Shown here one piece after another: positions 1-64,000 of a stretch of DNA of 64,000 nt (the stretch's first letter is position 1; each line of letters begins with the position of its first letter). This stretch comes from Polyangia bacterium (GTDB taxonomy: Bacteria > Myxococcota_A > Polyangia > Nannocystales > Nannocystaceae). The notes under the pieces were generated by a model. That model was not told the DNA's origin and did no database searches. It was given only the letters and a program-made list of their open reading frames with translations. Made by a program: the position numbers and the translations under genes. The stretch lies in contig JAUHWG010000011.1 in NCBI GenBank assembly GCA_030424595.1, positions 129,130-193,129 on the forward strand. The letters are read 5' to 3'.

Positions 1-584
1 TCCCCCTCGCCGAAGGCCAGCGAGACGATCTGTCCGAGCATCGGCGAGATGCTCATGATGAGCGACTCGTCGACCCCGTCACGGCTGGCGAAGCGGTCGA
101 CGGCCTTGGCCACGCCGCTCGGGAGCGAGTCGCTCGCATGGGCGGGCACGGTCTCGATGTCGACGACGAGGCTCTTGCAGAGGCGATCGCCGACGTAGCG
201 GTGGCCGTCGCCGAAGAGCACGGCGGGGTCGTAGCCGGGCTCGGGCTGCTCTGGATCGACGAGGCGGAGGCGGCGGATGTTGAGCTGGACGGCGCCCTGA
301 TAGACGTCAGCGCGGGCGAGGAGGCGCAGCGGCTGGCCGACCTCGAGCTGAGCGGCGAGCTGCATCGCCTCGCTTGCGTCGTCCCAGATCTTGGCGGCGA
401 CGGTCCGGGTCGTGTCGCCGAGGCGGAGGTCGTAGAAGGGGCGCCCGCCCTTGGTTCTCCCGCTCTTGATCGCGAGGACAGCGGCGAAGGCGGCGACGAG
501 CTGATCGGGATCGGGGGTGACCTCTTCCAGAGAGTTAACAGCGAGCGGATCTCGGCGTGGTGGCTGCACGATGCGCGGAAGCAT
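1..584 (-). CDS. YhaM-like 3'-5' exonuclease (N-terminal OB-fold followed by HD domain); partial, the C-terminus lies beyond the window start
   Basis: Hand translation of the minus strand gives MLPRIVQPP...DQLVAAFAAVLAIKSGRTKGGRPFYDLRLGDTTRTVAAKIWDD...ARADVYQGAVQLNIRRLRLVDPEQ. This aligns with the YhaM N-terminal OB fold (KLWD ... VKVVGDV..YRG.TQLKLRNIRPV) and continues into an HD-type region. The in-frame ATG is at 584-582. This frame is not in the ORF track because it is truncated by the window edge. Confidence 0.55.
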   Translation of the reverse strand, partial: MLPRIVQPPRRDPLAVNSLEEVTPDPDQLVAAFAAVLAIKSGRTKGGRPFYDLRLGDTTRTVAAKIWDDASEAMQLAAQLEVGQPLRLLARADVYQGAVQLNIRRLRLVDPEQPEPGYDPAVLFGDGHRYVGDRLCKSLVVDIETVPAHASDSLPSGVAKAVDRFASRDGVDESLIMSISPMLGQIVSLAFGEG

Positions 585-714
585 ACATGGTGGCGTGGGG
601 GCTCGCGACGACCGGTGTGCAGCTGTGACCTCGCGCGGGGAGGGGGGGAGAAACCTGCTGTCGCGGCCGAGGGTCGCAAGAGTGGCGTCTAACGACTACC
701 CTCGCGCCGGAGTC

Positions 715-2658
715 ATGATGAAACGAAGCAGCCTCCTCACCCTCTTGATCCTCCTCGTCGCCTGTCAGGGGCCGCGCACGCCGGCAGACAAGGGGGAGAG
801 CGCAGAGGCGAAGGACGACGCGTCTGGGGCGAGCTCCGAGGACGGGAAGAAGGAGAGCTCTGGCGTGCCGGGGATGGACGGCCTCGGCAAGCTCGGACCC
901 TTGGGGGCGATGATGGCCGCGAAGCTCGACGAGCCGGGGCCCTACGACGCGCTGAAGTCCTCCCCTGGCTTCGCCAAGGACAAGCCGCACTGGTTGACGA
1001 TGAGCCTGCGCGGCGAGGTCTCGGAGATGACCGAGATCTCGCTCAGCCTGACCGGCGCTCCGCCGCCGACGATCGAGCTCCAGCCCCTCCTCAAGCGCCT
1101 CGACAAGGCCGCCGCCGATCCCCAGGTCAAGGGGCTGCTCTTGACCCTCGACGGCCTCGTCGCCGACTGGTCCTCGGCCCAGGAGCTGCACGCCGGCCTG
1201 ACCCGCTTCAAGGGGGGCGGCGCGCGGACGATCGCCTGCCACTTCGACAACGCGGTCAACCAGGCCTACCACCTGGCGACGGTCTGCGATCGGATCGGCA
1301 TGAGCCCGCACGGGATGGTGACGATCTCGGGCGCAGCGGCGACGCCTGTCCACCTCAAGGGGCTCATGGACAAGCTCGGGATCGTCGCCGACATCGTCCA
1401 CATCGGCGACTACAAGGGGGCGGCGGAGCCCCTCACCCGCAGCGAGCCGTCGAAGGCGATGCGGGAGACGCTCGGGGCGATCGTCGACCAGTTCTACGCG
1501 AGCCAGCGACAGGGGCTCATCGACGGTCGCAAGCTCAGCGAGGAGAAGGCGACCGAGCTCATCGACAACGCGCTCTTCACCGCCGACTCGGCGAAGGCTG
1601 CGGGGCTCATCGATGATGTCGCGGTCTACGAGAGCTTCCGCGAGCAGGCCCTCGGCGGCGCGGAGTGGACCGTCTTCAAGGGCAAGTCCGGCGGCGACGC
1701 CTTCGACTTCGGCAAGCTCCAGGCCTTCCTCGGTCTGGTCCCGCCGAAGACGCCGAGCGTCCCCCACGTCGCGGTCGTCTACGCCCTCGGCAGCATCGTC
1801 GACGGCGGCGGCCAAGGGGTCCTCGGGGCCCGGACCGAGATCGCCGGCCACACCCTCTCGACCGCGATCCGACGGATGGCGGCCGACGAGAAGGTAGCCG
1901 CGATCGTCCTCCGGGTGAACTCCGGCGGCGGATCGGCGATCGCCTCGGAGCAGATCGCCCAGGCGCTCATCGAGGCCAAGGCGCGCAAGCCTGTGATCGT
2001 GTCGATGGGCCGGGTCGCGGCCTCCGGCGGCTACTACATCTCGGCGAACGCGACCAAGGTCTTCGCCCTCCCGGACACCCTGACCGGCTCGATCGGGGTC
2101 GTCGGCGGCAAGATCAACGTCGAGAAGGGGCTGGGGAAGATGGGGATCAACACCTTCCACATCGGCCGTGGCGCCCGCTCCGGCATGTGGTCGTTGATGT
2201 CTTCCTGGTCGGAGGGGGAGCGGGCTGCGGTCAAGGCGATGATGGAGGACACCTACAAGCTCTTCCTGAGCCGCGTCGCCGAGGGCCGCGGCAAGAGCAC
2301 TGAGGAGATCCACGAGATCGCCCAGGGCCGGGTCTGGACCGGCGTCGACGCCAAGGAGCGGGGCCTCGTCGACTCCCTCGGCGGCCTGGAAGAGGCGCTC
2401 GCGGAGGCGCGGAGCCTGGCCAAGGTCGGCGACGACGTCGAGCTCGAGATCTACCCGCCGGAGCCGACCCTCAAGGACATCGTCAACAGCCTCGGCCCGA
2501 TCTCGACGCCGGTCGGCGTCCAGGCGGCGCTCGCCGAGATCGAGGCGAGCGCCGGGCGGAAGACCGCGAAGGTGGTCAGCGAGACCTTCGACGCGCTCTT
2601 CAGCCTGCGCCAGCAGCAGATCCAGACCCGCGTCCTCTTCCCGGTCGTCTTCGACTAG
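715..2658 (+). CDS. sppA: Signal peptide peptidase SppA (protease IV, 67K type with two S49 domains); lipoprotein signal (LLVACQG)
   Basis: Two S49 repeats are present (IVLRVNSGGGSAIASEQI...VIVSMGRVAASGGYYIS). The Ser/Lys dyad context is present. Start taken at the ATG pair at 715 that precedes the lipobox. Confidence 0.88.
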   Translation: MMKRSSLLTLLILLVACQGPRTPADKGESAEAKDDASGASSEDGKKESSGVPGMDGLGKLGPLGAMMAAKLDEPGPYDALKSSPGFAKDKPHWLTMSLRGEVSEMTEISLSLTGAPPPTIELQPLLKRLDKAAADPQVKGLLLTLDGLVADWSSAQELHAGLTRFKGGGARTIACHFDNAVNQAYHLATVCDRIGMSPHGMVTISGAAATPVHLKGLMDKLGIVADIVHIGDYKGAAEPLTRSEPSKAMRETLGAIVDQFYASQRQGLIDGRKLSEEKATELIDNALFTADSAKAAGLIDDVAVYESFREQALGGAEWTVFKGKSGGDAFDFGKLQAFLGLVPPKTPSVPHVAVVYALGSIVDGGGQGVLGARTEIAGHTLSTAIRRMAADEKVAAIVLRVNSGGGSAIASEQIAQALIEAKARKPVIVSMGRVAASGGYYISANATKVFALPDTLTGSIGVVGGKINVEKGLGKMGINTFHIGRGARSGMWSLMSSWSEGERAAVKAMMEDTYKLFLSRVAEGRGKSTEEIHEIAQGRVWTGVDAKERGLVDSLGGLEEALAEARSLAKVGDDVELEIYPPEPTLKDIVNSLGPISTPVGVQAALAEIEASAGRKTAKVVSETFDALFSLRQQQIQTRVLFPVVFD

Positions 2659-2860
2659 GCGGGCAGCGGCTGCGCGCCAGGACGGGCGATCCGACGATGT
2701 GCTCGCCGGACTGGGCCTCGTCCTGGTCATCGATGACCAAGGGGCGCCGGTCCAGCCGGGGCGGTCGGACAGCAACGCCGCGTAGGTCGACCCGCAGAGG
2801 TCGTCCGCGGCGAAGCTCGCAGTCCGGAGCTGGGAGGCGGTCGACAGCCTGGACGGCTGC

Positions 2861-4129
2861 CTACACGAACTCGATCCGCAGGCGGATCTTCTTGCCGGAC
2901 TGGAGCCGGACGGGCTCGCCGTCCTCGCCGATCATCGCCTTTGGATCGGTGATCGGATCGCCGTCGATCTTCACGGCACCTCCCTCGATCCGCTGACGAG
3001 CGTCGCGCTTGGACTTGAAGGCTCCGATCTCGGGGTGGGTCACGAGGTCGACCAGGCGCATCGCCCCCTCGATCTTCACGCAGGGGACCGCGCTCCAATC
3101 ACCGCCGCCGCCGAACGCCTGTTTTGACGCCTGCTTGGCCTTGGCGGCAGCTTCCGCGCCGTGGAGGAGCGTGGTCGCCTCGACCGCGAGGCGGGCCTTG
3201 GCGGCGTTGAGGGCGATGCCGCCGGTCTCCGTCAGGGCGTCGATCTCCGCGAGCGGGAGCTCGGTGTAGAGGCGGAGGAGCTTGGCGACGTCGCGGTCGT
3301 CGCAGGAGATCCAGTACTGGTAGTAGTCGAAGGGCGAGAGTCGCTCGGCGTCGATCCAGATCGCGCCGCGCTCGGTCTTCCCCATCTTCTTGCCGTCGGC
3401 CGTGGTCAGCAGCGGCAGGGTCAGGCCGTAGGCGGCCCCCGGCTGATCGGTCTCGCTGGTCACCCGACGGATAAGCTCGATGCCGGCGACGATGTTGCCC
3501 CACTGATCGCTGCCGCCGATCTGGAGGGTGCAGCCGTGGGTGTTGTAGAGCTGGAGGAAGTCGTAGGCCTGGAGGAGCTGGTAGTTGAACTCGAGGAAGG
3601 AGAGCGGGATCTCAGCGTCGAGCCGATCGCGGTAGGTCTTGACCGCGACCATCCGGTTGACCGTGAAGTGACGGCCGATGTCGCGGAGAAACTCGATGTA
3701 GTGGAGCCCGCGCAGCCAGTCGCGGTTGTCGAGGAAGAGCGCGTCGTTCGCCTGGCCGCTGTCTCGGTGGAGGAGCGTCCCGAATTGGCGGAAGATCGCC
3801 TCGCCGTTGGCGGTGATCTCCTCGGCGGAGAGGATCTTGCGCATCTCGGTCTTGCCCGAGGGATCGCCGATCATCGCCGTGCCGCCGCCGAGGATCGCGA
3901 TCGGTCGGTGACCGTGCTTTTGCAGGAGGCGCATCGCCATCAGCTGGACGAGCGAGCCCGCGTGCAGGGACGAGGCGGTCGGATCGAAGCCGATGTAGAA
4001 GGTGACCATGCCGGCCGCCAGGGCGTCGTCGATGGCCTCGATGTCCGAGACCTGCTCGAAATAGCCGCGCTCGATCAGAGACTTGAGGGCCGCGGACTTC
4101 GGCTGGTAGGCGGGGGGCGGGGTTCCCAT
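2861..4129 (-). CDS. tyrS: Tyrosine--tRNA ligase
   Basis: Full-length TyrRS with a HIGH-like motif (SSLHAGSL), KMGKT (the KMSKS equivalent) and a C-terminal S4-like domain. Confidence 0.95.
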   Translation of the reverse strand: MGTPPPAYQPKSAALKSLIERGYFEQVSDIEAIDDALAAGMVTFYIGFDPTASSLHAGSLVQLMAMRLLQKHGHRPIAILGGGTAMIGDPSGKTEMRKILSAEEITANGEAIFRQFGTLLHRDSGQANDALFLDNRDWLRGLHYIEFLRDIGRHFTVNRMVAVKTYRDRLDAEIPLSFLEFNYQLLQAYDFLQLYNTHGCTLQIGGSDQWGNIVAGIELIRRVTSETDQPGAAYGLTLPLLTTADGKKMGKTERGAIWIDAERLSPFDYYQYWISCDDRDVAKLLRLYTELPLAEIDALTETGGIALNAAKARLAVEATTLLHGAEAAAKAKQASKQAFGGGGDWSAVPCVKIEGAMRLVDLVTHPEIGAFKSKRDARQRIEGGAVKIDGDPITDPKAMIGEDGEPVRLQSGKKIRLRIEFV

Positions 4130-4173
4130 GCGCCGGAGGATAGGACCATCCGCAGCGAGGGTCGACCCACCGC

Positions 4174-4518
4174 TCAGGCCTCCGCGGGATCCGCAGGCGC
4201 GGTCGGCCGGACGCTCGCCTGTGCCGGCTCCACCAGGTGGCGCCTGTGCGCGGCGAAGGTCGCCTCTAGCCGTGTGAGCCGCTCCTCCAGGGCTGTTCTC
4301 AGCCGATCGTGGAGATCCTGCTCGCGGAGGAGCTGGTCTGCGAGCTGGATCGCGACGAGCGCGAGGGCGCGGGTCCTGTTCCCGGCGTGGTGGTCACCCA
4401 GGAGCTCGGCGACCAGGGCGTCGACCAGCTCCGCGAGCTGGTGGACATACTCCGGCCCTTCGTCGCTGCGGATCGCCAGGCGCTGGCCGGCGACCTCGAC
4501 CTCGATCGCGCGCTTCAC
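4174..4518 (-). CDS. zapA: Cell division protein ZapA
   Basis: 114 aa. The N-terminus VEVAGQRLAIRSDEGPEYVHQLAELVD fits the ZapA fold pattern. It overlaps prfA by 4 nt. Confidence 0.7.
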   Translation of the reverse strand: MKRAIEVEVAGQRLAIRSDEGPEYVHQLAELVDALVAELLGDHHAGNRTRALALVAIQLADQLLREQDLHDRLRTALEERLTRLEATFAAHRRHLVEPAQASVRPTAPADPAEA

Positions 4519-5591
4519 TGACCCTGGGCTTCGGCGAGCCGGTCCGCCTCATCGCTCGCCCGGAGGGCGTCGATGACGTCGTCGATGCTGCCGTTCATGA
4601 AGTCGTTCAAGCCGTGGCGGGTCAGGTTGATCCGGTGATCGCTGATCCGGTCCTGAGGATAGTTGTAGGTCCGGATCTTCTCCGAGCGGTCGCCGGTGCC
4701 GATCTGTCCCCGGCGATGGGCGGCGCGCTCGGTCTGGTACTTCTGGATCTCGAGGTCGAGGAGCCGCGAGCGCAGGAGGCGGAAGGCGATCTCGCGGTTT
4801 TTCACCTGCGACTTCTCCTGCCGGCAGTGGACCGCGGTGCCGGTCGGGATGTGGGTGATCCTGACCGCGGAGTCGGTGGTGTTGACGTGCTGTCCGCCGG
4901 CGCCGCTGGCCCGCATCGTCTGGATCTCGAGGTCCTTGGGGTTGATCTCGATGTCGATCTCTTCGGCCTCGGGCATCACCGCGACGGTCGCCGTCGAGGT
5001 GTGGATGCGACCCTGAGACTCGGTCGCCGGCACCCGCTGGACCCGGTGGACGCCGCTCTCGAACTTGAGCATGGCGTAGACGTTCTTGCCCCGGATCGTC
5101 CCCGTGATCTCCCGATAGCCGCCGGCGCCGGCCGGGCTGGCGCTCAGGAGCTCGATCGTCCAGCCATGGGTCTCGGCGAAGCGGCTGTACATGCGCCAGA
5201 GATCGGCGGCGAAGAGGGCCGCCTCCTCGCCGCCCGCGCCAGCGCGGATCTCGAGGATGACGTCCTTGTTGTCGTTGGGATCCTTGGGGAGGAGGAGGCG
5301 CTCGATCGCTCGATTGCGCTCCTCGACCACCGTCCGCAGGCGATCGACGTCGGCCTCCGCGAGCTCCCGCATGTCGGGGTCCAAGAGCAGACCCTCGGCG
5401 TCGGCGAGCTCCGCCATCAGCTCGACGATCTCGCGATAGGCCTCGGCGACGGGGGTCATCTCGGCGTGCTCTCGCGAGAGCTGGAGAAAGCGGTCCTTGT
5501 CGGCGGCGATCTCCTGATCGCAGAGCATCTCGGCGAGCTCTTCGTGGCGCTCGCAGATGTTCTCGAGCTTGGCGCGGAGGCTTGAGTTCAT
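4515..5591 (-). CDS. prfA: Peptide chain release factor 1
   Basis: GGQ motif (SGAGGQHVNTTDSAVRITH). The RF1-specific sequence KFESGVHRVQRVPATESQGRIHTS (PxT-type) is present. Confidence 0.93.
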   Translation of the reverse strand: MNSSLRAKLENICERHEELAEMLCDQEIAADKDRFLQLSREHAEMTPVAEAYREIVELMAELADAEGLLLDPDMRELAEADVDRLRTVVEERNRAIERLLLPKDPNDNKDVILEIRAGAGGEEAALFAADLWRMYSRFAETHGWTIELLSASPAGAGGYREITGTIRGKNVYAMLKFESGVHRVQRVPATESQGRIHTSTATVAVMPEAEEIDIEINPKDLEIQTMRASGAGGQHVNTTDSAVRITHIPTGTAVHCRQEKSQVKNREIAFRLLRSRLLDLEIQKYQTERAAHRRGQIGTGDRSEKIRTYNYPQDRISDHRINLTRHGLNDFMNGSIDDVIDALRASDEADRLAEAQGQ

Positions 5592-5758
5592 GGCGCAGAT
5601 CTCGTCAATGGTGGGCGCCGACCTCGATCGGCGCTCTCCTCAGGGGAGGAGGCTAGCGGCCTCCGGGGGGCGCGCGACCGTAGCATCGGCGCTAGAAACC
5701 GGCAACGGCGGCGCTCTCTCGGCGTCGGGGGCGTTGCGGAGGTCGACGGCGCCGGGCT

Positions 5759-7126
5759 ATGTCTGCCTCGACTATGGCGATCGAGCCGCGATGGGCCGCG
5801 CGTATCCAGCTGCTGCGGGAGCTGTGGGAGGGTCGTGATCGGATCATCGTCGATCCGATGGTCGAGCGCTTCCTCAGCTCGGCCCAGGGGATCGGCGCGC
5901 GTCGCCGGAGCGGAGCCTGCGCAGAGGTCGTCGACGCGCTCCTCGGCGGCGTCGCCGGACGGGTCCGCCTCCTCGCCGACGACCCGCGCTCGCTCGCCGG
6001 GGCCAGGCGTCATCAGGGGCTAGAGCTCGCCGAGGCCGACGCGAGCGCGGCGATCCTCGACAGCGCTCCCTGGGAGGTCGCGCTCGTCGACCTGGGACGT
6101 TACCTCGGCCCCGACGCCAGCCCCTCGCGGATGCTCCGCCGCGATCTGCCTGGTCTCGCGCGACGCTTGGACCGTCGAGCGATCGCCCTCCTCGACGTTC
6201 TCGCCGACGGAGCTGCCCAGGGCAGGGTGGTCGTCGTCACGGTCGCCGCCGCGCTGGTGAAGGTGGCGGAGTTTCAGGCGCTGATCGAGGCGTGCTTCGA
6301 GCGGGCCCATCTCCTCGGGATCGCTCCGCTGCCGGTGATGGCCGCGATCGACTTCGGTCTGGTCGCCCGCGGCGACGACGGCCGCGGCGGAGGGGATGGC
6401 GAGGTCGGGATCGCCTTCGACAACAGCCTCGGCACCGATCCGAAGTTCACCGAGTACATCGCCGTGGTCGGACGGACGCTCGCCGGGGGCCTGACCCTGA
6501 TCGAGATCCCGCCTGTAGCGGCGAGCCCCGTCAGCCGCGAGGGCACCGACACCCTGCGGATCCAGATCGCCCAGGCGCGGCGCCAGCTCGAGCTCGCCGC
6601 CGCAGCCCGGGAGTCGCTCGTCGAGCAGCTCGACGCGGCGCTCGGGCGAGCGTCGGGCCTTGAAGACCGCTGCTCCTCCCTGGAGGAGCGGCTCGCGGAG
6701 GCCGCGTGGGGCCCAGGCGAGCGCAGCCCGAACGAGCGCGACGACGCGCCGACCGGCGGTGAGGGGTACGCGGTGCTCCAGGCGACGGTCCAGAGCCTCC
6801 GCTGGGAGGTCGAGAAGTCCAAGGAGGAGGTCCGTCGCCTCACGGAGAGACCCGTAGGGGTGCTGGAGGCGGAGGTCGCGAGCCTGCGCGCTCGCCTGGA
6901 GGACGTCGACGCGAGCGGAGCGACGGAGGCCCCGGCGGCGGCGGCCCAGGGACGCCCCTCGGCTGCGCAAGGACCCTCGCTGGCGGGGATCGAGCGGGCC
7001 CAGGCGGCGCTCGATGTCCTCCTGCGCCGCCTCGACCGGGGAGGCGTCGGCCAGCGAGAGCTCCGGCGCAAGCTCGCCGAGGTGGCATCGCTCCTCGCCG
7101 GGGCCGCGGACGACGACACCTCCTGA
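5759..7126 (+). CDS. Hypothetical protein with C-terminal coiled-coil
   Basis: 455-aa ORF with high GC3 codon usage. The overlapping minus-strand ORFs (6020..7372, 6274..7758) are Arg/Ser/Pro-rich antisense artefacts. The C-terminal half has heptad-like LEERLAEA / LRARLEDV segments. Confidence 0.5.
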   Translation: MSASTMAIEPRWAARIQLLRELWEGRDRIIVDPMVERFLSSAQGIGARRRSGACAEVVDALLGGVAGRVRLLADDPRSLAGARRHQGLELAEADASAAILDSAPWEVALVDLGRYLGPDASPSRMLRRDLPGLARRLDRRAIALLDVLADGAAQGRVVVVTVAAALVKVAEFQALIEACFERAHLLGIAPLPVMAAIDFGLVARGDDGRGGGDGEVGIAFDNSLGTDPKFTEYIAVVGRTLAGGLTLIEIPPVAASPVSREGTDTLRIQIAQARRQLELAAAARESLVEQLDAALGRASGLEDRCSSLEERLAEAAWGPGERSPNERDDAPTGGEGYAVLQATVQSLRWEVEKSKEEVRRLTERPVGVLEAEVASLRARLEDVDASGATEAPAAAAQGRPSAAQGPSLAGIERAQAALDVLLRRLDRGGVGQRELRRKLAEVASLLAGAADDDTS

Positions 7127-7302
7127 GGCGGTCGAAGGCCGCTCCGAGGTCGCATCGCGGTGTTGCGGGGTTTGATCGGGCGGCTTATGCTGGGTCCCGG
7201 CCGCGGCCCCCAGTCGCTGCCGACCTTGTTCAGCACCCGACGCGGAGCAGACGCCCTGACCAGCGGTTGCCCGTGACTTGACCTGCGGAAGTGAGTTAAT
7301 CC

Positions 7303-7938
7303 ATGCGAGTTGTTTCCGGTGCGCCGATCCCCGACTGGGCGGCGCTTGAGACTGCATTTGAGCACAACGCACCTGACACCCATAGCTATCTCGATCTCGA
7401 GACTGGCCAGGTAGTCCAGGTCGTCGACTCGAGGCCGGAGGACGAAGAGAAGCGGACGATGATCCGCTCGAGCGGGAGCCGCTACGTCCATCTGGACCCT
7501 GCCTCCTCTCGTGAGCAGTACCGGTGGATGGAGCGCTTCGTCGCCTCCGTCGAGGACGGGACGCTCAAGGAGCGGCTCATCCTCGCGATCGACGGCAAGG
7601 GCGCCTTTCGCCGCTTTAAGGACGTGCTGCTCTCGTACCCGGTCGAGCGCGACCGGTGGTTTGCCTACCGTGCGAACCTCCTTCACATCTACATCGATTC
7701 CTGGTTGGAGCCCCGCGACGTCGCCCTCGGCGAGAACCCGCCGTGGGGAGATCCCCAACCGCCCGCGGAGCCCGACGTGCCCCTAGAAAAACCAATTGGT
7801 GAGCGAGGCGAAGGCCCGACGGAGACCCTCCGTCGCGAAGCTCGTGATCTGATCGAGCAGATGCCCGCCCTCGAGCTGCCGGCGGCGATCGCCTACATGA
7901 CCTTCTTGATAGAGCGTAAACCGACGCTCAGCGAGTGA
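7303..7938 (+). CDS. UPF0158 family protein
   Basis: Conserved UPF0158 blocks: YLDLETGQV, EQYRWMERFV, AIDGKGAFRRFKDVLLSYPVERDRWF. Its first codons and the 160 nt upstream have noticeably lower GC than the surroundings. Confidence 0.7.
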   Translation: MRVVSGAPIPDWAALETAFEHNAPDTHSYLDLETGQVVQVVDSRPEDEEKRTMIRSSGSRYVHLDPASSREQYRWMERFVASVEDGTLKERLILAIDGKGAFRRFKDVLLSYPVERDRWFAYRANLLHIYIDSWLEPRDVALGENPPWGDPQPPAEPDVPLEKPIGERGEGPTETLRREARDLIEQMPALELPAAIAYMTFLIERKPTLSE

Positions 7939-7945
7939 GCCTCGC

Positions 7946-8899
7946 TTGGCCGACCAGGACAGCTCGGCGGACCCCCCTGGGCCGTCCATGGGCGGTGCGC
8001 GTTCGTTTCGCCGCTTCATCGGCGTCAACCTAGGCGGTGGCCGCGGGAAGACGACCGCGGTCGCTCGTCTGGAGCTCGATACGGAGAGTCGCGTGCGGGT
8101 CGTCGAGGCCCGCGTGCGTCAGGGCCATCGCGGCGGCGGTGAGGACGGGAAGGGCGACGCGCTCTTCCGCGACGATGTTCTCGTCGACTACATCCGCGAG
8201 TGGTTGGACGACGAGACCGTCGTCGCGATCAACGCCCCGTTGACCCTGCCGCCGTGCATCTCCTGTCAGCTCGCCTGTCCAGGGGTCTCGTCGTGCGTCG
8301 TCCCGTCGGTGGTCTGGATGCGAGAGCATGCGCCGGCGCTGCTCGCCCGTCGTGGTCGCGCCGACCGGTCCAAGCCCTCGGTGACCCCCTACACCCAACG
8401 GGCGGTCGACGTTCTCTACAGTCACGCCCAGCTCCAGCCGCGTGAGTCTCTCGGACAGGGGATGGGCCCCTTGGCGGCCCGTGCGACCTACCTTCGCCGG
8501 GCGCTCGCGCCGGAGCTCCGGCTCCATGAGAACCTCATCGAGGTCCACCCGCCGGCGACCTTGGTCCGGCTGTGCGGCGCCGAGTTTGAGCGGAGTCTGC
8601 GTCGGGGCGAGACCGCCCGTCTGTGGAGCCAACGCAAGGAGACGTTCGCACGCCTCGATCGATGGCTCCGGTTTGACTACGTCTGGCCCGAGGTTGTGGT
8701 CCGAAGCCCCCATGTCTTCGACGCCGTAATTAGCGGATTCACGGCGTTTCTCTGGGCTCTTGAGGGCTGGGCTGGGCCGACCGACATGCTCTCCGAGGAC
8801 TCGTCAGGGGCCGTTATCGCGGCGATCTCCGGGCTCGGGCTCGACTGGGTCGAGGATGGGTGGATTTGGGCGCCACCGACCCCGAAGCCTGATGTGTGA
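7946..8899 (+). CDS. Hypothetical protein with a Cys motif (CISCQLACPGVSSC); possibly an RNase-H-like/DUF429-like fold
   Basis: Starts 8 nt after the UPF0158 stop. The N-terminus FIGVNLGGGRGKTTAVARLEL resembles the glycine-rich start of DUF429-like proteins. This is recalled, not searched. Confidence 0.45.
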   Translation: MADQDSSADPPGPSMGGARSFRRFIGVNLGGGRGKTTAVARLELDTESRVRVVEARVRQGHRGGGEDGKGDALFRDDVLVDYIREWLDDETVVAINAPLTLPPCISCQLACPGVSSCVVPSVVWMREHAPALLARRGRADRSKPSVTPYTQRAVDVLYSHAQLQPRESLGQGMGPLAARATYLRRALAPELRLHENLIEVHPPATLVRLCGAEFERSLRRGETARLWSQRKETFARLDRWLRFDYVWPEVVVRSPHVFDAVISGFTAFLWALEGWAGPTDMLSEDSSGAVIAAISGLGLDWVEDGWIWAPPTPKPDV

Positions 8900-9002
8900 T
8901 TCGCCACGTTTGAGCCCTGAGACCGTCTTTGCCGGTCGGGCGTTGGCAGCCTTGTGATGTCGCGTCTCGAACCCCCGGTCCACCGGATGCCCGTCGGCAT
9001 AG

Positions 9003-9100
9003 GGCTGGGCTTGTCGGTGAGCTTGTCAGCGGGCTTGTCGGTGGGCTTGTCGGTGGGCTTGTCGGCAGGTAGCTCGGCAGGTAGCTCGGCGGGCTTGCCG
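9003..9100. repeat. Minisatellite: ~6 units of the 12 bp gggcttgtcggt, followed by 2 units of aggtagctcggc
   Basis: Read directly from the sequence. It is intergenic, between 8899 and 9183. The PTDK-repeat ORF 8677..9123(-) is just this array translated. Confidence 0.85.
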
Positions 9101-9182
9101 GCGATGCGGGGAGCGGTGCACATTGGTTGGCGGAGCGGAGACGGCGTGACCCTACGCAGCAGGCATCGGCCAGAGGTGAGCG

Positions 9183-10211
9183 ATGGTTGAGTACGACCGA
9201 AGCTCCGAGTTCACGGCCGCGGAGCTGGACCTCCTCGAGGACGCCCTCGAGGACCTGACGATCCTCCCTGAGGGTGCGTCGCCGGAGCTGCTCGGAAGGA
9301 TCGAATCGTTCCGCGAGATCCTCGGCATGACCGACGAGGCGTTGCCGCCGATCGAAGTCCCAGAGGGGCTGCTGGACAGCGTTCTCGAAGAGGCTCGCCG
9401 CTCCCCTGCGGCGGTGGTCGAGAGTGAGGCAGCAGGGACCGCAGGTGGACTCTGGCAGCGCCTTCGTCGATCGCTCCTGCTCCCGGGCTTCGCCCTCGCC
9501 GCGACGGCAGCGCTCTTGATCGTCGTGCTCCGGCCCGACGCTCCGATCTTTAGCGACATGTCTGAAAAGACAGGTGTGTCTGAGTCGCCGGAGAAGGCAG
9601 AGGTCGCGGGGGAGGGGGGCGACAAGGCCCGCGCCGCGCTGGAGGAGGAGGCGCCTGCGATGGTCCCCGCCGCCGCGCCGATCGTCGAAGAGAAGGCCGA
9701 TCTCAGAGAAGAGGAAGCGCTGGCCGACGAGGGGGCGATGGAAGAGCCTCCGGCGCCCAGCTACGAGCTGAAGAAACGCCCGGCGAAGAGCAAGAAGAGC
9801 GCGGCAGCGCCGAAGGACGCGGGCGCGAGCTTGGACGATGTACAAGGCGCCAAGGCCAGCGCCGAGGACGACCTCGACGCCGAGGACAAGGAGGCCCTCC
9901 GCACGCTCCTGCAACAGGCGGACAGCGATCGGCAGCGCGGTCGCTGTGGCGCTGCCGTGTCGGCCTACACCAAGCTCCTCGGCGTCCGCGGCAACGAGGA
10001 GGCGCGGGCGCTGATGGGCCTCGGGCTCTGCGCTGAGCGGGAGGGCGACATGACCGCGGCCGAGGGCTACTACCGCCGTGCGAAGGCGATCAACCCTGCG
10101 CTCGAGTCGCTGATCTCCGCCGAGCGCAAGCGACTGGGCGCGGCAGGAGCCGAGCCGCAGAAGAAGGCAGCGTCGAAGCCGAAGTCGAAGAAGGCGCTGC
10201 CCTTCGACTGA
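9183..10211 (+). CDS. Membrane-anchored protein with an acidic N-terminal domain, one TM helix and a C-terminal TPR-like region (anti-sigma-factor-like architecture)
   Basis: TM segment LLLPGFALAATAALLIVVL. C-terminal YTKLLGVRGNEEARALMGLGLCAEREGDMTAAEGYYRRAKAINP. A perfect 9-bp-stem hairpin spans the stop codon (10198-10220). Confidence 0.55.
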   Translation: MVEYDRSSEFTAAELDLLEDALEDLTILPEGASPELLGRIESFREILGMTDEALPPIEVPEGLLDSVLEEARRSPAAVVESEAAGTAGGLWQRLRRSLLLPGFALAATAALLIVVLRPDAPIFSDMSEKTGVSESPEKAEVAGEGGDKARAALEEEAPAMVPAAAPIVEEKADLREEEALADEGAMEEPPAPSYELKKRPAKSKKSAAAPKDAGASLDDVQGAKASAEDDLDAEDKEALRTLLQQADSDRQRGRCGAAVSAYTKLLGVRGNEEARALMGLGLCAEREGDMTAAEGYYRRAKAINPALESLISAERKRLGAAGAEPQKKAASKPKSKKALPFD

Positions 10212-10456
10212 GGTCGAAGGGCGTGAGCTCGCGTCGGTGCGGCGAGACCACGGACGGCGGAGGCCCCGAGGGCCGTCGCTAGAGGCCGACGCTGACCGCT
10301 GTGGCGAGAGCATGCACGCCTGAGGAGCGAGAGGGCGGTCGAGCGAGCCCGACGAAGAGCGCTGCGCCGGGGCTGGAGCTGGAGCTGAGGCCGAAGGGCG
10401 CCGAAGGGCGCCGAGCCACGGCGTGACCCGCGTCAGCACCCTCGGCTGCGGGGCGG

Positions 10457-11104
10457 CTAGTCGACCTCAAAGCTGAGATCGACGCCCATGGAGGGCCCAT
10501 CGTAGGTCGGAAAGCGTTGGTCGAACACAGCCTTGCGGATGCAGGGGACCGCGCCGCTGTCGCGGATCGCCGCCGGTGCCGTGGCGGAGACCTGGGAGAC
10601 CTTGCCGTCGCCGTTGACCCGGGCCGTGATCTTGACCTTGCCGCGCAGCGCGGTGTCGCCGGTGGCGGCATCGCCGACGCAGCGCTGAAACTTCGGGGTC
10701 AGCTTGCGGACCACTGCGCGGACTTGGGCGTCGCTCAGACGCTCGGAGCCGCCGTTGAGGTCGAGCGCCTGGGGTCCGTTGGAGAAGGCGGGGATGTGGC
10801 TGTCGTCGACCCGCGGCGCGCCGGCCTCGGGGACATCGCCTGCGTCTCCTGCCTCGCCGGAGGGCGAGCCCGCTCCGCCGCCCTTGCCCTTGCGTCGACG
10901 CTTGCGGCCCTTCTTCTTGGCGGCCGGCTCCTCTGCCGGGACCTCCGCGGTGTCGACGACGCACAATTGCACGTCGCAGCGGGTGCCCTCCCCGCAGCGA
11001 TCGTCGCAGGGGCCGGGCTCGACGTCGGGTGTGCCGAGGAGGAGCCACCACGCAGCGCCCCAGGCGAGTGAGGCGAGGAGCGCACCGGCGACCAGCTTTC
11101 CCAT
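10457..11104 (-). CDS. Secreted protein with a TonB-C/AgmX-PglI-like C-terminal domain and a Lys/Arg-rich linker
   Basis: N-terminal TM/signal segment (LLASLAWGAAWWLLL). C-terminal KVKITARVNGDGKVSQVSA...AVPCIRKAVFDQRFP resembles the TonB C-terminal fold. Confidence 0.55.
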   Translation of the reverse strand: MGKLVAGALLASLAWGAAWWLLLGTPDVEPGPCDDRCGEGTRCDVQLCVVDTAEVPAEEPAAKKKGRKRRRKGKGGGAGSPSGEAGDAGDVPEAGAPRVDDSHIPAFSNGPQALDLNGGSERLSDAQVRAVVRKLTPKFQRCVGDAATGDTALRGKVKITARVNGDGKVSQVSATAPAAIRDSGAVPCIRKAVFDQRFPTYDGPSMGVDLSFEVD

Positions 11105-11233
11105 CGCATCGCTGATAGGAGGGGGGGGCAGCGGCTGTCAAGCGGGGGGGACCGCGGCTCGCGCTCGCTCCCCGTTCGCGGGCTTCCGTGGTACCTTTCC
11201 GCCTGCTCATCCCCGAGCTTGGAGCCTCGTCCT

Positions 11234-12652
11234 ATGCCCGTCTCGACCCTCTCAGGCCTCCTCCTCGCCCTTTGGGTAGCGGATCCCTTCAGCTATTCCT
11301 ACAACAGCCAGACCGACCCCAGCGGCGGCGCCGAGGTTGTGCTCAAGGCCAACGAAGACATCGGCGCATTCGAGGTCAAGATCAAGGGCGGCAAGAAGGT
11401 CGTCCAAAAGTCGGTCCCCGGTCTGAAGGCGGGGCAGACCTACAAGGTGCAATGGGTCCAGGGAGCGGAGCGGGTCGCCTACGACATGTCGATCGAGGGC
11501 GCGATCTCCGGGAGCGGCTCCTTTGAGGTCATGCGGCCCTCGGCGGCGAAGACGGTCGGCGGCGGCAAGATCGAGGCGCTCTTCGGGATCAACGACGTCC
11601 GCGAGCGCAAGGTCGCCTACCGGGTCCCCTTTGACCTGGAGAGCTACACGTTCACGGTCTTCGACACCGACGGCAACGTTCTCTCCAAGGACGAGGGCGG
11701 CGGCGGCAACAAGGCCGGTGATCGCCTCTCTCTGCGCTGGGACAGCGACGCGGAGGTGTTCATGGTCAAGCTCGAGGTGGTCGGCACCGCGGGGCAGACC
11801 GCCGAGGACATCAAGGTCACCTGGTCGGTCGACATCCCCCACACGAACATCAAGTTCGACAGCGGCAAGGCGGTGATCCGCGGCGATCAGGAGAAGTTCG
11901 TCGAAGAGGCGGCGATCATCGCGATGTACGAGCTCGCCGGGCTCGAGAAGACCAACAAGGCGGTCGGCGCCAACCTCACGGCGCAGCTCTACATCGTCGG
12001 CTACACCGACACCGTCGGCAAGGCCTCCGACAACAAGCGCCTCAGCGAAGGCCGGGCCAAGGCGATCGCGCAGTACTTCAAGAAGAAGGGCGTCTGGTGC
12101 GAGATCTACTACGCCGGCATGGGCGAGTCGGGCCTCCTGGTCAAGACCGACGACAACGTCGACGAGGAGCGCAACCGTCGGGCCGCGTACATCCTCGGGC
12201 CGCAGAAGCCGGCGGCCGGCGGCCCCATCCCGGGGAAGTGGAAGAAGGCCGCAGAGGCCGGCGCACGCCCCTCGGGCGAGCTGCCCCCCTATCCTGAGAA
12301 GTATCGCGAGGAGCGGGATCGTCGGAAGTACGGGACCAAGGGTGGGGGCTCTTCGTCGAGCGACTCGGGGTCGGGCGGCTCTGGCGGCTCTGGCGGTTCT
12401 GGTGGCGGCTCCGGTTCGGCCCCGAGCGATGACAGCGATGACTACAGCTACTCCGCCGGTAGCGATGGCTACGACGAGAGCTCCTCCTACGACGGCGATG
12501 AGTCGCCCGGTGAGGTCGAGGGCAAGCCCGGCGCGACCGCCAAGGGCTGCTCGGTCGCCGACGACTACGACGGGACCTTGGCTATCGGTCTCCTCGCCGG
12601 CCTCTGGGGCTTCGCTCGGCGACGGCGGACCCGCGTAGCGCAACGGACCTAG
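11234..12652 (+). CDS. OmpA-family protein with a C-terminal MYXO-CTERM sorting tag
   Basis: OmpA_C block LYIVGYTDTVGKASDNKRLSEGRAKAIAQYF. A Gly/Ser-rich linker follows. The C-terminus GCSVADD...AIGLLAGLWGFARRRR is a Cys + hydrophobic + Arg tail, which is the MYXO-CTERM pattern. GGAG sits 9 nt upstream of the ATG at 11234. The ORF track starts at the TTG at 11219. Confidence 0.8.
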   Translation: MPVSTLSGLLLALWVADPFSYSYNSQTDPSGGAEVVLKANEDIGAFEVKIKGGKKVVQKSVPGLKAGQTYKVQWVQGAERVAYDMSIEGAISGSGSFEVMRPSAAKTVGGGKIEALFGINDVRERKVAYRVPFDLESYTFTVFDTDGNVLSKDEGGGGNKAGDRLSLRWDSDAEVFMVKLEVVGTAGQTAEDIKVTWSVDIPHTNIKFDSGKAVIRGDQEKFVEEAAIIAMYELAGLEKTNKAVGANLTAQLYIVGYTDTVGKASDNKRLSEGRAKAIAQYFKKKGVWCEIYYAGMGESGLLVKTDDNVDEERNRRAAYILGPQKPAAGGPIPGKWKKAAEAGARPSGELPPYPEKYREERDRRKYGTKGGGSSSSDSGSGGSGGSGGSGGGSGSAPSDDSDDYSYSAGSDGYDESSSYDGDESPGEVEGKPGATAKGCSVADDYDGTLAIGLLAGLWGFARRRRTRVAQRT

Positions 12653-12700
12653 TCGTCCCGCGCAGCGCAACGGACCGAGTCGTCCCGCGCAACGGACCGG
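12638..12700 (+). repeat. 27-bp tandem repeat (~2.5 copies) made of the last codons plus stop of the OmpA-family gene (gcgcaacggaccTAGtcgtcccgcgca)
   Basis: Copy 1 contains the gene's TAG stop. Copy 2 has GAG at that position. Copy 3 is truncated. Confidence 0.8.
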
Positions 12701-12731
12701 GCCCGCCTGTCTGATGACGGGCGGGCTTTTG
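12700..12731 (+). terminator. Rho-independent terminator (gcccgcc-loop-ggcgggc followed by TTTTG)
   Basis: 7-bp GC stem, 11-nt loop and a T-tract. A second hairpin at 12820-12850 lies downstream of the convergent S46 gene. Confidence 0.6.
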
Positions 12732-12865
12732 CATGTAGAACCTTGTCGTCCGCCCCCTGCGGCTCCGCGGGCCATCGCCGGAGGGCCTCGTCGCGAACTC
12801 TCGACAGATCAAGAGCCCGCGCGTCGCTGACGGGCGGGCTCTCTCTTGAGCGAGGGGAGTTGCGG

Positions 12866-15160
12866 TCAGTCGATCGCCGGCGTGACGCCCATCTCGGTCA
12901 TCAGGTGCTCGGCGTGATCGACCGCGTCCATGACCCAAAGGACATAGCGGATGTCGACGTGGATCGAGCGGGTGATCTCCGGCATGAAGAGCCAGTCGCT
13001 GGCCATCGCCTCGTAGTTACCGTCGAAGACGAGGCCGATGAGCTCGCCGCGGGCGTTGAGGGTCGACGAGCCCGAGTTGCCGCCGGTGATGTCGAGGTCG
13101 GCGAGGAAGTTGACCGGGACCTCGCCGAGGTCGGCGTCGACGTAGGGGCCGACCTTGCGGGCCTTAAAGGCGTCGAGCACCGCCGCGGGGGCGTCGAAGG
13201 GCTCCTCGCCGGTGTGCTTGGCGATCATCTCGGAGAGGACCGTGAAGGGCCGGTAGAGCGGCGCCTCGGGGCGGGGCCGGTACCCGCGGACCGTGCCGTA
13301 GGTGACCCGCAGGGTCCCGTTGGCGTCCGGAGCGACGTCGCCGCCGTTGAACTCGCGGAGGGCGGCGATGTAGCGGGGCCGCAGCGCCGCCATCGCTCCC
13401 TCCTCCTTCTCGCTGCGCCGCTCTCGCTCTTCGATCTGCGGCTCCAGGTCGAGCGCGAGGCGGATGAAGGGATCGCGGCTGCGCCCTAGCGTCGCCGGCT
13501 TGGCCTTCTTGAGGAGGCGCAGGCGAGCCTTCTCATCGCCGAGCTTGGTCGACTTGTAGAGGCGGTCGAGGGCGCTGTCGATCGCGGCCTCGTCGACCGG
13601 GCCATCGCCGACGATCGTCGCCAGGGCGGGGGGCCTGTCGGCCTCGGGGAGGCGTGCGGCGCGGGTCAGGAAGAGCTTGAGGATCGCGCGGTCGAGCGCC
13701 GGGTCGTAGGTGCTCTGCATCGACGCCATGCCCTGCTCCCTGCGGGCGAGGTCACGCTTCTGATAGCCAGGGGCCCGGTCGGCGTCCTTCTTGCCGCGCT
13801 CGTTCGCCATCTTGACGATCGTCTGGGCGGCGCCGAGGAGCTGGGAGGCCCGGAGCAGAGACGCCTGCGCCGCGTCGCGCTCGCGGTTCGAGAGGTTGGC
13901 CTCGTTGAGCTTGGCCATCGCCTCGAGCACGCCGCCGTACTTCTCTTGGCGCGCCGGATCGGCGCTGATCCAGGCGGCGAGCTCCCCCTCGATCCGGGCC
14001 CGCTCGTCGGCGAGCTTGCCCTTGACCAGGCCGTCGAGCATCCCCTTGAAGTTGGTCAGGTAGTTGTTGAGGCCGCGCCTACGACCGGCCGCCTTGATCT
14101 TGATGTCCGGCCGACCTTCGCTGACCGCGTCGAGAGCGGCGATGTACTCCTCGTAGAGCTTGATCTGCCGCGGGTAGTACCAAGTCGCGGCCTCCTTGGT
14201 CTCGGCCGCGGTGAGCAGCCGCGAGGTCCGGCCGGGGTAGCCGGCGACCATCGCGAAGTCGCCGGCGTCGAGCTGCTCGTCGGCGACGCGGAGGAAGTGC
14301 TCGGGCTTGTAGGGGACGTTGGCGGTCGAGTAGTCGGCGGGCTTGCCATCGGGCCCGACGTAGGCCCGCAGGAACGAGAAGTCGCCGGTGTGCCTGGGCC
14401 AGCGCCAGTTGTCGACCTCACCGCCGTACACGCCGACGCCTGCGTGGGGGGCGTAGACCAAGCGAACATCGCGGATCTCGAGCTGCTCGATCTGATAGAA
14501 CTCGGCGCCCGAGTAGTAGCTGGCGACCTGGCAGCGGGTGTTCGGCGTGGCGGCCTCGCACTCGTTGACGATCTCCTTGCGGCGGCGCTCGATGGCCTTG
14601 TAGCGCTCCTCGTCGCTGACCTCGGCGAGGTCGCCGAGGACTCGGTCGGTCACGCGGGTGAAGGCGCGGGTCACGTAGACACGCTTGGTCGCCCCGCCGG
14701 AGGGCTCGTCGGCGCGGGTCTTCGCCAGGAAGCCGTTCTCCAGGAGGTTCACCTCGGGGGTGGAGTTGTGCTGGAGGTAGCCGGTGACGCAGTGATGGTT
14801 GGTGATGATCAGCCCCTCGGGGGAGACGAACGAGGCAGAACAGCCCCCGAGGCTGACGACGGCGCCCAGCGGAAACGCGGTCGGATCGGTGAGCTGAGCC
14901 GGGTCGAGCTCGAAGCCGGCCTGCTTGAGCGATGCCGCGTGGGTCACGAGCTGGTTCGGCATCCACATGCCGCCTGGGTTCTCGAACGACGCTGTCGCGG
15001 GCGCGGACGTCTCGACAGGGTTGGCGTCCGATCCCGCGGTCGTCGACGGCGCTGCGACATCTCCGTCGCCTGTTGTCGCACAGCTGAGCGTGAAGCCAAG
15101 CCCGAGGGCGGCGAGGACAGATCGCTGGGGGAGCCTACGGTGGTGAATCGAACCGCGCAT
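12866..15160 (-). CDS. Peptidase S46 family (dipeptidyl-peptidase 7/11-like); lipoprotein
   Basis: S46 hallmarks: LIITNHHC, DNWRWPRHTGDFSF and GGNSGSS (catalytic Ser context). The start is the ATG at 15160 (MRGSIHHRRLPQRSVLAALGLGFTLSC). The ORF track extends it to 16324, but that extension is antisense to the kinase gene. Confidence 0.85.
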   Translation of the reverse strand: MRGSIHHRRLPQRSVLAALGLGFTLSCATTGDGDVAAPSTTAGSDANPVETSAPATASFENPGGMWMPNQLVTHAASLKQAGFELDPAQLTDPTAFPLGAVVSLGGCSASFVSPEGLIITNHHCVTGYLQHNSTPEVNLLENGFLAKTRADEPSGGATKRVYVTRAFTRVTDRVLGDLAEVSDEERYKAIERRRKEIVNECEAATPNTRCQVASYYSGAEFYQIEQLEIRDVRLVYAPHAGVGVYGGEVDNWRWPRHTGDFSFLRAYVGPDGKPADYSTANVPYKPEHFLRVADEQLDAGDFAMVAGYPGRTSRLLTAAETKEAATWYYPRQIKLYEEYIAALDAVSEGRPDIKIKAAGRRRGLNNYLTNFKGMLDGLVKGKLADERARIEGELAAWISADPARQEKYGGVLEAMAKLNEANLSNRERDAAQASLLRASQLLGAAQTIVKMANERGKKDADRAPGYQKRDLARREQGMASMQSTYDPALDRAILKLFLTRAARLPEADRPPALATIVGDGPVDEAAIDSALDRLYKSTKLGDEKARLRLLKKAKPATLGRSRDPFIRLALDLEPQIEERERRSEKEEGAMAALRPRYIAALREFNGGDVAPDANGTLRVTYGTVRGYRPRPEAPLYRPFTVLSEMIAKHTGEEPFDAPAAVLDAFKARKVGPYVDADLGEVPVNFLADLDITGGNSGSSTLNARGELIGLVFDGNYEAMASDWLFMPEITRSIHVDIRYVLWVMDAVDHAEHLMTEMGVTPAID

Positions 15161-15279
15161 TGCCGCCAAGGGGTAGCAGATTCGAGCCCCCTTCGGGGGC
15201 CTGTCGCGGCGCGTTCGTCGGATGGCGCCAATGGCGCCTCGCCTCCTCCTGCGGTTCTGGCCGGCTATACGGTGATACC

Positions 15280-16333
15280 CTGGCCGACCGTGTCGCGGCC
15301 CCGCGTCTCTCTGCTTGTTGGCAACCCGACGGCCCGAACAGGGAAGGCCGCCCGTGCCATCAAGCACGCGATGGAGGCGCTCGACCGGCACCACCTCGAC
15401 CCCGAGCTCTTCGCGACCAAGCCCGACGGGGCGACGGTCCCAGCCCTGGCAGAGCGCCTCGAGGCTGGGGACATCGCCAAGGTCATCTATCTCGGCGGCG
15501 ACGGGACCTTCGCCGACACGGCGAAGGGGATCATCCTCGCCCGCGAGCGCTACGGGATCGACGTGCCGATGGGCATGCTGCCGATGGGCACCGCCAACGA
15601 TCAGGGGCGCTCCTTCGGCGTGAGGTCCGGCGTCAAGGCGATCGAGCGCAACGTCGAGATCATCGCCGAGGGGATCGAGCAGTGGCTCGACGTCGGCAGG
15701 GTCAGCGCCTACGACAGCCACGGCGAGGTCGTGCTCCAGGACCTCTGGTTCGACAGCTGGGGCGTCGGGCTCTCGGCGCAGATCCTCGCTCGCCGCAACC
15801 GCGACCGCGAGCGGGTCGCCAAGGTCCCGGTCTTTCGCCGGGTCTACCGCGACAAGGCGGTCTACGCCCGTGCTGCCTTCGCCAGCTACTTTCGCAGCCT
15901 CCTCGGCCGCTCCCGCTTCGCCGCCGCCGTGACGGTGGACGGCGTCTGCCACGAGTACAAGGGCTGTACGGACATCGTCGTCAAGGGGACGCTCCTCTAC
16001 GGTGGTGACTGGATCTTCGCCCCCGAGAGCAAGCCGGACGACGGCAAGTTCGAGGTCATCATCATGAAGCGGCACGCGGATTGGGTGGCGGCGACGATCA
16101 CCGCCCACAAGCGCAACCCGGTGACGGCCGATGATCTCGCGGTGCTCGGGGTACGCCGGGCGGAGATCCCGAGCGGCAAGGACATCGAGGTCCGGATCTT
16201 CCGCTCGCCGCGGATACGCAAGCTCTACGCGCAGCTCGACGGCGAAGAGCTCTTCTATTGCGATCACTACCGGATCGAGAACCTCTTCCATTACCTTCGG
16301 ATCATCGTCCCTATGGATCCCCACTGGGTGTAG
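15280..16333 (+). CDS. Diacylglycerol/lipid kinase catalytic-domain protein (YegS/DAGK_cat family)
   Basis: VSLLVGNPTARTGKA...VIYLGGDGTFADTAKGI...GMLPMGTANDQGRS are DAGK_cat motifs. Start is probably the GTG at 15280, or possibly 15262. It lies divergent to the S46 gene. Confidence 0.7.
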
Positions 16334-16341
16334 GTCTGCCT

Positions 16342-17355
16342 GTGTTTCACGCGTTTACCCGGTTCTTCCCTCCGGTCGTCCTCATGGTCGGGCTCGGGGT
16401 CCTTGGTTGCACCCAGGACACCTCGGAGCAGCTCAAGGGGGCCATCGAGGAGCAGCTCAAGGAGCGGCTCGCCAAGAAGAAGCGGGCGACGACCGATGAC
16501 GGTGGGTCGCAGCCCGAGCTGCTGGCGAACAAGCTCAGCCTCTACCTCGAGTGTGGGCGGGCGACCCAGGCCCTCGTCCGCCAGAGCTGGCGGAGCTACC
16601 GCGAGCAGGTGACGGAGGAGGGGGAGATCCAGGCTGACGGCGCCAAGGTCCCGCTGGTCCCGGCCTCGGCGGTCGAGAGCTGCGCCAAGGCGGCGAAGAC
16701 CGGACGACACCTGCAGCCGCCGCAGCCCGAGCTCGAGGCCGCGACGGTCGACTACGCCGAGGCGCTCGGCAGCTACGCCGCGCGCTTGGAGGAGGTCGTC
16801 GGGATCCTCGAGGCTGGAGGTTCGGCGAAGAAGTTTGACCCCGCCGCAGCGCTGACGATCCGCGAGCTCGGGCCGAGCCTCGACGCCGCCTACAGCTCGT
16901 GGGAGGACGCCTCGGGGTCGCTGACGCGGGAGATCAACGAGACTCAAGGACGGGTCGACACCTCGGTGCTCGCGCGGATCGAAGAGCGGAGCGGACGAGG
17001 CGCGGAGTACTACACGCGCGCCTTCGTGATCGCCTCGCGCCCGCTCGTCCGCTGCCTGACCTCGGCGCCTGGCGTCGCCTGCGAGTCGGCCTTCTTCGCG
17101 ATCGAGCAGGCCCACGGCGAGCTCCACGGGTACCTCGACCTCCACCCCGAGGAGGCGGCCAAGGTCTTCTGGCTCGATCACTTCGTCGCCAGCGCGGACC
17201 AGTACTACGAGGTCGCGAGGGCGCTGATGGAGAAGGTGCGCGCGAGCGGAGTCGGGGCCGACGAGGTCGACGCGGTCGTCGACGAGTTCAACGATCTTCT
17301 GCGCGAGTCGGGGAACCTGAACTTCGGCCGCGTCGAAGCCCCCGCAGCGCCGTGA
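16342..17355 (+). CDS. Hypothetical lipoprotein
   Basis: Lipobox LGVLGCTQ after a hydrophobic stretch. GTG start at 16342, immediately after the kinase stop. An alternative ATG is at 16384. Confidence 0.5.
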   Translation: MFHAFTRFFPPVVLMVGLGVLGCTQDTSEQLKGAIEEQLKERLAKKKRATTDDGGSQPELLANKLSLYLECGRATQALVRQSWRSYREQVTEEGEIQADGAKVPLVPASAVESCAKAAKTGRHLQPPQPELEAATVDYAEALGSYAARLEEVVGILEAGGSAKKFDPAAALTIRELGPSLDAAYSSWEDASGSLTREINETQGRVDTSVLARIEERSGRGAEYYTRAFVIASRPLVRCLTSAPGVACESAFFAIEQAHGELHGYLDLHPEEAAKVFWLDHFVASADQYYEVARALMEKVRASGVGADEVDAVVDEFNDLLRESGNLNFGRVEAPAAP

Positions 17356-17403
17356 GCTGCCGTGTGTGTGCAGGGCTGGGTCCGCCGCAGGACCGAGCCG
17401 GGC

Positions 17404-19608
17404 TCACATGTTGTTGATGTACTGGATCGCGATCTCGCAGTACGGGTTGATCTCGATCGCGCGCTCAAAGCTCTCGCGGGCGCTGTCGGTGGCGCCGAGG
17501 CCGAGGAGCACCGCGCCGCGATAGGCGTGGACGAGATCGAGCTCCGGCTCCCGCTGCTCTGCGTACGCGAGCAGATCGAGGGCGTCCTGGGCGGCCGCGG
17601 GGTTGCCTCCTGCGGCGCGGTAGCGGGAGAAGGCGAGGGCCGCGTGGAGGACGGCGACGTCGTAGCCGTTTTGGTAGGCGTCCTCGAAGAGCGCCGAGGC
17701 CGAGGCGTAGTCCCCCTCGTTCATCGCCGCGACCGCGTCCTGGTAGCGAGCGCCGCCGATGTCGCCGCTCTCCTCGTCGACCGCGAGATCATCGAAGTCG
17801 AGGTTCGCGAGATCGTCCAGGTCGTCGTCGGAGATGCCCTTGTCGTCGAGGTCGACGTCGCCGAGGTCGACGTCGCCGAGGTCGACTTCGCCGAGGTCGA
17901 TGTCGTCGAGGTCGATGTCGTCGAGGTCGCCCAGGTCGATGTTGTCGTCGAGGTCCCCGAGCTCTTCGTTGAGGTCGTCGATGTCATCGCCGATGTCGCC
18001 GAGGTCGATGTCGTCGAGGTCGATGTCGTCGACCTCCACATCCTCGACGACCTCCTCGATCATGCTGACCTCGTCGAACTCGTCGAGGGTGCTGACCTCG
18101 GCGATGTCGTCGTCGACGTCCGCGAGATCGGGGAGCTCGTCGATCCCGGAGAGGTCGTCCAGATCGATCGCGTCGACCTCCTCGAGGGCGGAGAGCTCGT
18201 CGATCGGGATCGCCTCGATCGAGTCCTCCGGGGACGGGGCCGCGGGCGCCGGTTCGGGCTCGGGCTCGGGCTCGGGCTCGGGGAGCGCGAGGTCATCGAT
18301 GTCGCTGAGGTCGAGATCGTCGAGGTCGGGGAGGTCGTCGATGTCGCCGAGGTCGAGGTCCTCGACCGGGAGGTCCTCGAGGTCGGGTAGGTCCTCGACC
18401 ATCTCGACCTCGTCGACCATCTCGACCATCTCTTCGTCGTCGAGGAGCTCGACCTCGTCGTCAAAGCTCTCCTCGTCGAGGTCGAGGAGCGAGCCGTCGA
18501 GCGTCGTCGGCTCCTCGCGGATGGCGGGCTCCTCGTCGAGATCGCTGAAGTCGGACTCGTCGCCTTGGGTCTGGGCCTGGGAGAGCTTCTCGGCGCGGCG
18601 CACCTTGGCCCGGAGGTCGCGGGTGTCGAGGACGACGCTCTCGTCCTCGTCGAGGGCCGCGACGCCGGCGAACATCTCCTCGTCTTCGGTGAGGAGGGCG
18701 GGCATCCGCGAGGTCGACTGGGCCGCGGAGGGCAGGCGGCTGGGCAGGGGAGTGTCCTCGTACTCGCCGATGACGCTCGCAGGCTCGAAGTCCGGCGCGA
18801 GGTCGGCGTCGTCGAGCCCCTCGGGCTGGAGCTCGGGCTTTTTGGGCTTGGGTCGGGCGAGGAGGCGGCGGGTCTTGAGATCGACCACACCTGCGGCGAT
18901 GAGCCCGTAGAGCAGGGTCGCGGTCCGGGGGACGGGGAGGTCGAGCTCGCCGCTCAGGAGCTCGTCGACGCTGCGGCTGCCGTCGAGACCCTGCAGGACG
19001 TACACCTCTTCCGGGATCAGCTCTAGGGGATCCGCGTTGCTCGTCCAGGCCGGCACCGCGACCGGATACTTGCCGGCGAAGGGGCGGAGCGCGTGACGTG
19101 CTCGGTCGTCGGAGTAGCGCGACTGGATCGCCGAGATGATGATGTTCTCGTTGCACTCGCTGGGCGGCGCCTCGCCCGTGTCGTCGCCGCCGGGCTTGAA
19201 CTGAAAGCGTCCCTCCTCCCACGAGAAGATGTCGCCGAGCTTGCCGCGAAACTGGGCGTCGAGGCCGTACTGGAGGTTGCCCTCGGAGATGAGGCCCATC
19301 TCGATGAGGAGCTCGCCCTGCTTCTTGCCGGTGCGGCGCACCGCCTCGAGGGAGTTGTCGCTCTGCTCTTGGGTGATCAGCCCCTCAGACGCCAGGATCT
19401 GGCCGAGACACTCGGAGATCACGTTGGAGCGCACGGAGACCGGCTTGCCGGCGCGGAAGAAGATGACCTTCTTCGTCTGTCCGTTGAGCAAGTAGAGGCT
19501 GCCGGTGACCTCGGCGCGTGCGATCTGCCGGATCAGCTGGGGAAAGGGGATGCGCTTGAGCGACCCCTTGGTCGGAAACCCTGATTCGGTGTCGGCATGC
19601 TCGGTCAT
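17404..19608 (-). CDS. DUF4388 (PATAN-like) domain protein with a ~230-aa hyper-acidic repetitive linker and a C-terminal TPR-like domain
   Basis: N-terminus LKRIPFPQLIRQIARAEVTGSLYLLNGQTKKVIFFRAGKPV matches the DUF4388 pattern. The central region is ~60% Asp/Glu/Leu/Ile, with 15-18-bp in-frame DNA repeats encoding (D/E)(L/I)(G/D)D(V/I)D units. C-terminal TPR-like helices. Confidence 0.7.
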   Translation of the reverse strand: MTEHADTESGFPTKGSLKRIPFPQLIRQIARAEVTGSLYLLNGQTKKVIFFRAGKPVSVRSNVISECLGQILASEGLITQEQSDNSLEAVRRTGKKQGELLIEMGLISEGNLQYGLDAQFRGKLGDIFSWEEGRFQFKPGGDDTGEAPPSECNENIIISAIQSRYSDDRARHALRPFAGKYPVAVPAWTSNADPLELIPEEVYVLQGLDGSRSVDELLSGELDLPVPRTATLLYGLIAAGVVDLKTRRLLARPKPKKPELQPEGLDDADLAPDFEPASVIGEYEDTPLPSRLPSAAQSTSRMPALLTEDEEMFAGVAALDEDESVVLDTRDLRAKVRRAEKLSQAQTQGDESDFSDLDEEPAIREEPTTLDGSLLDLDEESFDDEVELLDDEEMVEMVDEVEMVEDLPDLEDLPVEDLDLGDIDDLPDLDDLDLSDIDDLALPEPEPEPEPEPAPAAPSPEDSIEAIPIDELSALEEVDAIDLDDLSGIDELPDLADVDDDIAEVSTLDEFDEVSMIEEVVEDVEVDDIDLDDIDLGDIGDDIDDLNEELGDLDDNIDLGDLDDIDLDDIDLGEVDLGDVDLGDVDLDDKGISDDDLDDLANLDFDDLAVDEESGDIGGARYQDAVAAMNEGDYASASALFEDAYQNGYDVAVLHAALAFSRYRAAGGNPAAAQDALDLLAYAEQREPELDLVHAYRGAVLLGLGATDSARESFERAIEINPYCEIAIQYINNM

Positions 19609-19792
19609 GGATCACTCGACGGTGTCGCGCTGCCTGGCGGATGCGCTGCGGGCAGGCTGGCACAGCCGCCGCGCTAGCGCCAAGAGGATATCGCGGTCGC
19701 CGCAGGTCTGGGGGGGCGCGCGCTCTGCGGCCTCGTCCGGTTGGAGAGCGCGCGGGAACGGGCTCTACGCCCTTTTGTCGCGGTCTTGGGGG

Positions 19793-20590
19793 ATGGCAGG
19801 TAGTGTGCGGGCCGTGCAGACGCCGGTTGCAGTGGTCTTGGCGGCGGGGAAAGGCACGCGGATGGGCTCGGATCTGGCGAAGGTCCTCCATCCCGTCGCC
19901 GGAGCGCCGATGGTGTACTACCCGATTCGCTCTGCGCGGGAGGCCGGGGTCGGCGATGTCGTCGTCGTCGTCGGCCATCAGGCGGAGGACGTCCGAGCGA
20001 AGGTACAAGAGGCCTTTCCCGCCGCCCGCTTCGCCCTCCAACGCGAGCAGCGGGGCACCGGCCACGCTGTAGCTTGCGCGCTAGAGGCCCTTGAAGGGGT
20101 TGTTGGCCAGGTCCTGATCCTCAGCGGCGATGTGCCGATGCTGCGAACGCAGACCCTCAGCCGGCTCCTCAAGGCGGCCGAAGGCGCATCCGCGGGGCTC
20201 GCCCTCGCGACGTTTATTCCCCCCTCGGCGAGCGGCTACGGACGGATCCTCCGGGAGGAGGGCCGCGTCGTCGGGATCCGCGAAGAGAAGGACGCGAGCC
20301 CCGAAGAGCGATCCATCGGCGAGTGCAACGCAGGGGTCTACTGCGCCGACCTGGCGCTCTTGCGGGAGGTCCTGCCGATGCTCGGGAGTGACAACGCCCA
20401 GGGCGAGATCTACCTCACGGATGTCGTCGCCGAGGCGGCGCAGCGCGGTGATGTCGCGGCTGTGCTCGTCGACGCCGAAGAGGTCGCCGGGATCAACACG
20501 CGCGAGCAGCTGGCGATCGTCGACGCGCGCCTGCGCGATCAGGGGGCCTCCACGGCCCGGAGCGCGGCGACGAGCTCGTCCATCGTGTAG
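19793..20590 (+). CDS. Nucleotidyltransferase resembling the N-terminal uridyltransferase domain of GlmU; no left-handed beta-helix acetyltransferase domain
   Basis: VAVVLAAGKGTRMGSDLAKVLHPVAG...QREQRGTGHAV matches the GlmU pyrophosphorylase motifs. ATG at 19793. The ORF track's upstream extension is low-complexity. Confidence 0.65.
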   Translation: MAGSVRAVQTPVAVVLAAGKGTRMGSDLAKVLHPVAGAPMVYYPIRSAREAGVGDVVVVVGHQAEDVRAKVQEAFPAARFALQREQRGTGHAVACALEALEGVVGQVLILSGDVPMLRTQTLSRLLKAAEGASAGLALATFIPPSASGYGRILREEGRVVGIREEKDASPEERSIGECNAGVYCADLALLREVLPMLGSDNAQGEIYLTDVVAEAAQRGDVAAVLVDAEEVAGINTREQLAIVDARLRDQGASTARSAATSSSIV

Positions 20591-20913
20591 GGCTTTTCGA
20601 CGAAGGCGTTCGCGCCGGCGGCCAGCGCTCGACGGACCTCGCCGCGGACCGTGCTCGCGGAGACCGCGACGATCGGCAGGTCGCTAATCGTCCACAGCTC
20701 GCGGATCGTCCGGATAAGGGCGAGCCCGCCGGGGCCGGGGAGGCCGAGATCGACGAGGAGCACGTCCGGGCGCGCCGATCGGAGTGAGCGGAGCGCCTCC
20801 TCGCCGTCGTGGACCGCCTTGACGGTGAAGCCCTGCCGCTCGAGGATCCGGCGGGCGAGCACCACATGGGTCGGGTCGTCCTCGACATAGAGCACGAGGG
20901 TCGGCGAGGTCAC
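20539..20913 (-). CDS. Single-domain response regulator (REC only)
   Basis: LVLYVEDD...VLLVDLGLPGPGG...IVAVSAS...K at the conserved positions. Start is probably the GTG at 20913. Its 3-prime end overlaps the convergent nucleotidyltransferase by ~50 nt. Confidence 0.65.
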   Translation of the reverse strand: MTSPTLVLYVEDDPTHVVLARRILERQGFTVKAVHDGEEALRSLRSARPDVLLVDLGLPGPGGLALIRTIRELWTISDLPIVAVSASTVRGEVRRALAAGANAFVEKPYTMDELVAALRAVEAP

Positions 20914-20968
20914 CGGCTGAGAGTAGCAGCGCGGTCGCGCTGACAGTCGCTGAAGTACACTGCCGTCG

Positions 20969-22531
20969 ATGTCCCGTCGCCATCGGCCAAGGCCCGGCCC
21001 AGCGCAGCTCCGCGCCGCCCTCGGGGGTCGGATCCGCGGTGCGCTGGTCGCACTGTCGATCGGCGTTTCGCCGTCGATGGCCCTCGCCGAGCCCTCTGGC
21101 GCGGCTTCGTCGGAGCCGGCGGGATCTGCCAAGGTGAGCGGGTCATCGTCGGTCGACGACTCGGGCGTGGTCCCGCGAAACCTGCGGATCATCGAGGTCT
21201 CGATCGTCGGCACCGAGCAGGTCTCCGACAAGCAGATCATCAAGGCCCTCGAGAGCGAGGCTCTGACCGTCGGCGCGCCGATCCTCTGGCCGGAGGATCC
21301 CCGGGTCGAGCGGGCGCGCCTCCGCCTCTTGATGACCGGCTACTTCGGCCGGGTGACCCTCAAGCTGCGGCCGGTCGCCGGCGACGATGAGGGGGCGGTG
21401 CTAGTGGTCGACGTCGACGAACGGGCGTCCCTGACGGTCACCGACGTCTTCCTCGGATCCTCGGAGATGACCCCCTTTCACGGCGGTCTTCAGCTCGTCG
21501 AGCGCAACTTCCTCGGCCGGGCGATCCACCTCGGCGGAGGCTTTATCTGGGGCTCCCAGCCGCGCCAGCTGGCCAAGGCTCGACGTCAGCAGGGCGGTCG
21601 TCTCTTCGTCATGGCGCCGCGCCTGCCGGGGACCCGCGTCGGCCTCAGCGGGACCTTCTACGCCCTCTCGGCGAGCGAGCCCTACCGGGTCCTCGGAGCC
21701 CGCGACGACCCCTCGCCGAACCTCTTCCGCAGCGTCGACTACACCCGCGTCGGCGGGATCCTCGGGGCCTCGTTCCCGATCACCTCCCGCTTCGGCTTCG
21801 GCATCGACTACCGCTTTGAGCAGGTCAACGGCAGCCCGCCCGACAACCCGGTCTACGTCGCCCCGGAGGGCTACTCCACGGAGGTCGACCTCGGGCTCCT
21901 CTCCGGATCGCGACGCCTGACCTCGACCAATTTCACGATCAACTGGGACGGCCGGGATCGAGCGGCCCACTTCGGCCAGGGCGGTCGCTTCGCGCTCGAT
22001 CTCCACCTCGCGTCGCCCCTGGTCGGCAGCGAGTACGAGTACATTCGCCTGGTCGCAGGGGCAGGTTATACGTTTCGCCTGCCGTGGCGCCACTGGATCA
22101 CCCCGAGCATCCTCGCCGGCCAGATCGCCGGCGACGCGCCGCGATTCGAGCGCTTCTACGCCGGTGAGCTGAGCGAGCTGACGCCTGGCCGGGAGCTCGG
22201 GATCCTCTACTCGACCCGGTCTCCGTTTGATCTGCTCGGCACCGGCATCGACACGCGGACCTTCGGCGCGATCTTCGCCCGAGGCGACGTTGAGTACGTC
22301 TGGCCGCTCTTCCGTCGCTCTCGCTTGCGCGGCCTCGAGGGCGGTCATCTCTTCTTCGGCGCCGGCATCTTCACGATCGCCGGGGACGCGGACGAGCGGA
22401 GGAATTGGCGGGCTCTCGGCATGCCAGCGGCGCCGATCGGACTCAACCTGAACCTCGGTCTGCGCCTCGAGACCGCGCTCGGGACCCTCGACCTGTCGGT
22501 CGGCAACGTCATGCGGAGGTTGCCGCTGTGA
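20969..22531 (+). CDS. Omp85-family outer-membrane protein (one POTRA domain plus a bacterial-surface-antigen beta-barrel)
   Basis: N-terminal signal peptide. POTRA-like LRIIEVSIVGTEQVSDKQIIKALE...FGRVTLKL. Gly/aromatic-rich beta-strand-like C-terminal half ending in an aromatic-rich terminal strand. Confidence 0.7.
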   Translation: MSRRHRPRPGPAQLRAALGGRIRGALVALSIGVSPSMALAEPSGAASSEPAGSAKVSGSSSVDDSGVVPRNLRIIEVSIVGTEQVSDKQIIKALESEALTVGAPILWPEDPRVERARLRLLMTGYFGRVTLKLRPVAGDDEGAVLVVDVDERASLTVTDVFLGSSEMTPFHGGLQLVERNFLGRAIHLGGGFIWGSQPRQLAKARRQQGGRLFVMAPRLPGTRVGLSGTFYALSASEPYRVLGARDDPSPNLFRSVDYTRVGGILGASFPITSRFGFGIDYRFEQVNGSPPDNPVYVAPEGYSTEVDLGLLSGSRRLTSTNFTINWDGRDRAAHFGQGGRFALDLHLASPLVGSEYEYIRLVAGAGYTFRLPWRHWITPSILAGQIAGDAPRFERFYAGELSELTPGRELGILYSTRSPFDLLGTGIDTRTFGAIFARGDVEYVWPLFRRSRLRGLEGGHLFFGAGIFTIAGDADERRNWRALGMPAAPIGLNLNLGLRLETALGTLDLSVGNVMRRLPL

Positions 22532-23172
22532 AGCGCCGCGGCTTCATCGTCGCGGGCCTGAGCCTCCCGCTCGTCGCCGCCGCAGGCGGACGCGAGCTGC
22601 TCCGGGCGCGTCGGGCCGACTTCGTCGAGGTCGGCGACGCGGTGCTGATGAGCGTCAGCCTCCCGGAGCTCCTCTCGACCCGCGATCGTGACGCGATGGC
22701 GTCGATCGAGTCGGCCTTCTCGACGACGCTGGTCTTTGAGATCAAGCTCTACCGCAGCGGCTCGACCCGGGCCGTGAGCGCCCAGCGGCGGATCGTCAAG
22801 ATCCAGTGGAACCCCTGGAAGGAGCGCTTCGGCGTCCAGACCAGCGATCCGGGGCAGGGGACCCGAACCGCCTACTTCCGCAGCCGTAATCGAGCGATCG
22901 CCCGCGCTGTCGGGCTCGATCGGATCCAGATCGCCCGCTCGCGCGACCTCGACCGCGGCCGCGACGCGACCTACTTCGTCACCGTCGTGGGCCAGCGAAA
23001 CCCGATCACCGCGGCGCTCCTGCCTGAGGAGGAGGTCGTCGGCGGGCAGGGGCAGGGCAGCGATCTGTCGGCCTTCTCGCGCTGGATCGGGATCTTCATC
23101 CGCGACACGCCGGCGGCGGAGAAGACCTTCGCCATCCGCACCACCCCAGCCTTCTACCTCGTGCCCCGATGA
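22528..23172 (+). CDS. Small secreted/periplasmic protein (possibly DUF4390-like) encoded between the Omp85 gene and the sensor-kinase gene
   Basis: GTG start overlaps the Omp85 stop (GTGA). Signal peptide MKRRGFIVAGLSLPLVAAAGG. The 3-prime end overlaps the kinase start (ATGA). Confidence 0.5.
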   Translation: MKRRGFIVAGLSLPLVAAAGGRELLRARRADFVEVGDAVLMSVSLPELLSTRDRDAMASIESAFSTTLVFEIKLYRSGSTRAVSAQRRIVKIQWNPWKERFGVQTSDPGQGTRTAYFRSRNRAIARAVGLDRIQIARSRDLDRGRDATYFVTVVGQRNPITAALLPEEEVVGGQGQGSDLSAFSRWIGIFIRDTPAAEKTFAIRTTPAFYLVPR

Positions 23173-24749
23173 GCGTCCCGTCCCTCCGCCGACATCGCGC
23201 CGCGCTCCGGGTCCCCTGGTGGGGGCGGTTGGAGTCGCGGGTGATCACCGCGCTGGTGGCCCTCGGGATCCTCTGCGTCGGCGCCTCGGCGTACCTGGTC
23301 AAGCTCACCGTCGAGTACTTCGACGGCTTGGTCGGCGCCGCCATCGAGCGCAGCGACGACGCCGTGGACATCGCCGCGGCCCACTACGGGGCCCTGGTCG
23401 CGGTCTACAAGGAGGCCTACCGGGCGCGCTCGCGGGCGTTGGCGCGCGAGGTCGACGCGGAGCTCGGCGCGGCGGATCTGGAGAGCGTCTCGCTGGTGCT
23501 CCGGCGGGCGCTCGAGGCGGAGGCGGACCTCGTCGCGCTGAGCCTGGTCCGCGGCGACGAGGTGGTCATCGAGGTCGAGCGGCGCGGGCTCTTGCCGGAG
23601 GACTCGGGGGCATGGATCTGGGTCGAGGCGGAGCCCGTCGAGCTCCGCGGGCCGCTCTTTGTCGCCGAGAACCTGGAGCTCTCGGTCCTCTTCGCGCTCG
23701 ACCCGGCGATCGAGCGGCGACACCAGGCGCTCGGCCAGCTCAAGCGGGAGGGCGAGCACATCGCCGTCGGGCCGCGCGCGATCGTCGATCGGGATGAGCT
23801 GGAGAACGCTGTCTTTAGGGCTATTGCAGCGGCTTCAGCCCTGGTGTTGATGATCGCCTTCATCGCCGGATTTCTCCTCGCGAGGGCGACGACCCGCAAG
23901 GTCTCGGAGCTCTCTCGGGTGATGCGGGAGGTCGCCGGCGGTGACCTCTCGGTGCGGGTTCGATCCCTCGGCAAGGACGAGCTCGGGGTGCTCGGCGCGG
24001 CCTTCAACGGGATGCTCGACGAGCTGGCCGCGGCGCAGGGCAAGGTCGCCTACCTCGAGCGCGTGAGCGCCTGGCAGGAGATGGCGCGGCGGATCGCCCA
24101 CGAGATCAAGAACCCGCTGACGCCGATCCAGCTCGCGGTGCAAAACCTTCGCGACAAGGATCCCAAGGTCAACGCCCGGTTCAGCGCGCTCCTCCAGACC
24201 TCCGCCGAGATCGTCGAGGACGAGATCGAGGCGCTGCGGCGGATGGTCGGCACCTTCTCCCAGCTCGCCAAGGTCCCCGAGGCCCAGCTCGCCCCGGTCT
24301 CGCTCGGCCGGGTCTTGACGGAGTTCGAGCGGGCCTACGGCCACCTTACAGAGCACCCGAGCGACCGCCTCGAGATCGGCGCTGCGCCGGATGTCACCTG
24401 TCTCGGCGATCGTCAGCTCCTCAAGCAATGCCTCGTCAACCTGGTGGAGAACGCGGTGCTCTCCTGCCGCGAGGCAGGCGGGGGGCCGGTACAGGTCCGG
24501 ATTCGAGCAGAGGTCGCGGACGACGAGGTCGAGATCTGGGTCGAGGACAACGGGCCGGGGATCGAGCCAGAGCGGCGAGAGCGGGTCTTTGAGCCCTACG
24601 AGTCCTCCCGCGAGGAGGGGAGCGGGCTCGGCCTCGCGATCGTCAAGAAGATCATCCTCGATCACCGGGGCGAGGTCCGGGTGGAGACGAGCGAGCTCGG
24701 CGGCGCGGCGATCGTGATCCGTCTGCCGATCGAGCCGGCCTCGACCTAG
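23169..24749 (+). CDS. Sensor histidine kinase (two TM segments, HAMP, HisKA, HATPase_c; NtrY-like)
   Basis: HAMP (VMREVAGGDLSVRV). H-box IAHEIKNPLTPI. N-box LVNLVENA. G-boxes DNGPGI and GSGLGLAIVKKI. Confidence 0.85.
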   Translation: MSVPSLRRHRAALRVPWWGRLESRVITALVALGILCVGASAYLVKLTVEYFDGLVGAAIERSDDAVDIAAAHYGALVAVYKEAYRARSRALAREVDAELGAADLESVSLVLRRALEAEADLVALSLVRGDEVVIEVERRGLLPEDSGAWIWVEAEPVELRGPLFVAENLELSVLFALDPAIERRHQALGQLKREGEHIAVGPRAIVDRDELENAVFRAIAAASALVLMIAFIAGFLLARATTRKVSELSRVMREVAGGDLSVRVRSLGKDELGVLGAAFNGMLDELAAAQGKVAYLERVSAWQEMARRIAHEIKNPLTPIQLAVQNLRDKDPKVNARFSALLQTSAEIVEDEIEALRRMVGTFSQLAKVPEAQLAPVSLGRVLTEFERAYGHLTEHPSDRLEIGAAPDVTCLGDRQLLKQCLVNLVENAVLSCREAGGGPVQVRIRAEVADDEVEIWVEDNGPGIEPERRERVFEPYESSREEGSGLGLAIVKKIILDHRGEVRVETSELGGAAIVIRLPIEPAST

Positions 24750-24985
24750 TCACCCGCTCTTGTCGGCCCTGGGGCCCGATCCCGAGGGGCGGCGCGCCGT
24801 GTATGCGCAGGGCATACCTCGGCGGTCTTGACGTCAGCCACTCTCCCCCCGGCCGGTCCTGCAAAAGCGGTTGCAGCCCGCTTTAGGGCTGTGCAACGAT
24901 CCTTTCGCCCGATCGCAGCGGATGCTGGCGGGCGGTGAGTCCAATGCTGAGGTCGAGACACTCGAAGAATGACAGGTGCTCTGTC

Positions 24986-27967
24986 ATGGGGAAGGGTCTC
25001 CTCAGCGCCAGCGTCGTCTTCTTCGCCTGTACCTCGGCGGGGACGCCGACCGAGGTGCCCGCGCCGATCGTCGAGGAGACGTCGCGCGCGAGCGAGACTG
25101 AGGTCCGCACATCATCGCCGATCACGCTGCGCGCCGACGATGGGACGTCGTTTCGCCTGCGTCGCCTCACGGTGCGCGGCGAGGTCGACGGCTTCCTCGG
25201 GATGACCGAGCTCGACATGGCCTTTGAGAACCCCGAGGGGCGGGCGCTCGACGGGCGCCTCTCGTTGGACCTGCCGCCGGGCGCTCGCGTCGTCCGCTTC
25301 GCTGTCCGTGAGGGCAGGTCGTGGCGCGAGGCCGAGGTCGTCCCGCGGCGGGCCGCCTACGACTCGCTGGTCGACGGCGACATCGAGCCGGCTCTCCTCG
25401 CGCAGGGCATCTCGGGGGATCGTCTGCTCGCCCGCTTGCCGCGGATTCCTGCCGGCGATCTGCGGGTGGTCGTCGGCTACGTCGAGGAGCTCCGCGGCCG
25501 CGAGAAGCCCTACCGTCTCGGCCTCGCGGGGCTGACTCGCCTCGACGAGCTCGACGTTCGGGTCGCCGGCGTCGACATCCACGGGCGGGGCCCGGGCGAG
25601 CTCAGAGAGCTCTCGAGCGGCCGCTCTGTCTACGAATTCCGCGGAAGCGGCCAGATCGACGCCGACATCGTCGTCCAGGCGCCGGAGCTGCGAGGTCGCG
25701 GGATCCGCAACGACAACCAGGTCATCGCCCGGATCGCCCCGGTGCCGCACGATCACGGCGATCCGATCGACAGCCTGACCGTGCTCTTCGACACCAGCGC
25801 TTCGCAGGCGCTGGGCTTCGAGGCCCAGGTCGATCGTCTCCAGGCGCTCCTCGCTGAGCTTCAGGCCTGGGCCCATGAGGACATCCCGCTCCGCGTCGTC
25901 TGCTTCGACCAGAGCGCCGAAACTGTCTTTGAAGGCAGGGTCTCGGACTTCGGCGAGCGTCACCTCGAGGCTATCCGCCGCCGCGGCGCCCTCGGTGCCT
26001 CCGATCTGGTCGGCGCCCTCCGCTTCGCCGGATCGCAGCCCTCGCGGACCTACAAGCGCCTGCTCATCTTCACCGACGGTGTCATCACCGCCGGGGCCGG
26101 GCACGAGGAGGGGATTCGCTCCGAGGTCGCGCGTTTGACCGAGGTCGGGGTGGAGCGGGTCGACGCCATCGATCTCGGATCGGGCGGGCGGGAGCCGGTC
26201 CTGGCCGCGATCAGCCGCTCGGGCATCGAGCGTGACGGGCTCATCCTGCGGGCGGACGTCGCCCCCGAGGTCGCGCTTCGCAAGCTTCGCAACCAAGTTG
26301 TCTCCGGTGTGCGCCTCTCTGTCCCCGGGAGCAGGTGGGTCTTCCCTGAGGTCATCGACGGGATCCAGGCGGACGACACGGTGCTGGTCTACGCGGACAT
26401 CGCCGAGGACGCGCCCTTCGAGGTCGTGCTCGACGGTCCTCTCCCGGCTCGGCCGACGATCACTACGGTCAACAGCTCCGCGGCGCCGCTCCTCGAGAGC
26501 GCCTGGCGAGCGGCCCACGTCCGCTGGATGGAGGAGCAGCTGCGAGACTGCGCCCCGGAGCTGTGCGCGAGCTGGCGCAAGCGGGTCACCGAGGGCTCGA
26601 TCCGGCATCGGATCGTCAACGACGCGACCGCCCTAGTGATGCTCGGTGAGGGCGACGAGGCCCGCTTTGGGCTCAATCCCAAGGCGAGGCCAGGGCTCCT
26701 CTCCTTCGGTCGCTCCGGCGTGCTCCAGAGGCCGCGAGCGGCCCTCCCAGAGGCTCCCGCCGATCCCGCGAGGAAACGGGCACGGGCTCACGCCTTGATC
26801 CCGGAGCCGGTTCTCCCGGAGATCCGCCGGGCCGTCGCCACCTCTGCGGTGGCGGAGAGCAACGGTCGGCCGACAGCTCCGCCCGGCGCCGATCGAGCGC
26901 CGACAGGCCGTCCGGACATCGGCCCAAAGCCGCGGATCAGCGCCGCCGCCCTCGCCGATCGCCGCTGGGAGGGCGCGCCAGAGGAGGTCAAGGACAAGCC
27001 CCAGCTCGGACCTCAGCGCCGGCCGAAGGACGCCTATGACGGGCTCCTCCTCGCGGTCATGGACAGCCTCCGCCTCGGCGATCGACCGAGCGCCAAGAGC
27101 TTGGCGGAGCGTTGGCGGGCGGACGAGCCGGCGAACGTCCTCGCGCTGATCGCCTTGGGCGAGGCGCTCGAGGCCAACGGTCACAAGGAGGAGGCTGCGC
27201 GGGCCTACGGCTCGATCATCGATCTCTACCCGATGCGCCCCGAGATGCGGCGGCTCGCGGCGGCTCGGCTCGAGCGCCTCGGCACCGCGACCCGGTGGCT
27301 CGTCGTCGACAGCTACGGCCGGGCGCTGCGGGGTCAGTCGGACGATCCGTCGAGCCATCGCCTCCTCGGCTACGCCCTCCTCCGCAGCGGCTACTACCGC
27401 GAGGCGCTCGAGACCCTGGTGTCGGGCTTCGCGTGGGCGAGCGCGGACGAGCGCTCGCAGACCATGGCGCGGGTGCTCTACGACGACATCGGCCTCGTCG
27501 GCGCGGCTTGGATCGCCGCCCGTCCGGCGGACGAGGAGTTCGTCCGCCGCTATCTCGAGGTCCAGGAGGTCGCCCTCGCGAGCGAGCCGTCGCTCCGCTT
27601 TGTCCTGACGTGGGACACACCGATCAGCGACGTCGACCTCCACGTCCGCGACGGCGACGGCCGCCACGCGTTCTACAAGCACCGCAACCTCCAGTCCGGC
27701 GGTCTGCTCTACGGCGATGTCGCTGCGGGTCGTGGGATCGAGGCCTTCGTCATCGACGGCGAGCCTCAGGGGTTCCCCTACAACCTCCAGGTCGACTACT
27801 TCACCCTGGATCCGCTCCTCGGCTACGGCATGGGGAAGGTCGAGATCATCGAGCACGACGGAAAGGGAGGGCTGACCTTCGATCAGCGGCCCTTCGTCGT
27901 CTCACGCGACGGGGCGAACGTGGACCTCGGTCTCCTCGCCTCACTGCCGACCGGCGAGTCGCCCTGA
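24986..27967 (+). CDS. Large lipoprotein with VIT + von Willebrand A domains and a YfaP/DUF2135-like C-terminal domain
   Basis: Lipobox VVFFACTS. vWA block LTVLFDTSASQ...LLIFTDGV. C-terminal TPISDVDLHVRDGDGRHAFYKHRNLQSGGLLYGDVAAGRGIE resembles YfaP. Confidence 0.7.
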   Translation: MGKGLLSASVVFFACTSAGTPTEVPAPIVEETSRASETEVRTSSPITLRADDGTSFRLRRLTVRGEVDGFLGMTELDMAFENPEGRALDGRLSLDLPPGARVVRFAVREGRSWREAEVVPRRAAYDSLVDGDIEPALLAQGISGDRLLARLPRIPAGDLRVVVGYVEELRGREKPYRLGLAGLTRLDELDVRVAGVDIHGRGPGELRELSSGRSVYEFRGSGQIDADIVVQAPELRGRGIRNDNQVIARIAPVPHDHGDPIDSLTVLFDTSASQALGFEAQVDRLQALLAELQAWAHEDIPLRVVCFDQSAETVFEGRVSDFGERHLEAIRRRGALGASDLVGALRFAGSQPSRTYKRLLIFTDGVITAGAGHEEGIRSEVARLTEVGVERVDAIDLGSGGREPVLAAISRSGIERDGLILRADVAPEVALRKLRNQVVSGVRLSVPGSRWVFPEVIDGIQADDTVLVYADIAEDAPFEVVLDGPLPARPTITTVNSSAAPLLESAWRAAHVRWMEEQLRDCAPELCASWRKRVTEGSIRHRIVNDATALVMLGEGDEARFGLNPKARPGLLSFGRSGVLQRPRAALPEAPADPARKRARAHALIPEPVLPEIRRAVATSAVAESNGRPTAPPGADRAPTGRPDIGPKPRISAAALADRRWEGAPEEVKDKPQLGPQRRPKDAYDGLLLAVMDSLRLGDRPSAKSLAERWRADEPANVLALIALGEALEANGHKEEAARAYGSIIDLYPMRPEMRRLAAARLERLGTATRWLVVDSYGRALRGQSDDPSSHRLLGYALLRSGYYREALETLVSGFAWASADERSQTMARVLYDDIGLVGAAWIAARPADEEFVRRYLEVQEVALASEPSLRFVLTWDTPISDVDLHVRDGDGRHAFYKHRNLQSGGLLYGDVAAGRGIEAFVIDGEPQGFPYNLQVDYFTLDPLLGYGMGKVEIIEHDGKGGLTFDQRPFVVSRDGANVDLGLLASLPTGESP

Positions 27968-28031
27968 GGCGATCCTGCCTGTCGTGGTCTCGGCGTGTTC
28001 GGGACGCCGCTGGGAGAAGCGCCGCGGCCGG

Positions 28032-28799
28032 CTACTCGACGAAGGGGGAGCGGATCATCGGCCGCTTCGGTCGACTGTCTCCGAGCTCAGCGTAGCTGCG
28101 GCGGAGGTAGTTCGCCTCGAGGGATCGAGGGTGGACGGGCGCCGAGCCCAGCACAGCGGTCACAGCGGCTCGCCAGAGGCCTCGCCCGCTGACCCCGGGG
28201 AGGGGGAGGGCGTCGCTGGGCAGCTTCTCGCGGTAGGGGAGGACGGCTGGGCCGACGGCCCGGGTCCGCGAACGATCATCTCTTCGAGCATGTTCCAGAG
28301 AACAGCACTGGTCGTCACCCTGGGCGTTGAGGAGCGTGAGCCCGTCGTCGCCCGAGAGCTCGTAGAGGCCGGCGTAGACCTCGCTGCGACGGGCGTCGAG
28401 GAGCGCCAGGACAGTCTCTCCAGGCTCTCCTGAGCCGGCGAGCGCGGCCAAGGTCGAGAGCGGGTAGCAGCCGCAGCCGAGGCCGAACGCGAGGCCCTGG
28501 GCGCTGGCGATCGCGACCCGAGTGCCTGTGAACGTCCCGGGCCCGCAGCCACAGGCGATGCCGGCGATATCGCGCAGGCCGATCCCTGCGTCGGCGACGA
28601 TGGCGTGGATCCTGTCGACGAGCCAATGCGAGGCTTGGTTCGCGCCGTCATCCGCCTCGAACGAGGTGACGAGCTCGGCTCGGCGCCCCTCCACGTCGAC
28701 ACGCCCGAGGGCGATCGCGGTCCGGGGGGTGGACGCGTCGAGGGCGAGGATCCACGCGGGGGCCGAGCTAGGGGGTGAGCCAGAAGCGGATGACGTCAT
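28032..28799 (-). CDS. tsaB: tRNA threonylcarbamoyladenosine biosynthesis protein TsaB (YeaZ)
   Basis: ILALDASTPRTAIAL...IACGCGPGTFTGTRVAIASAQGLAFGLG. The ATG at 28799 overlaps the rseP 3-prime end by 32 nt. The start is uncertain. Confidence 0.75.
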   Translation of the reverse strand: MTSSASGSPPSSAPAWILALDASTPRTAIALGRVDVEGRRAELVTSFEADDGANQASHWLVDRIHAIVADAGIGLRDIAGIACGCGPGTFTGTRVAIASAQGLAFGLGCGCYPLSTLAALAGSGEPGETVLALLDARRSEVYAGLYELSGDDGLTLLNAQGDDQCCSLEHARRDDRSRTRAVGPAVLPYREKLPSDALPLPGVSGRGLWRAAVTAVLGSAPVHPRSLEANYLRRSYAELGDSRPKRPMIRSPFVE

Positions 28800-30399
28800 T
28801 GCGGAGGGCGATCAGCAGGAGGGCGAGGATGATGATGAGGCCGATGGCGCTGGTGATCTCGCGGGCGCGCTGGCTTAGGGGTCGTCGCCGCACCGCCTCG
28901 AGGGTGAAGAACATCAGGTGGCCGCCGTCGAGGATCGGGATCGGCATGAGGTTGACGAAGCCGAGGTTCATGCTGATGAGGGCCATCAAGAGGAGGAACT
29001 CGCCGGGGCCCCGCTCGGCCGCGGTGCCGGCGACGTTGAAGATGCCGACGACGGAGGAGAGCTCATCGACGCCGCGCTGGAGGGTGACCAGCTGGCGCAG
29101 GCTCGTCCACATCATCCGCAGGAGGGAGAGGGTCTCGTCGAAGGAGGCCCGCGCGGCGTAGGTGAAGCGGCCGCGGATCGGCTCCGCGGGGGGCAAGGCC
29201 CGGCTCTGGTAGGGGTTCGCGCCGAACCACAGGTAGCTGTGCTCTTGCCGATAGACGTCACGCCACGTCCGTGTCTCTTGGGACACCTCGATCGCGCGAG
29301 GCTCCTCGCCGAGAGATCGGACCTCGATCTCGATCGAGCCCTCCCCGTGCCGATCGAGGAGGGTCGCCAGGGTCTCCCAGCGGGAGATGGAGCGTCCGTC
29401 GACGGCCAGGATCTGATCGCCGGGGCGGAGGCCTGCGCTCGCGGCGGGCGAGTCCGGGTCGACGGAGCGGACGAAGGTGTTGGCCGGCAGGATCCCGGTC
29501 GAAAATTTTGTCTCTGCCCGCGGGAGCAGCTTGGCGTGCGCCGACTCGAACCAGAGGAAGGTGCCGATGTCCGCGCGGGCAGGCTTGGCGCGGAGGTAGG
29601 TCAGGCGAAGCGACGTGTCGCGGGTCTTCGCCAGCTCCTTCTCCAGCTGCTCGACCGTGTGGATCGGCTCACCGTTGATCGAGGTGATGATGTCGCCGGT
29701 CCGCAGACCCTCGGCGAAGGCGGGGGAGTTGGGGTCGTTGAGGCCGATCTGCGGGGCGTAGACCCAGGGGTAGACGCCGAGGAGCCCGATCGGCTGCGAC
29801 TCGCCGAGAACGTCCTTAATCACTGTTCTACGCGGAGTCACGAAGCGATCGAAGCGGATCCCGTCGCGCTCGATCTGGAGCCTGAGCTCGCGCTCGGGGG
29901 CGACCCGAACGTGGCTCTGCATGTCGTGCCACGAGTGGACATCGTCCCCGTCGATCTCGATCACACGATCGCCGGCCTGGATCTCCGCGGCCGCTGCGGC
30001 CGAGTCGTCGAGGACCGTGCCGATCACCGGGGGACCGACGACCGTGTGGCTGAGAAAGAAGGCGAAGTAGAGCAGCAGCGGCAGGACCAGGTTCACCACC
30101 GGGCCGGCGACGAGGACGAAGTAGCGGGCCCACAGCGGCTTGTTGCGCAGCGCACGGTGGGCCTCCTGCGGCGGGATGTCCTCATCGGCGCCGTGTCCCA
30201 GGAGGCGGACGTAGCCGCCCAGGGGGATCGGCGCGAGGCAGTACTCCGTCTCGCCGATCCTGACTCGTGCGAGGGGCTTGCCGAAGCCGAGCGAGAAGCG
30301 GAGGACCTTGACGTTGACGAGCTTCGCCGCGACGAGGTGGCCGAGCTCGTGAAAGAAGATCAGCGGGCCGATGAGGAGGATGAAGGCGAGCAGTTGCAC
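28768..30399 (-). CDS. rseP: RIP metalloprotease RseP (site-2 protease) with PDZ domains
   Basis: HELGHL zinc motif in the first TM segment. Two PDZ-like segments. C-terminal LDGGH motif. Confidence 0.9.
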   Translation of the reverse strand: MQLLAFILLIGPLIFFHELGHLVAAKLVNVKVLRFSLGFGKPLARVRIGETEYCLAPIPLGGYVRLLGHGADEDIPPQEAHRALRNKPLWARYFVLVAGPVVNLVLPLLLYFAFFLSHTVVGPPVIGTVLDDSAAAAAEIQAGDRVIEIDGDDVHSWHDMQSHVRVAPERELRLQIERDGIRFDRFVTPRRTVIKDVLGESQPIGLLGVYPWVYAPQIGLNDPNSPAFAEGLRTGDIITSINGEPIHTVEQLEKELAKTRDTSLRLTYLRAKPARADIGTFLWFESAHAKLLPRAETKFSTGILPANTFVRSVDPDSPAASAGLRPGDQILAVDGRSISRWETLATLLDRHGEGSIEIEVRSLGEEPRAIEVSQETRTWRDVYRQEHSYLWFGANPYQSRALPPAEPIRGRFTYAARASFDETLSLLRMMWTSLRQLVTLQRGVDELSSVVGIFNVAGTAAERGPGEFLLLMALISMNLGFVNLMPIPILDGGHLMFFTLEAVRRRPLSQRAREITSAIGLIIILALLLIALRNDVIRFWLTP

Positions 30400-30687
30400 T
30401 ACGCGTCGCCTCCTGGGCGGCGATCGGTGCTTGCGTCCGCGGTTTGCAGCGACATCCTGAGCGATGGATACTCGACCTCGGCTCCCGGAGCCAACCTCAG
30501 GATCTGCGCGCTTCGGCGAAGGTCGACAACGGTCCGCGAACTAGGTCAGGAAAGCCGGAAAATGTGGGCGATATCACCGAAACTCGCCGCCAGCGTGCGG
30601 ATGCGCGCATGCCGAGAGGCGACGCTGAATCACCCGAACGTTGCGGCCGTCTGAGGCCCCACACTACCCTCCACCCCCGAGGAAACC

Positions 30688-31440
30688 ATGCGACGTACCC
30701 CAATCACTCTTCTCGCCACGGTCGCGCTCGCGTTCGGCTGCGCCAATTCCAACAACCAATCCGAGGCGGAGAACCCCGACGCCGTGGCGTCCGACTCCGG
30801 CGCTGCAGGCGAGGAGGGCGCGGAAGGCTCTGAGGGCTCCGATGTTCGCAAGGGCAAGGATCAGACCGGCGCTCGTGGCCTCGGGATCCCGAACAAGGCG
30901 GTCAAGAAGATCGCCGCGGAGAAGCCTCCGCGTCCGGAGGAGACCGACGAGCCCAGCACCGATGAGCCGAGCCCGCATGGTCTCCTCGCGGCCTACTACA
31001 CGATCGACGCTGCGACTGACGCGCTGCCGGACTTCTCGGCCTTCGCGCAGGCCGACGCCGTCGCGATCGTCGACTCTCTCGACTTCAGGGGCTCGTTCCC
31101 GGGCCTCCCCGACGCGATGACCAAGAGCTTCGCGGCGCAGTTCATGGGCTCGCTCAACGTCACCACGGGCGCCGAGTACAACCTCTGCTTGACCAGCAGC
31201 GACGGCTCGATGCTCGCTCTCGACGGCAACCTCATCGTCGACAACGAGGGCGTGCATGACTCCCAGCAGAAGTGCGAGCTGGTCTACATGGATCCCGGCG
31301 AGTACCAGCTCAACGTCATCTACTTCAACGTCAGCGATCCGATCCTGAGCGTCACCTGGGACATCGGCGGAGCCGGCGAGCAGGTCATCCCGAACGAGGC
31401 GCTCTTCAAGCCCGAGGGCGCGGACGACCTGGTGAAGTAG
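30688..31440 (+). CDS. Lipoprotein with a PA14-like domain
   Basis: Lipobox LAFGCANS. Acidic linker. C-terminal GLLAAYYT...LNVTTGAEYNLCLTSSDGSMLALDGNLIVDNEG...YQLNVIYFN fits the PA14 pattern. Confidence 0.6.
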   Translation: MRRTPITLLATVALAFGCANSNNQSEAENPDAVASDSGAAGEEGAEGSEGSDVRKGKDQTGARGLGIPNKAVKKIAAEKPPRPEETDEPSTDEPSPHGLLAAYYTIDAATDALPDFSAFAQADAVAIVDSLDFRGSFPGLPDAMTKSFAAQFMGSLNVTTGAEYNLCLTSSDGSMLALDGNLIVDNEGVHDSQQKCELVYMDPGEYQLNVIYFNVSDPILSVTWDIGGAGEQVIPNEALFKPEGADDLVK

Positions 31441-31624
31441 GCGGCAGCGCTCGCTGCGATGAGCTCGACCGGCGAAGGTCGGGGTCGACGGAAGAGGCGG
31501 CTCGGGCGAATGCCCCTGCCGCCTCTGCTTTGGTTCTTGTGGTTCTTGTCCTCTCGTCGCGATGAGTCGCGGCCGTGGCTGGACGAGATCGATCCCAGGC
31601 GGCACGAGCGAAGCTCAGGCCGGA

Positions 31625-31745
31625 CAGGGGCAGAACAGGGGCAGAACAGGGGCAGAACAGGGCCGGAACAGGGCCGGAACAGGGCCGGAGCAGGGCCGGA
31701 ACAGGGCCGGAGCAGGGCCAGAACAGGGTCAGATCGGCGGAGTCT
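31625..31745. repeat. Minisatellite: ~10 units of 12 bp (cagggGcagaac / cagggccggaac / cagggccggagc)
   Basis: Read directly from the sequence. It is intergenic, between convergent genes. The ORFs across it are repeat translations. Confidence 0.85.
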
Positions 31746-31855
31746 CGCCGTAGAGACCGGTTCCTCCGTCGGCACGAGCGGACGCCCGTCCTCCGAGGAT
31801 CGGCTCCTAGCTTCGGCTTCGGCTCCGACTTCGACTCTTTGTTCTTCTTCGAGGC

Positions 31856-33097
31856 TTACTTCGACTCCGGGCCGCCGCAGCGGATCTCGCCCCGAGCGCT
31901 GACCTCGGCGCTGCGGATGAACACGTGGTTGTGCCCTGCGCCGAAGACCTGACCGTCCTCGGCGATGTCGATCGCGTCGACATCGTCGAAGTCGATGGTG
32001 AAGCCGACCATCCGCGCTGCGTACCAGTAGCCGTCAAAGGCCTGGCCAAGGCCGACTTGGTTGGTGAGCTGGAGCAGGTGAGAGTTGGTGTACTTGGGGA
32101 GGCGAGCGATGATCCCTGAGACAGACGCCAGGAAGTCGTGGCGGATCAGGCGATCCGTGAGCAGGTCGTTGACGGAGACCTCGGGGTCGTCGACACCGGT
32201 GTCCTCGACGCCTGCGATGATGTAGTAGCCCGAGTCGTCGCGCGCGATCTCCCCGGGATCGATCCGCAAGGGCGTGATCGTGTGCCCCCAGAGGAGATCG
32301 AAGTACTCCCGCTTGAGCGCCCTCGGCAGCCCCGAGTTCAGGGAAAAGTCGACCTGGAGGGTCGCGACGCCGGTGGTCAACGTGCTGATCCCCTCGAAGG
32401 CGCGCTCGAACTCGAAGAGGATCAGCGCCGACGAGGCTCCGTCGGCGTCGGCGATGTCGAGGATGTGGATCCGGGGATAGGACGAGGGGATGCAGCCCTG
32501 GTCGACGCAGTCACCGCCGAAGGTGAGCTCCCAGAGCATGTTGACGTTGAGCTCGGGGGTGAGGCTCGCGAGCATGAAGCCGACCGTCCCCCCCTCGGCG
32601 GAGTCGGGCGCCGCCAGGAGCACAGGCTCGCGGCCGATGAAGAGGAGGCGGCGCTCCCAGGCGCCGCCGAGGCCGGGAAAGGAGGTGCCAAAGTCATGGG
32701 TCGCGATCACCCCGTCGTCGTTGACCCGCCAGATCTTGAGCTCGCTCGAGGTCGCGTGGGAGACCCAGACGTCGCCGATGTCGGGCCCGGGGTGCAGGCG
32801 TACGTTGGAGCGCTCGCTGGTGGTGAGGCCGAGCGAGAAGGGGGGCTCATCGGGGTCTACGGGGAGGCGCTGGAGCGCGAGCGTGGAGGGCCCGTGGGTG
32901 ATGAGGGCCCAGCCAGCCCCGGTCGGATCGGCGGCAGCGAAGGCGTGGACCTCGGTCCCCGGGAGCAGGCCCTCGGGATCGCGGAGGGCCAGATCGAGGG
33001 CGTAGCAGACCCCTCCAAAGTCGATCTCGACGTCCGGTTGGCTCGCGCCGACGCAGGCGCTGAGGCTGAGCGCGGTGATCGCTGCCCTGGTTCTCAT
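31856..33097 (-). CDS. Hypothetical lipoprotein, co-transcribed downstream of bioA (4-nt overlap)
   Basis: Signal with lipobox ALSLSACVG. 413 aa with normal codon bias. Confidence 0.55.
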   Translation of the reverse strand: MRTRAAITALSLSACVGASQPDVEIDFGGVCYALDLALRDPEGLLPGTEVHAFAAADPTGAGWALITHGPSTLALQRLPVDPDEPPFSLGLTTSERSNVRLHPGPDIGDVWVSHATSSELKIWRVNDDGVIATHDFGTSFPGLGGAWERRLLFIGREPVLLAAPDSAEGGTVGFMLASLTPELNVNMLWELTFGGDCVDQGCIPSSYPRIHILDIADADGASSALILFEFERAFEGISTLTTGVATLQVDFSLNSGLPRALKREYFDLLWGHTITPLRIDPGEIARDDSGYYIIAGVEDTGVDDPEVSVNDLLTDRLIRHDFLASVSGIIARLPKYTNSHLLQLTNQVGLGQAFDGYWYAARMVGFTIDFDDVDAIDIAEDGQVFGAGHNHVFIRSAEVSARGEIRCGGPESK

Positions 33098-34443
33098 CGT
33101 CGGACCTGGCCGTCGCCGAGCACCTCATGGATGGTCGCGATCGTTCTCTCGCGGAGGAGATCGATCTCTGCGTCGGTGATCGCCAGCGGCGGCATCCAGT
33201 AGATGGTGTCATGGAGCGGCCGCAGGAGCACCCCGTGGCGGAGGGCCGCGGAGCGGAGCGCGAGCCCGAGCCGCGGCCCCGCCGGGTGGTCTTCGGCGAC
33301 CTCGACCTCGAAGGCGATGATCATGCCCTGCTGACGCCAATGGGCGATCGCAGGGCACTCGGAGACGACCCCCTGGGCCGCCCTGCCGAGGGCCGCGGCG
33401 CGCCCTGGGAGCCCCTCGACAACGCCGTCGTCGAGGAGGGCGCGGAGGCTCGCCAGCCCCGCTGCGCAGGCGATCGGATTGCCGGTGAACGTGTGGCTGT
33501 GGGCGAAAGAGCGCTCTGGGCCGCCGTGGAAGGGGGCGTCGAGCCCCTCGCCGAGGAGCACCGCGGAGATCGGGAGGATGCCGCCGGAGAGCCCCTTGCT
33601 GAGGCAGAGGAAGTCCGGGCGGACACCGGCCCATTCGCTGGCGAAGAGCTTGCCCGTGCGGCCGAAGCCGACCGCGATCTCGTCGGCGATGACGTGGATC
33701 CCGAGGCGCTGTGCGGTCTCGACGAGGCGGCGATAGAAGCCGGTCCCGGTCATCCGCATCTTGCCGGCGCACTGGACCAGGGGTTCGACCACGAGCGCCG
33801 TGAGCTCGTCGGCGTGCTCCTCGAGGGTGGCGATCGCACGGTCTGCCTCTGGCGAGGTGGCGCCGAGATCGCCGCCAGAGTCGCGGTGCCGATGATCGGC
33901 GAAGCTCGGCGTCGGCAGGCGCAGCGCCGGCATCAGGAGCGGCGCGAAGGTCGAACGATAGGCGGGCGAGCCGCACAGAGCGAGGGCGCCGAGGGTCTCC
34001 CCGTGGTAGCTGTTGTCGAGCGTGGCGAAGCCCTTGCGGGCGAGATCGCCGGTGAGCTGGCGGGCCTGAAAGCTGATCTTGAGGGCGACCTCGACCGCCG
34101 CGGAGCCGCAGTCTGCATAAAAGACTCGGCCGTAGCCGGGCGGCGCTGCGGCGACCAGGGCCTCGGCGAGGCCGACGGCGGCTTCGTGGGTGAAGCCGGC
34201 GAACATCACGTGATCGAGGCGTCCGACGGCCTCGGTCACGGCCGCGGTGATCCGCGGATCGCAGTGCCCGTGCACCGACGTCCACCACGAGGCGATCGCG
34301 TCGAGGATGGGTCGGCCGCGCTCATCGTAGAGCCAGCAGCCGGCGGCCCGGGAGATCGCGATCGGCGGCTGTCGAGCGTGGTCGTCGAAATGTGTCGCGG
34401 GGTGCCAGATGACCCGGAGATCGCGCTCGATCAGGCTGGGCAT
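33094..34443 (-). CDS. bioA: Adenosylmethionine-8-amino-7-oxononanoate aminotransferase
   Basis: VIWHP, SWWTSVHGH, HVMFAGFTHEAAV, GSAAVEVALK and the class-III PLP lysine context LSKGLSGG match BioA closely. Confidence 0.88.
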   Translation of the reverse strand: MPSLIERDLRVIWHPATHFDDHARQPPIAISRAAGCWLYDERGRPILDAIASWWTSVHGHCDPRITAAVTEAVGRLDHVMFAGFTHEAAVGLAEALVAAAPPGYGRVFYADCGSAAVEVALKISFQARQLTGDLARKGFATLDNSYHGETLGALALCGSPAYRSTFAPLLMPALRLPTPSFADHRHRDSGGDLGATSPEADRAIATLEEHADELTALVVEPLVQCAGKMRMTGTGFYRRLVETAQRLGIHVIADEIAVGFGRTGKLFASEWAGVRPDFLCLSKGLSGGILPISAVLLGEGLDAPFHGGPERSFAHSHTFTGNPIACAAGLASLRALLDDGVVEGLPGRAAALGRAAQGVVSECPAIAHWRQQGMIIAFEVEVAEDHPAGPRLGLALRSAALRHGVLLRPLHDTIYWMPPLAITDAEIDLLRERTIATIHEVLGDGQVRR

Positions 34444-34572
34444 TGCTGGAGCCTACCAGGGCGCAGCGAACGGCGTCGAAGCCGGCGCGTTCGCGGCAGG
34501 GATCGGTGAATTGAGTTCTCTCGTGCGCACGGTCACCCCCGCCCCGCCAGCACGCGCTACACTCGATCCAGC

Positions 34573-35286
34573 ATGCACAGATCACGGAAGCTCTTGTCGT
34601 CGGCGTTCGCGGCCCTGGCGGGTCTCATCCTCGGCTGCGCGGTCTATGTGGATCCGGGCGAGGAGGGCTCATGCAGTGATGACATCTGCGGCGAAAATGC
34701 GTCCTGCAAGGGCACTGTATGTGTCTGCGATCCGGGCTACGACGGCTTTCCTGAGATGGAGAAGGGCTGCATGCCGACCCAGCCGCCGCCGTCGACCTCG
34801 GCCTGCGAGCTCGGGTGCGGTGCCAATGCCTACTGCTCTGAGGATCTCTGCTACTGCCAGCCGGGGGCGGTCTCCGTTTGCGAGAACGGGGGCTGCCTGC
34901 CTCTGGATCAGGTCTGTGACGGCACCGCCAACTGCGTCGACGGCCACGACGAAGCGGTCGAGATCTGCTTTCCGACGGTGGTCATGGGCTGGTCTGTCAT
35001 CGATCTCTGCCCGGACGGTCTCGACGTCGAATGGAAGCTCTTCTCGGTCGATCGTGACTGGGCTTGGCCGAGCGGCGACGACGTCTTTTGGAGCGGTGGT
35101 CTCGATGTTGAGGTCTTCGAGTACATCGAGTGCGGCGACGGCGAGCTGATCTGCTACGGCGCCGGGGCAGGGGACCTTAGCTGGGGCGTCGGCCTGGACG
35201 GTCTTGGGGGCTGCGAGGACTGCTGTTGGGAGTGCTCCGGCGACCCGAGCGACACTGCATACGTGCCAGAGTGGTTGTGTAGCTAG
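34573..35286 (+). CDS. Cysteine-rich lipoprotein with EGF-like modules and one LDL-receptor class A-like module
   Basis: Lipobox LILGCAV. CKGTVCVCDPGYDG (EGF-like). CLPLDQVCDGTANCVDGHDEAVEIC (LDLa consensus C..D..C..C.DG.DE). 28 Cys in 237 aa. Confidence 0.6.
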   Translation: MHRSRKLLSSAFAALAGLILGCAVYVDPGEEGSCSDDICGENASCKGTVCVCDPGYDGFPEMEKGCMPTQPPPSTSACELGCGANAYCSEDLCYCQPGAVSVCENGGCLPLDQVCDGTANCVDGHDEAVEICFPTVVMGWSVIDLCPDGLDVEWKLFSVDRDWAWPSGDDVFWSGGLDVEVFEYIECGDGELICYGAGAGDLSWGVGLDGLGGCEDCCWECSGDPSDTAYVPEWLCS

Positions 35287-35626
35287 CCTTCTGGGCCGGT
35301 GTCAGAGCCCGCAATCACCCCTCATTTGGGTGCCTAGGCCCCCGAATTGACGCGCTTTGCGGACCGAGTTGGGGTCTCGCAGCTCCCCCCGAGACTACCA
35401 AAGCGAAGAACTCAACCAATGGGGGGCCGACCACGTGTGGACTTTCACCCTTTGCTCCTAGGCAAGCGATTGAAAGTGCGGTACTCCGCCGCTGTCTTGA
35501 TGGCGATCGCATCTTGGGGTCGTCAGACCCTGACGCCCGATCGCTTGTCACCCATCAACAGTGGTGGCATAGTCTCATCATCGTCGCCGTCCTGGCCGCG
35601 ATTGGTAACTCGCTGAAAAGAGTCAT

Positions 35627-36085
35627 ATGACTGAGATTGCCCAGCTCTTTGAGTCTGCGCTCCAGCAGAACCGTGCAAGCCTCCTGCGGAAGGCTGCGCT
35701 CAATACAGTCGCTAGAATGCCAGCGACGATGACTCTCCGTGAGCTTCTCCAGAGTGAAGCCGGATCATCGATCCGAGAATTGACCATAGGTGAGCTTAGC
35801 GAAGCGCTCAAGGCGGTTGTCCGCCCCGCTCGCCGACTTCGCTTGAGCGAGAAGGCGCCGGTGGTCGTCGCGGCCCCAAACCCTGAGGAGGGCCGTGAGG
35901 CCCAGGTCTATCGCCAGATCCTCGAGGCCGTCTCCGAGGGCCCCTTGACGATCGGACAGCTCGCCAAACAGGTCGTGATCGACACGACCGAGCTGCGCGG
36001 CTACCTGACCTGGATGAAGAAGAACGGCCGCATCGCCAGCTCTGGACGGGCTCGCGCGACCCGCTACTCCTTGGTATCGGCCTAG
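35627..36085 (+). CDS. Hypothetical protein with a C-terminal winged-helix-like segment; atypical low-GC3 codon usage
   Basis: ATG preceded by a low-GC leader. Codons such as act/att/ttt/tct/aat/aca are frequent here and rare elsewhere in the window. C-terminal GPLTIGQLAKQVVIDTTELRGYLTWMKKNGRI is wHTH-like. Confidence 0.45.
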   Translation: MTEIAQLFESALQQNRASLLRKAALNTVARMPATMTLRELLQSEAGSSIRELTIGELSEALKAVVRPARRLRLSEKAPVVVAAPNPEEGREAQVYRQILEAVSEGPLTIGQLAKQVVIDTTELRGYLTWMKKNGRIASSGRARATRYSLVSA

Positions 36086-36215
36086 GAGGCTGATCTGGGG
36101 AGCGGTCGGATACGGTCGCAGATTTGAGGATCGAGTGTCCTCCATTGCGGATCGATCGCCTGGGTATTCCTTCTTGAGGTCCCGGGCGCTGTGGCAAATG
36201 TGAGCTTGTCGATTC

Positions 36216-36641
36216 ATGACGGATCGTGACCTGATCGAGATCGTCGCCGCGCTAAAGCACGATCTCGGCAAATACTCGTCGTGGATGTCGGCGAACCTGA
36301 GCGAGGAGGAGTGGGACGGCCCGCTCTCCGACACCCTCGTCGACGCCCTCTGCCGCGATCTCCTTCGGACGAGGACCCGTCGTGACGGGACGCCTGAGAG
36401 CGCCTGGGAGGTCTGGGACCGGCTTCGGGAGGAGTTGCCCCTGCCCCTACCAGCGCCGGAGCTGGAGGCTGTGGAGGCCGCAGTGGAGGTGCTGCGGGGA
36501 GCCGAACCTGCGCTCCGCGAGGACCGTGAAGCGCTCTCTGCGCTCCGCCCGACCCTGCGGGCCGCGCAGCGGGAGGTCCGAGGAGAGCTCCTACGCCTGC
36601 ACCGACGCCTCCTGCGCATTCAGGAGCAGAGCGGGCGTTGA
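36216..36641 (+). CDS. Hypothetical protein
   Basis: 141-aa ORF with good codon bias, located between the low-GC island and the sigma-54 regulator gene. Confidence 0.4.
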   Translation: MTDRDLIEIVAALKHDLGKYSSWMSANLSEEEWDGPLSDTLVDALCRDLLRTRTRRDGTPESAWEVWDRLREELPLPLPAPELEAVEAAVEVLRGAEPALREDREALSALRPTLRAAQREVRGELLRLHRRLLRIQEQSGR

Positions 36642-36911
36642 GTCTGCCATCTGCGGGTGCGAGGGGGTGGCCGTCGTCGCCGGAGCTGGCGCCAGTCCCA
36701 GCCTGCGGGTGAGGAGACCACGGCTGACTCGGGATGCGAGCGTAGGCCCTCGCGCCCGCGGTTGTGGCGCTAGCACCCTCAAGAGGGCGCTCCGGCGGGG
36801 GGGGGAGGCGCGTCGGGGCGGGACTTTTGCCGCCGCCTCGTCGCTGCCTTCCGTGTACTCTCATCCTCTGCCTCGGCTCGATGTCGAGCGCGTCATGAGG
36901 CTCCGCCCGCG

Positions 36912-38606
36912 ATGTCGTCGATCCTGATCATTGATGACGAGGACAACTACCTCGAGCTTTGCCGGCGATATATGCCGGAGCACGACTTTCTCCCGCCTGC
37001 GCGGAGCTATCGGGACGCCGCGGCGGTGCTCCGTCAACGGGCTCAGGAGATCGATCTCGTCCTCCTGGACGTCCACTTCAACATCGACGAGGAGGAGCTG
37101 CTCCCCGCCGACAAGGCGCCGCTCTTCGCCCGCAGTGATCGCCGCCGGGTGCTGGATCGTCTCTGTCGGACCCAGGGATTGCTCATTCTCGATCGGATCC
37201 GCGCCGATTACCCCGATCTGCCGCTCATCGTGATGACCTCGCGGGATGATCTCCCGCTCGAGGTCGACGCGGAGCGCCTCCACGCTGAGGATTACACCTA
37301 CCTCCTCGATGACGATTACCTCGACGCTCGCTCTCTGCGATTGCAGATTGAGGGGATCCTCGCCCGTCGGGAGCGCCCATCGGCGGAGGAGAGCGGCCCC
37401 TTCTATTGGGGGACGACCCCGGCGATGCTCAACCTCCGCCGCCGCCTCTCGATCCTCGCCCGCGGTCGCCTGCCGATCATCGTCCAGGGCGCCACCGGCA
37501 CCGGCAAGAGCCTGGTCGTCCGCGAACATGTCCACCCGCACTCGCGGCGCTCCGGGCCCTTCGTCGCGGTCGATCTGTCGACGATCCCCAGCGATCTGAT
37601 GGCGGCGCATCTCTTCGGCGTGACCAAGGGCGCCTACACTGGGGCGACGAGCTCCCGCGACGGCGTTCTCGCCCAGGCCGACGGCGGTACGCTCTTTCTC
37701 GACGAGATCGGCAACCTCAGCCTCGAGCTGCAAAAGTCGCTGCTCCTCGTCCTTCAGGAGGGGAGCTACCGTCCGGTCGGCTCCGTCAAGGAGCGCAGCG
37801 TCGACATCAAGCTGGTGGTCGCGACCAACGAGGATCTCGCGACGCTGGTCCGCGAGGGTCGCTTTCGCGAAGACCTCTACATGCGCCTCAACCCCGCGAC
37901 CGCGGTGACGCTCGCGAGCCTCGCCGACCGCCGCGACGACTTCCACGAGCTCTTGAAGTTCTTCGTCCGCAGGGTCGCCTCCGAGGCCTACAACCGCGAT
38001 CTCGTCCTCCAGTACGCCGAGCAGCGGGGGTTGATGCTGCCGAGCGGGAAGGGACCGCTGCCGGTGAGCGTTGGTTCGACGGTGCCCACGCGCTCCGACA
38101 GCACGCGGATCCATTTCCTCTTCCACCCCAGCTCCCTCAAGCTGCTGCGCGGGTTCGACTGGCCGGGGAATTTTCGCCAGTTCGAGATGACCCTGTCCAA
38201 CCTCGTCACCTTCACGCTGGTCGAGCTGGTCGAGCGGGCGTCGCAGGTCGAGCCCGAGGATCCGGGGCAGGCGAGCCGCCCGGACGTCATCCCGATCCCG
38301 GCGAAGACGGTCAACGATCTCCTGCGGCCGATGGCGAAGGCCCATCGTCGCGAGAGCGACGTGCCTGTCGATGAGGGCGAGGGCCGTCCCGTCGGAGTGC
38401 GGGTCTGCTCCGCAGACTCCCTCAACGCGGTCTCCTGCGCCGTCGAGCGGCAGTACCTGGAGGCGCTCTACCGCGACAGCGACGGCGATCTCGGGCAGAT
38501 GGGCCTGTGGCTCCTCGACAATGACGGGGCAGGGCGGAAGATCCAGCTGCGGATGAACCAGCTCGGGATCAAGCTGCGCTCGCTGAAGCGCAAGCGGGGA
38601 GATTGA
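36912..38606 (+). CDS. Sigma-54-dependent transcriptional regulator (atypical N-terminal receiver-like domain, AAA+ sigma-54 interaction domain, C-terminal Fis-type HTH)
   Basis: ILIIDDE...LVLLDVHF receiver-like. Walker A GATGTGKS. GAYTGA (GAFTGA equivalent). GGTLFLDEIG. C-terminal RKIQLRMNQLGIKLRSLKRK Fis-type HTH. Confidence 0.85.
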   Translation: MSSILIIDDEDNYLELCRRYMPEHDFLPPARSYRDAAAVLRQRAQEIDLVLLDVHFNIDEEELLPADKAPLFARSDRRRVLDRLCRTQGLLILDRIRADYPDLPLIVMTSRDDLPLEVDAERLHAEDYTYLLDDDYLDARSLRLQIEGILARRERPSAEESGPFYWGTTPAMLNLRRRLSILARGRLPIIVQGATGTGKSLVVREHVHPHSRRSGPFVAVDLSTIPSDLMAAHLFGVTKGAYTGATSSRDGVLAQADGGTLFLDEIGNLSLELQKSLLLVLQEGSYRPVGSVKERSVDIKLVVATNEDLATLVREGRFREDLYMRLNPATAVTLASLADRRDDFHELLKFFVRRVASEAYNRDLVLQYAEQRGLMLPSGKGPLPVSVGSTVPTRSDSTRIHFLFHPSSLKLLRGFDWPGNFRQFEMTLSNLVTFTLVELVERASQVEPEDPGQASRPDVIPIPAKTVNDLLRPMAKAHRRESDVPVDEGEGRPVGVRVCSADSLNAVSCAVERQYLEALYRDSDGDLGQMGLWLLDNDGAGRKIQLRMNQLGIKLRSLKRKRGD

Positions 38607-38645
38607 TGTTGGGGGCGCTCTACCTCGATGGCGGCGATCTCGGGC

Positions 38646-38727
38646 CCTTGCGCCTGTGGCCCCAGCTGTCGGCGAACCAGGTCGGGAGTGGGCTGCGCTC
38701 GTCGCAGCGCGAGCGGGGAGCTTGATG
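38646..38727 (+). repeat. Degenerate second copy (~80% identical) of the last ~80 nt of the sigma-54 regulator gene, including a stop-equivalent; it is intergenic
   Basis: 38553-38606 (..atgaaccagctcgggatcaagctgcgctcgctgaagcgcaagcggggagattga) versus 38672-38724 (..gcgaaccaggtcgggagtgggctgcgctcgtcgcagcgcgagcggggagcttga). Read in the same frame this gives LRSSQRERGA* versus LRSLKRKRGD*. Confidence 0.7.
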
Positions 38728-41661
38728 TCTCGGGCGATGCAGCTCGCCGCCGCGCTGTGGCTCGTCGCAGGGACCGCCAGCGCAGCGCCGCCGGAGAGTC
38801 CCGGCTTCTCGCTGCCGCGGCCGCCAGCCCTGGAGGGCGACACCGAGGGGACGTCCGGGACCGACTCCGACACAGGTGAGGAGATCGATCCCGAGGTGCT
38901 CCAGGAGCAACGCCAGCTCGAGTTCGATCTTCACCTCTTCCGCGCTCAGCGGCTTGAGCGTGAGGGGAAGATCGACGACGGTATCCGCGAGTACACGGCC
39001 GCGCTCAAGCTCCAGTCGGGCGATCCCGGGGCTCTCCGCGGCCGGGCCAAGCTCCGGTTCAAGCGCACCCGCAAGGGGCAGTGTCCGCGCCGGGCGATCG
39101 AGGATCTCCGGCTGCTGCGGCTCTACGATCCCGCGGGGACGTGGAACGAAGAGCGGGCGACGATCCTCGAGTGGATGGCGCTCTGCGAAGATCGCTACCG
39201 TCGCGAGCGCCTCGACCTCGCGCTGGAGCTCGGCGAAGACGATCCGGCGGCGAGCTATCGGCCGCCGGGGATCCGCTACACGATCGCCGCGCTCCAGACG
39301 GAAGAGGCGGAGCGGGCGGGCCCCGGGCGCGACGGCCAGGAGCTCCGCGACGCCGCGCTTCTCCAGCTCGAGCGCTATCGTCAGGAGTGTTCAGAGGGGG
39401 GACGCCGGCCGAAAGCGGCGGCGCTTAGCCTCCAGGCCGACCTCTATCGCGCCCGGGGGGACATCTCCGAGGCGATCGCGGTCTATCGCGAGTTGGTCGC
39501 GCTCCACCCCGGTGTGCCGGCGGCGGCCGAGGCTGAGCGGGTCGTCGCCGAGCTCCAGCTCGAGGTCGAGCTCACCCGCTTAGAGAAGGAGCAGGGCGGG
39601 CGACCGTCGGAGCGGGCGGAGGCCAGCTACCGGATCGCGGCGGTCGCCCTGCGGCGCGGAGAGCTCGCGAGCGCGGAGGCTGAGCTGCGCAAGGCGATCG
39701 ACGACTCGCCGTGGTTTCCGAAGGCCCACTACCTGCTCGGGCTCGTCCACGCCAAGACGCGCCGCTTCACCGACGCCGTCGAGGAGCTGAAGATGGCGGT
39801 CCGGATGGACCGCTACGACCACGAGGCGCACATCGCCCTTGGTCTGCTCTACAAGAAGGAATTCTCCGGCGCCGAGGATGCCGCGGCGATCGAGCACCTC
39901 GAGCGAGCGCTGGTCCTGCGGCCGGACCTGAACAACCTCCACCTCCTCTTGGGCGAGCTCTACGCCCGCAGCGATCGCGATCTGGCCCGTCGTCACTACG
40001 AGCAGTTTCTCCAGCGGGCAGGCGAGGATGATCCCGATCGGGGCTTCGCCGAGGGGGCGCTGCAAAACCTCAGCCATGAGCTGCGGGTGGAGGAGCCTCT
40101 CTTTGAGATCCAGCCGCCCAGCGATCTGAGGCGCCTCGATCCTGGTCTGCAGAGGATGATCAACGAGGCCTACCTTCGCCACGAGGACGACGAGGACTGG
40201 GCCCAGGCCGAGCGGATCCTCGAGGCGGCGCGGGCCAAGTACCCGGATGAGCCCCAGGTGCTCAACGAGCTGGCGATGGTCGCCTACGCGGACGGTCGTC
40301 CCGGCGATGCTCGACAGTTTTGGGAGCAGAGCCTGGTCATGGACGCGGAGCAGGTCGACGTCCACGAGCGCCTCGGGATCCTCCTGGCGAGCGAGCTGCC
40401 GGAGCAGGCGATAGGCCACCTCGAGCGGGCTGCGGCGCTCGGGTCGAGCAACGCGCGCTTTCGCCTGGCGTCGCTGATGTGGGCGGAGAACGACCTCTTT
40501 CGCGCCTCGGACGTGCTCGATCGCTACCTCGGCGAGGCCGGGCCCTACGATCTCTACTGGGATCGGGCGCAGGTCCTCCGCGAGCGGATGGACCGGCTCT
40601 TCTTTCGGGTCTACCTGATCGCCGGCGGCGTTCTCCTCATCCTCCTGCTGATCCCGGCGGGGATGGTCTTCCGTCGCCTCCGCGGAGCCTCGCTAGAGCA
40701 GCTCTTGGCCCGCGCGCCGAAGTCCTTCCCGGAGGTCGCCCGGATCCTCTCGCTCATCCGCCACGAGATCCTCAAGCACAACACCGCCTTCCTCATCGAC
40801 GTCGGCCGCGCGCTCGAGTTCGACGAGCCGGACGCCGAGGTGCGGGCGGCGATCGTCGCCCGCAGGCTCTTCGGCGACAGCGATGAGCGGCGGCGCAAGG
40901 CGGCGGATCTGCGGATCGCGTCGAGCCGTGACCAGGGGATCTACGGCCGCTTTCTCGGCTACGTCGAGGAGCTGCAGAAGGTCGCGCGGACCCACGGGGT
41001 CACCCTCAACCTCTACCGCAAGGACCCGATCTTCTCGCCGATGATCCGCGCCTTCGAGGATCTGCGCGAGCTCGGAGATCTCCAGCGTCGCGGGAGCGAT
41101 CATCGCAGCCGCAAGCTCGACCTCGCGCAGCGGCTGACCCGCTCCGGTCATGAGCTCGGCCGGCGGGCGTTCGAGCGCCTCAGCTCGCTCATCCAGTCGC
41201 TCTGCGTCGTCGACGTGACGCCGACGATGATCCGCGAGGTCTTCGGCCTCGTCGCGGCCGAGTCCCACTTCGCCCAGGCGAAGATCGCCGACGTGGCCGT
41301 GGTGGGGGAGGGGGCGCAGATCCGGGTGTTTCGCACCGATCTGGAGGACATCCTGACCAACGTGCTCCGCAACTCGCTCCACTCGAGCGTGCTCTACGGG
41401 CCCTCGCCTGCGCAGATCGGGGTCGCCTTGAGCACCGAGGTCGATGAGATCACAGGCCTCAGCACCTTGGCCATCCGGATCCAGGATCGTTCGACCGAAA
41501 AGCTCTCCAACGAGATGCTCCGCGGCCGCTATGTTGAGCGAGGGATGGGGATTACGGTCGACCTGCTCTCGCGTTACGATGGGGCGATCGCGGTCGAGCC
41601 GGAGCCCGGGTGGGAGAAGGCCGTCGTGTTGCGCTTCTTCACCGTGGAGGACACCCCGTGA
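38725..41661 (+). CDS. Sensor histidine-kinase-like protein: signal peptide, large periplasmic TPR domain, one TM helix, cytoplasmic HisKA-like + HATPase_c
   Basis: Signal LAAALWLVAGTASA. Multiple TPR-like repeats (AHYLLGLVHAKTRRFTDAVEELKMAV, AHIALGLLYKK). TM VYLIAGGVLLILLLIPAGMVF. SLIRHEILKHN (H-box-like). LTNVLRNSLHSS (N-box). ERGMGITVDLLSRYDGAIAV (G2). Confidence 0.72.
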   Translation: MSRAMQLAAALWLVAGTASAAPPESPGFSLPRPPALEGDTEGTSGTDSDTGEEIDPEVLQEQRQLEFDLHLFRAQRLEREGKIDDGIREYTAALKLQSGDPGALRGRAKLRFKRTRKGQCPRRAIEDLRLLRLYDPAGTWNEERATILEWMALCEDRYRRERLDLALELGEDDPAASYRPPGIRYTIAALQTEEAERAGPGRDGQELRDAALLQLERYRQECSEGGRRPKAAALSLQADLYRARGDISEAIAVYRELVALHPGVPAAAEAERVVAELQLEVELTRLEKEQGGRPSERAEASYRIAAVALRRGELASAEAELRKAIDDSPWFPKAHYLLGLVHAKTRRFTDAVEELKMAVRMDRYDHEAHIALGLLYKKEFSGAEDAAAIEHLERALVLRPDLNNLHLLLGELYARSDRDLARRHYEQFLQRAGEDDPDRGFAEGALQNLSHELRVEEPLFEIQPPSDLRRLDPGLQRMINEAYLRHEDDEDWAQAERILEAARAKYPDEPQVLNELAMVAYADGRPGDARQFWEQSLVMDAEQVDVHERLGILLASELPEQAIGHLERAAALGSSNARFRLASLMWAENDLFRASDVLDRYLGEAGPYDLYWDRAQVLRERMDRLFFRVYLIAGGVLLILLLIPAGMVFRRLRGASLEQLLARAPKSFPEVARILSLIRHEILKHNTAFLIDVGRALEFDEPDAEVRAAIVARRLFGDSDERRRKAADLRIASSRDQGIYGRFLGYVEELQKVARTHGVTLNLYRKDPIFSPMIRAFEDLRELGDLQRRGSDHRSRKLDLAQRLTRSGHELGRRAFERLSSLIQSLCVVDVTPTMIREVFGLVAAESHFAQAKIADVAVVGEGAQIRVFRTDLEDILTNVLRNSLHSSVLYGPSPAQIGVALSTEVDEITGLSTLAIRIQDRSTEKLSNEMLRGRYVERGMGITVDLLSRYDGAIAVEPEPGWEKAVVLRFFTVEDTP

Positions 41662-42137
41662 GCGTCAACGCCACCGAGATCGAGGTGCTGGTCGTCGAAG
41701 ACGGCAACGAGTACCTGACCAACCTCAGCACCTTCGTCGCCGGCGGGATCCACTACACACAGGCGCAAAACGGCGCGGACGCCTGTGCGATGGCGTTGCA
41801 GCTCCGGCCGGACATCATCTATCTCGACATGCGCTTCGATCGGATCCCCTTCGAGGAGCTGCTCGGCGACATGGTCTCCGCGACCGCTCGCTTTAACGGT
41901 GACGTCGCCCGGGCCCGGACCTTTCTGCAGGACAACCAGGGGCTCTTCATCCTCCGCGCGCTGCGTGATGCCGGCTACCGCGGCCCGGTGATCCTGTCCT
42001 ACGACTTCGGCGGTGAGGAGCGGCGCTTCCGCGCCCTCTCGGCCAAGGACCCTGCCCTCGACTACTGTCCAGACTACGCCGACGCGACGACGATCCGCGC
42101 GGCGATCATGAAGGCCGCGAAGCGCGAGCCCCACTGA
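41658..42137 (+). CDS. Single-domain response-regulator-like protein (REC), translationally coupled to the upstream kinase (GTGA overlap)
   Basis: EVLVVEDGNEY...DIIYLDMRFD...FILRAL...VILSYD; acidic pocket and phospho-Asp context present. GTG start at 41658. Confidence 0.6.
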   Translation: MSVNATEIEVLVVEDGNEYLTNLSTFVAGGIHYTQAQNGADACAMALQLRPDIIYLDMRFDRIPFEELLGDMVSATARFNGDVARARTFLQDNQGLFILRALRDAGYRGPVILSYDFGGEERRFRALSAKDPALDYCPDYADATTIRAAIMKAAKREPH

Positions 42138-42338
42138 CGTCCGCGGTGAGGGGTCGCCGTCGTCCCGTTCAGATCGCCGGCAGCCGCGGGATGCGGCCTG
42201 CGCCGCCGCGTCACGACGAGCCTGGCCGGGCCCGCGATGGCGCCGCGAGAGCGCCCTCAGCCCGCCGCGGGCGCGGCGTGGGTGCTACGCCGAGGCGGAT
42301 TTCTCGACACTTGGGCCCGGAGCTGTCACCTGTGGAGG

Positions 42339-42719
42339 ATGGTCCGAGATCCTTCGCTCCGGGTGATGATGATGCCGCGGGACACCAACGCCCGCGGGAC
42401 GATCTTCGGCGGTCATATCCTCAGCTTGATCGACCAAGCCGCGGCGATCGCGGCGCACGGGGCTGGCGCGGGCAAGATCGTCACCGTCGCGATCCGCGAG
42501 GTCATCTTCAAGCACCCGGTCTACGTCGGCGACATTGTCTCTTGCTACGCGACGATCCTGCGGCGTGGGCGGACCTCGATCACGATCGAGGTCCAGGTCG
42601 TCGCTCAGCACCCGCAGCGTCGTACAGAGGTGGAGGTGACCACCGCAGAGCTGGTCTTCGTCCACGTCGACGACGACATGAACCCGACGCCGCTGCCCCC
42701 GCCGCCCGGGGTGTCTTGA
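42339..42719 (+). CDS. Acyl-CoA thioesterase (hotdog fold, YciA-like)
   Basis: MMMPRDTNARGTIFGGHILSLIDQAAAIAA...VTVAIREVIFKHPVYVGD. GGAGG precedes the ATG at 42339. Confidence 0.8.
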   Translation: MVRDPSLRVMMMPRDTNARGTIFGGHILSLIDQAAAIAAHGAGAGKIVTVAIREVIFKHPVYVGDIVSCYATILRRGRTSITIEVQVVAQHPQRRTEVEVTTAELVFVHVDDDMNPTPLPPPPGVS

Positions 42720-42800
42720 CGGTCCCGTGCAAGGGCCGTAGCGTCGACCCTGTCCCGCGGTCGTTCACGACCCCGTGACCACACGAGCAAGGAGATAGAC

Positions 42801-42980
42801 CATGCGAATCATCGGAACTCTGATCCTCGGGGCGTCCCTGATCGGCCTCAGCGGTTGCGCGGAGCAGCCCGGCAAGAAGAAGGAAGAGAAGACTCAGCCG
42901 ATCGACGACAAGCAGGCTGACGTGAACAAGGTCGACGACGGCAAGTCCGACGACAAGAAGGCCGACGACAAGAAAGAGTA
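42801..42980 (+). CDS. Small lipoprotein (59 aa), Lys/Asp-rich
   Basis: Strong SD (AAGGAGA) 8 nt upstream. MRIIGTLILGASLIGLSGC lipobox. It is below the ORF-track size cutoff. Confidence 0.5.
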
Positions 42981-43004
42981 GCCTCGGGCGGACTCTTTCG
43001 GAGA

Positions 43005-43027
43005 AAGGCGCCCAGGACGGGCGCCTT
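43005..43027 (+). terminator. Perfect 9-bp GC-rich hairpin (aaggcgccc-aggac-gggcgcctt) downstream of the small lipoprotein gene
   Basis: Read directly from the sequence. There is no U-tract, which is common in high-GC genomes. Confidence 0.4.
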
Positions 43028-43154
43028 CACGGGTCCAGGGCGCTCGCCTTGGCCGAGCTCATGGACGATGCGACTTCCCCTCCGCCACCCTCCTCTCGGG
43101 CGTGATGCGCCCCTCCATCGTTGCGCTCACCTAGAGGCGCTCGCGGAGGCGGCG

Positions 43155-43994
43155 ATGGGCCTCGCCCTGCGGCCGGCGGCGACCGTCTTCACCGCGCGGC
43201 GCTCGCGGGGACGCTACGGCAACGCCCTCCAGTGGCACCTCGGCCTCGATCCCCACGACGGCCTGCCGCAGCTCGATTGGGAGGACCGGATCGAGCTGAA
43301 GATCATCACCGTGTGGCGCCGCGGCGGGAGGGTGGTCTGCGACAAGCTCAAGGTCTGCGATCTCGCCCACGACCCGTGGCACAAGCTCTCGAACGTTCTC
43401 TGGGTCTTCGTCGATCGCCTGACGCGAGTCGTCATCGGCCATCGTTTCACGCGTCTGGCCGGGGCTTCCCGGGAATTGCTCGAGACGAGCTGGCTCCTCG
43501 ATCCCCACTTCGACAGCCCCTCGCTCTTCGTCGAGGCGCGCGAGCAGGATGATCGCCAGGCGCCGGCCTACTACCTGTCGGCGCACTACCTTCGGGAGTC
43601 GGGGATCGTCCCCTCAGAGCTACCTGGGGTCTTCGCCTTTGATCCCAAGTGGATGCGAGAAGCACGGAGTAGCCATCGCGGTGCCGAGCCGCTCTTCACC
43701 CTCTGGAGGGGTCAGGCGGAGTCGGATCTCTGCTGTCCCCGCTGCGGAGGGCGGATCCGGACCGATCTCGGGACGGTCCGCGAGGTGGGCAGCGCACCCG
43801 CGGTGCACGCCCTCGCAGGGGGGACGGTGTGTGCACTTCGCGCTCACTGCGTGATCGATGTTGGGCGCCTGCCGATAGGTGAGCACCATCCTGGACGGCG
43901 CGAGCTCGAGGAGGCCCTCGAGGATCGGTGTCCACCGGAGCGCGTTTGGCGTCTGACCGATCGGGTGATGGAGCCCGAGGACCACCTGCACTAG
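43155..43994 (+). CDS. MutH/Sau3AI-family endonuclease-like protein with a C-terminal Cys4 zinc-ribbon region
   Basis: RGRYGNALQWHLGLDPHDGLPQLDWEDRIELKIITVW aligns to E. coli MutH [36 protein letters not shown] (D-x6-7-E-x-K). HKLSNVLWVFVD aligns to MutH HKLKRVLWIPVE. CCPRCGGRIR...CALRAHC is the zinc ribbon. GGAGG lies 6 nt upstream of the ATG at 43155. Confidence 0.7.
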   Translation: MGLALRPAATVFTARRSRGRYGNALQWHLGLDPHDGLPQLDWEDRIELKIITVWRRGGRVVCDKLKVCDLAHDPWHKLSNVLWVFVDRLTRVVIGHRFTRLAGASRELLETSWLLDPHFDSPSLFVEAREQDDRQAPAYYLSAHYLRESGIVPSELPGVFAFDPKWMREARSSHRGAEPLFTLWRGQAESDLCCPRCGGRIRTDLGTVREVGSAPAVHALAGGTVCALRAHCVIDVGRLPIGEHHPGRRELEEALEDRCPPERVWRLTDRVMEPEDHLH

Positions 43995-44148
43995 CAGGTC
44001 TCGCGCCGCGATCGTCGGTCCGGGTCCTGGGCCTCAGGTCTCTGGGGCTGTAGCGCAGGTCTTGGCGGATCCGAGAGGGCCGAGGGCAAGAGCGCGTGGG
44101 CTCTGGCCACGGGCTAGAGATCCCGTTCGGTCTCGGTCGCCTGGTATG

Positions 44149-44200
44149 GCAGACCGGTGCAGACCGGTGCAGACCGGTGCAGACCGGTGCAGACCGGTCA
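44149..44200. repeat. Minisatellite: 5 tandem units of the 10 bp gcagaccggt
   Basis: Read directly from the sequence. It is ~150 nt downstream of the MutH-like gene. Confidence 0.85.
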
Positions 44201-44299
44201 TGGTCCCCGGTCGGCTCGTTCGCGAGCTGCGAAGCCGAGACTCCATCAACCAAAACGAGAACCCAGGACAACTGACCAAGTCGTCCTGGGTCCCCCCCC

Positions 44300-44760
44300 A
44301 GTTCTAAGTTGTTTCAGCACCGACCATGCGTAGGCGCTATCTGCGGAAAAACTATGTTCAAGCTAGCGGAAGACCAAGTTCAGGCGAAGGAGTAAGGGAA
44401 AGCCAAGATCTAGTCGTTAAGGAGGAAACGAACCGAAGTGAGGAGCGGGGGCGCTCAAGCGGTAAGCGAGCGCCGAAAGATAAGGGCAAGTCAGAAGGTA
44501 CGAAGGCGAGGCTAGGATAGAAAAGGTGCCAAGCTAGCGAACGGAAGTCTTGCAGATAGGGCCCGTCATTGACGGACAGTCCCGGTAGATGCAGACGCAG
44601 TGCCATCTTGTCAAAGTGTTGAAATTATTGAAGATGGTGTCCTGGCATTGTCCGACGTGTCCTACCCTGTGCCCTAGGTATGACTCCCATGTCATGATCC
44701 CCGCCCTGTCACGGTCGGCGCCCATGACATCGATGTCATAGCTGCGGCATCGAGGTCAGA
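44300..44760. other. Purine-rich (AG-rich) low-GC non-coding island upstream of argC
   Basis: Runs such as aaggagtaagggaaagccaag, gttaaggaggaaacgaaccgaagtgaggag, gaaagataagggcaagtcagaaggtacgaaggcgaggctaggatagaaaagg. The only ORF (44326..44520) has a GC3 pattern foreign to this genome. An AT-rich stretch tcaaagtgttgaaattattgaagatgg lies at 44611-44637. Confidence 0.6.
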
Positions 44761-44830
44761 CGGGCGCGAACGGTCGTTGAGAGCGGTCGGCTGGCGGAGC
44801 GTCGAGTGGTACAAGCCGGCTGAGGACGAC

Positions 44831-45931
44831 ATGACGATCGCATTGACACGGAAGGCAAGTGAGGCTCGTTTTCGCGCGGCTCTGATCGGCGGTACCGGCT
44901 ACGGCGGTGCCGAGCTGATCCGACTGCTCATCACCCACCCCGAGGTGGAACTCGCGCGCGTGACCAGCATCGACCGAGTGGGCGAGCCGCTGGAGGCGGT
45001 TCATCGGACCCTCCCCACGACCGGGCTGACCTACGAGAAGATGTCGGCGAGAGATGCGGCGGCCGGTGTTGATGTCGTCTTCCTCGCTCTTCCGCACAAG
45101 GTCAGCGCGACGATGGCGGCCGAGCTTCAGGGGGTCGAGGCTCGGATCATCGACCTCTCTGGGGACTTCCGGCTCCGCGACGCCGAGGCCTACGCCAAGT
45201 TCTACGGCGGTGAGCATCCCCATCCTGAGGAGCTCGGGAGCTTCGTCTACGGACTGCCAGAGCTCAACCGAGCGGCGATCCGGGGGGCTCGAAGGGTCGC
45301 GTCTCCGGGCTGTTTCGCGACGACGATCGCCCTCGGCCTGCTGCCGCTCGCCAAGGGCGGCCTCCTCCGCGGCGCGATCCACACGGTCGCCTGTACGGGC
45401 TCCTCCGGGTCGGGGGCCTACGCGAGCGCGGGAACCCATCACCCCACCCGCGCCGGCAACCTCAAGATCTACAAACCCCTCGTCCATCAGCACACGCCGG
45501 AGATCGAGCAGACCCTCGGGGATGCGTGCGTCCTCGGCGGTCATGAGGCGAGCTTCTCGCTCTCGTTCGTCCCTGTCTCCGCGCCGCTCGTCCGGGGGAT
45601 CCTCGCGAACTCCTTCGTCGAGGTCCCAGCCGAGGTCGACGATGCTCAGATCGATTCCCTCTTCCGTGATTTCTACCGCGACTCGCCTGTCGTCCGACTG
45701 CGCACCGGGGCTGAGAATGCTGAGGTCGTGGCCGTCAAGGGGACGGTTTGGGGCGATGTCTCCTGGACCCTCGGCGAGGTGGACTCGACGAGCGGGCGCC
45801 GCCAGCTCCTGGTCACGACCGCCGTCGACAACCTGGTGAAGGGGGGCGCCGGTCAGGCCGTGCAGTCGATGAACCTGATGCTCGGCCTCGACGAGTCGAC
45901 GGGCGTCACCCTCCCGGGGGTCTGGCCGTGA
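44831..45931 (+). CDS. argC: N-acetyl-gamma-glutamyl-phosphate reductase
   Basis: ALIGGTGYGGAELIRLL NAD-binding motif. Catalytic Cys context SPGCFATTIAL. ATG at 44831. Confidence 0.93.
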   Translation: MTIALTRKASEARFRAALIGGTGYGGAELIRLLITHPEVELARVTSIDRVGEPLEAVHRTLPTTGLTYEKMSARDAAAGVDVVFLALPHKVSATMAAELQGVEARIIDLSGDFRLRDAEAYAKFYGGEHPHPEELGSFVYGLPELNRAAIRGARRVASPGCFATTIALGLLPLAKGGLLRGAIHTVACTGSSGSGAYASAGTHHPTRAGNLKIYKPLVHQHTPEIEQTLGDACVLGGHEASFSLSFVPVSAPLVRGILANSFVEVPAEVDDAQIDSLFRDFYRDSPVVRLRTGAENAEVVAVKGTVWGDVSWTLGEVDSTSGRRQLLVTTAVDNLVKGGAGQAVQSMNLMLGLDESTGVTLPGVWP

Positions 45932-46776
45932 GCCCGCGGGCGGTCCTCAAGATCGGCGGCGATCTGCTCTCAAGGCCGGAGGCGCTCTCGGAGGTGCTCC
46001 GCGACGTCGCCTCGCTGGTCGCTGAGGGGTGGCGCTTCGTCCTCTGTCACGGCGGTGGGCCCCAGGCCAGCGATCTTCAGGCGCGCCTCGGCATGCTGAC
46101 GCGCAAGGTCGGCGGCCGGAGGATCACCGACACGGCCACGCTTCAGGTGATGAAGCAGGTGCTCGCCGGGGAGGTGAACGTCGATCTCGTCGCGACCGCG
46201 CTGGCGGCGGGGATCGACGCGATCGGCCTCTCAGGGGTCAGCGGAGGGCTCGTGAAGGCACGACGGCGGCCTCCGATCGTCGTCAGCGGAGGGGGCGACG
46301 CGCCGATCGACTTCGGCTATGTCGGCGATGTCGTGGGCATCCGCACGGAGCTCATCGAGCATCTTTGGGCGGGCGGTTGGACGCCTGTGCTCAGCACGCT
46401 GGGGGTCGACACTGAGGCTGAGGGGGCCTCTGCGCCTGTCTTTAATATCAACGCGGATACGGTCTCGGCGGCGATCGCTGGCGCTCTGAAGGCCGATCAC
46501 CTCTTCGCGATGACCAACGTGCCTGGGGTTCTCCGCGACAAGGACGACCTGACCACTCGGATCCCGCGACTGACCTCGAGCGAGGCGAAGCGGGCGATCG
46601 CCGACGGGATCATCGTCGGCGGGATGATCCCGAAGATCGAGGAGGCGCTGCGCAACCTGGCGCGAGGTATCGGCGCGATACACATCCTCGGCGTCGGTGC
46701 GGGGGTGCTCGCGGAGGAGGCGGCGACGCCGGGCTCGCGCGGAACGGTGCTCGTCGCGGGTTCGGCGAGCGCGTAG
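45928..46776 (+). CDS. argB: Acetylglutamate kinase
   Basis: AVLKIGGDLL...FVLCHGGGPQ...NINADTVSAAIAGAL amino-acid-kinase motifs. The GTG start overlaps the argC stop (GTGA). Confidence 0.9.
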   Translation: MSPRAVLKIGGDLLSRPEALSEVLRDVASLVAEGWRFVLCHGGGPQASDLQARLGMLTRKVGGRRITDTATLQVMKQVLAGEVNVDLVATALAAGIDAIGLSGVSGGLVKARRRPPIVVSGGGDAPIDFGYVGDVVGIRTELIEHLWAGGWTPVLSTLGVDTEAEGASAPVFNINADTVSAAIAGALKADHLFAMTNVPGVLRDKDDLTTRIPRLTSSEAKRAIADGIIVGGMIPKIEEALRNLARGIGAIHILGVGAGVLAEEAATPGSRGTVLVAGSASA

Positions 46777-46928
46777 CGTGGTGCTCGCGGAGGAGGCGGC
46801 GACGCCGGGCTCGCGCGGAACGGTGCTCGTCGCGGGTTCGGCGAGCGCGTAGCGTGGTGCTCGCGGAGGAGGCGGTGGCGCCGGGCTCGCGCGGAACGGT
46901 GCTCGTCGCGGGTTCGGCGAGCGCGTAG
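46701..46928 (+). repeat. 76-bp unit present in 3 tandem copies; copy 1 is the last 76 nt of argB including TAG, and copies 2-3 are downstream
   Basis: The period is exactly 76 nt (gcgtag ends at 46776, 46852 and 46928). Copies differ at only 2-3 positions. Confidence 0.85.
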
Positions 46929-47110
46929 AGGATGCTCCCAGAGGAGACAGCGATCGCAGATCGCAGCGGGAGTGGTGGTGACCGCTGCATCCGCCTTCAA
47001 TGAGCGCTGGCATACGTTCGATTCCGCAGGGCGAGCTTGGCCCAGGGTCGGGAGCGCGTCCGTCGTCGCGACCTTCGAAGGGGCGCTCGGCGGCGTGTTA
47101 CAACCATTCC

Positions 47111-48349
47111 ATGGGTGGATCGAGCGAGCTACAGGCGGCGCTTTTGGCCGCGGTTGATGCCGTCTTTGCCAGCGAGCAGGTGCCGCAGGTCCAGCGCCTC
47201 GTCGATCAGCCGAGTCATACGTACGCCAAGGACGAGGTCGAGGCGGCCGCGGAGCTCCTCGACGGGGCTGCGGCAGCGCTCGGGCTGACGCTCCGGCGGA
47301 TCCCGGATCCCACGGGGCGTTTCGCCGATCATCGGATCTACAGCACTCCGGCGACGGAGGAGGACGGAGAGGCGCTGGCGCTCGTCGGTCACATCGACAC
47401 GGTCTTCCCGCGATCGCTCGGCTTTCTCAAGTTTGTCCGCGAGCCGGCCGACGGCGATGTGATCCGCGGTCCGGGCGTGCTCGACATGAAGTCAGGGCTG
47501 ACGGTGATCCTCTTCGCCCTGCGAGCGGTCAAGGAGGTCGACCCGGAGCGCTTTGAGCGGCTCAAGGTGCGCCTCGTCTGCGTCTCTGACGAGGAGGTGG
47601 GCTCGCCGAGCTCGGCTCGCGTCGTCTACGACGAGCTCGCGGCGAAGACCTCGGCGGCGATGGTCTTCGAGGCGGGTCGGGCCGAGGATCGGATCGTCAC
47701 CCGGCGAAAAGGGGGGGGATCCTTCACCGTGACGGCCTCCGGTCGTGCGGCTCACGCCGGCAACGACCATCGCGCGGGGCGCAACGCGATCCATGCGCTC
47801 GCCCTGCTGATCCCGCGGATCGAGGCGCTGACTGACTACGAGCGCGGGGTCACCGTCAACGTTGGGCTCATCGAGGGGGGGACCGCGAAGAACACGGTGC
47901 CGGACCGGGCGAGCTGCACCATCGACACGCGCTTCGAGACCGCGGCGGACGCCGAGGCTGTCTCGCAGGCCCTGCGCGCGCTCGCGGTGGATCCCTTCGC
48001 CGAGGTCATGTCGATGCCGGCCAAGCTGAAGGATGTGACCTTTGAGGTCAGCGGCGGAGTGACGCGGCCGCCGATGGAGTCGACGCCGGCGACCCAGCGC
48101 CTGCGCGAGCTCTACGAGCGACATGCGGCTGCTGTAGGGCTTCAGGTCGGCGAGGCGCCCCTCCAAGGGGGGGGCTCCGACGCCAACCTCCTGGCGGCTC
48201 AGGGGGTCCCGTGCATCGACGGGCTGGGCCCCGCCGGTCGCTACTACCATCGCGTGGAGGAGTGGAGCAGCCTCGGCAGCCTCCGCCGCCGGACCCAGGC
48301 GCTCGCGCTCTTTCTCGCCCTTGAGGATCCCGGGTCAATTCGTGACTAG
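47111..48349 (+). CDS. M20-family metallopeptidase/deacylase (ArgE/DapE/CPG2-like); possibly acetylornithine deacetylase given the arg context
   Basis: LALVGHIDTVFP metal-binding His/Asp block, DMKSGL and GGSDANLL. ATG at 47111. Confidence 0.78.
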   Translation: MGGSSELQAALLAAVDAVFASEQVPQVQRLVDQPSHTYAKDEVEAAAELLDGAAAALGLTLRRIPDPTGRFADHRIYSTPATEEDGEALALVGHIDTVFPRSLGFLKFVREPADGDVIRGPGVLDMKSGLTVILFALRAVKEVDPERFERLKVRLVCVSDEEVGSPSSARVVYDELAAKTSAAMVFEAGRAEDRIVTRRKGGGSFTVTASGRAAHAGNDHRAGRNAIHALALLIPRIEALTDYERGVTVNVGLIEGGTAKNTVPDRASCTIDTRFETAADAEAVSQALRALAVDPFAEVMSMPAKLKDVTFEVSGGVTRPPMESTPATQRLRELYERHAAAVGLQVGEAPLQGGGSDANLLAAQGVPCIDGLGPAGRYYHRVEEWSSLGSLRRRTQALALFLALEDPGSIRD

Positions 48350-48354
48350 CGGCC

Positions 48355-48646
48355 CGTGTCGAAAGTCCCGTGTGCTCTCGCGCCGCAATCGTCGGCCCTC
48401 TTGGCTTCGACGAAACGCCGCTGTACCGGGCCGTACCGCAAGTTTCGGCGGGGCCGAGAGGGCCGACGAGGGCAAGCGAGAGTGCGCGGGACTCTTGCCA
48501 CGGTCTGCTAGAGGCCCGCAGCGTGGCGAAGATCGGGCCTAGGCTCGATCTGCGAGGCCGGACGTGCCAGGTTGGGGGCGCGGGACTTTTGCCACGGTGC
48601 CGTTGGCTGTCCGGGCTTGCCCGGCTACTTTCGACGTGCGAAAACC
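48355..48646. repeat. ~290-bp non-coding element bounded by an imperfect inverted repeat (cgtgtcgaaagt ... actttcgacgtg); it contains two 21-bp direct repeats (gcgcgggactcttgccacggt / gcgcgggacttttgccacggt)
   Basis: Read directly from the sequence. It is somewhat lower in GC and lies between the M20 gene stop and the CNNM-type gene start. Confidence 0.6.
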
Positions 48647-48657
48647 GAGCTTAGAAG

Positions 48658-49950
48658 ATGAGTGACGCCGACACCCTCGGGGTGCTGACCGCAGTTCTCT
48701 GCCTTATAGGCAGCATGTTCTTCTCAGGGTCGGAGACCGCAATCACCTCCCTGGACGACCGCCGGACCCGGCGAACCGTCGAAGAGGGGGGATTTCGTGG
48801 GCGAGTCCTCAAGTCCTGGGTGGAGCACCCGGTCAAGGTCCTGTCGACGATCCTGATCGGGAACAACATCACCAACACCTTGATGGGCGCGGTGGTCACG
48901 GCGATCGCGATCCGCCACCTCGGCGACGGCCCGAACGCTGACTACGCGGTCGCCTTCGCGGTCACGGTGACGACCGCCCTGCTCCTGATCTTCGGCGAGA
49001 TCACGCCCAAGGCGATCGGGCGGGTCTTCGCCGACAAGGTCTCGGTCCCGGCGCTCTGGCTCATCAACCTCCTGTCGCGGGTGCTCTGGCCGGTGCTCTG
49101 GGTCGTCACGCGGATGACGAACCTGATGATCAACCGTCTGATCACGAGCTCCGGGACGGGCGTGATCAACCGGGTGACCGCCGACGAGATCGGCTACCTG
49201 GTCGACGTCGGTCACCGCGAGGGGTCGATCCGCGCCGGTCAGGCGGCGCTCCTCCAGGGGATCATCCGCTTCGAGGACAAGATCGTCCGCGACATCATGG
49301 TCCCGAGCGATCGGGTGACCGCGGTCAACCTCGCCTGGCACGTCGACCGGATCCGCGAGATCGCGATGCGCAGCGGTCATAGCCGGATGCCGGTCTTCGA
49401 CGGTGACATCAACAACATCGTCGGCATCCTCCACATCAAGCAGCTCGTCGGCGAGCCCGACTCGGGGACGGTCGAGCGGATCACCCGCTCGCCGGTCTTC
49501 ATCTCCGAGTCGCTGCGCCTCCACGATCTTCTCCAGCGCTTCCGCGAGCAGCGCGTCCACCTGGCGATCGTCGTCGATGACTCGGGGGACACGGCGGGGG
49601 TCGTCACCCTGGAGGACGTGCTCGAGCAGATCGTCGGCCAGATCTTCGACGAGAGCGACAGAGCGCCGCCCCTGTCGGGCCAGGAGCAGGCGGGGCTCGC
49701 CCACTTCGACGGTCAGGACACCCTGACGACCGTCGAAGAGCGGCTCGGGTTCGAGATCGAGGAGGAGATCGAGGGCGTCGTCAGCATCGGCGACCTGCTC
49801 ACCCACCTCGCCGGACAGATCCCGATCGCGAGCTCGGTCTTCGTCTGGGAGGGGCTCCGCTTCAAGGTGCTCGCGGCGGATGTACGCCACGTCATCCGGG
49901 TCAGCGTCGAGCAGGTCGAGGTCGAGGTCGACGACGACGACGACGATTGA
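48658..49950 (+). CDS. CNNM/CorC/TlyC-family transporter (DUF21 TM domain + CBS pair + CorC_HlyC); ends in a poly-Asp tail encoded by (GAC)n
   Basis: N-terminal 4-TM DUF21. Tandem CBS. C-terminal transporter-associated domain. Terminal VEVEVDDDDDD. Confidence 0.85.
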   Translation: MSDADTLGVLTAVLCLIGSMFFSGSETAITSLDDRRTRRTVEEGGFRGRVLKSWVEHPVKVLSTILIGNNITNTLMGAVVTAIAIRHLGDGPNADYAVAFAVTVTTALLLIFGEITPKAIGRVFADKVSVPALWLINLLSRVLWPVLWVVTRMTNLMINRLITSSGTGVINRVTADEIGYLVDVGHREGSIRAGQAALLQGIIRFEDKIVRDIMVPSDRVTAVNLAWHVDRIREIAMRSGHSRMPVFDGDINNIVGILHIKQLVGEPDSGTVERITRSPVFISESLRLHDLLQRFREQRVHLAIVVDDSGDTAGVVTLEDVLEQIVGQIFDESDRAPPLSGQEQAGLAHFDGQDTLTTVEERLGFEIEEEIEGVVSIGDLLTHLAGQIPIASSVFVWEGLRFKVLAADVRHVIRVSVEQVEVEVDDDDDD

Positions 49951-49958
49951 GCGTCGCC

Positions 49959-52061
49959 TCAGCGACCGGCGCTGTACTCCCCGAGGTAGCGCGCGAGCGC
50001 CCACGCGGGGAAGGTCTGGCGGTAGAGCCGGTAGTCGAGCACGGCGGTGTTGAAGAACACGCCGCTCGCGCGCTCTTCGGGCCAGCTCCCGTCCGCGTCC
50101 TGCTTCCTGCAGAGGTAGGCGATGCCGCGGGCGATCGCGTCATGGACGGCGCTGTCCTCGGGCTGCGCGCAGAGCATCAGCGTGAGCACAGCCCAAGCTG
50201 TCTGGACGACCAGGCTCGGCTCCTCCGGCGGGAGCTGGATGTCGGCCCCCTCGACGACGCCGCGGTAGCTCTCGGCCCAGCCGCCGTCCGGTCGCTGCGC
50301 GCGGCACAGCCAGCGGCCAGCCCGGGCGAGGGCAGGGTGGTGTCCGTCGAGGCCGCACGCGTGCAGGGCAGAGACCGCGAAGAAGGTCCCGTAGGTGTAG
50401 TTCACGCCCCAAAAACCGAGCCAAGCGCCGTTGACGTCCTGCGCCTTGAGCAGGAAGTCGCGGCCGCGCCCGATCGAACGATCGAGCTCCCGCTCAAGCT
50501 CGCGCGGGAGGGCGCCGCGGAGGGCATCCCGAGCGCAGACCAGGCCGCGGACGCAGGACGCCGTGCACTCCGCGTAGGAGTACTCGAGCATGCAGTTGCC
50601 GTACATCTCGGCGGGGTTGAAGTGGCGGATGACCATCGAGCCGCGGCGAGCCTCGTAGGAGCCGAAGCCTCCGTCGTCGTTCTGCCGCTGGAGGATGAAG
50701 CGGATCGCCGCGATCTGGCGGGTCCGGTCGAAGCTAGAGCTGTCCGTAAGACCAGCTCCTTGGGCGCGGAGCAGCGCCTCTAGGGCCTCCGCGGTGCAGT
50801 CGCTGACCGGCCACGGGTGGTCCTCGGTCGCGAAGCCCCAGCCCCCCGAGGCGGGCGCGCGGTGGTGCCGGGCGCCGTCGGTGATGTCGGCGAGGAGCTG
50901 GGCCTTGGGGAGCCAAGCGCAGGCGTCGGCGACGAGCTCCGCGGCGGTCGTGCTCGGCGGGCCCTCGCAGGCGGCCTGGACGACGAACGAGGTGTCCCAG
51001 ATGTCCGAGCGCGCGCCGACGATCCGCATGCCCTCGTCGTCGTCCTCCCAGACCCAGTACTCGAGGCCCTGGAGCACCGCGGGGAGCTCGGGGTGATCGG
51101 CGTCGCGCGAGGCGAGGGCGAGGGTGAAGAGGAGGCCGTTGACCGGCGAGAGGCAGACGTAGCCGGTCGAGCGGATCTCGAAGAGGATGTGCTCAAAGGC
51201 GTGGTCTAAGGCCCGCTTGCGGAGGAGCTTGGGCGAGAGTCGATCGATCACCCGGAGCCCGGCGAAGGCCGCCCGAAGCGCGGCGTTCGGCGCCTCGAAG
51301 AGGTCGGTGATCGCGATCGAGTGGCGGTAGTCGTCGAAGGGGACGTCGGCGTAGCCCTCCGGGTAGAGCTCGTCGCGGACAGCCGCGAGGAGGGGATCGT
51401 CGTCGGCCGTCACCCGCGCGCCGTAGACGTACGAGAGCCCGAGGTAGATCAGGCGCATATGACAGTAGAGGCGCCGCGGGTGGAAGGGGGAGGCCTCCGG
51501 GAGGAGCCAGATCTCCGGGACGATCGGCTGGACGCTCGCCCAGGGGTAGAGGCCCAGGAGCGCGAGCCAGACCCGACCCCAGGTCGGCAGGACCACGGGT
51601 CCGCCGTGGTTGTAGATCCAGCGCAGCGCGCCGGCGACCAGGGGATCCTCCGCGGGGGATCCGAGGAGGCGCAGGGCGATGTAGGCGAGGGTGGTGTGGA
51701 AGAGGTAGGACTCGCTGTCGGGGTGCATCCCCCAGCCGCCGTCCTCGCGGACCTGGAGCTCGAAGCTCTGGCGGATCCGTCGCCTGCGCGCCTCGGCGAT
51801 CGGCTTGCCGAGGATGTGCATCGTCATCACGTACTGGGAGACCAGCATCGTGTTCCAGATGACCTCACCGGCGAGGGCTCCGTTATCCTGCTGAACCGAG
51901 CGTAGGTGCTTGAGGGAGCGCTCGTAGCGGGTCGCGGCGCTGCGGAGCAGGTCCGCTTCGGGGCGGGCGTCGACGTTGACGCCGACCCCAGAGTGGGCTG
52001 GGTTCGTCATGCGGTGGTCTTCCTGAGGGCGCGCGTCGGGGGCGAGGCGCGGCCCGATCAA
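49959..52061 (-). CDS. Oxidosqualene cyclase (lanosterol/cycloartenol-synthase type triterpene cyclase)
   Basis: Catalytic motif WPVSDCTAEAL (the OSC-type DCTAE, not the SHC-type DxDDTA). RRLYCHMRLIYLGLSYVYG corresponds to the eukaryotic OSC MWCHCRQVYLPMSYCY block. Multiple QW-type repeats. Confidence 0.85.
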   Translation of the reverse strand: MIGPRLAPDARPQEDHRMTNPAHSGVGVNVDARPEADLLRSAATRYERSLKHLRSVQQDNGALAGEVIWNTMLVSQYVMTMHILGKPIAEARRRRIRQSFELQVREDGGWGMHPDSESYLFHTTLAYIALRLLGSPAEDPLVAGALRWIYNHGGPVVLPTWGRVWLALLGLYPWASVQPIVPEIWLLPEASPFHPRRLYCHMRLIYLGLSYVYGARVTADDDPLLAAVRDELYPEGYADVPFDDYRHSIAITDLFEAPNAALRAAFAGLRVIDRLSPKLLRKRALDHAFEHILFEIRSTGYVCLSPVNGLLFTLALASRDADHPELPAVLQGLEYWVWEDDDEGMRIVGARSDIWDTSFVVQAACEGPPSTTAAELVADACAWLPKAQLLADITDGARHHRAPASGGWGFATEDHPWPVSDCTAEALEALLRAQGAGLTDSSSFDRTRQIAAIRFILQRQNDDGGFGSYEARRGSMVIRHFNPAEMYGNCMLEYSYAECTASCVRGLVCARDALRGALPRELERELDRSIGRGRDFLLKAQDVNGAWLGFWGVNYTYGTFFAVSALHACGLDGHHPALARAGRWLCRAQRPDGGWAESYRGVVEGADIQLPPEEPSLVVQTAWAVLTLMLCAQPEDSAVHDAIARGIAYLCRKQDADGSWPEERASGVFFNTAVLDYRLYRQTFPAWALARYLGEYSAGR

Positions 52062-52795
52062 GGGGCCTTCTTGAAGATCAAGAAGTGTTGGTGGGGTAAG
52101 AATTTCTCCTCGCGCTCGAGGGCGAAGCCGGCGGCCTCGGCCTCGGCCTCGACGGCGTCGACGGAGCTGCGAAACTTGGGCTCGGGCGCGCCTGAGTCGG
52201 CGGGCGGGCTCGCGTCCGGGCGGAAGCCGATGATCACCAGGAGTCCGCCGGGCTTGAGCGCCGAGTTGAGCCGCTCTAGGTACTGGATCCGATCGCGGAT
52301 GTACGGGTAGGTGTTCGACATGAAGACCATGTCGATCTCCCCGGCCGGCAGCGCAGGATCGTCGTAGAAGGCGAGGTGAGGCTCGATGTTGGGCGTCCCC
52401 CAGGACTCCCGGTTGCGCTCGATGTGCTCGCGGAAGGTGTCGTCGACGTCGACCGCGTAGACCTTGCCGGCGGGGACCTCATGGGCGAGGCGACGCGAGA
52501 AGTAGCCCGAGCCCGCGCCGATGTCCGCGATCACCCCGTCCTTCGTCTCGATCGCGAGGCTGCGGACCACCCGATCGGGCATCGCCCAGGCGTCGCGCTC
52601 GTCCCGCTCAAACTCGGCGATCATCGCCTCTGGATCCGCGTAATGCTGGGGAAGACCGTCCTTTGGGGGACAGCCTGCGCCGAGGGCGAGGACCAGCAGG
52701 GACACACACGCGGCCGTCGTGTGGAGGAGCGCCGAGCCTCGTGATCGAACCATAGTCACAGGGTATGCGCGCGCTTGGTGCCTGTGAAGTCCCAT
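52058..52795 (-). CDS. Class I SAM-dependent methyltransferase, translationally coupled upstream of the oxidosqualene cyclase (4-nt overlap)
   Basis: Motif I VIADIGAGSGYF. Acidic post-I DVDD. The N-terminus from the first ATG looks like a lipoprotein signal (LLVLALGAGCP). A cytoplasmic protein starting at a later ATG is equally possible. Confidence 0.68.
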   Translation of the reverse strand: MGLHRHQARAYPVTMVRSRGSALLHTTAACVSLLVLALGAGCPPKDGLPQHYADPEAMIAEFERDERDAWAMPDRVVRSLAIETKDGVIADIGAGSGYFSRRLAHEVPAGKVYAVDVDDTFREHIERNRESWGTPNIEPHLAFYDDPALPAGEIDMVFMSNTYPYIRDRIQYLERLNSALKPGGLLVIIGFRPDASPPADSGAPEPKFRSSVDAVEAEAEAAGFALEREEKFLPHQHFLIFKKAP

Positions 52796-53664
52796 CGGCG
52801 GCCCTTGTCAGGTATGCTCCCGCCGCCGTGACCTCCACCACTCCCAGACCCAGCCGAGCCGCCCGGCGTCGCGCTGTCGGTGACCGGCTCCTCGCCGACG
52901 TCGGCGCGCTGTGGAGCGCTCTCCCCGTCGAGTGGCCGCGGCAGCCGCGTCCCTCCGAGGAGAGGTTGGCGGCGGGCGAGGAGGAGCTGCCGGGGTGGGG
53001 CTGGCGCGTGCGCCATACCTTCGCGGCGCTCCTCTTGCGACCGAAGCAGAGCTTCTCCCACGTCCAAGAGCCGGTCTCGCACGCGGCGGTGCTCGGCTTC
53101 TTGGCGACCGTTCGCTTGCCGCTGTGGATCGTCATCGTCGCCCTCGTCGCGGTGCAGGCTGCGATCGGCGGCGGCGGGACGACGACGCTGCGGCCGATCG
53201 ATGAGCTCCTCGATCCGCTCCTGGCCCAGGTGCTCTCGACCTGGCTACTGCTGATGGTCCCGGTCGGTCTGCCGCTCCTCTACTTCTTCTCGGGGATCCT
53301 CACGCACGTCGCCCTCGCCCTGACCGGGGGTGCTCCGCGTTCCATCGCCGCGACGATGCGGGCGACCGGCTATGCCCTTGGGGCGCCGCTGGCGGTGATG
53401 TCGATCGCCGAGGTGCCCCTCTACCTCGGCCTCCTCGGAAGCGTGCCCTACCTGGTCCTCCTCGGGCTGATGGCGCTCCTGTTCTTCCACCAGCTCGCGC
53501 ACGCGCTCGCCGGGACCCACCGGATTCCCTTCATCCGCGGGGTCTTGGTCGGCCTCGTCCCGCTGGCGCTCTTCATCGGCGCGGCCGCGGGGAGGGCGAT
53601 CTTCCTCCTGCCCGAGCTTCCCGGCTGGACGCCGCCGATGGCCAGCCCCTACCTCCTGCCATAG
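52765..53664 (+). CDS. Yip1-domain-like polytopic membrane protein
   Basis: Five hydrophobic helices with the general Yip1 arrangement. The start is uncertain. The ORF-track start overlaps the divergent methyltransferase gene, and GTG 52828 or later is possible. Confidence 0.45.
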   Translation: MRALGACEVPSAALVRYAPAAVTSTTPRPSRAARRRAVGDRLLADVGALWSALPVEWPRQPRPSEERLAAGEEELPGWGWRVRHTFAALLLRPKQSFSHVQEPVSHAAVLGFLATVRLPLWIVIVALVAVQAAIGGGGTTTLRPIDELLDPLLAQVLSTWLLLMVPVGLPLLYFFSGILTHVALALTGGAPRSIAATMRATGYALGAPLAVMSIAEVPLYLGLLGSVPYLVLLGLMALLFFHQLAHALAGTHRIPFIRGVLVGLVPLALFIGAAAGRAIFLLPELPGWTPPMASPYLLP

Positions 53665-53673
53665 GGGCGTCTG

Positions 53674-54093
53674 GTGACCTTCCGCTGGCCAGAGGCGGTC
53701 GGGGAGCGACTGTCTCTGACCTGGGAGGGGGAGGGGACTACGTCGGCGATGGTCGAGTCCGCGGCCGAGCGCTACTTCGAGCTCACCGGAGTGCTCGCAG
53801 CGGCCGACACTCTCGGCGTCGGTCCGGCGCTCAACCGCCGCACGGAGCGCGGCGGCCTCGGGGTGCTCGTCGGACCCGCGGAGGTCAGCGTCGAGATCGT
53901 CGGCCTCGGCCGACGGTGCGCGGTGATGGTGGTCGAGTGGCCTGCCGAGCAGGGCTCGGGGCGGGCCGAGCTCATCTGGTGCTGGCGAGACTCGGGGGGG
54001 CGTGCGGTGAGGATCCCGGAGGCCGCGAGGATCGGAATCCTCGCGCTCGATGGTCCGCGGCTCCCGGTCGCGCAGCGGCTCCCGGTCGCGTAG
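53674..54093 (+). CDS. Hypothetical protein; the last 18 nt are tandemly duplicated in-frame (RLPVAQ-RLPVA-stop)
   Basis: GTG start 10 nt after the Yip1-like stop. High GC3. cggctcccggtcgcgCAG / cggctcccggtcgcgTAG at 54058-54093. Confidence 0.4.
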   Translation: MTFRWPEAVGERLSLTWEGEGTTSAMVESAAERYFELTGVLAAADTLGVGPALNRRTERGGLGVLVGPAEVSVEIVGLGRRCAVMVVEWPAEQGSGRAELIWCWRDSGGRAVRIPEAARIGILALDGPRLPVAQRLPVA

Positions 54094-54135
54094 CGGCGCC
54101 GGGCGTAACGCGTCGTGACTGGGGGCGCGGCGGGC

Positions 54136-54864
54136 CTAGCCCTTGGCCGCTTCCTCGGCGCCCTCCGCAGCGCCCTCCGCGGGAGCCCCCTCGCCGTCGA
54201 CCCCGAGGACCGACTGGATCGCCGTGTTCAGCCCCGAGAGGTCGCTCGGCGCGACCGCCGAGAAGCGGACCCCGTTGCGCCCGTCCGCGAACATCAGGGT
54301 CCGGCTCTGGGTGATGTTGTAGTACTCGTCGAAGGCCTTGTTGCCGCCGTCCTCCTCCAGGGCCGGGATGACGACGGGGATCGTGATGTCGAGCTCCTCG
54401 CGCATCGCCTTGATCTTGGCGATCAGCTCCTCGCGGGCCTCGGTCGGGGTGACGCCCTTGCCGTCGCTGATCGCGGCGACGACTCCGAAGGCCTTGACCT
54501 TGTCCTCGCCGTACTTCTTGACGACCGCGTCGATGTTCTGCAGGTCATTGCGGAAGTCCGCGTCGTCGACGTCGCCGACCGCCATGATCTTGGGGCTGTT
54601 GCCGTAGCGGCAGACCTGGCAGTACTCCTCGCCGCTGTCGCAGTTGGTGATCTGGAAGGCGCGGAGCTTGCCGCCGACCCCCAGGCCGGAGTCTGCGAGG
54701 ACGCGGCTGTCGACCGGTTTGGCGGCCTCCTCAGCCTTGACGGGGGCGCTCTTGTCGGCCGGCGCGGGCGTAGCAGCCTCGGCCGCTGCGTCATCGGCGC
54801 CGGGCTGGGGCGCTCCGCAGGCGACGAGGAGGGTGGCCACGAGCGTCAGGGATGTCTTCTTCAT
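54136..54864 (-). CDS. Hypothetical lipoprotein with a Cys-x-x-Cys pair
   Basis: ATG at 54864 with GGAGAG 8 nt upstream. Lipobox LLVACGA. CDSGEEYCQVC motif. The ORF-track 5-prime extension to 55092 has no support. Confidence 0.55.
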   Translation of the reverse strand: MKKTSLTLVATLLVACGAPQPGADDAAAEAATPAPADKSAPVKAEEAAKPVDSRVLADSGLGVGGKLRAFQITNCDSGEEYCQVCRYGNSPKIMAVGDVDDADFRNDLQNIDAVVKKYGEDKVKAFGVVAAISDGKGVTPTEAREELIAKIKAMREELDITIPVVIPALEEDGGNKAFDEYYNITQSRTLMFADGRNGVRFSAVAPSDLSGLNTAIQSVLGVDGEGAPAEGAAEGAEEAAKG

Positions 54865-55326
54865 GCTTCTCTCCAGGGGACCAGCGGCAAGCATGGACCC
54901 GGACGGCTCGAGATTCCAGCCCGCACAGGCCGGTGACGGGAGCGGTCCGCGGTCGGTGGCGCGGCGATCCATGGAGACGATCGAGACCAGGACCTGAGGT
55001 CGACGAGGAGCTGCGAGATGCCCGATCGGGCGGTGCTGCGTGGTCGGGCGCCGCGATCCCAGCGATGGCCGGCGCCAGCTTCGGTCACGCACGGCGAGAT
55101 CGCCGATCGTTCATTGATCGACGTCTCGCGGTCATCCGTCCGGCGGTGGGCGCTCCCCGGCAGCCCCTGCGTTGGCGCGGTGATCGAGCCATCGTCGGTG
55201 ACGCCTCGGTACGCCCGTCTTCGCCGAGGAGGGGTCGTGGCGGTCCGTCGGCGTCGGCGCGCGGTGGGGGAAAGGAGGGCGTCGGACGCCCGTGGGGCCG
55301 GCGCCGCTGGGTTATAGTCAGCGCCG

Positions 55327-56952
55327 ATGTCGAGTTCTCGGCGCTCTTTCTTGGTTACGACGGGGCTCGCCTCCGCCGGCGCCCTCCTCCCGCGCTCGCG
55401 GGCCTGGGCAGCACCGGCGTTTCGCGAGCCGGCCGCAGATTCGGCGCCGTCGCCTGCGTCCCAGACCGAGGCGACCCTCGCGGTCTCCCGACTCCTCGCC
55501 GACGAGGCCCTCGCGAAGCGGGCGGTGGAGGTCGCCGAGAAGGCGGGGGCGACCTACGCCGACGCTCGCCTGGTTCTCTGGGCCCGCGAGCGCATCAGCG
55601 TCCGCGACGATCATATCTCCGGCGTCGGCGGCGGGGATGAGTACGGGATCGGCGTGCGCGTGCTCGCCGACGGAGCCTGGGGCTTCGCCGCCACCTCCGA
55701 GCTCAACCGCCGGAGCGTCGAGGCGTTGGCGAAGAAGGCCGTGGCGATGGCTCAGCGCAACGGTCGCCTGAGACGGTCGCCGATCGAGCTCGCGCCGACC
55801 CCGGTGGTGACCGGGACCTGGGTCGCTCCCTTCGAGACCGACCCCTTCAAGGTCCCGCTCCAGGACAAGGCCGACATGCTCCTCGGGGCAGCCGAGGCCG
55901 CGCTCCGGGTGCCGGGCATCTCCCACGTCAGCGCATCTCTGATGATCGTCCGCGAGGAGAAGCTCCTGATCACGAGCGAGGGCTCGCGGACCCATCAGGT
56001 CTTCTTCCGGACGATGCCCGGCCTGACCGCCAGCGCGGTCGACGTCCGCCAGGGCCGCTTCGCCTCGCGCGATCACGAGGTCGCGCCGATGCTCGCCGGC
56101 TGGGAGCACGTGGTCGGCGCGAAGCTGGTCGACGAGGCCCCGCGGATCGCCCAGGAGGCCCTGCAAAAGCTCCACGCAGCGACCGTCGAGCCCGGGCTCA
56201 AGACGGTGATCCTCGCGCCGAGCAACCTCTGGCTGACGATCCACGAGAGCATCGGCCACTCGACCGAGCTCGACCGCGCGCTGGGGATGGAGGCGAACTT
56301 CGCCGGCACTTCGTTCATCAAGCCCGAGACCACCGGCGAGCTGCGGATCGGCGCCGAGCGGGTCAACTTTTTCGCCGACCGGACCCAAGCCGGGGGGCTG
56401 GCGACGACCGCCTGGGACGATGAGGCCGTCGCCGCCCAGCGCTGGCCGATCGTCAAGGACGGGATCCTCGTCGGCTGGCAGACGACGCGCGAGCTCGCGG
56501 GGGCGATCGGCGAGAAGGCGAGCCGGGGCTGCTCCTACGCCGACTCCTACGGATCGATCGCCTTCCAGCGGATGCCCAACATCAGCCTCCAGCCCGGGAC
56601 CGAGGGGTACACGACGGAGGATCTGATCAACGCGACCGACGACGGCGTGCTGATCACCGGACGCGGGAGCTGGTCCATCGACCAGCAGCGCTACAATTTC
56701 CAGTTCGGCGGCCAGACCTTCTGGGAGATCAAGAACGGTCGTCTCCGCCGTCCGCTGCGGGACGTCGCCTACCAGGCGAACACGATCGAGTTTTGGAGCT
56801 CCTGTGACATGATCGGCGGTCCCGGCACCTATCGCCTCGGCGGCTCCTTTAGCGACGGCAAGGGCGAACCTGGGCAGGTCAACGCGGTCAGCCACGGCTG
56901 TCCGCCCGCGCGCTTCAAGGCGAACGTGCTCAACACAGGGGGTGGAAAGTGA
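55327..56952 (+). CDS. tldD: TldD-family metalloprotease with a twin-arginine (Tat) signal peptide
   Basis: SRRSFLVTTGLASAGALL Tat motif. HESIGHSTELD zinc site. C-terminal GxC...C motif region. Confidence 0.88.
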   Translation: MSSSRRSFLVTTGLASAGALLPRSRAWAAPAFREPAADSAPSPASQTEATLAVSRLLADEALAKRAVEVAEKAGATYADARLVLWARERISVRDDHISGVGGGDEYGIGVRVLADGAWGFAATSELNRRSVEALAKKAVAMAQRNGRLRRSPIELAPTPVVTGTWVAPFETDPFKVPLQDKADMLLGAAEAALRVPGISHVSASLMIVREEKLLITSEGSRTHQVFFRTMPGLTASAVDVRQGRFASRDHEVAPMLAGWEHVVGAKLVDEAPRIAQEALQKLHAATVEPGLKTVILAPSNLWLTIHESIGHSTELDRALGMEANFAGTSFIKPETTGELRIGAERVNFFADRTQAGGLATTAWDDEAVAAQRWPIVKDGILVGWQTTRELAGAIGEKASRGCSYADSYGSIAFQRMPNISLQPGTEGYTTEDLINATDDGVLITGRGSWSIDQQRYNFQFGGQTFWEIKNGRLRRPLRDVAYQANTIEFWSSCDMIGGPGTYRLGGSFSDGKGEPGQVNAVSHGCPPARFKANVLNTGGGK

Positions 56953-58277
56953 CGCTCCTCAGCAAGAAGGAGGCGCAGGCGATCACCAAGGCCGCGCTCA
57001 AGGCGAAGACGGTCGACGCGATCGCGGTGTCGATCACGTCGGAGATGAGCGGGTACCTCCGCTTCTCGCAGAACCAGGCGGCGGCGACCGGCGAGACCGA
57101 GCGCCTCGAGGTGTCGGTGACCGCGACCACCGGCGATCGCTCGGCGACCGTGACCGGGGCCTATGTCGACGACGCCGGCCTCAGGGCGCTCGTCGGTCGC
57201 GCCGAGGCGCTCGCCAAGCTCGCGCCGAAGAACCCCGAGAACATGCCGCCCGTCGCCGCGCAGACCTACCTCGCGGTCGACGAGGAGGACGCGAAGACCG
57301 CGAAGATGGGCGCCGAGGAGCGCTTTGACCTGACGCGGAAGCTGCTCCGCGTCGCCAACAAGGCGCGCCTCGACGCGGCCGGGATGGTCTCGCATCGGCA
57401 TCGCGCCGTGGCGATCGGCAACAGCGCTGGGCTCTTCGCCTACCACCCGTCGACCAGCGTGTCGCTGAGCATGACCTGCCGAACCCGCGACGGGACCGGC
57501 TCGGGCTGGGCGGCGGCGATGGAGCACCAGCTCGCTGCGATCGATGCGGCCGCCGTCGCCGAGCGGGCGGCCGAGAAGGCGGATCTCTCCAAGGATCCGG
57601 AGCCTGTCGAGCCGGGCGCCTACACGGTGATCCTCGAGCCTCAGGCGGTCGCCGAGCTCCTCCTCTTTCTCGGCTGGTCGCTCGATCGACGCAGCGCCGA
57701 CGAGGGGCGCAGCGCCTTCGCCAAGCCCGGCGGCGGGACTCAGATCGGCGAGGCGCTCTTCCACCCGTCGATCACGCTCCGCTCCGACCCGTCGGCGCCG
57801 GACCACCCATCCTCCCCCTTCGCCGGCGACGGTCAGGCGCTGCCGAAGACGACCTGGATCGACAAAGGTGTGCTCAAGACCCTGTCGACCTCGCGCTACT
57901 GGGCCGCCAAGAGCGGCGTCGCAGCGGTGCCGCAGCCGCGCTCGTTCATCCTGGACGGCACCTCGAAGACCGACGAGGAGCTGATCCAGGGGGTCGACGA
58001 AGGGATCCTGGTCACCCGCTTTTGGTACAACCGGATGCTCCAGCCGCAGTCGATCCTCGCGACCGGGCTGACCCGCGACGGCACGTTCCAGATCAAGGGG
58101 GGTAAGATCTCCAGGTCGATCAAGAACCTCCGCTACAACGAGAGCCCGCTGACGATGCTCAAGAGCGTCCTCGCGCTGGGGACCCCGAAGCGGGTCGCGG
58201 TCGACGGTCAGACGGTGGTCGTGCCGACGATGGTCGTCGGCGGCTTCACGTTTTCGAGCCTGAGCGACGCGGTCTGA
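56949..58277 (+). CDS. TldE/PmbA-family protein (TldD partner); no signal peptide
   Basis: PmbA_TldD fold. GTG start overlapping the tldD stop (GTGA). Confidence 0.82.
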   Translation: MTLLSKKEAQAITKAALKAKTVDAIAVSITSEMSGYLRFSQNQAAATGETERLEVSVTATTGDRSATVTGAYVDDAGLRALVGRAEALAKLAPKNPENMPPVAAQTYLAVDEEDAKTAKMGAEERFDLTRKLLRVANKARLDAAGMVSHRHRAVAIGNSAGLFAYHPSTSVSLSMTCRTRDGTGSGWAAAMEHQLAAIDAAAVAERAAEKADLSKDPEPVEPGAYTVILEPQAVAELLLFLGWSLDRRSADEGRSAFAKPGGGTQIGEALFHPSITLRSDPSAPDHPSSPFAGDGQALPKTTWIDKGVLKTLSTSRYWAAKSGVAAVPQPRSFILDGTSKTDEELIQGVDEGILVTRFWYNRMLQPQSILATGLTRDGTFQIKGGKISRSIKNLRYNESPLTMLKSVLALGTPKRVAVDGQTVVVPTMVVGGFTFSSLSDAV

Positions 58278-58369
58278 GCCCCTGACGAGGCCGATGCCGC
58301 CGCTTTCTTGCGGTCTCCGGGGTGGGGGAGGATGATGTCCTACATCCACCCACAACGGAGCATACCGGC

Positions 58370-58744
58370 ATGATCGAACGTCGCTCTCAGCGCAGCAGCA
58401 TCCCTTGGGAGGCCGCGAGCCTCTACCTGAAGTCCATCTCTGAGAACACGGGGCTCCACACCGTGGTTCTCGCCTCCAAGCAGGGGCTCTCGATCTCGGG
58501 GGTCGGCGAGCAGTCGACGGCCCTCGCGGCCGTCGCCCCGCTCGTCGCCGAGGAGCCCGCGAACCTCCAGGCGGAGCTCCTCCGGGGGATCACCTCCGGC
58601 GAGGAGGTCCAGATCTGGCGGGTTCAGATCCGCGGTCGCCCCTTCTACCTGGCGGCGCTGGGCGAGCCCAACCACCTGACCGAAGAGGTCCAGTTCACGA
58701 TCGATCGGATCTTCGGCCGCCCGGTCGAAGCCCTGCCGAACTGA
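58370..58744 (+). CDS. Roadblock/LC7-domain-like small protein
   Basis: 124 aa. LHTVVLASKQGLSISGVGEQSTALAAVAPLVA fits the Roadblock/LC7 pattern. GGAG 10 nt upstream. Confidence 0.45.
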   Translation: MIERRSQRSSIPWEAASLYLKSISENTGLHTVVLASKQGLSISGVGEQSTALAAVAPLVAEEPANLQAELLRGITSGEEVQIWRVQIRGRPFYLAALGEPNHLTEEVQFTIDRIFGRPVEALPN

Positions 58745-58859
58745 GCCGGCCCACTCGGGTGCACGCACTGGACGGGCGGCGCGAGAGCGTCGTCCGTCGT
58801 CGTGTTTGTCAGCGTGGAGAAGAGGGCGCCCCTCGCCGCCCGCCTGCTTGAAGGGCCTG

Positions 58860-59534
58860 CTAGGGCTCCGGGAGCCGCCAGTCGATCGGCTCCAGGCCGA
58901 GCTCCTGGAGGTGGCCGTTGATCGTCGAGAAGGGCTTCGAGCCGAAGAAGCCGTTGCGGGCGGAGAGCGGTGAGGGGTGCGTCCCCAGGATCACGACGTG
59001 ATGGTCGGCGACGAGCTTCGCCTTCTTCTTGGCGTAGCCGCCCCAGAGGACGAAGATCATCGGCGCTTCGCGCTGGCTCAGCGCCTTGATCACGGCCGTC
59101 GTGAACTTCTCCCAGCCCTTGCTCTTGTGGGAGTTGGGCTTGTGGGCGCGGACCGTGAGGACGGCGTTGATCATGAGGACGCCCTGCTCGGCCCAGCGGA
59201 CGAGGTTGCCGTGGCTAGGCCGCGGCAAGCCGAGATCGCTCTCGAGCTCCTTGTACATGTTGACCAGCGAGGGCGGCGTCTTGATCCCGGGCTTCACCGA
59301 GAAGGAGAGGCCGTGGGCCTGGCCGTCGTCGTGGTAGGGGTCCTGCCCGAGGATGACCACCTTGACCGCGTCGAAGGGGGTCAGCTCGAGGGCGGTGAAG
59401 ACCTCATCCTCAGGGGGGAAGACCTGCCCGCTCGCCCGCTCCTCGGCGAGGAAGGCGTCGAGCTCCTTGAAGTAGGGTTTGCTCAGCTCATCGCCGACGG
59501 CGCTGCGCCAGCTCTGGGGGAGGGTCATCGACAT
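58860..59534 (-). CDS. ung: Uracil-DNA glycosylase (family 1)
   Basis: VILGQDPYH water-activating loop. GVLMINAVLTV. HPSPLS. All family-1 UDG signatures are present. Confidence 0.93.
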   Translation of the reverse strand: MSMTLPQSWRSAVGDELSKPYFKELDAFLAEERASGQVFPPEDEVFTALELTPFDAVKVVILGQDPYHDDGQAHGLSFSVKPGIKTPPSLVNMYKELESDLGLPRPSHGNLVRWAEQGVLMINAVLTVRAHKPNSHKSKGWEKFTTAVIKALSQREAPMIFVLWGGYAKKKAKLVADHHVVILGTHPSPLSARNGFFGSKPFSTINGHLQELGLEPIDWRLPEP

Positions 59535-59565
59535 CGTGTGCTCCTAGGGGGTCGTGCGGCGACCA

Positions 59566-59628
59566 TAACAAAAAACCCCGCGAGCTCGCCGTGCGACGCT
59601 GGTGTCGTCGAGGCGAGGCTTGCGGGGG
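59566..59628 (-). terminator. Rho-independent terminator for pepA (hairpin ccccgcaagc...gctcgcgggg followed by TTTTTTGTT on the minus strand)
   Basis: On the minus strand a 10-bp stem (1 mismatch) is followed by a 6-U tract. It lies between the pepA stop and the ung start. Confidence 0.5.
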
Positions 59629-59725
59629 TCCGTTGAGCGCGCATGCCCCAGGAGGCCGCGACCGCGCGGGCGATGTCCACCACGGGCTGAGAGGGCCCTC
59701 CGCAGAGGGCCCTTCGCGGCGGGGG

Positions 59726-61234
<1,509 letters not shown>

Positions 61235-61637
61235 CGTGAGTCGACCGGATGCCGGCGTTGGCGGACGGGCCCCGGGTAGGAATGGTTGCTTGCGCATCCT
61301 TCTCGGGCAGGGGGCCTCATCGTCGGGGACCGATTGTCGAGACCGTAAAAACCGCCGAGAAAGACGGCTAGAGGGCTCTCGGGGGTGCTCCAGACCCTCG
61401 CTCGAAAGTGCGCGTCAGGGTGGGGGCGGGTGGCCGCGGTTGGCCGCCTTGGACCCCAAGGCACGGCGGCCCGGCGGACGTCGGTCGTTGGGTCGCGACC
61501 GAAGTGCCGTGCTATGGTCCCGCCCCGGCAGAGGACGATCCCCTCTACAACGAAGATTCACAGGGGATCGACCAAGCTGTGATAGCGTCAAGACCCGCAT
61601 CCAGGTCGGCCTCTGCGCCACCCACCGACGAATCCCG

Positions 61638-63731
61638 ATGACGACGAGCAACGAACGGCCGCAGCAAAAGGATCCCCTGATCGGCACGGTCTTCGCCGGC
61701 CGCTATCTGGTCGAGAGTCGCCTCGGCCGAGGCGGAATGGGCGTTGTCTACAAGGCGAGCCAGACCAACGCCAACCGCAAGGTTGTGCTCAAGGTGCTGG
61801 CGCCGGACTGGATCGGCGACCCTGAGGCGCTCGCGCGCTTCGAGCGAGAGGCCAGGGGGCTGAGCGCGCTTCAGCACCCCAACATCGTCGCGATCCACGA
61901 CTACGGATCCTTCGACGGCCGGGCGTACATCGTCATGGAGTACGTCGCCGGCGAGACCCTCGAGCGCTTCGTCAAGCGCCGCGAGCGGCTCAGCTTGGCG
62001 GACTTCGTGCCGATCGCGGCGCAGGTGCTCAAGGGGCTCGGTGAGGCCCACTCGCGGGGGATCATCCACCGCGACATCAAGCCCGCCAACCTCATGCTCT
62101 GCGAGCGGCAGGGCAGGGCGAACTACGTCAAGATCCTCGACTTCGGCCTCGCCAAGCTGGTGTCTGGCTCATCGGACATCACCAAGCAGAACGTGCTCGG
62201 GACGCCGACCTGCCTCTCCCCGGAGCAGATCAAGGGCGAGAAGCTCGACCAGCGCGTCGACGTGTACGCGGTCGGCATTCTCTTCTACTACATGCTCGCG
62301 GGGGTGATGCCCTTCGCCGCCGACAACGACGCGTCGATCCTCTACAAGCACGTGCACGAGGAGCCCGCGCCCTTGGCAGGTCACCTGCCCGAGGGCCACC
62401 AGGTCCCCGAGGGCGTCATCGAGCTGATCGAGCGCTGCCTCAAGAAGTCGCCGAGCAAGCGACCGCGCGACGCGAACGAGGTCGTCGAGGGGCTGATCGA
62501 TCAGGTCCCCTTCTCGATGTTCAAGCTGCCGCGGGCCGAGCCGAAGCCGGCCGGCTACGAGGAGCCGCTCGACGAGCCCTACCAGGACACGTCGACCGGA
62601 GAGTACTCCGGCGAGGCGATCCCCGGGCCGCAGGACATCAGCATCGGCACCTTCGGCCGCTCCGATCCGTCGGGCTCGATGTCGCCGCCGGTGACCTCCG
62701 GGACCTCCCAGAGCCTGGCTGTCGCCGCCGCCCAAGCTGCCGCGGCCGCGCAGGCTGCGTCGACGACGGGATCGCTGGGGGCCAACCCGCTCGGGCAGAG
62801 CCCGCTCGGTCCTTCCGGCGTCACAGGTCAGCACTCGGCGATGGGCAACCCGATGATGAGCCCGATGGCGACCTATCCGCCCGGGTCGTTCCCGCAGCTC
62901 GACGCGCAGAACGATCGGTCGCGCAACGGCGTGCTGATCCTCGGCTTCGTCGCCCTCGCGGTGATCGGGGTGCTCGGCTACCTCGCGCTGACGCCCCGAG
63001 ACACGCCCGCAGAGACCCCAGCGGTGGTCGACGACGGCCTCGCTCGCCTCCAGTCGCTGATCAGCCGGGCCGAGAACAATATCGATCGCAAGCAGTACGG
63101 ACAGGCGCAGATCCTGCTCGACTCGTCGACCGAGGACTTCGCGCGCCACCCCGAGCTGATGGAGCAGGTCGCCGCGCTCAAGGACCAGATCGAGATCGGT
63201 CGCCTCCTCGACAGCGGTCGCAACTACGAGCAGGTCGGCCAGAAGGACGAGGCCGTCAAGGCCTATCGCGAGATCCTGAGCCGCAACTCGGGCCACCAAG
63301 AGGCCCGCGAGCGGATCGCGAGCCTCATCGGCGCCTCGGCTGACGCGGCGCTCGGCTGGCTCTCGGCCTCCTCTTCGCCGATCGGCGGTGCCGTCTACAT
63401 CGACGAGCAGCCGACGCCGCTGGGGCTGACCCCGCTCGATCCGCAGCCGATCGCGGCAGGACCCCACCAGGTGTCGATCCGCCTCGACGGCTTCCTCCCC
63501 TGGAAGAAGTCCGTCACGATCGAGGCCAACAAGACCTTCCCGATCAACGCCGAGCTGACCCCGAAGAAGGGCGTCCGCAAGCCGCCGCCGGTGCGCCCCG
63601 TGGCCGACCCTGAGCCTGAGCCCGAGCCCGCGCCGGTCGTCAAGCCGAAGACGACTCCGACCAAGAAGAAGAAGAAGATCACCAAGCCGTCGACCAAGCC
63701 CAAGGGCAACGGTCTGATGCCGGTGAAGTGA
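61638..63731 (+). CDS. Hanks-type Ser/Thr protein kinase with Pro/Gly-rich linker, one TM helix, TPR-like segment and C-terminal PEGA domain
   Basis: GRGGMGVVYKA (subdomain I). VLK Lys. HRDIKPANLM. DFGLA. SPEQ activation loop. TM VLILGFVALAVIGVLGYLAL. The C-terminal PEGA-like fold (GAVYIDEQPTPLGLTP...GPHQVSIRLDGF) matches the PEGA pattern. Confidence 0.85.
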   Translation: MTTSNERPQQKDPLIGTVFAGRYLVESRLGRGGMGVVYKASQTNANRKVVLKVLAPDWIGDPEALARFEREARGLSALQHPNIVAIHDYGSFDGRAYIVMEYVAGETLERFVKRRERLSLADFVPIAAQVLKGLGEAHSRGIIHRDIKPANLMLCERQGRANYVKILDFGLAKLVSGSSDITKQNVLGTPTCLSPEQIKGEKLDQRVDVYAVGILFYYMLAGVMPFAADNDASILYKHVHEEPAPLAGHLPEGHQVPEGVIELIERCLKKSPSKRPRDANEVVEGLIDQVPFSMFKLPRAEPKPAGYEEPLDEPYQDTSTGEYSGEAIPGPQDISIGTFGRSDPSGSMSPPVTSGTSQSLAVAAAQAAAAAQAASTTGSLGANPLGQSPLGPSGVTGQHSAMGNPMMSPMATYPPGSFPQLDAQNDRSRNGVLILGFVALAVIGVLGYLALTPRDTPAETPAVVDDGLARLQSLISRAENNIDRKQYGQAQILLDSSTEDFARHPELMEQVAALKDQIEIGRLLDSGRNYEQVGQKDEAVKAYREILSRNSGHQEARERIASLIGASADAALGWLSASSSPIGGAVYIDEQPTPLGLTPLDPQPIAAGPHQVSIRLDGFLPWKKSVTIEANKTFPINAELTPKKGVRKPPPVRPVADPEPEPEPAPVVKPKTTPTKKKKKITKPSTKPKGNGLMPVK

Positions 63732-63775
63732 TCTCCTTTGTCCCTCTGCCCCACGACTCCGCATCGAGCTTTGAC

Positions 63776-64000
63776 ATGCAACGTCTCATCCCCACGCTCG
63801 TGACCGCTTCGCTCCTCCTCACCGGTCCCATCGCGCCCCGCGTCGTCCACGCTGCGCCCGCGGCCGAGGAGTCCTTCGACACGCTGACGGAGCAGGCCGC
63901 CGAGAAGTACAGCGACGGTGACTACGACGGGGCGATCGCCCTCTTCGAGCGGGCCTACGCGCTCGACCCCGAGCCGAACATCCTCTTCAACATCGGTCGA
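63776..64000 (+). CDS. Secreted TPR-repeat protein, 3-prime partial at the window end
   Basis: Signal peptide (LVTASLLLTGPIAPRVVHA). YSDGDYDGAIALFERAYALDPEPNILFNIG is a TPR motif. Confidence 0.5.
   Translation, partial: MQRLIPTLVTASLLLTGPIAPRVVHAAPAAEESFDTLTEQAAEKYSDGDYDGAIALFERAYALDPEPNILFNIGR

Follow-up and report, generated by a model that had tools for sequence, protein, structure and literature searches.

Organization of the locus

The window, meaning the whole 64,000-nucleotide stretch of DNA analysed here, belongs to a genome of the Nannocystaceae. Three genes, encoding an Omp85-superfamily barrel, a secreted DUF4390 protein, and a sensor histidine kinase, form one run on the + strand, from which a receiver gene diverges. 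The genes and junctions of the locus are as follows.

19793-20590, + strand: GlmU-N-terminal-like sugar-1-phosphate nucleotidyltransferase gene (265 aa), stand-alone, without the acetyltransferase half
20539-20913, - strand: single-domain CheY-like receiver gene (124 aa, GTG start), with a 55-nt gap to the divergent Omp85 gene
20969-22531, + strand: Omp85-superfamily barrel gene (520 aa)
22515-22531, + strand: first coupling junction, with GGAGG at 22515-22519 and, at 22528-22531, GTGA, in which the GTG start and the TGA stop of the Omp85 gene overlap
22528-23172, + strand: secreted DUF4390 protein gene (214 aa, GTG start; reading frame open from 22405)
23169-23172, + strand: second coupling junction, ATGA, shared by the stop of the DUF4390 gene and the start of the kinase gene
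23169-24749, + strand: sensor histidine kinase gene (526 aa)
24935-27967: VIT/VWA/TPR protein gene (Pfam), the next gene after the kinase

The initial annotation had described three open reading frames joined by 4-nt overlaps; these coordinates were confirmed and the coupling is real. The GGAGG motif lies 8 nt ahead of the GTG start of the DUF4390 gene, and this start is backed by 42 homologues of 211–219 aa that begin with M(K/R)RR. Short or 4-nt junctions are the rule in triad loci: a 4-nt overlap is possible between the Omp85 and DUF4390 genes in 45/51 Nannocystales loci and 47/78 distant loci, and between the DUF4390 and kinase genes in 32/51 and 46/63, respectively. The Omp85/DUF4390 stop–start overlaps imply stoichiometric co-translation.

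The surrounding genes vary more. NCBIfam GlmU models match the nucleotidyltransferase only with their N-terminal positions (about 5–245 of 450–460), and Pfam assigns it NTP_transf_3 and NTP_transferase; the 3' ends of this gene and the receiver gene overlap by 52 nt. It lies upstream of the triad in 44/51 Nannocystales loci, overlaps the Omp85 start by 4 nt in a locus that has no receiver gene (L001), and was not found in the distant-clade loci inspected. Neighbours of the VIT/TPR and NTP_transferase types occur in Nannocystales only, and the upstream nucleotidyltransferase gene is probably lineage-specific context. Envelope-related genes, including rseP, tsaB, tolQRAB, and a gene for a Pal-like OmpA protein, were also seen near the triad in many loci.

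A divergent Omp85 barrel with a single POTRA domain

The layout of the first protein of the triad is as follows.

Omp85 protein: signal peptide, about aa 1-41; low-complexity linker; POTRA domain, about aa 70-152 (window about 21176-21424); barrel, about aa 153-520

The protein matches Pfam PF01103 over residues 180–513 (44.7 bits, cut-off 24). Hhalign aligned residues 72–422 with residues 347–673 of Escherichia coli BamA at 92% probability, from POTRA5 through loop 6, with residues 72–151 falling on POTRA5 (347–421). The protein therefore has a single POTRA domain, equivalent to POTRA5. In a PDB profile search, the matches were confined to POTRA5 of BamA and the first strands of its barrel, and PF07244 is pre-computed for several homologues. 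In the loop-6 region, BamA FYAGGSSTVRGF aligns with FYAGELSELTPGRELG, so that the arginine of the VRGF motif is kept as the invariant R408, but the motif itself reads PGRE, likewise invariant. The C-terminus reads RRxPL, with no terminal aromatic residue. Altogether 177 homologues were found, with 50–96% identity among the 120 matches listed.

Three familiar identities were considered and rejected. Against the BamA equivalog model TIGR03303, the protein scores 48.1 bits, far under the cut-off of 297, and aligns with model positions 356–624 only; there is space for a single POTRA domain, against five in BamA. TamA–TamB does not fit because TamA has three POTRA domains and the downstream gene encodes the 214-aa DUF4390 protein rather than tamB (DUF490). 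A TpsB transporter would have two POTRA domains; at E ≤ 0.01, Pfam matched neither ShlB nor POTRA_2, and it gave no TPS/haemagglutination domain in the DUF4390 partner. Unlike bamA and tamA, moreover, the gene has no skp/lpxD or tamB neighbours and is hard-wired to the DUF4390 and kinase genes. A ‘BamA-like’ Omp85 subfamily with 1–3 POTRA domains has been described (Heinz and Lithgow 2014, PMC4104836).

A small secreted DUF4390 protein

DUF4390 protein: N-terminal signal sequence; Ig/FnIII-like β-sandwich; conserved loop of low model confidence, aa 162-195

The middle protein scores 27.3 bits against Pfam PF14334 (cut-off 27), and all 29 of the 29 aligned homologues match the same family (best E = 1.6e-9). 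It carries an N-terminal hydrophobic segment at aa 5–20, and members of the wider clade have classic AxA signal peptides. The predicted fold is a confident Ig/FnIII-like sandwich with a weak cross-match to cadherin repeats; such sandwiches are typical protein–protein interaction modules. An invariant hydrophobic FSRWxGxF segment lies within the low-confidence (model-disordered) loop. This conserved aromatic-rich stretch reads FSRWIGIF, and FFGSFVSVFVN in the wider clade. Searched against 1.84 billion representatives, a profile of the Myxococcota DUF4390 proteins retrieved no more than 141 proteins; where a source name is given, as for a few of them, the label is Myxococcales, Polyangiaceae, or, in one case, ‘Proteobacteria bacterium’.

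Conservation of the triad

The order Omp85–DUF4390–kinase was found at 51/51 Nannocystales genome loci and, in a sister clade that is far more divergent, at 56/56 metagenome loci that could be evaluated. The latter were retrieved with the distant-clade alignment, and their DUF4390 proteins are only 20–30% identical. Every distant DUF4390 relative whose contig was inspected showed the triad, over a range of profile scores between 83 and 37 bits. The kinase gene lies downstream of DUF4390 in 107/108 evaluable loci. The sole exception found is a Polyangiaceae MAG locus (L060), where the Omp85–DUF4390 pair is kept and a gene for a NAD-binding protein takes the kinase's place; the pair can thus stand alone and has a function independent of the adjacent kinase. 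Down to about 20% DUF4390 identity, no evaluable locus was without an Omp85 gene directly upstream of DUF4390, and no gene fusions between the partners were seen. Such regularity far exceeds what chance would produce. The genes are genuine and translationally coupled, they have been inherited together over deep divergence, and they may tentatively be regarded as a conserved three-gene envelope module of Polyangia-type Myxococcota.

These data bear directly on two scenarios that the initial annotation had named as its own refutation, and neither holds: that the barrel is just a BamA/TamA paralogue of the usual kind, standing by accident beside an unrelated kinase, or that the middle reading frame is not a real gene. 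Homologues are labelled generically as ‘BamA/TamA family outer membrane protein’ by NCBI and JGI, and myxobacteria carry several divergent BamA paralogues (PMC4104836), which would suit such a reading. Nevertheless, the equivalog score and POTRA count given above, the synteny in more than 100 loci, and, for the middle gene, its 42 close and about 100 distant homologues, confident β-sandwich model, and Pfam match all speak against it. Synteny and homology refute this explanation, to which we give almost no credence.

Kinase and receiver

Sensor kinase: TM1, about aa 21-48; periplasmic α/β domain, about aa 49-210 (about 160 aa); TM2, about aa 211-243; HAMP; DHp (H311); CA

Pfam finds HAMP, HisKA, and HATPase_c in the kinase, which has two hydrophobic segments. 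With this, the domain assignments of the initial annotation (a single-POTRA Omp85 barrel, a signal-peptide protein, and a HAMP-HisKA-HATPase kinase) are borne out by Pfam and Hhalign throughout. AF2 places a long helix, a second helix, four strands, and a helix in the periplasmic part, an arrangement that agrees with PDC sensors, in which the order is helix–helix–β-sheet–helix.

The description of the kinase as NtrY-like applies to its transmitter alone. Its transmitter is 37% identical over 242 aa to a bona fide NtrY from Shinella, which is encoded between ntrC and ntrX-trkA, and the H-box ARRIAHEIKNPLTPIQL is identical; several homologues are named NtrY / COG5000 by JGI. However, Pfam finds no NtrY_N region (PF19312) in the window kinase, where Shinella NtrY scores 133.5 bits, and no PAS domain, which Shinella NtrY has at 431–538. 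In the window kinase, AF2 predicts a continuous helix between the end of HAMP (287) and the start of HisKA (302).

No DNA-binding regulator follows the kinase at the locus, as had been noted, and no NtrX-type (REC-AAA+-HTH) regulator was found to recur in related loci. The earlier view that this is neither a BamA/TamA nor an NtrYX arrangement agrees with the equivalog score, the POTRA count, and the missing tamB and NtrX. It had also pointed to the divergent receiver as the nearest candidate partner. This protein matches Response_reg PF00072 over residues 7–119 of 124 (E = 7.8e-26), has no output domain, and keeps E11, D12, D13, D55, S85, and K107 in its translation, so that the catalytic residues are intact. 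It occupies the same position in at least 39 (roughly 40) of the 51 Nannocystales loci and occurs in several distant loci (L058, L065, L067, L107, L119, L122, and L131), but it is missing from at least six Nannocystales loci and from most distant-clade loci. Judged from its sequence and position, the receiver is a reasonable candidate partner of the kinase. Three receiver proteins had been counted in the window; a search of its ORFs of 90 aa or more with a receiver-domain profile gave a single one.

Comparison with known systems

The closest known parallel is the PlrP–PlrS–PlrR system of Bordetella. Some NtrYX systems have a DUF4390 protein as their ‘third component’, which in Bordetella is PlrP (Wolber et al., J Bacteriol 2026, PMC13001219); genetic evidence indicates that it restrains the phosphatase activity of PlrS through the PDC domain, plrP always adjoins ntrY/plrS homologues, and plrP and plrS overlap by 4 bp (PMC13001219). 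The proposed link between the periplasmic protein and the kinase thus has an experimental precedent. Both loci place a signal-peptide DUF4390 protein of about 200 aa directly 5' of a membrane kinase gene with a 4-bp overlap, and both kinases have a periplasmic α/β sensor domain, HAMP, and an NtrY-type H-box and transmitter. Several differences stand against these similarities. In the window, DUF4390 is preceded by an Omp85-family gene rather than rsmB, the kinase is without the NtrY_N region and PAS domain, and no NtrX/PlrR σ54-type regulator or trkAH follows, with a divergent single-domain receiver present in many genomes instead. DUF4390 has been reported from β-, γ-, and ζ-proteobacteria and Magnetococcia (PMC13001219), whereas the lineage here is Myxococcota; the window protein sits at the Pfam threshold, and the Myxococcota sequences are remote from the β/γ-proteobacterial ones, which makes function transfer from PlrP an extrapolation.

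Caulobacter NtrZ likewise restrains NtrY phosphatase activity (bioRxiv 10.1101/2021.04.17.440287) and shares the idea of a small periplasmic protein acting in this way, but its gene lies apart from ntrYX and it does not belong to the DUF4390 family. The association of DUF4390 with an NtrY-type kinase was known already; what is new is the dedicated Omp85 partner, the absence of PAS, NtrY_N, and NtrX, and the frequent though not invariable presence of a CheY-like receiver.

The Rcs relay offers a similarity of logic only. In this envelope-stress pathway, RcsF–BamA/OMP–IgaA–RcsCDB, the occupancy of a small periplasm-facing protein by an Omp85 protein decides its access to an inner-membrane signalling protein. 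However, the proteins are unrelated, RcsF being a lipoprotein, and the Rcs genes are not in the bamA operon; in the window, a dedicated paralogue supplies the barrel, and the kinase itself would be the partner in the inner membrane.

A proposed mechanism and its alternatives

Our preferred reading, which we hold tentatively, is an envelope signalling module in which the DUF4390 protein acts on the kinase, the Omp85 protein is its outer-membrane partner, and the receiver provides the output. By homology with PlrP–PlrS, the DUF4390 protein may be a periplasmic accessory that acts on the PDC-type domain of the kinase and sets its kinase/phosphatase balance. Strict synteny points to the dedicated Omp85 paralogue as its putative outer-membrane partner: the POTRA domain or barrel would bind and sequester, capture, or release DUF4390, with the FSRWxGxF segment as a plausible β-augmentation strand. 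The amount of free DUF4390 able to act on the kinase could then report the state of the outer membrane, and the output would probably be phosphotransfer to the CheY-like receiver where present. The idea that the three proteins constitute one physical envelope-spanning unit is partly supported, by gene order. The more specific proposal, that the Omp85 protein is an outer-membrane arm of signal transduction whose POTRA domain or lateral gate holds DUF4390 and releases it to, or bridges it with, the kinase sensor domain, strikes us as somewhat unlikely.

The conservation of the individual parts complicates this picture. Mean identity is 63% in the DUF4390 sandwich and 54% in the POTRA domain, but only 33% in the kinase periplasmic domain, the least conserved part of the module, which is a poor fit to a fixed, conserved DUF4390–sensor interface. 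The kinase-less L060, the patchy receiver, and the lack of fusions among the partner genes likewise count against the preferred reading. A poorly conserved sensor would be easier to accommodate if the Omp85 and DUF4390 proteins were a dedicated outer-membrane transport or assembly pair, like TpsB–TpsA, PlpD, or TamA–TamB. The barrel would export or display DUF4390, or DUF4390 would be a periplasmic co-factor for inserting a specific substrate, with the kinase only regulating the pair or co-expressed with it and no sensing through DUF4390. The Omp85–DUF4390 junction, with its frequent potential for overlap, is indeed the most constant feature and is kept in the kinase-less L060. A barrel gene first and a small secreted partner second is also the order of tpsB–tpsA, and the aromatic-rich DUF4390 segment loosely resembles a β-signal-like strand. 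However, DUF4390 as studied elsewhere is a kinase partner that works without any Omp85 protein (PMC13001219), the near-universal kinase gene is usually translationally coupled to DUF4390, and the single POTRA domain and the missing TpsB-type, TPS, and TamB-like features recounted above do not resemble such pairs. We consider this explanation unlikely.

The same precedent could be turned the other way, since PlrP–PlrS needs no outer-membrane partner. DUF4390 and the kinase would then be a pair of this type, and the Omp85 gene would be a co-regulated neighbour, for example a regulon target or a promoter-sharing envelope-biogenesis gene, whose product makes no contact with DUF4390. Envelope housekeeping genes (rseP, tsaB, and tol-pal) also travel with the triad, and conserved order could partly reflect a conserved chromosomal neighbourhood. 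Nevertheless, other neighbours vary by clade and the receiver is patchy, while the Omp85 gene precedes DUF4390 at every evaluable locus; the stop–start overlaps imply stoichiometry, and it is the Omp85–DUF4390 link, not the DUF4390–kinase link, that L060 retains. This possibility appears quite improbable.

Implications

Conservation of the triad across over 100 genomes and metagenome fragments of myxobacteria suggests an undescribed wiring from the outer membrane to a two-component system. Kinases of the NtrY family influence virulence and the upkeep of the envelope, as well as redox and nitrogen responses. The Myxococcota version places the DUF4390 gene between the kinase and a dedicated barrel, which makes the outer membrane, or a substrate handled by the Omp85 protein, the candidate source of the signal. 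The genetic link between DUF4390 and these kinases was made only in 2026 (PMC13001219), and the triad is a natural system in which to ask what DUF4390 proteins bind. It also delimits a well-defined, conserved subfamily of single-POTRA Omp85 proteins for which a small periplasmic protein is the obligate partner; this would be a novel kind of Omp85 accessory or else a novel client relationship. To our knowledge, the Omp85 superfamily has so far been associated only with protein insertion and translocation. Should the Omp85 protein prove to be a signalling arm, the superfamily would gain a signalling role in which outer-membrane status is passed directly to a two-component system, and the DUF4390/NtrY kinase class would gain its first physical input. 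If the three proteins do communicate, they would constitute a new trans-envelope signalling architecture beside Rcs, Cpx/NlpE, and the TonB-dependent transducers.

Gene Organization and Translational Coupling

The initial annotation had described three open reading frames joined by GTGA and ATGA overlaps, and both their coordinates and their junction sequences agree with our analysis. Profile annotation matched the domains proposed for this triad and for the divergent single-domain receiver gene:

20539-20913, minus strand: receiver gene, 124 aa (Pfam Response_reg, E = 7.8e-26)
20969-22531, plus strand: Omp85-family barrel gene, 520 aa (Pfam Omp85, 44.7 bits; cut-off 24)
22528-23172, plus strand: DUF4390 gene, GTG start, 214 aa (Pfam DUF4390, 27.3 bits; cut-off 27)
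23169-24749, plus strand: sensor kinase gene, 526 aa (Pfam HAMP, HisKA and HATPase_c)

The GTGA at 22528-22531 forms the Omp85/DUF4390 junction, and the ATGA at 23169-23172 forms the DUF4390/kinase junction. The stop-to-stop frame of the DUF4390 gene opens at 22405; since its 42 close homologs, 211-219 aa in length, begin with M(K/R)RR, the GTG start is fixed, and GGAGG lies 8 nt 5' of it. A 4-nt stop-start overlap is possible between Omp85 and DUF4390 in 45 of 51 Nannocystales loci and 47 of 78 loci of a more distant clade, and between DUF4390 and kinase in 32 of 51 and 46 of 63, respectively; at most of the other junctions, the genes are separated or overlap by just a few nucleotides. Scanning for promoter and terminator consensus sequences was uninformative in this 70% G+C DNA.

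Conservation of the Arrangement

An Omp85 alignment, used to scan a single genome for each species, yielded 51 loci, all from Nannocystales (Nannocystis, Enhygromyxa, Plesiocystis, Paraliomyxa and metagenome-assembled genomes, or MAGs, the closest MAG matches being 78-85% identical), which places the window in a Nannocystaceae genome, and the order Omp85, DUF4390, kinase was found in 51 of 51. A profile built from the DUF4390 alignment matched only 141 of 1.84 billion representative proteins, about 24 of them close and a second tier scoring at most 83 bits; the few matches with a named source came from Myxococcales, Polyangiaceae or "Proteobacteria bacterium" MAGs. Among eight second-tier proteins whose contigs were inspected, seven lie in an Omp85(POTRA)–DUF4390–HAMP kinase arrangement. 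The eighth, in a Polyangiaceae MAG (L060, GCA_046351315.1), keeps the order without the kinase: at 5481-8388, Omp85 and DUF4390 genes with 4-nt overlaps are followed by a gene for an NAD_binding_7 (siroheme-synthase-like) protein. This is the sole exception to the triad among evaluable loci. For the pattern scan of metagenomes, the 45-sequence DUF4390 alignment proved too diverse, and a 16-sequence alignment of the distant clade was used instead; it recovered 80 further loci, and all 56 with enough flank on both sides carry Omp85 upstream and a kinase downstream. An Omp85 gene stands directly 5' of DUF4390 in every evaluable locus of the clade. The possibilities that a BamA paralog is adjacent by chance, or that the middle frame is spurious, are excluded by the synteny in 51/51 and 56/56 loci and by the 42 close homologs of the middle protein.

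The Barrel Protein

By its sequence, the barrel protein is a member of the Omp85 superfamily. Profile–profile alignment places its residues 72-422 on residues 347-673 of Escherichia coli BamA, from POTRA5 through loop 6, with 92% probability, and in a profile search of PDB sequences the only matches are to POTRA5 and the initial barrel strands of BamA proteins. Only about 110 residues separate the signal peptide from the barrel, part of them a low-complexity linker, leaving space for one POTRA domain. The loop-6 VRGF of BamA is aligned with an invariant PGRE in this family, so that the loop-6 arginine appears to be kept, and the C-terminus reads RRxPL instead of ending in an aromatic residue. 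The protein reaches only 48 bits against the BamA equivalog model (cut-off 297); this score and the single POTRA domain speak for a protein that is not BamA, TamA or a TpsB, in line with the earlier statement that the arrangement is not the classical BamA/TamA one. Heinz and Lithgow described diverse BamA paralogs in myxobacteria and a "BamA-like" subfamily with one to three POTRA domains and no assigned function (PMC4104836).

The DUF4390 Protein

PF14334 was matched individually by all 29 aligned homologs (best E = 1.6e-9). The AlphaFold2 model has a confident core (pLDDT of at least 70 in 150 of 214 residues) with some ten β-strands and a pair of short helices, for which Foldseek returned no significant match in the PDB. 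Outside the confident core, residues 162-195 (window 23011-23112, plus strand) form a conserved loop modeled with pLDDT below 50, in which F183, S184, R185, W186, G188 and F190 (FSRWxGxF) are invariant; the wider clade carries FFGSFVSVFVN at this position, and the motif is hydrophobic and strand-prone. Conservation of a loop that the monomer model leaves disordered makes it a candidate segment for partner binding or β-augmentation, which may become ordered on a partner. A Tat signal, suggested by an RRxFL motif in the Nannocystales proteins, was not adopted, as signal peptides in the wider clade are of the ordinary Sec type with AxA.

The DUF4390 profile search additionally returned proteins P0316 and P0303: the profile matches a 499-aa protein combining eCIS_core (DUF4157) with a C-terminal DUF4390 domain and, weakly, the cadherin repeats of a 2584-aa protein, the latter match agreeing with an Ig-like sandwich fold of DUF4390.

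The Kinase and the Receiver

Hydrophobic segments at about residues 21-48 and 211-243 of the kinase bracket a periplasmic region of about 160 aa. Both Pfam and the AlphaFold model show HAMP passing directly into the DHp helix, which leaves no PAS domain. Several homologs are labeled NtrY or COG5000 by JGI. For comparison, a Shinella replicon gene between ntrC and ntrX-trkA served as the NtrY reference; it was located by tblastn of the window kinase against plasmids and chromids, a search aimed at a β-proteobacterial DUF4390-NtrY locus, and its ntrX reaches 737 bits on the NtrX equivalog model. A Caballeronia match from tblastn was rejected as such a locus, since its HAMP kinase is unrelated and is accompanied by a σ54 regulator but not by DUF4390. 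The window transmitter is 37% identical to that of Shinella NtrY and has the same H-box, ARRIAHEIKNPLTPIQL; the NtrY_N region and PAS domain of Shinella NtrY were not found in the window kinase. The label "NtrY-like" therefore holds for the transmitter and fails for the architecture.

The receiver and Omp85 starts are 55 nt apart, and the receiver has a complete set of catalytic residues (E11, D12, D13, D55, S85 and K107). It is present in at least 39 of the 51 Nannocystales loci, absent from at least six, and found in only a minority of distant loci. Among window ORFs of at least 90 aa, a receiver-domain profile recovered this canonical REC and no other, and there is one histidine kinase; the three REC proteins mentioned in the initial annotation were consequently not reproduced.

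Neighboring Genes

The triad is flanked by the following genes:

17404-19608, minus strand: 734-aa protein with PatA_N/DUF4388, an MshE-like c-di-GMP-binding motif and C-terminal TPRs
19793-20590, plus strand: GlmU-N-terminal-like nucleotidyltransferase, 265 aa, matching the GlmU models in their uridyltransferase half only
24935-27967, plus strand: 1010-aa protein, matched weakly and below threshold by the Pfam models VIT, VWA and TPR
28032-30399, minus strand: tsaB and rseP

Since the VIT/VWA/TPR gene comes directly after the kinase, no DNA-binding response regulator follows it, as had been proposed, and no recurrent DNA-binding regulator was found around the triad in 85 broader-clade and 51 Nannocystales loci. 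The only recurrent extra genes encode TsaB, RseP, a Pal-like OmpA protein and the REC, and neighbors are much less stable than the triad itself. In many Nannocystaceae loci the VIT/VWA/TPR gene lies 3' of the kinase; cultured Nannocystis species carry it upstream instead, on the opposite strand, a shift indicating local rearrangement with the triad kept intact. This gene and the GlmU-N-like gene, which lacks the LβH acetyltransferase half, are limited to Nannocystales. The latter lies upstream of Omp85 in 44 of 51 Nannocystales loci; it abuts the Omp85 gene where the REC is absent, with a 4-nt overlap of the Omp85 start at one locus (L001), and in the window 52 nt at its 3' end are shared with the convergent REC gene.

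The tsaB and rseP genes also accompany the triad at L058, L059, L145 and L146 and stay with it even in the distant clade, mostly in convergent orientation. In E. coli, bamA lies directly 3' of rseP, and this Omp85 paralog may have arisen in an ancestral rseP–bamA neighborhood of which the linkage is a remnant. Some distant loci also have tolQRAB and a Pal-like OmpA gene close to the triad. The gene for the 734-aa protein, in which a very long stretch of Asp/Glu-rich repeats covers about 17.7-18.9 kb, is a conserved Nannocystales neighbor whose place is rearranged in cultured Nannocystis species. Chromosomal housekeeping genes make up the sampled remainder of the window: tyrS and genes for a peptide-chain release factor, an SppA-like peptidase S49, an S46 peptidase, an aminotransferase and a CNNM/CorC transporter.

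Interpretation of the Module

In Bordetella, the gene for the periplasmic DUF4390 protein PlrP overlaps by 4 bp with plrS, an NtrY homolog, and genetic evidence points to PlrP holding back the phosphatase activity of PlrS by way of its PDC domain; plrP always adjoins ntrY homologs in β- and γ-proteobacteria, and DUF4390 was reported in β-, γ- and ζ-proteobacteria and Magnetococcia in a survey of proteobacteria only, which does not mention an outer-membrane partner (PMC13001219). NtrZ plays a similar role to PlrP for Caulobacter NtrY (bioRxiv 10.1101/2021.04.17.440287). The DUF4390–kinase half is a remote relative of this three-component design, from which the module differs in its conserved single-POTRA Omp85 partner and in lacking PAS, NtrY_N and NtrX. 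Its new part is the dedicated Omp85 barrel; no account of this arrangement was found in the literature on Omp85 with NtrY, DUF4390 or histidine kinases.

Gene content and synteny partly support the envelope-spanning unit proposed initially; the mechanistic steps past these are what we infer. By homology, DUF4390 most likely acts on the periplasmic domain of the kinase, shifting its kinase/phosphatase balance. The best reading for the barrel is that it binds DUF4390 and so sets how much reaches the kinase, because no evaluable locus of the clade is without Omp85 5' of DUF4390 and the products have three different locations: the barrel in the outer membrane, DUF4390 secreted and the kinase in the inner membrane. 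The POTRA domain or lateral gate would capture DUF4390, the captured versus free protein would decide the amount reaching the kinase, and its action there would alter the kinase/phosphatase balance. The resulting outer-membrane-to-kinase relay would resemble RcsF–BamA–IgaA in logic. A weaker rival, in which Omp85 is only a co-regulated neighbor, has to be set against the constant presence of the barrel gene. In the main rival, Omp85 and DUF4390 would be partners in transport or assembly, and the kinase would do no more than regulate this pair or be expressed along with it. Two observations argue for caution on the relay: the periplasmic domain of the kinase is the least conserved part of the module (mean identity 33%; 63% in the DUF4390 sandwich, 54% in the POTRA domain), and the L060 lineage has Omp85–DUF4390 without an adjacent kinase. 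The kinase gene is present at the other evaluable loci. The module sets out a distinct Omp85 subfamily whose small partner is obligate, and the relay offers a concrete, testable hypothesis on what DUF4390 proteins and NtrY-type kinases sense.

Follow-up and report, generated by a model that had tools for sequence, protein, structure and literature searches.

NtrB/NtrC-type systems, such as Aquifex NtrC1/NtrC4 and ZraSR, use an activator made of a receiver, an AAA+ domain with a GAFTGA-type loop and a C-terminal DNA-binding region, and the activator gene adjoins that of a membrane kinase whose core is DHp/CA-like. Single-domain receivers take part in sink-type or branched pathways, for example CheA with CheY sinks, DivJ/PleC-DivK and Myxococcus RedCDEF. 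NtrC-class regulators are also encoded near small-RNA genes (CbrAB-CrcZ/CrcY, GlrKR-GlmY, LuxO-Qrr and Nla19-Pxr), and in the nla19/Pxr (PMC5568312), CbrB/CrcZ (PMC6296734) and GlrR/GlmY (PMC4987338) cases the activator gene lies beside its own sigma-54-dependent small RNA. Finally, the PrsK/PrsR/PrsT trio of the PEP-CTERM/exosortase system unites a TPR envelope protein with a histidine kinase and a response regulator that depends on sigma-54 (PMC1569441).

Positions 36216-42137 of the 64-kb window, which is the whole stretch of DNA analysed here, encode a 141-aa protein, an NtrC-class activator, a protein with a signal peptide, TPR region and one transmembrane (TM) helix, and a receiver-only protein. 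The genes that the initial annotation had described are thus all present, and each occupies the high-GC3 frame of the + strand. That annotation spoke of a three-component module; the module has four genes, however, as the 141-aa protein is co-conserved with the others and, in distant Myxococcota (loci L071 and L073), the gene of a homologue with 31-35% identity overlaps that of the activator. In total, 68 related loci were compared, with upstream genes scored only where enough upstream flank was present. Among Nannocystales loci with sufficient flank, all 53 have the 141-aa and activator genes upstream of the kinase gene; downstream of it, the receiver-only gene is present in 66 of 66 loci. 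Moreover, distant Myxococcota MAGs carry the same four genes again, mutually overlapping, between unrelated flanks. This gene coupling and co-conservation, the latter far beyond chance, are established here and answer the earlier concern that the genes might not be kept together in relatives. The genes singled out by the annotation therefore form a real signalling unit, strongly conserved in myxobacteria. The ‘low-GC island’ that had been reported before the module is a mild dip (0.61-0.64 versus 0.67-0.72 GC) and not an acquired island, since the genes there are syntenic throughout the Nannocystales.

The first gene (36216..36641, +) encodes the 141-aa protein, which had been called conserved-looking. 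Indeed, homologues were found in 53/53 Nannocystales loci with sufficient flank, and H15, D16, L17, G18 and K19 (the HDLGK motif) are invariant. Every one of its 151 database homologues is named hypothetical, and a search of the family against Pfam found no domain.

The 564-aa activator (36912..38606, +) is a genuine sigma-54 enhancer-binding protein. It consists of an atypical receiver (residues 1-160), an AAA+ domain (167 to about 440) and a C-terminal DNA-binding region, with Pfam Sigma54_activat matched at residues 167-328 (E 9e-54) and NtrC1 and NtrC4 matched among PDB sequences at E 1e-48. The GAYTGA sigma-54 contact loop (residues 240-245; 37629..37646, +) is invariant in 56 orthologues, and a Walker A motif reads GATGTGKS. 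The NCBIfam ntrC, RtcR and AtoC matches all fall under their equivalog cut-offs. A Fis-type helix-turn-helix had been proposed for the C-terminus, where GRK(I/V)QLRMNQLGIKLR is conserved across orthologues; by eye this region resembles such a motif, but no Pfam HTH_8 match, nor any other Pfam HTH, was detectable. Unlike the activators of NtrB/NtrC systems, this protein also carries an insert in the AAA+ lid.

The kinase open reading frame (38656-41661, +) opens at a GTG at 38656. With GGGGAG just upstream, the ATG at 38725 is the likely start, giving a large protein of 978 residues (38725..41661) in place of the 979 first reported. The N-terminus, MSRAMQLAAALWLVAGTASA followed by AP, resembles a signal peptide. 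TPR matches lie between residues ~250 and 620 of the protein, in a ~600-aa periplasmic region, and the only segment above 1.6 in a Kyte-Doolittle scan is the single TM helix FFRVYLIAGGVLLILLLIPAGMVF (open reading frame residues 649-672; 40600..40671, +), in agreement with the architecture originally outlined. No Pfam HisKA or HATPase_c match was found for this kinase, and only 4 of 22 relatives gave a sub-threshold Pfam kinase match (best E 0.018); the protein thus belongs to a family unrecognised by Pfam. The AlphaFold2 model of its cytoplasmic domain (pLDDT 84.7) has a histidine-kinase fold, DHp-like plus CA. Foldseek aligned it with DHp-CA structures over 230-300 columns at probability 1.00, the best matches being sensor histidine kinases rather than Ser kinases. 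The candidate phospho-accepting His29 of the cytoplasmic domain, in RHEILKHNT (40762..40764, +), lies within helix 14-35 of the model. Together with Asn232, Asp270 and Gly289-x-Gly291 it is invariant in 66 Nannocystales orthologues and at least 95% conserved among 110 distant representatives of 35% median identity. Because of this fold and the conserved H-box-like, N-box, G1-Asp and G2 motifs, the caveat that a proper alignment might reveal no functional H-box or ATP lid does not apply. Against a canonical kinase, the G1 box reads DRS rather than DxGxG, the ATP lid is very short, and extra helices of about 95 residues in all intervene between the His helix and the helix entering the CA domain. 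Unlike NtrB/NtrC-type kinases, this one lies outside Pfam, bears a helical insert in its DHp region and has a huge periplasmic TPR sensor.

That TPR region, with the kinase and the sigma-54 regulator, recalls PrsK/PrsR/PrsT. Indeed, window proteins weakly match PrsT (68 bits) and PrsR (168 bits), where the cut-offs are 312 and 503 bits (NCBIfam TIGR02915, TIGR02917). PrsT is a separate lipoprotein, however, whereas in this module kinase and TPR region are parts of one protein, and the surrounding genes showed neither exosortase nor PEP-CTERM members.

The receiver-only protein (159 aa; 41658..42137, +) begins at a GTG at 41658 that overlaps the kinase TGA stop (41659-41661), confirming the GTGA overlap noted earlier. 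It has a true CheY-like fold, as its first assignment implied, although Pfam Response_reg scores 22.6 bits, under the 30.2 cut-off. The receiver of the activator, rightly described as atypical and extended, contains an insertion after the phospho-Asp, and for this reason Pfam detects only part of it (32.7 bits, residues 86-128). The two receivers are paralogues that share this insertion, of 25-36 aa, and conserve the acidic pocket, phospho-Asp and Ser/Thr. The conserved beta5 Lys is absent from every member of both families, being replaced here by Cys137 in the receiver-only protein and Leu in the activator; phosphorylation chemistry could accordingly be altered, or there could be none. Insertion and missing Lys both set the activator apart from NtrB/NtrC systems, as do the two conserved partners, receiver-only and HDLGK proteins. 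As in the CheA/CheY-sink, DivJ/PleC-DivK and RedCDEF pathways, a kinase gene is coupled to a receiver-only gene with a second, output-bearing regulator clustered; unlike there, both receivers belong, as close paralogues, to one atypical Lys-less subfamily. The suggestion that the receiver-only protein shuttles phosphate to the activator fails in its direct form, Asp-to-Asp transfer being chemically impossible without a His intermediate. The only workable roles it can have are therefore those of a sink, a modulator, or a relay via a His protein.

Downstream of the module lie a 4HBT/YciA-like acyl-CoA thioesterase gene (42237..42719, +; Pfam 4HBT E 1.9e-17; NCBIfam YciA 92 bits, under the 162 cut-off), syntenic in 57 loci, and the gene for a 308-aa protein (43068..43994, +), syntenic in 53 loci. 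The latter protein has no Pfam or PDB match, and a MutH-like match stays sub-threshold (E 0.042). Both genes are conserved neighbours only within the Nannocystales, and the thioesterase gene was not found at distant module loci. Convergent with the 308-aa gene is a candidate sigma-54-dependent non-coding RNA of ~330 nt (44250..44581, −), delineated by alignments and nhmmer; it lies outside the range flagged in the initial annotation, which missed it. It has a 5′ hairpin, a C/U-rich body with repeats (CUUGGCUU, CUGACUU, CUUAGCUU), a conserved GGUCGGUGC and, as terminator, a hairpin whose loop is UGGUC. This terminator (44295-44257) is the sole terminator-like site in 11 kb, and its hairpin is formed by 25 different sequences across 31/31 orthologues. 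By nhmmer the element is present in 46 of 54 loci with enough flank and absent nearby in the other 8. Its length ranges from 220 to 510 nt among loci, the indels not being in multiples of three, and no Rfam match was found even at E<10. This candidate sigma-54-driven small RNA is new.

Its promoter, TGGCAC-tgcgt-CTGCA (−24/−12; 44590..44605, −), is the best sigma-54 match in the window (1 mismatch) and lies on the minus strand about 2.4 kb downstream of the module. In about 40 loci TGGC(C/A/T)C-N5-nTGCA is kept around a variable spacer, and in 46/54 loci promoter, enhancer sites and terminator are conserved. Conservation of promoter and RNA alike is established here. Further upstream, an A/T-rich CAATAATTTCAACACTTTGA element (44611..44630, −) fits WATCAA-N4-TTR with one mismatch and may be bound by IHF; AATGATTTCAA-N4-TTG is conserved order-wide at this place, between promoter and upstream sites. 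The proximal activator site, TGACATGGGAGTCA on the minus strand (44681..44694), is centred at about −107, and GGACA-N4-CGTCA or TGACA-N4-nGTCA stands at a fixed promoter distance in about 40 loci. The distal site (44725..44738, centre about −151) is a perfect palindrome, TGACATCGATGTCA; its (C/T)GACA-N4-TGTCA is conserved while the 4-nt spacer varies. The palindrome and its neighbour, with one mismatch, are the sole matches in 64 kb, where 0.44 are expected by chance.

This arrangement resembles CbrAB-CrcZ, GlrKR-GlmY and Nla19-Pxr in its sigma-54 promoter, upstream enhancers and IHF(-like) site (PMC6296734, PMC4987338, PMC5568312), and CrcZ in particular in an RNA of several hundred nucleotides with a short repeated motif. 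The RNA is, however, unrelated in sequence or by Rfam to CrcZ/CrcY, GlmY, Qrr or Pxr, and its repeat is C/U-rich rather than A-rich or GGA. In addition, it lies 2.4 kb off on the opposite strand, past two other genes, and its regulation by the activator is our proposal from this position.

From these data we infer a ligand class, a direction of phosphate flow and a pairing of activator with small-RNA promoter. The TPR domain would be exported to the periplasm and sense a signal on the envelope side, for which a protein or peptide partner is the most plausible candidate, a guess made from its architecture. The signal would pass through the single TM helix to the DHp-like/CA core, which would autophosphorylate at the invariant His of RHEILKHNT and donate the phosphoryl group to an invariant Asp in each receiver: Asp53 in the activator and Asp57 in the receiver-only protein, whose translation is coupled to that of the kinase. 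The phosphorylated activator would then assemble and use its GAYTGA loops to open sigma-54 promoters, while the receiver-only protein would compete for phosphate, drain it or modulate the kinase, and the HDLGK protein would be an obligatory accessory. The repeat-rich small RNA would most likely be the local output.

An alternative that we judge improbable is a His-Asp-His-Asp phosphorelay from the kinase through the receiver-only protein and His15 of the 141-aa protein, acting as an Hpt- or DHp-like phosphotransferase, to the activator receiver: a split version of LuxQ-LuxU-LuxO-Qrr or Spo0F-Spo0B-Spo0A. It would account for a conserved, translationally coupled unit of four genes rather than three and would make the receiver-only protein a required step. 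The invariant His in (K)HDLGK(Y), just after a hydrophobic helix-like stretch, is similar to the kinase (R)HEILK(H) and to the motifs, H-box or HxxKG, that phosphotransfer domains carry. hhalign does set the two His residues in register, but at a probability of 0.4% and E 0.14 the alignment falls short of significance; no family member matches Pfam Hpt or HisKA even at E<10, a profile search against PDB sequences returned nothing relevant, and HDxGK is a hallmark of HD phosphohydrolases too. Still harder to credit is a pseudokinase, phosphatase or other GHKL ATPase acting with binding-controlled pseudo-receivers. The missing Pfam match, G1 glycines and receiver Lys and the short lid would suit it. 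Yet the kinase His, Mg-binding Asn, adenine-binding Asp and G2 glycines are the residues most conserved across deep divergence, and acidic pocket, Asp and Ser/Thr rank among the most conserved in both receivers. The sensor-kinase fold matches argue likewise, as does the kinase-receiver gene overlap, typical of cognate pairs.

It is also possible, if doubtful, that the module is real but acts elsewhere, with another activator or the arg genes explaining the promoter and palindromes. The activator-RNA link is positional only, and the divergent argC/argB genes likewise have the enhancer sites just upstream of them. The genomes concerned probably encode many other enhancer-binding proteins. The module persists in the 8 loci without the RNA nearby, and in L043 an insertion parts the RNA, which stays with argB, from the module side. 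At distant module loci the sigma-54 targets are other ones, small protein genes, with no RNA homologue. Conversely, a sigma-54 promoter directly follows the receiver gene at the distant loci; the RNA remains beside the module side in L011 and L017, where the arg genes are absent; enhancer-promoter spacing is constant across the order; the activator is the sole enhancer-binding protein within the 64-kb window; and activator genes repeatedly adjoin small-RNA targets (PMC5568312, PMC6296734). On grounds of proximity and co-conservation, the small RNA is probably the local output of the module.

Overall, the domain folds and motif conservation established here favour, with reasonable though not high confidence, the view that this four-gene signal-transduction module of the Myxococcota is a divergent two-component system feeding a sigma-54 activator.

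The locus comprises a series of co-directional + strand genes, picked by a GC3 filter from a window with a GC content of 0.65-0.72. In order, these encode a protein rich in Cys that looks secreted or lipoprotein-like and has one LDL-receptor class A repeat (34573-35286), a 152-aa ArsR-like winged-helix HTH protein (35627-36085), the 141-aa HDLGK protein (36216-36641), a 564-aa activator (36912-38606), the TPR kinase (1001 or 978 aa, starting at 38656 or 38725 and ending at 41661), a 159-aa receiver-only protein (41658-42137), a 4HBT thioesterase (42237-42719) and a 308-aa protein (43068-43994). The GTGA overlap that the initial annotation placed between the kinase and receiver-only genes was borne out, with the GTG start at 41658 and the TGA stop at 41659-41661. 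The ‘low-GC island’ described in the same region is no more than a mild dip (0.61-0.64), and its horizontal acquisition was ruled out since the genes are syntenic across the order. The cluster is flanked by arginine-biosynthesis-like genes that are syntenic in many loci, namely a class-III aminotransferase (33094-34443, - strand) and, on the + strand, argC-like (44777-45931), argB-like (45748-46776) and M20 deacylase (47000-48349) genes.

The initial annotation described a three-component module preceded by a hypothetical protein, and gave a lack of co-conservation in relatives as grounds for refuting it. A genome scan recovered 68 loci, all from the Nannocystales (Nannocystis, Enhygromyxa, Plesiocystis, Paraliomyxa and metagenome-assembled genomes). 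The activator and 141-aa genes were present in all 53 Nannocystales loci with enough upstream flank, and the receiver-only gene in 66/66, such that co-conservation of the module genes is upheld. Synteny across the order extends to the LDLa, ArsR-like, thioesterase and 308-aa genes, and the first two always lie 5' of the module in Nannocystales and not in distant Myxococcota. Loci from distant Myxococcota metagenome-assembled genomes (L069-L073) have unrelated flanks. L071/L072 and L073 carry all four genes, each overlapping the next, in the order small protein, activator, TPR-kinase and receiver, and the truncated loci L069 and L070 show the kinase-receiver pair only. The distant small protein is homologous to the 141-aa protein of the window (31-35% identity, with HDLGK invariant). 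Because the distant loci carry this homologue within an overlapping set of four genes, the functional unit is taken to be four genes; the genes originally grouped together do belong together, but the count must be amended, as the ‘preceding’ protein is itself a component.

The genes flanking the unit gave several observations in their own right. The 308-aa protein is found order-wide in Nannocystales and carries the motifs GNALQWHLGL, DWEDRIE-x-K and CPRCG and a C-terminal EPxDHLH. The one match obtained for it is MutH-like and falls below threshold (E 0.042), hinting at a possible PD-(D/E)xK nuclease fold. A 370-aa protein annotated by JGI as ‘acyl-CoA thioesterase YciA’ (P0024) matches the kinase C-terminus (90% identity, 22% of the query covered) and contains a 4HBT domain in addition; an artefact of gene calling or of a frameshift, spanning the end of the kinase gene and the receiver and thioesterase genes after it, is the probable explanation.

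The activator is of the NtrC class, as had been claimed, with Pfam PF00158 (Sigma54_activat) matching residues 167-328 at E 9e-54. Walker A and B motifs (GATGTGKS and LFLDEIG) could be read from the sequence, and the GAYTGA sigma-54 contact loop was located at residues 240-245 and is invariant in 56 orthologues. The Pfam HTH_8 model gave no match in the activator at E<0.1; the C-terminal GRK(I/V)QLRMNQLGIKLR is conserved, and its likeness to the NtrC recognition helix was judged by eye only. Taken together, the predicted protein passes as an NtrC-class enhancer-binding protein in every respect bar the HTH model match.

The receiver-only protein and the activator N-terminal domain both have the (beta-alpha)5 arrangement of a CheY-like fold and are 30% identical over the full length of the receiver-only protein, insertion included. 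The receiver-only protein has an acidic pocket at E14-D15, a phospho-Asp at D57 and S114 on beta4, and the equivalent residues of the activator receiver are D8-D9, D53 and T109; all of these are conserved, including in the distant homologues. The beta5 Lys is absent from all eight aligned near and distant receiver members, its position being taken by Cys137-Pro138 in the receiver-only protein and by Leu in the activator. As judged from these alignments, the two receivers form an unusual subfamily in which the putative phospho-Asp is kept and the Lys is not.

The overall architecture proposed for the large protein was confirmed, in that it has a signal-peptide-like N-terminus, TPR matches at approximately residues 250-620 and only one hydrophobic helix (ORF residues 649-672). 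Its cytoplasmic domain (ORF residues ∼ 675-1001), previously described as kinase-like, had no Pfam, NCBIfam or PDB sequence match; at E<10 the window protein still gave no HisKA or HATPase_c match, and when 22 relatives were scanned singly HATPase_c appeared sub-threshold in four of them (best E 0.018). It took structure prediction and a fold search to settle the question. An AlphaFold model of the domain, built from 22 homologues, reached a pLDDT of 84.7, and Foldseek aligned 230-300 columns of it to the DHp-CA structures of CpxA, HK853, KinB, ZraS and DivL with a probability of 1.00, identifying a Bergerat-fold catalytic ATP-binding domain. The positions that a kinase requires are the most conserved ones, namely the His of RHE(I/V)LKHNT (His29 of the cytoplasmic domain), which sits in a predicted helix of the model, the Asn of DILxNVxRNS (Asn232), the Asp of DRS (Asp270) and the glycines of RGMGIT. 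These do not vary among 66 Nannocystales sequences, and across 110 representatives whose median identity is 35% their conservation is 95% or more. In other respects the domain is not canonical: its G1 box reads D-R-S, without the glycines of Asp-x-Gly-x-Gly, the lid from G1 to G2 has only ∼ 19 residues, and in the predicted model the His helix is followed by ∼ 95 extra helical residues before the long helix into the CA domain begins. Since fold and motifs are kept alongside these departures, the TPR protein is classed, on the strength of the model, as a divergent histidine-kinase-like protein, one which passes for predicted fold and, these departures aside, for motifs but fails the curated sequence models. 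A word-indexed homologue search returned 25 proteins and gave the impression that the family was restricted to Nannocystaceae; this was dropped, as a full HMMER profile search gives 458 representatives at E≤1e-3. Most are 850-1100 aa long with the domain at the C-terminus, and their annotations go no further than TPR protein or hypothetical protein.

Of the sigma-54 promoter matches in the window, the best is TGGCACtgcgtCTGCA (44605-44590, - strand), within the 780 bp that separate the 308-aa gene from argC. It has the GG-N10-GC core and TGGCAC / TTGCA-like -24/-12 elements, occurs at orthologous positions and is accompanied by enhancer sites. The distal site is a perfect palindrome, TGACATCGATGTCA, at approximately -151, and the proximal site is TGACA-N4-nGTCA at approximately -107; no further match occurs in the 64 kb, where 0.44 would be expected by chance. 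An A/T-rich, IHF-site-like sequence, CAATAATTTCAA-N4-TTG, is also present upstream of the promoter. The promoter is conserved in ∼ 40 loci with a variable spacer, and order-wide the -24/-12 elements and the enhancer pair with its spacing are kept while the spacers vary.

Downstream of this promoter the sequence is C/U-rich for ∼ 330 nt (44250-44581, - strand) and has no credible ORF, and a 17-bp terminator hairpin is present there; no other terminator-like site occurs in 11 kb. In profile searches, 45 loci matched the promoter module and 36 the 3' module, with constant place and orientation, and at least one module was present in 46 of the 54 loci with enough downstream flank. The promoter and RNA element (44250-44738, - strand, in the window) can be followed across the Nannocystales loci L001-L067, for example at 11042-11475 in L013, where an RNA of ∼ 260-290 nt is predicted at 11329-11042 (- strand). 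Among loci the body of the RNA ranges in length between 220 and 510 nt, and it contains the repeats CUUGGCUU, CUGACUU and CUUAGCUU. At the 3' end GGUCGGUGC is kept, and the hairpin stem covaries around a UGGUC loop present in 29 of 31 hairpins; this hairpin was assessed by per-sequence folding in place of RNAalifold because its arms were misaligned by one column in the MAFFT alignment. Rfam models, including Pxr, CrcZ, GlmY and Qrr, gave nothing at the gathering score across 30000-50000, and within 44200-44650 only chance matches to eukaryotic lncRNAs and miRNAs (E 0.9-10). On these searches the candidate small RNA would belong to no described family. The stretch from its terminator to where the 308-aa gene ends contains a perfect five-copy tandem repeat with a 10-bp unit, GCAGACCGGT (44149-44198), which is absent from the closest relatives in the alignment of this region (A2).

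The RNA, which lies outside the range originally flagged, is likely to be an output of the module, the pairing of activator and RNA being inferred by position. An activator gene beside a sigma-54-dependent small RNA is a known design, represented by nla19/Pxr (PMC5568312), CbrB/CrcZ with IHF (PMC6296734) and GlrR/GlmY (PMC4987338), and the module and RNA together resemble these circuits. In the distant loci L073 and L071, sigma-54 promoters (TTGGCACgaggtATGCA, within 11527-11622 of L073, and TGGCACgggccGTGCG, within approximately 11340-11440 of L071) are found directly 3' of the receiver gene, before unknown 141-143-aa proteins, which fits with the module acting on an adjoining promoter. In L073 an inverted repeat, TTTGTAT-N7-ATACAAA, is present further upstream. 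No homologues of the RNA were found near the distant modules L069-L073, eight of the 54 Nannocystales loci lack the RNA nearby, and no sigma-54 promoter occurs between the receiver and thioesterase genes of the window, the position seen in the distant loci. The RNA enhancer sites are also close to the divergent arg genes, on their upstream side and within ∼ 40-200 nt of the argC/argB start, and so divergent co-regulation is possible. Autoregulation of the module was set aside, as no sigma-54 promoter or palindrome occurs upstream of its genes.

The best-supported reading of the locus is a six-step pathway from a periplasmic signal to the small RNA. A signal would reach the periplasmic TPR sensor, the kinase would autophosphorylate on its His, and the phosphoryl group would pass to both paralogous receivers; the activator would then oligomerise and open sigma-54 promoters, leading to transcription of the small RNA, while the receiver-only protein may serve as a competitor, a sink or a modulator of the kinase. 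The direct receiver-to-receiver shuttle that was originally entertained for the latter is chemically impossible without a His carrier. An attractive alternative is a four-step relay in which the His of the 141-aa protein would be that carrier. This His is invariant, and the local motif (K)HDLGK(Y) recalls (R)HEILK(H) of the kinase, the two His residues falling in register when the protein was compared with the kinase His region by hhalign. However, the hhalign probability was only 0.4%, Pfam Hpt and HisKA gave no match in 27 members of the 141-aa family at E<10, and the protein had no PDB sequence match, so that the relay is without statistical support; an identity as an Hpt or HD protein is unsupported by the same three comparisons.

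Compared with known systems, the module proposed for the six-step pathway resembles an NtrB/NtrC-type two-component system to which a single-domain receiver has been added. Membership of the PEP-CTERM-associated PrsK/PrsR/PrsT group was rejected on the NCBIfam equivalog models, with PrsT scoring 68 bits against a cut-off of 312 and PrsR 168 against 503. The system as a whole is made up of four unannotated or divergent components. A more far-reaching proposal, which we regard as improbable, is that the four genes represent an unrecognised, Myxococcota-specific class of phosphorelay, combining a new TPR-sensor histidine-kinase family, new Lys-less receivers with an insertion beside the phosphorylation site and a new small His phosphotransfer protein (HDLGK). 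In the Nannocystales its output would be the new sigma-54 small RNA, whose CUUGGCUU and CUGACUU repeats would act as a sponge for an RNA-binding protein in the manner of CbrAB-CrcZ.

Two-component and sigma-54 regulators are very numerous in myxobacteria, where they control social behaviour and secondary metabolism, and to our knowledge the Nannocystales are almost unstudied genetically. The kinase family indicates that hundreds of proteins annotated as ‘TPR repeat protein’ or ‘hypothetical’ are sensor-kinase-like and are missed by Pfam-based kinase censuses. Moreover, a receiver subfamily that has the phospho-Asp and is without the ‘universal’ Lys provides a natural test case for the role of that Lys. 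The small RNA would represent a new, unannotated family conserved across the order, and its repeat architecture suggests that it may act by protein sequestration. Overall, the path from sensor to activator, enhancer sites and small RNA forms a testable chain in culturable organisms such as Nannocystis exedens DSM 71.

Follow-up and report, generated by a model that had tools for sequence, protein, structure and literature searches.

Organization of the locus

The window analyzed here, a 64,000-nucleotide stretch of a Nannocystaceae genome, contains an operon in which a sigma-54-dependent regulator gene is followed by the gene of a predicted histidine kinase. The apparent intergenic spacer between the two is itself a 39-codon open reading frame (ORF) with a TGATG at either end. 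The features of the locus are as follows.

36912–38606, plus strand: regulator gene, 564 amino acids, an NtrC-family sigma-54-dependent response regulator by its Pfam matches; stop codon TGA at 38604–38606
38458–38609, plus strand: parent repeat unit, 152 nt, comprising the last 49 regulator codons, their stop codon, and the TGATGT in which this stop and the downstream start overlap (from alignments)
38514–38543, plus strand: ten parental codons (LDNDGAGRKI) absent from every copy, as a 30-nt gap common to all four copies
38596–38601, plus strand: G-rich, Shine–Dalgarno (SD)-like GGGGAG ahead of the first ATG
38604–38608, plus strand: first TGATG junction, in which the regulator stop overlaps the first ATG (38606–38608)
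38606–38725, plus strand: remnant ORF, 39 codons and a stop (MLGALYLDGGDLGPLRLWPQLSANQVGSGLRSSQRERGA), present in the ORF list and called as a gene in public assemblies
38610–38728, plus strand: decayed head-to-tail copy, 119 nt, about 78% identical to the parent unit
38715–38727, plus strand: SD-like GGGGAG (38715–38720) and second TGATG junction, in which the remnant stop (38723–38725) overlaps the kinase ATG (38725–38727)
38725–41661, plus strand: 978-amino-acid protein with a signal peptide, TPR repeats, a transmembrane segment and a predicted divergent, DHp-CA-like histidine kinase module at its C-terminus
41658–42137, plus strand: next gene of the operon, 159 amino acids, belonging to no family (from sequence, and gene calls in L020 and L028)

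The upstream gene has the features expected of an NtrC-family sigma-54 activator, namely a predicted AAA+ domain with a GAFTGA-type loop and a receiver. Pfam matches Sigma54_activat at E=9e-54 and Response_reg at 32.7 bits (cut-off 30.2), indicating a weak receiver; the loop motif reads GAYTGA in the translation, and the NCBIfam matches are ntrC-like, all under the equivalog cut-offs. The C-terminal 70 residues are strongly conserved across orthologues. This tail had been labeled a Fis-type helix-turn-helix (HTH) in the initial annotation, an assignment that is plausible but not borne out by a significant match: Pfam HTH_8 gives no match even at E≤10, and a Fis-like protein ranks first and in the correct place in a PDB profile search, yet only at E=0.16. 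By weak analogy with Fis, the LDNDGAGRKI codons may correspond to the part of the HTH that runs from the last residues of its first helix through the turn into the beginning of the recognition helix.

The region 5′ of the regulator gene (window ~36640–36911, compared with L028 9596–10000 and with L029) is highly rearranged among close relatives, with 160–172-nt indels and 0.156 mismatch where it can be aligned. It contains a G11-like run at 36790–36802. Upstream of its position 550, L013 shows no alignment with the window at all.

The downstream protein is missed by family profiles. Pfam detects only its TPR repeats, with no HisKA or HATPase_c match even at E≤10, NCBIfam returns nothing, and a sequence-profile search of the kinase module against the PDB gave nothing useful. 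The last 340 residues, modeled with AlphaFold2 on 16 homologues, reach a pLDDT of 83.8, and the best Foldseek matches of the model in the PDB are the DHp-CA structures of CpxA, HK853 and LvrB (E 5e-8 to 1e-6); almost all of the best 50 matches are histidine kinases, but the TM-scores are just 0.3–0.5. The family shares an invariant histidine in RHEILKHN, an N-box-like NVLRN and a GMG motif, and H42, N241, N245, D283, G302 and G304 are invariant in the module. Predicted fold and conserved H/N/G residues together identify the gene product as a divergent TPR-sensor histidine kinase, in agreement with the kinase label it had been given from sequence alone. The regulator and kinase genes look like a two-component system. 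A homologue search for the kinase family yielded 30 matches, the most distant at 31–33% identity, and the family seems to be confined to Nannocystaceae.

Overlapping junctions are used throughout the operon. In addition to the TGATG overlaps at 38604–38608 and 38723–38727, the GTG start of the 159-amino-acid gene overlaps the kinase stop as GTGA (41658–41661). On the minus strand, a 670-codon ORF (36861–38873) covers the regulator gene in full, together with the remnant, in antisense; given the strong family matches of the plus-strand gene, it is regarded as an artefact of high GC content.

A decayed tandem duplication across the stop/start junction

The initial annotation had described about 80 nt of the spacer as a decayed duplicate, roughly 80% identical to the 3′ coding end of the regulator gene. 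The similarity is real and far above chance, but its extent had been underestimated: the copy is 119 nt long, derives from a 152-nt unit and is about 78% identical to it. Only the 3′ two-thirds of the copy had been recognized, and the stop/start junction with its ATG was duplicated as well. The copy begins at the base directly after the end of the parent unit, on the same strand and collinear with it, and covers all but 3 bases of the 118-nt gap between regulator and kinase (38607–38724). Relative to the parent unit, it carries in-frame deletions of 3 nt and 30 nt. In the corresponding frame, the alignment reproduces the peptide comparison reported previously, ...LRSSQRERGA* versus ...LRSLKRKRGD*.

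A local alignment of 38440–38610 with 38607–38730 scores 86, compared with 16.9 ± 2.7 (maximum 30) for 500 mononucleotide shuffles. The score lies 26 standard deviations above the shuffles and is not a chance product of GC-rich sequence. A repeat search resolves the duplication into three collinear direct-repeat blocks, with offsets of 152, 149 and 119:

D15: 38458–38484 and 38610–38636, 81% identity
D11: 38483–38514 and 38632–38663, 84% identity
D7: 38543–38627 and 38662–38746, 75% identity

In a blastn self-search of the 64-kb window, two blocks of the copy are recovered at E=1.3e-5 and E=7e-9. The only other comparable self-match is the tail of argB, besides the repeats of an acidic-repeat gene and an 11-nt microsatellite.

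The copy is no assembly artefact, since a Logan assembly (L020) is 100% identical to the window allele and diverged alleles of the copy occur in three more lineages, from other samples. A JGI contig (L019, 3300036763, equivalent to window 36768–38611) is 99.95% identical to the window and stops 5 nt past the regulator stop; its end, at the start of the duplicate, shows the diagnostic TGATGTTG and may be a repeat-caused assembly break.

No microhomology is readable at the breakpoint, TGATGT/TGG, in the carrier clade. A GGCGCT microhomology shared by kinase start and regulator was considered as a mediator of the duplication and discarded, as it rested on the kinase starts of distant orthologues.

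The first ATG of the remnant served as the kinase start until the duplication, and copy-free close relatives use the first junction directly for the kinase gene. Because 152 mod 3 = 2, the duplicated tail keeps its original frame when read from this ATG at 38606. The SD-like motif ahead of it differs among lineages, occurring as GGGGAG, GGGGGG or GGGGTG.

Phylogenetic distribution of the copy

Closer relatives were gathered by a metagenome scan and from 90% protein clusters. The copy is present in four close lineages and absent from 12 related ones, two of them close and ten more distant, which bears out the earlier proposal of a decayed tandem duplicate of the regulator 3′ end at the level of orthologous loci. 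Remnant lengths below are those of the ORF, which in each carrier runs from the ATG of one TGATG to the TGA of the other.

Window (W): copy present, remnant of 39 codons
L024: copy present, remnant of 34 codons
L025/L026/L030: copy present, remnant of 40 codons
L031: copy present, remnant of 38 codons
L013 (= L021/L022/L023; ~93% nucleotide identity): copy absent, TGATG
L027: copy absent, TGATG
Ten orthologous Nannocystaceae loci (L001, L002, L003–L007, L008, L010 and L012; kinase identity to the window 51–83%): copy absent, genes overlapping (TGATG) or 0–10 nt apart

With a single copy in the outgroups, the duplicated state is derived. Synonymous divergence (dS) is 0.086 between W and L024, 0.18–0.19 between W and L025 and between L024 and L025 (regulator), and 0.16–0.18 from L031 to W, L024 and L028 (kinase). 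It rises to 0.26–0.33 between the carriers and L021/L029 and to 0.47–0.52 between the carriers and L027. Judged by regulator and kinase dS, the four carriers belong to one clade. All four copies have the 30-nt deletion and many substitutions in common, indicating a single duplication event. The 152-nt tandem duplication across the regulator-stop/kinase-start junction thus has a single origin, in the common ancestor of a small clade of Nannocystaceae.

Sequence decay of the copy

The copy differs from its parent at 25 of 114 aligned nucleotides, with a nonsynonymous-to-synonymous ratio of 21:4, and omega among the copies is ~1–1.7. Between W and L028, the p-distance is 0.148 for the remnant, 0.122 for intergenic and 0.049 for coding sequence. 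Parsimony on three copies places 14–18 changes on the stem, or 13–14 when L031 is added by hand. The 14 resolved stem changes comprise nine AT-to-GC changes (35 AT sites), two GC-to-AT changes (75 GC sites) and three G/C transversions. Per-site rates, which agree between the copy and fourfold-degenerate sites, are listed below; those of the copy cover its whole path to the window, and those of fourfold-degenerate sites the time since the L021 split.

AT to GC: copy 0.34; fourfold sites 0.2–0.4 (only 5 AT sites)
GC to AT: copy 0.067; fourfold sites 0.03–0.06
Between G and C: copy 0.067; fourfold sites 0.07–0.10

The copy decays at about the intergenic rate, roughly neutrally and with an AT-to-GC bias. 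A fairly young copy has reached its present low identity because unconstrained decay drifts toward high GC, and most of its changes are nonsynonymous because the AT sites stood at codon positions 1 and 2. On a small scale, the remnant thereby shows how strongly substitution is biased from AT to GC in a GC-rich myxobacterium where protein constraint no longer acts.

The stem changes (13–14) and the copy–parent divergence (0.22) exceed the ~6.6 changes expected for a duplication at the L021/L029 split, and binomial tests of the share of changes on the stem give p=0.003 or lower. Constant-rate dating of the duplication was abandoned, as the stem carries about twice the changes expected at that split. 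This excess reflects either an older duplication that was later lost from the L021/L029 lineage, precise loss by recombination between the repeats being easy, or accelerated early evolution. The many early changes on a short stem, 13–14 substitutions and the loss of ten codons, might in addition reflect selection for inactivating an HTH fragment that stood on its own. With its sequence decayed and ten presumed HTH codons lost, the copy peptide is probably no functional DNA-binding domain.

The first ~40 nt of the remnant (window 38606–38647, and likewise in L024, L025 and L031) encode MLEALYRD(S)GGDLG and have just a single substitution from the stem, plus a few specific to individual lineages, compared with 12 or more in the remainder of the copy. 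The ribosome-binding site (RBS) of the kinase does not explain this 5′ conservation; initiation-region constraint, gene conversion and chance are possible causes. At the other end, the four alleles show no difference in the last ~32 nt up to and over the kinase ATG.

Preservation of the reading frame

Both TGATG junctions are kept in all four carrier lineages, and the length of the frame between them has changed only in whole codons. The inferred length changes are −30 on the stem, −3 in W and L024, −15 in L024, −6 and +6 in L025 and −6 in L031; the gaps in a MAFFT alignment of the remnant alleles are 3, 18, 30 and 36 nt. At least six indel events are thus inferred, all multiples of three. In a null set of 21.7 kb of the window aligned with L028 and L029, only 6 of 39, 11 of 58 and 12 of 62 intergenic indels (15–19%) are multiples of three. 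At such rates, the probability that every indel would preserve the frame is 2e-4 for five events and ~5e-5 for six (by extrapolation). Moreover, no indels of 1–2 nt occur among the carrier alleles, versus ~2 expected over the tree.

The repeat context of these indels limits the strength of this test. Three or four of them fall in GGC or CTGCGG tri- or hexanucleotide repeats, where slippage yields multiples of three without selection, and the probability is ~0.04 when just the two indels outside such repeats are counted. The absence of stop codons was likewise set aside as a sign of selection, since neutral GC-biased simulations give P=0.55–0.74. Conservation of frame and end points but not of peptide, the pattern that would characterize a relay-type small ORF, is therefore found here with a P value between 5e-5 and 0.04, depending on how the indels in repeats are treated.

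The consequences of a frameshift differ between the two alternative frames. Once shifted into the regulator frame, ribosomes would run past the kinase ATG and terminate at 38877–38879; once shifted into that of the kinase, they would make a kinase with an N-terminal extension.

A possible relay of translational coupling

These observations are compatible with a role of the remnant in passing translation from one gene to the next. The duplicated unit held a stop codon, an RBS and a start codon, so that both genes stayed intact after the duplication. The former kinase ATG (38606) now precedes the copied end of the regulator gene, in frame with it, and the remnant would still be translated by termination–reinitiation at the first TGATG. 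Selection would hold it as a single open frame that closes exactly at the second TGATG, where ribosomes arriving from the regulator would pass to the kinase start; otherwise they would come off 118 nt before it or run over it out of frame.

Several features speak to this proposal. At birth, the upstream context of the first ATG was exactly that of a working kinase start, and its TGATG and G-rich motif are still there, making it probable that this ATG is translated. Coupling has been found to be efficient only at spacings of −4 to +3 nt and to be 3–10-fold lower by +40 nt (PMC12548453), so that an untranslated gap of 118 nt would be expected to uncouple the genes. The remnant has been retained across a synonymous divergence of ~0.18 between carriers. 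Against a relay, the kinase ATG has an SD-like GGGGAG of its own and might need no coupling, and the corresponding motif ahead of the first ATG is not constant among the lineages.

On balance, the chances appear even that the remnant is translated and relays coupling from regulator to kinase, which would give a sharper form to the suggestion in the initial annotation that the duplicate affects translational coupling: it is the preserved frame of the remnant that would let coupling be relayed. The fuller proposal, held more tentatively and at slightly below even probability, is that the ORF was born from the duplication of a junction and has been kept only as a frame-preserved "ribosome relay" that chains two termination–reinitiation events, with selection acting on frame and end points and not on the peptide.

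Alternative explanations

The strongest competitor, which is possible although we consider it rather doubtful, is a neutral relic: a junk duplicate on its way to deletion, with the kinase translated from its own SD-like sequence, and with an open frame and codon-sized indels that are by-products of GC-rich, codon-periodic and repeat-prone sequence. The substitution rate of the copy, which equals that of intergenic DNA, and an omega of about 1 or above are what such a relic would show; the probability that all copies would remain open under neutrality is 0.55, several indels lie within the tri- and hexamer repeats, and the GGGGAG ahead of the kinase ATG would give that gene an initiation signal. 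The relic is harder to reconcile with the indel record, in which at least six of six events are multiples of three against the 15–19% of adjacent intergenic DNA and the expected short indels are missing, and with the survival of both TGATG junctions in every carrier lineage. Should the relay be wrong, the locus is a decaying duplication of the ordinary kind.

It is improbable that the remnant encodes a functional micro-protein, such as an anti-regulator descended from the C-terminal domain of the regulator. The ORF is conserved as an ORF, its first ~13 codons are unusually parent-like and a C-terminal ...RERGA is common to the copies, as a functional peptide would predict. However, the 3′ conservation is accounted for by the kinase RBS, the middle of the peptide varies in length and sequence in each lineage, and the ten-codon core of the presumed HTH is deleted. 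Neither omega among the copies nor the excess of nonsynonymous changes relative to the parent points to constraint on the peptide. A family search with the remnant peptide gave no match, and only 3 clusters of the remnant protein were found among 5.8 billion proteins.

Still less probable is a regulatory RNA element between the genes, whether a terminator, an attenuator, a structured spacer or an internal promoter. The initial annotation had proposed such a regulatory RNA structure, which finds no backing in the folding energy of the region (MFE z=−0.56 versus shuffles). Terminator-like, sigma-70-like and sigma-54 promoter-like sites are all absent from 38300–39000, the sequence is not conserved from allele to allele, and the predicted stem sequences are deleted or altered in L024 and L031.

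Chance similarity inflated by GC-rich sequence, an assembly artefact of the kind that the break in the L019 contig might suggest, and import from a foreign orthologue are effectively refuted by the alignment score, by the presence of the copy in independent assemblies and as four diverged alleles, by copy–parent differences that are unique states found in none of the 12 orthologous tails, and by the inferred ancestral state that the copy has where the window parent and L013 differ.

Relationship to known systems

Neither short tandem duplication nor TGATG coupling is new in itself. A limited literature search found no description of a relay ORF made by duplication of a stop/start junction.

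The two junctions resemble TGATG termination–reinitiation pairs with −1 spacing (Huber et al. 2019, PMC6728339; Brown & Wade 2025, PMC12548453): both are TGATG, each with a G-rich SD-like motif 4 nt upstream, and in copy-free relatives one such junction joins regulator to kinase directly. Unlike in those pairs, two junctions are chained here through a 34–40-codon ORF whose peptide is apparently meaningless, and the coupling is a prediction. The proposed relay also recalls translated upstream or leader ORFs that are coupled to the following gene through an overlapping stop/start, as reported for Mycobacterium tuberculosis (PMC11260477); in both, the act of translating a short ORF rather than its product would set the translation of the next gene. 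The remnant differs from such ORFs in lying between two genes of an operon, in deriving visibly from a duplicated gene end and in having no known sensing role.

If the relay is real, the locus would be a clean natural example of an operon absorbing a structural mutation. A duplication that would otherwise part two coupled genes by 150 nt would have been tolerated because the start codon was duplicated too, and it would have created a filler ORF selected for its frame only. The remnant also illustrates the birth of an ORF without peptide function. For annotation, "hypothetical 39-aa proteins" of this kind should be recognized as gene-end remnants.

The argB tail and other repeats in the window

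The initial annotation had drawn a parallel with a pristine 3′-terminal duplication at argB. The parallel holds for the class of event, since there too the 3′ end, stop included, is repeated head to tail as 76-nt copies. At both loci the protein is unchanged because the copied 3′ end includes the stop, leaving the extra copy free to decay. The loci differ in age and setting. The argB copies are 95–100% identical and lie ~8 kb downstream in genuinely intergenic DNA ahead of a separate gene, whereas the regulator copy is old (~78%), spans a stop/start overlap and keeps an open frame from junction to junction.

The last 76 nt of argB, including its TAG stop, occur as three head-to-tail copies (100%, 100% and 95% identity) at window 46704–46931 (to ~46960), followed by an older, partial and decayed copy (AGGATGCTCCCAGAGGAGACAGCG...). 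Among relatives, L028 has decayed copies only (19782–19900) and L029 essentially none, which suggests repeated birth and decay of 3′-end duplications at argB.

Four further repeat tracts occur in the window. An 11-nt microsatellite (ACAGGGGCAGA / ACAGGGCCGGA) at 31602–31744 has ~13 copies, and its period is not a multiple of three. At 17774–18460, repeats with periods of 15 and 9 nt (GTCGTCGAGGTCGAT-like) form a long tract that presumably lies in a minus-strand gene for an acidic repeat protein rich in Asp and Glu. A 27-nt tandem pair at 12630–12683 is 93% identical, with TAG triplets in one copy, and a 12-nt repeat (GGGCTTGTCGGT) is present in 5–6 copies at 8994–9077.

Follow-up and report, generated by a model that had tools for sequence, protein, structure and literature searches.

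The window, a stretch of 64,000 nucleotides from a Nannocystaceae contig (JAUHWG010000011.1) with a GC content of 68.7%, carries an intact open reading frame which ends at position 43994 of the plus strand. Judged from alignment and structure prediction, this gene encodes an unannotated nuclease with a MutH/Sau3AI-superfamily fold, in which the D-E-K catalytic core is conserved and which is presumably active; the features of the locus are collected in Table 1. The gene order is conserved in related genomes and consists of a sigma-54 activator, a TPR/ATPase protein, a response regulator, a 4HBT thioesterase, a small lipoprotein, the nuclease, a spacer of 500–900 nt, argC/argB, an M20 peptidase and a CNNM transporter, with tblastn retrieving the TPR/ATPase protein at 52, the response regulator at 53, the thioesterase at 52 and argB at 50 of the 61 family loci. 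Among the neighbours, the thioesterase, the small lipoprotein and the arg genes displayed no link to DNA metabolism. Synteny is broken in L012, where the arg genes are inverted and lie upstream of the nuclease, and no arg genes were detected downstream of the nuclease in L018, L022, L024 and L039. The activator, TPR and receiver genes form a block (36912–42137) which keeps its synteny throughout the order and could regulate a nearby sigma-54 promoter. The small ORF in front of the nuclease (42802–42981) encodes 59 amino acids and has a signal of the lipoprotein type (LSGC) as well as a low-complexity tail of Lys and Asp, which 4.8 copies of a 15-nt repeat (42903–42974) encode; an ORF of 49–65 amino acids occupies the same place in relatives, its sequence being poorly conserved, with a tblastn match at 9 of the 61 loci.

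An earlier reading of this DNA, made from the letters alone (the sequence-only reading), had begun the gene at 43155 behind a good Shine–Dalgarno sequence. That start is wrong, and the GGAGG in question (43147–43151) lies within the coding sequence, at codons A27-E28-A29. The coding sequence was assigned to 43068–43994 because the orthologues share this start, the first 29 codons have a low dN/dS and the N-terminus is confidently folded in the structural model. Among 56 complete orthologues from species-level genomes, 54 have an ATG, a GTG or, once, a CTG exactly at M/V/L-RLPLRH, and for the remaining two the tblastn match starts further in, with the RLPLRH motif in frame just upstream. The first 29 codons show a dN/dS of ~0.07 against three relatives, and the values for the whole gene were obtained against L008, L009 and L010. 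In all, 215 homologues were found, most of them 306–315 amino acids long and sharing the N-terminus MRLPLRHPP...RCAHLEALA.

Table 1. Features of the nuclease locus, in positions of the window.
Feature	Position	Strand	Remarks
Sigma-54 activator	36912–38606		Upstream of the nuclease
Roughly 1000-aa TPR protein	38656–41661		Upstream of the nuclease
Weak receiver-domain protein	41610–42137		Upstream of the nuclease
9-bp GC-rich hairpin	43005–43027	+	Between the small lipoprotein ORF and the CDS; no U-tract
Full CDS of the nuclease	43068–43994	+	308 aa plus stop; ORF call, start conserved in 54/56 orthologues, dN/dS 0.08–0.22
N-terminal 29 codons (MRLPLRHPP...RC19AHLEALAEAA)	43068–43154	+	Contain invariant C19; pLDDT 89–95
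Predicted MutH/Sau3AI-like PD-(D/E)XK nuclease domain	43125–43607	+	Residues about 20–180
Q55, at the MutH E56 position	43230–43232	+	Invariant Q in the Nannocystales family; E in outgroup nucleases
Catalytic motif D70-W-E-D-R-I-E76-L-K78	43275–43301	+	Invariant in 57/57 orthologues; aligned to MutH D70, E77, K79
K106, equivalent of MutH K116	43383–43385	+	Invariant; from the alignment to MutH
Y168-Y169 in APAYYLS	43569–43574	+	Y169 in the MutH Y212 column (MAFFT with E. coli MutH), an equivalence by alignment; invariant in 57 orthologues
Family-specific C-terminal domain	43614–43991	+	Residues 183–308; fold without a known match
Cys/His cluster C223-x2-C226 ... H247 ... C255-x4-H260	43734–43847	+	Presumed Zn site; five residues invariant in 57/57
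C-terminal tail E302-P-x-D305-H306-x-H308	43971–43991	+	Invariant (orthologue alignment)
Tandem repeat GCAGACCGGT x 5	44149–44198		Perfect; 10-bp unit; specific to the source genome
Candidate CU-rich non-coding RNA, about 330 nt	44250–44579	−	Purine-rich island on the + strand; adjoins the nuclease
Conserved hairpin followed by UUCUCGUUUU tail	44257–44295	−	Terminator-like end of the convergent minus-strand transcript
Sigma-54-type −24/−12 element TGGCAC-N5-CTGCA	44590–44605	−	Putative promoter of the candidate RNA

Flanking elements and a candidate minus-strand RNA

Upstream of the gene a hairpin does occur where a strong terminator had been proposed, but that strength is not borne out, the stem being followed by no U-tract, the fold of the region being not unusual (z = −1.6) and the element being missed by a terminator scan. 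Downstream, both the 10-bp minisatellite and the purine-rich low-GC island of the sequence-only reading were recovered. None of the 60 related loci examined has the tandem repeat, and the sequence surrounding it, roughly 250 nt, finds no equivalent in the aligned relatives. The island (GC about 0.52, at about 44300–44700) is kept in nearly all related loci; it is absent in L024 and L039 and weak in L012.

The island reads better on the minus strand, because that strand offers a sigma-54 element, palindromes and an A/T tract upstream of it, a terminator-like hairpin and a CU-rich stretch free of ORFs. In 50 of 53 loci TGG-N9-TGC occupies the aligned position, the element taking the form TGGC(C/A)C-N5-(C/A)TGCA. 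The candidate RNA measures 258–478 nt across loci, contains no conserved ORF, found no match in Rfam and is ~9-fold enriched in the 5-mers CUUGG, GCUUG and UGGCU, with about 3.5 copies of CUUGG per RNA. Its hairpin, running from 44295 to 44257, covaries, carries a U-rich tail and ends the RNA unit next to the stop codon of the nuclease, whose transcription it may also stop. Two 16-bp palindromes ATGAC-N6-GTCAT (44680–44695 and 44724–44739), conserved in 53 loci and 44 nt apart, sit in a conserved block of 155 nt together with an A/T-rich TTGAAATnATT tract; this block is absent in L012, L024 and L039. Relative to the minus-strand sigma-54 element the palindromes lie 84 and 128 nt upstream, in an enhancer-like position; they also lie about 90–150 nt upstream of the argC ATG (44831) and, given that place, could be an arg operator. 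Their reading as ARG boxes, and that of the island as a plus-strand RNA or a CsrB-like GGA sponge, were dropped since the minus-strand sigma-54 element and terminator fit better, and sigma-70-type promoters were unconvincing on either strand. The candidate RNA is a feature separate from the nuclease, adjacency being the only sign of a tie between the two.

The nuclease core and the C-terminal domain

Searches against curated collections left the gene without an assignment. Pfam returned no match at E ≤ 10, PF02976 and PF15515 included; the NCBIfam MutH equivalog NF003458 reached 11.3 bits against a cut-off of 243 (E 0.13, not significant); the PDB gave no nuclease match by sequence or by profile; and the PADLOC and PHROGs profiles gave nothing for the nuclease gene. 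The MutH/Sau3AI kinship proposed by the sequence-only reading was therefore missed by the curated models, but it emerged from fold search and from profile–profile comparison. The AlphaFold2 model, for which 24 homologues were used, reached a pLDDT of 91.5 and a pTM of 0.91; the predicted protein has the MutH/Sau3AI variant of the PD-(D/E)XK fold, and its best structural match was MutH. When the family together with its outgroup was compared with a MutH profile by hhalign, a probability of 86.3% and an E of 4.8e-6 were obtained over 122 columns, the MutH profile being shallow, as the homologues gathered for MutH were all at least 83% identical. Against the single MutH sequence the comparison was weak (E 0.053), and it became meaningful only after the outgroup sequences and the MutH profile had been added.

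The motifs DWEDRIELK and HKLSNVLW are present and align to D70, E77-L-K79 and to H115-K116...VLW of MutH, as the earlier assignment of the N-terminal half to the MutH catalytic core had held, and the D-(X)n-E-X-K motif occupies the same positions as in MutH, the methyl-directed mismatch-repair nickase of E. coli and H. influenzae (PDB 2AOQ/2AOR; PF02976, NF003458). The residues D70, E76, K78 and K106 align with the D-E-K triad and K116 of MutH and are invariant in 57/57 orthologues; a KG.(G) N-terminal motif is common to the two proteins, and the MAFFT alignment puts Y169 of the nuclease in the Y212 column. In MutH, the attacking water is positioned by K116 (bioRxiv 10.64898/2026.04.21.719898) and methylation is sensed by Y212 (PMC3848065). 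The hhalign alignment ends at residue 144, before Y169, and the Y169/Y212 column comes from MAFFT only. Altogether 54 residues, including every catalytic one, are invariant among the 57 orthologues, whose protein identity is about 45–83%, and catalytic residues kept so strictly over this range argue for a working nuclease.

The two proteins also differ in several respects. Identity to MutH is ~19% and both curated MutH models failed; the nuclease is longer by ~20 residues at the N-terminus and has a Cys/His domain of 125 aa at the C-terminus; and it occurs in Myxococcota (Nannocystales), whereas MutH occurs in Gammaproteobacteria. H112 of MutH is replaced by a mostly conserved Asp, and E56, which we take to be a helix-borne acidic residue serving as the second metal ligand, is replaced by the invariant Q55, with Glu kept in the nearest outgroup proteins. 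The change from Glu to Gln may alter or weaken the catalytic chemistry.

Residues 183–308 extend past the end of the MutH alignment (MAFFT) and presumably form, as judged from sequence, a Cys/His domain whose fold has no known relative and which would bind Zn. The residues C223, C226, H247, C255, H260, R295, E302, P303, D305, H306 and H308 are invariant in this region, as is C19 in the N-terminal extension. The sequence-only reading had described a fused Cys4 zinc ribbon here, of which the fused metal-binding-type region stands but the ribbon does not: C222 and C261 are confined to the source genome and its closest relatives (1/57 and 2/57 sequences), C223-x2-C226 is the sole conserved knuckle where a zinc ribbon has two CxxC/CxxH knuckles on two beta-hairpins, and no significant profile or fold match to a zinc ribbon was obtained. 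Scattered sub-threshold zinc-knuckle matches surround CPRCGG in the sequence search, and the domain has no structural match among solved structures. It likewise matched none of the modified-base readers SRA, PUA/EVE and YTH by sequence or fold, and it may be a reader of a new kind.

Distribution, origin and methyltransferase linkage

A scan of GTDB species genomes yielded 61 family loci, all in Nannocystales and one per assembly, in Nannocystis exedens, N. pusilla, N. punicea, N. radixulma, N. bainbridge, Enhygromyxa salina, Plesiocystis pacifica, Paraliomyxa miuraensis and MAGs. Of 1.84 billion representative proteins searched exhaustively with HMMER only 31 matched, so the family is small and isolated. 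The nuclease is a conserved single-copy chromosomal gene of the order Nannocystales and not a mobile defence gene: each of the 61 genomes holds one syntenic copy, without the patchy, mobile distribution of Type II restriction–modification genes, and no homologues were found on plasmids or in phages. A defence island was rejected, the neighbourhood being made up of housekeeping genes and the PADLOC matches in the window being generic kinase and sigma-54-activator matches only. Order-wide single-copy synteny, the low dN/dS and the lack of a mobile or defence context speak against a defence gene and favour capture for a cellular role. Of the two fates offered by the sequence-only reading, a stand-alone defence gene is thereby left unsupported, and a domesticated nuclease fits the order-wide single copy, the fixed synteny and the vertical inheritance.

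The only relatives outside the family are P0139, P0142, P0146 and P0147, which are short (157–235 aa) and metagenomic; they match the family in the nuclease core alone, with E from 5e-19 to 4e-6 against its profile, and give sub-threshold Pfam matches to MutH or MvaI_BcnI. They share with the Nannocystales family the core and the motifs KGR.G, D..EVK and YAWYL, whereas they have no C-terminal domain, keep the Glu equivalent to E56 and have N6_N4_Mtase neighbours, such a gene adjoining the nuclease or lying within 2 kb on 3/3 contigs of sufficient length, the fourth contig being too short. A homologue search with P0139 found only P0139 itself. This restriction–modification context of the outgroup indicates that the Nannocystales family branches from ordinary Type II nucleases. 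At L006 (P0146) and L069 (P0142) an N-terminal Cys-rich segment, CPHCG...C..CR.C, stands in place of the C-terminal one, which suggests independent gains of metal-binding modules by the nuclease core.

The lack of an adjacent methyltransferase noted in the sequence-only reading was confirmed. No [DNS]PP[YFW] or PCQ motif of amino- or C5-methyltransferases was found in any GC3-supported gene of the window, the Pfam and PADLOC results shown for the genes of the window include no methyltransferase family, no homologue of the outgroup-type methyltransferase lies within 4 kb in the 61 related loci, and the gene lists of L001–L004 contain no methyltransferase. The cognate methyltransferase next door that marks a Type II system is thus missing from the window and the related loci, and an unlinked one may lie elsewhere in the genome. 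The proposed GATC-type specificity found no support either. The observed/expected ratio is 1.04 for GATC in the window and 1.04–1.08 for GATC, CCWGG and CCSGG over 617 kb of Nannocystales DNA, where these sites are not avoided; the GATC ratios are uninformative as to MutH-like nicking of the unmethylated strand at hemimethylated GATC or activation by MutL. In that set (the window and 65 Nannocystales loci) the most depleted palindromes were AAGCTT (0.33) and CTAG (0.42), and AATT (2.8) and TTAA (2.0) were over-represented; these biases have no link to the nuclease, and the palindrome statistics give no clue to its target site. As the sites are not avoided and no methylase is linked, the enzyme would be countered by an unlinked modification, directed by a modification, or latent.

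Set against named systems, the nuclease resembles MutH in being chromosomal, single-copy and unlinked to a methylase. Sau3AI, the GATC Type II enzyme (PDB 4PXG, 7XM0), has a second MutH-like fold as its C-terminal domain, whereas an unrelated Cys/His domain is found here in place of the tandem catalytic and effector domains; moreover, in contrast to Sau3AI, the gene is not mobile and no cognate methylase was found in the window or related loci. The monomeric nicking-type enzymes BcnI and MvaI (PF15515) differ in that the Nannocystales nuclease has no PF15515 match and no methylase partner, and CCWGG and CCSGG are not avoided.

Possible functions of the Nannocystales nuclease

The reading we hold with moderate confidence is that of an active sequence-specific endonuclease of the MutH/Sau3AI branch, most likely a nickase that acts as a monomer, as MutH and BcnI do, which was once a restriction enzyme and has been captured for cellular DNA maintenance or repair. 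Residues about 20–180 would form a MutH-type clamp, in which D70, E76 and K78 together with K106 would carry out Mg2+-dependent phosphodiester hydrolysis, and the C-arm motif APAYYLS would place Y169, the putative equivalent of MutH Y212, in the base-reading pocket. The 125-aa Cys/His domain, probably Zn-bound, and the conserved N- and C-terminal tails would pack onto the nuclease, the Cys/His domain gating activity or docking a partner in a manner comparable to MutL on MutH or the C-terminal effector domain on Sau3AI. The enzyme would have originated as a Type II restriction endonuclease whose methyltransferase partner was lost, the gene having been fixed in the Nannocystales ancestor and then vertically inherited on the chromosome, with a probable role in cellular DNA maintenance or repair instead of mobile defence. 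MutH itself is believed to be a captured restriction nuclease. MutH and Sau3AI are latent nucleases with allosteric activation, by MutL for MutH and by the C-terminal effector domain for Sau3AI (bioRxiv 10.64898/2026.04.21.719898; PMC3848065). This precedent of latency makes the Cys/His domain and the conserved termini candidates for control.

A functional analogue of MutH appears unlikely; such an enzyme would nick with strand discrimination, be recruited by MutS/MutL or another repair machine and be directed by an orphan methylase or another strand mark, with the C-terminal domain as the docking site. MutH being the top structural match, the conservation of the catalytic residues and of the tyrosine putatively equivalent to Y212, the order-wide, single-copy, housekeeping-like distribution and a methylase that is unlinked, as mutH and dam are in E. 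coli, all speak for such an analogue, and MutH-type latency would explain the tolerance of an unprotected genome. Against these points, MutH-dependent repair is, to our knowledge, confined to some Gammaproteobacteria, and other bacteria use the MutL endonuclease; in addition, H112 and E56 of MutH are unconserved, the MutH equivalog model gives 11 bits where 243 are required, and no mismatch-repair genes lie nearby. About equally improbable is a solitary restriction enzyme of defence, either of Type II, with the gene of its methylase at another locus, or Type IV-like and dependent on modification, with the C-terminal domain recognising modified foreign DNA. The protein does belong to a restriction-enzyme superfamily with its nearest relatives in restriction–modification contexts, the lack of avoidance of common candidate sites agrees with either protection or modification dependence, and the extra C-terminal domain could be the reader; however, order-wide vertical inheritance, fixed synteny and strong purifying selection are unlike defence genes, the gene lies outside any defence island in a window with generic PADLOC matches, plasmid and phage copies were not found, and the C-terminal domain is unlike known modification readers such as SRA and PUA.

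Still less probable is that the fold has lost its catalytic activity, or most of it, and now serves in sequence-specific DNA binding or in regulation. The invariant Gln in place of the acidic residue equivalent to E56 points in this direction, and a dead enzyme would explain tolerance without a methylase, but dead nuclease folds usually lose the residues D70, E76, K78 and K106, which here are strictly invariant in 57 orthologues at about 45–83% identity, and Gln is still able to ligate metal. A tentative and rather doubtful proposal is that the gene represents a second, independent domestication of a MutH/Sau3AI-type restriction nuclease outside Gammaproteobacteria, fixed in the Nannocystales ancestor as a housekeeping nickase for mismatch repair or another repair pathway, which would be directed by a strand or mark and controlled by the novel Cys/His domain. 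No relevant literature was found on MutH-like/zinc proteins, on MutH in myxobacteria or on Nannocystis methylomes.

MutH is the classic example of how a restriction-type nuclease can become a repair factor and has been thought confined to some Gammaproteobacteria. The Nannocystales family would add a second lineage-wide, methylase-unlinked and strongly conserved nuclease with a predicted MutH fold, in an unrelated order and with a new accessory domain of its own, so that nuclease domestication, the passage from selfish enzyme to cellular tool, can be put to the test in a further system. The family may also yield a site-specific nickase and a regulatory, metal-binding domain that are both new, and at minimum about 215 'hypothetical proteins' can be annotated as putative MutH/Sau3AI-superfamily nucleases with a corrected start codon.
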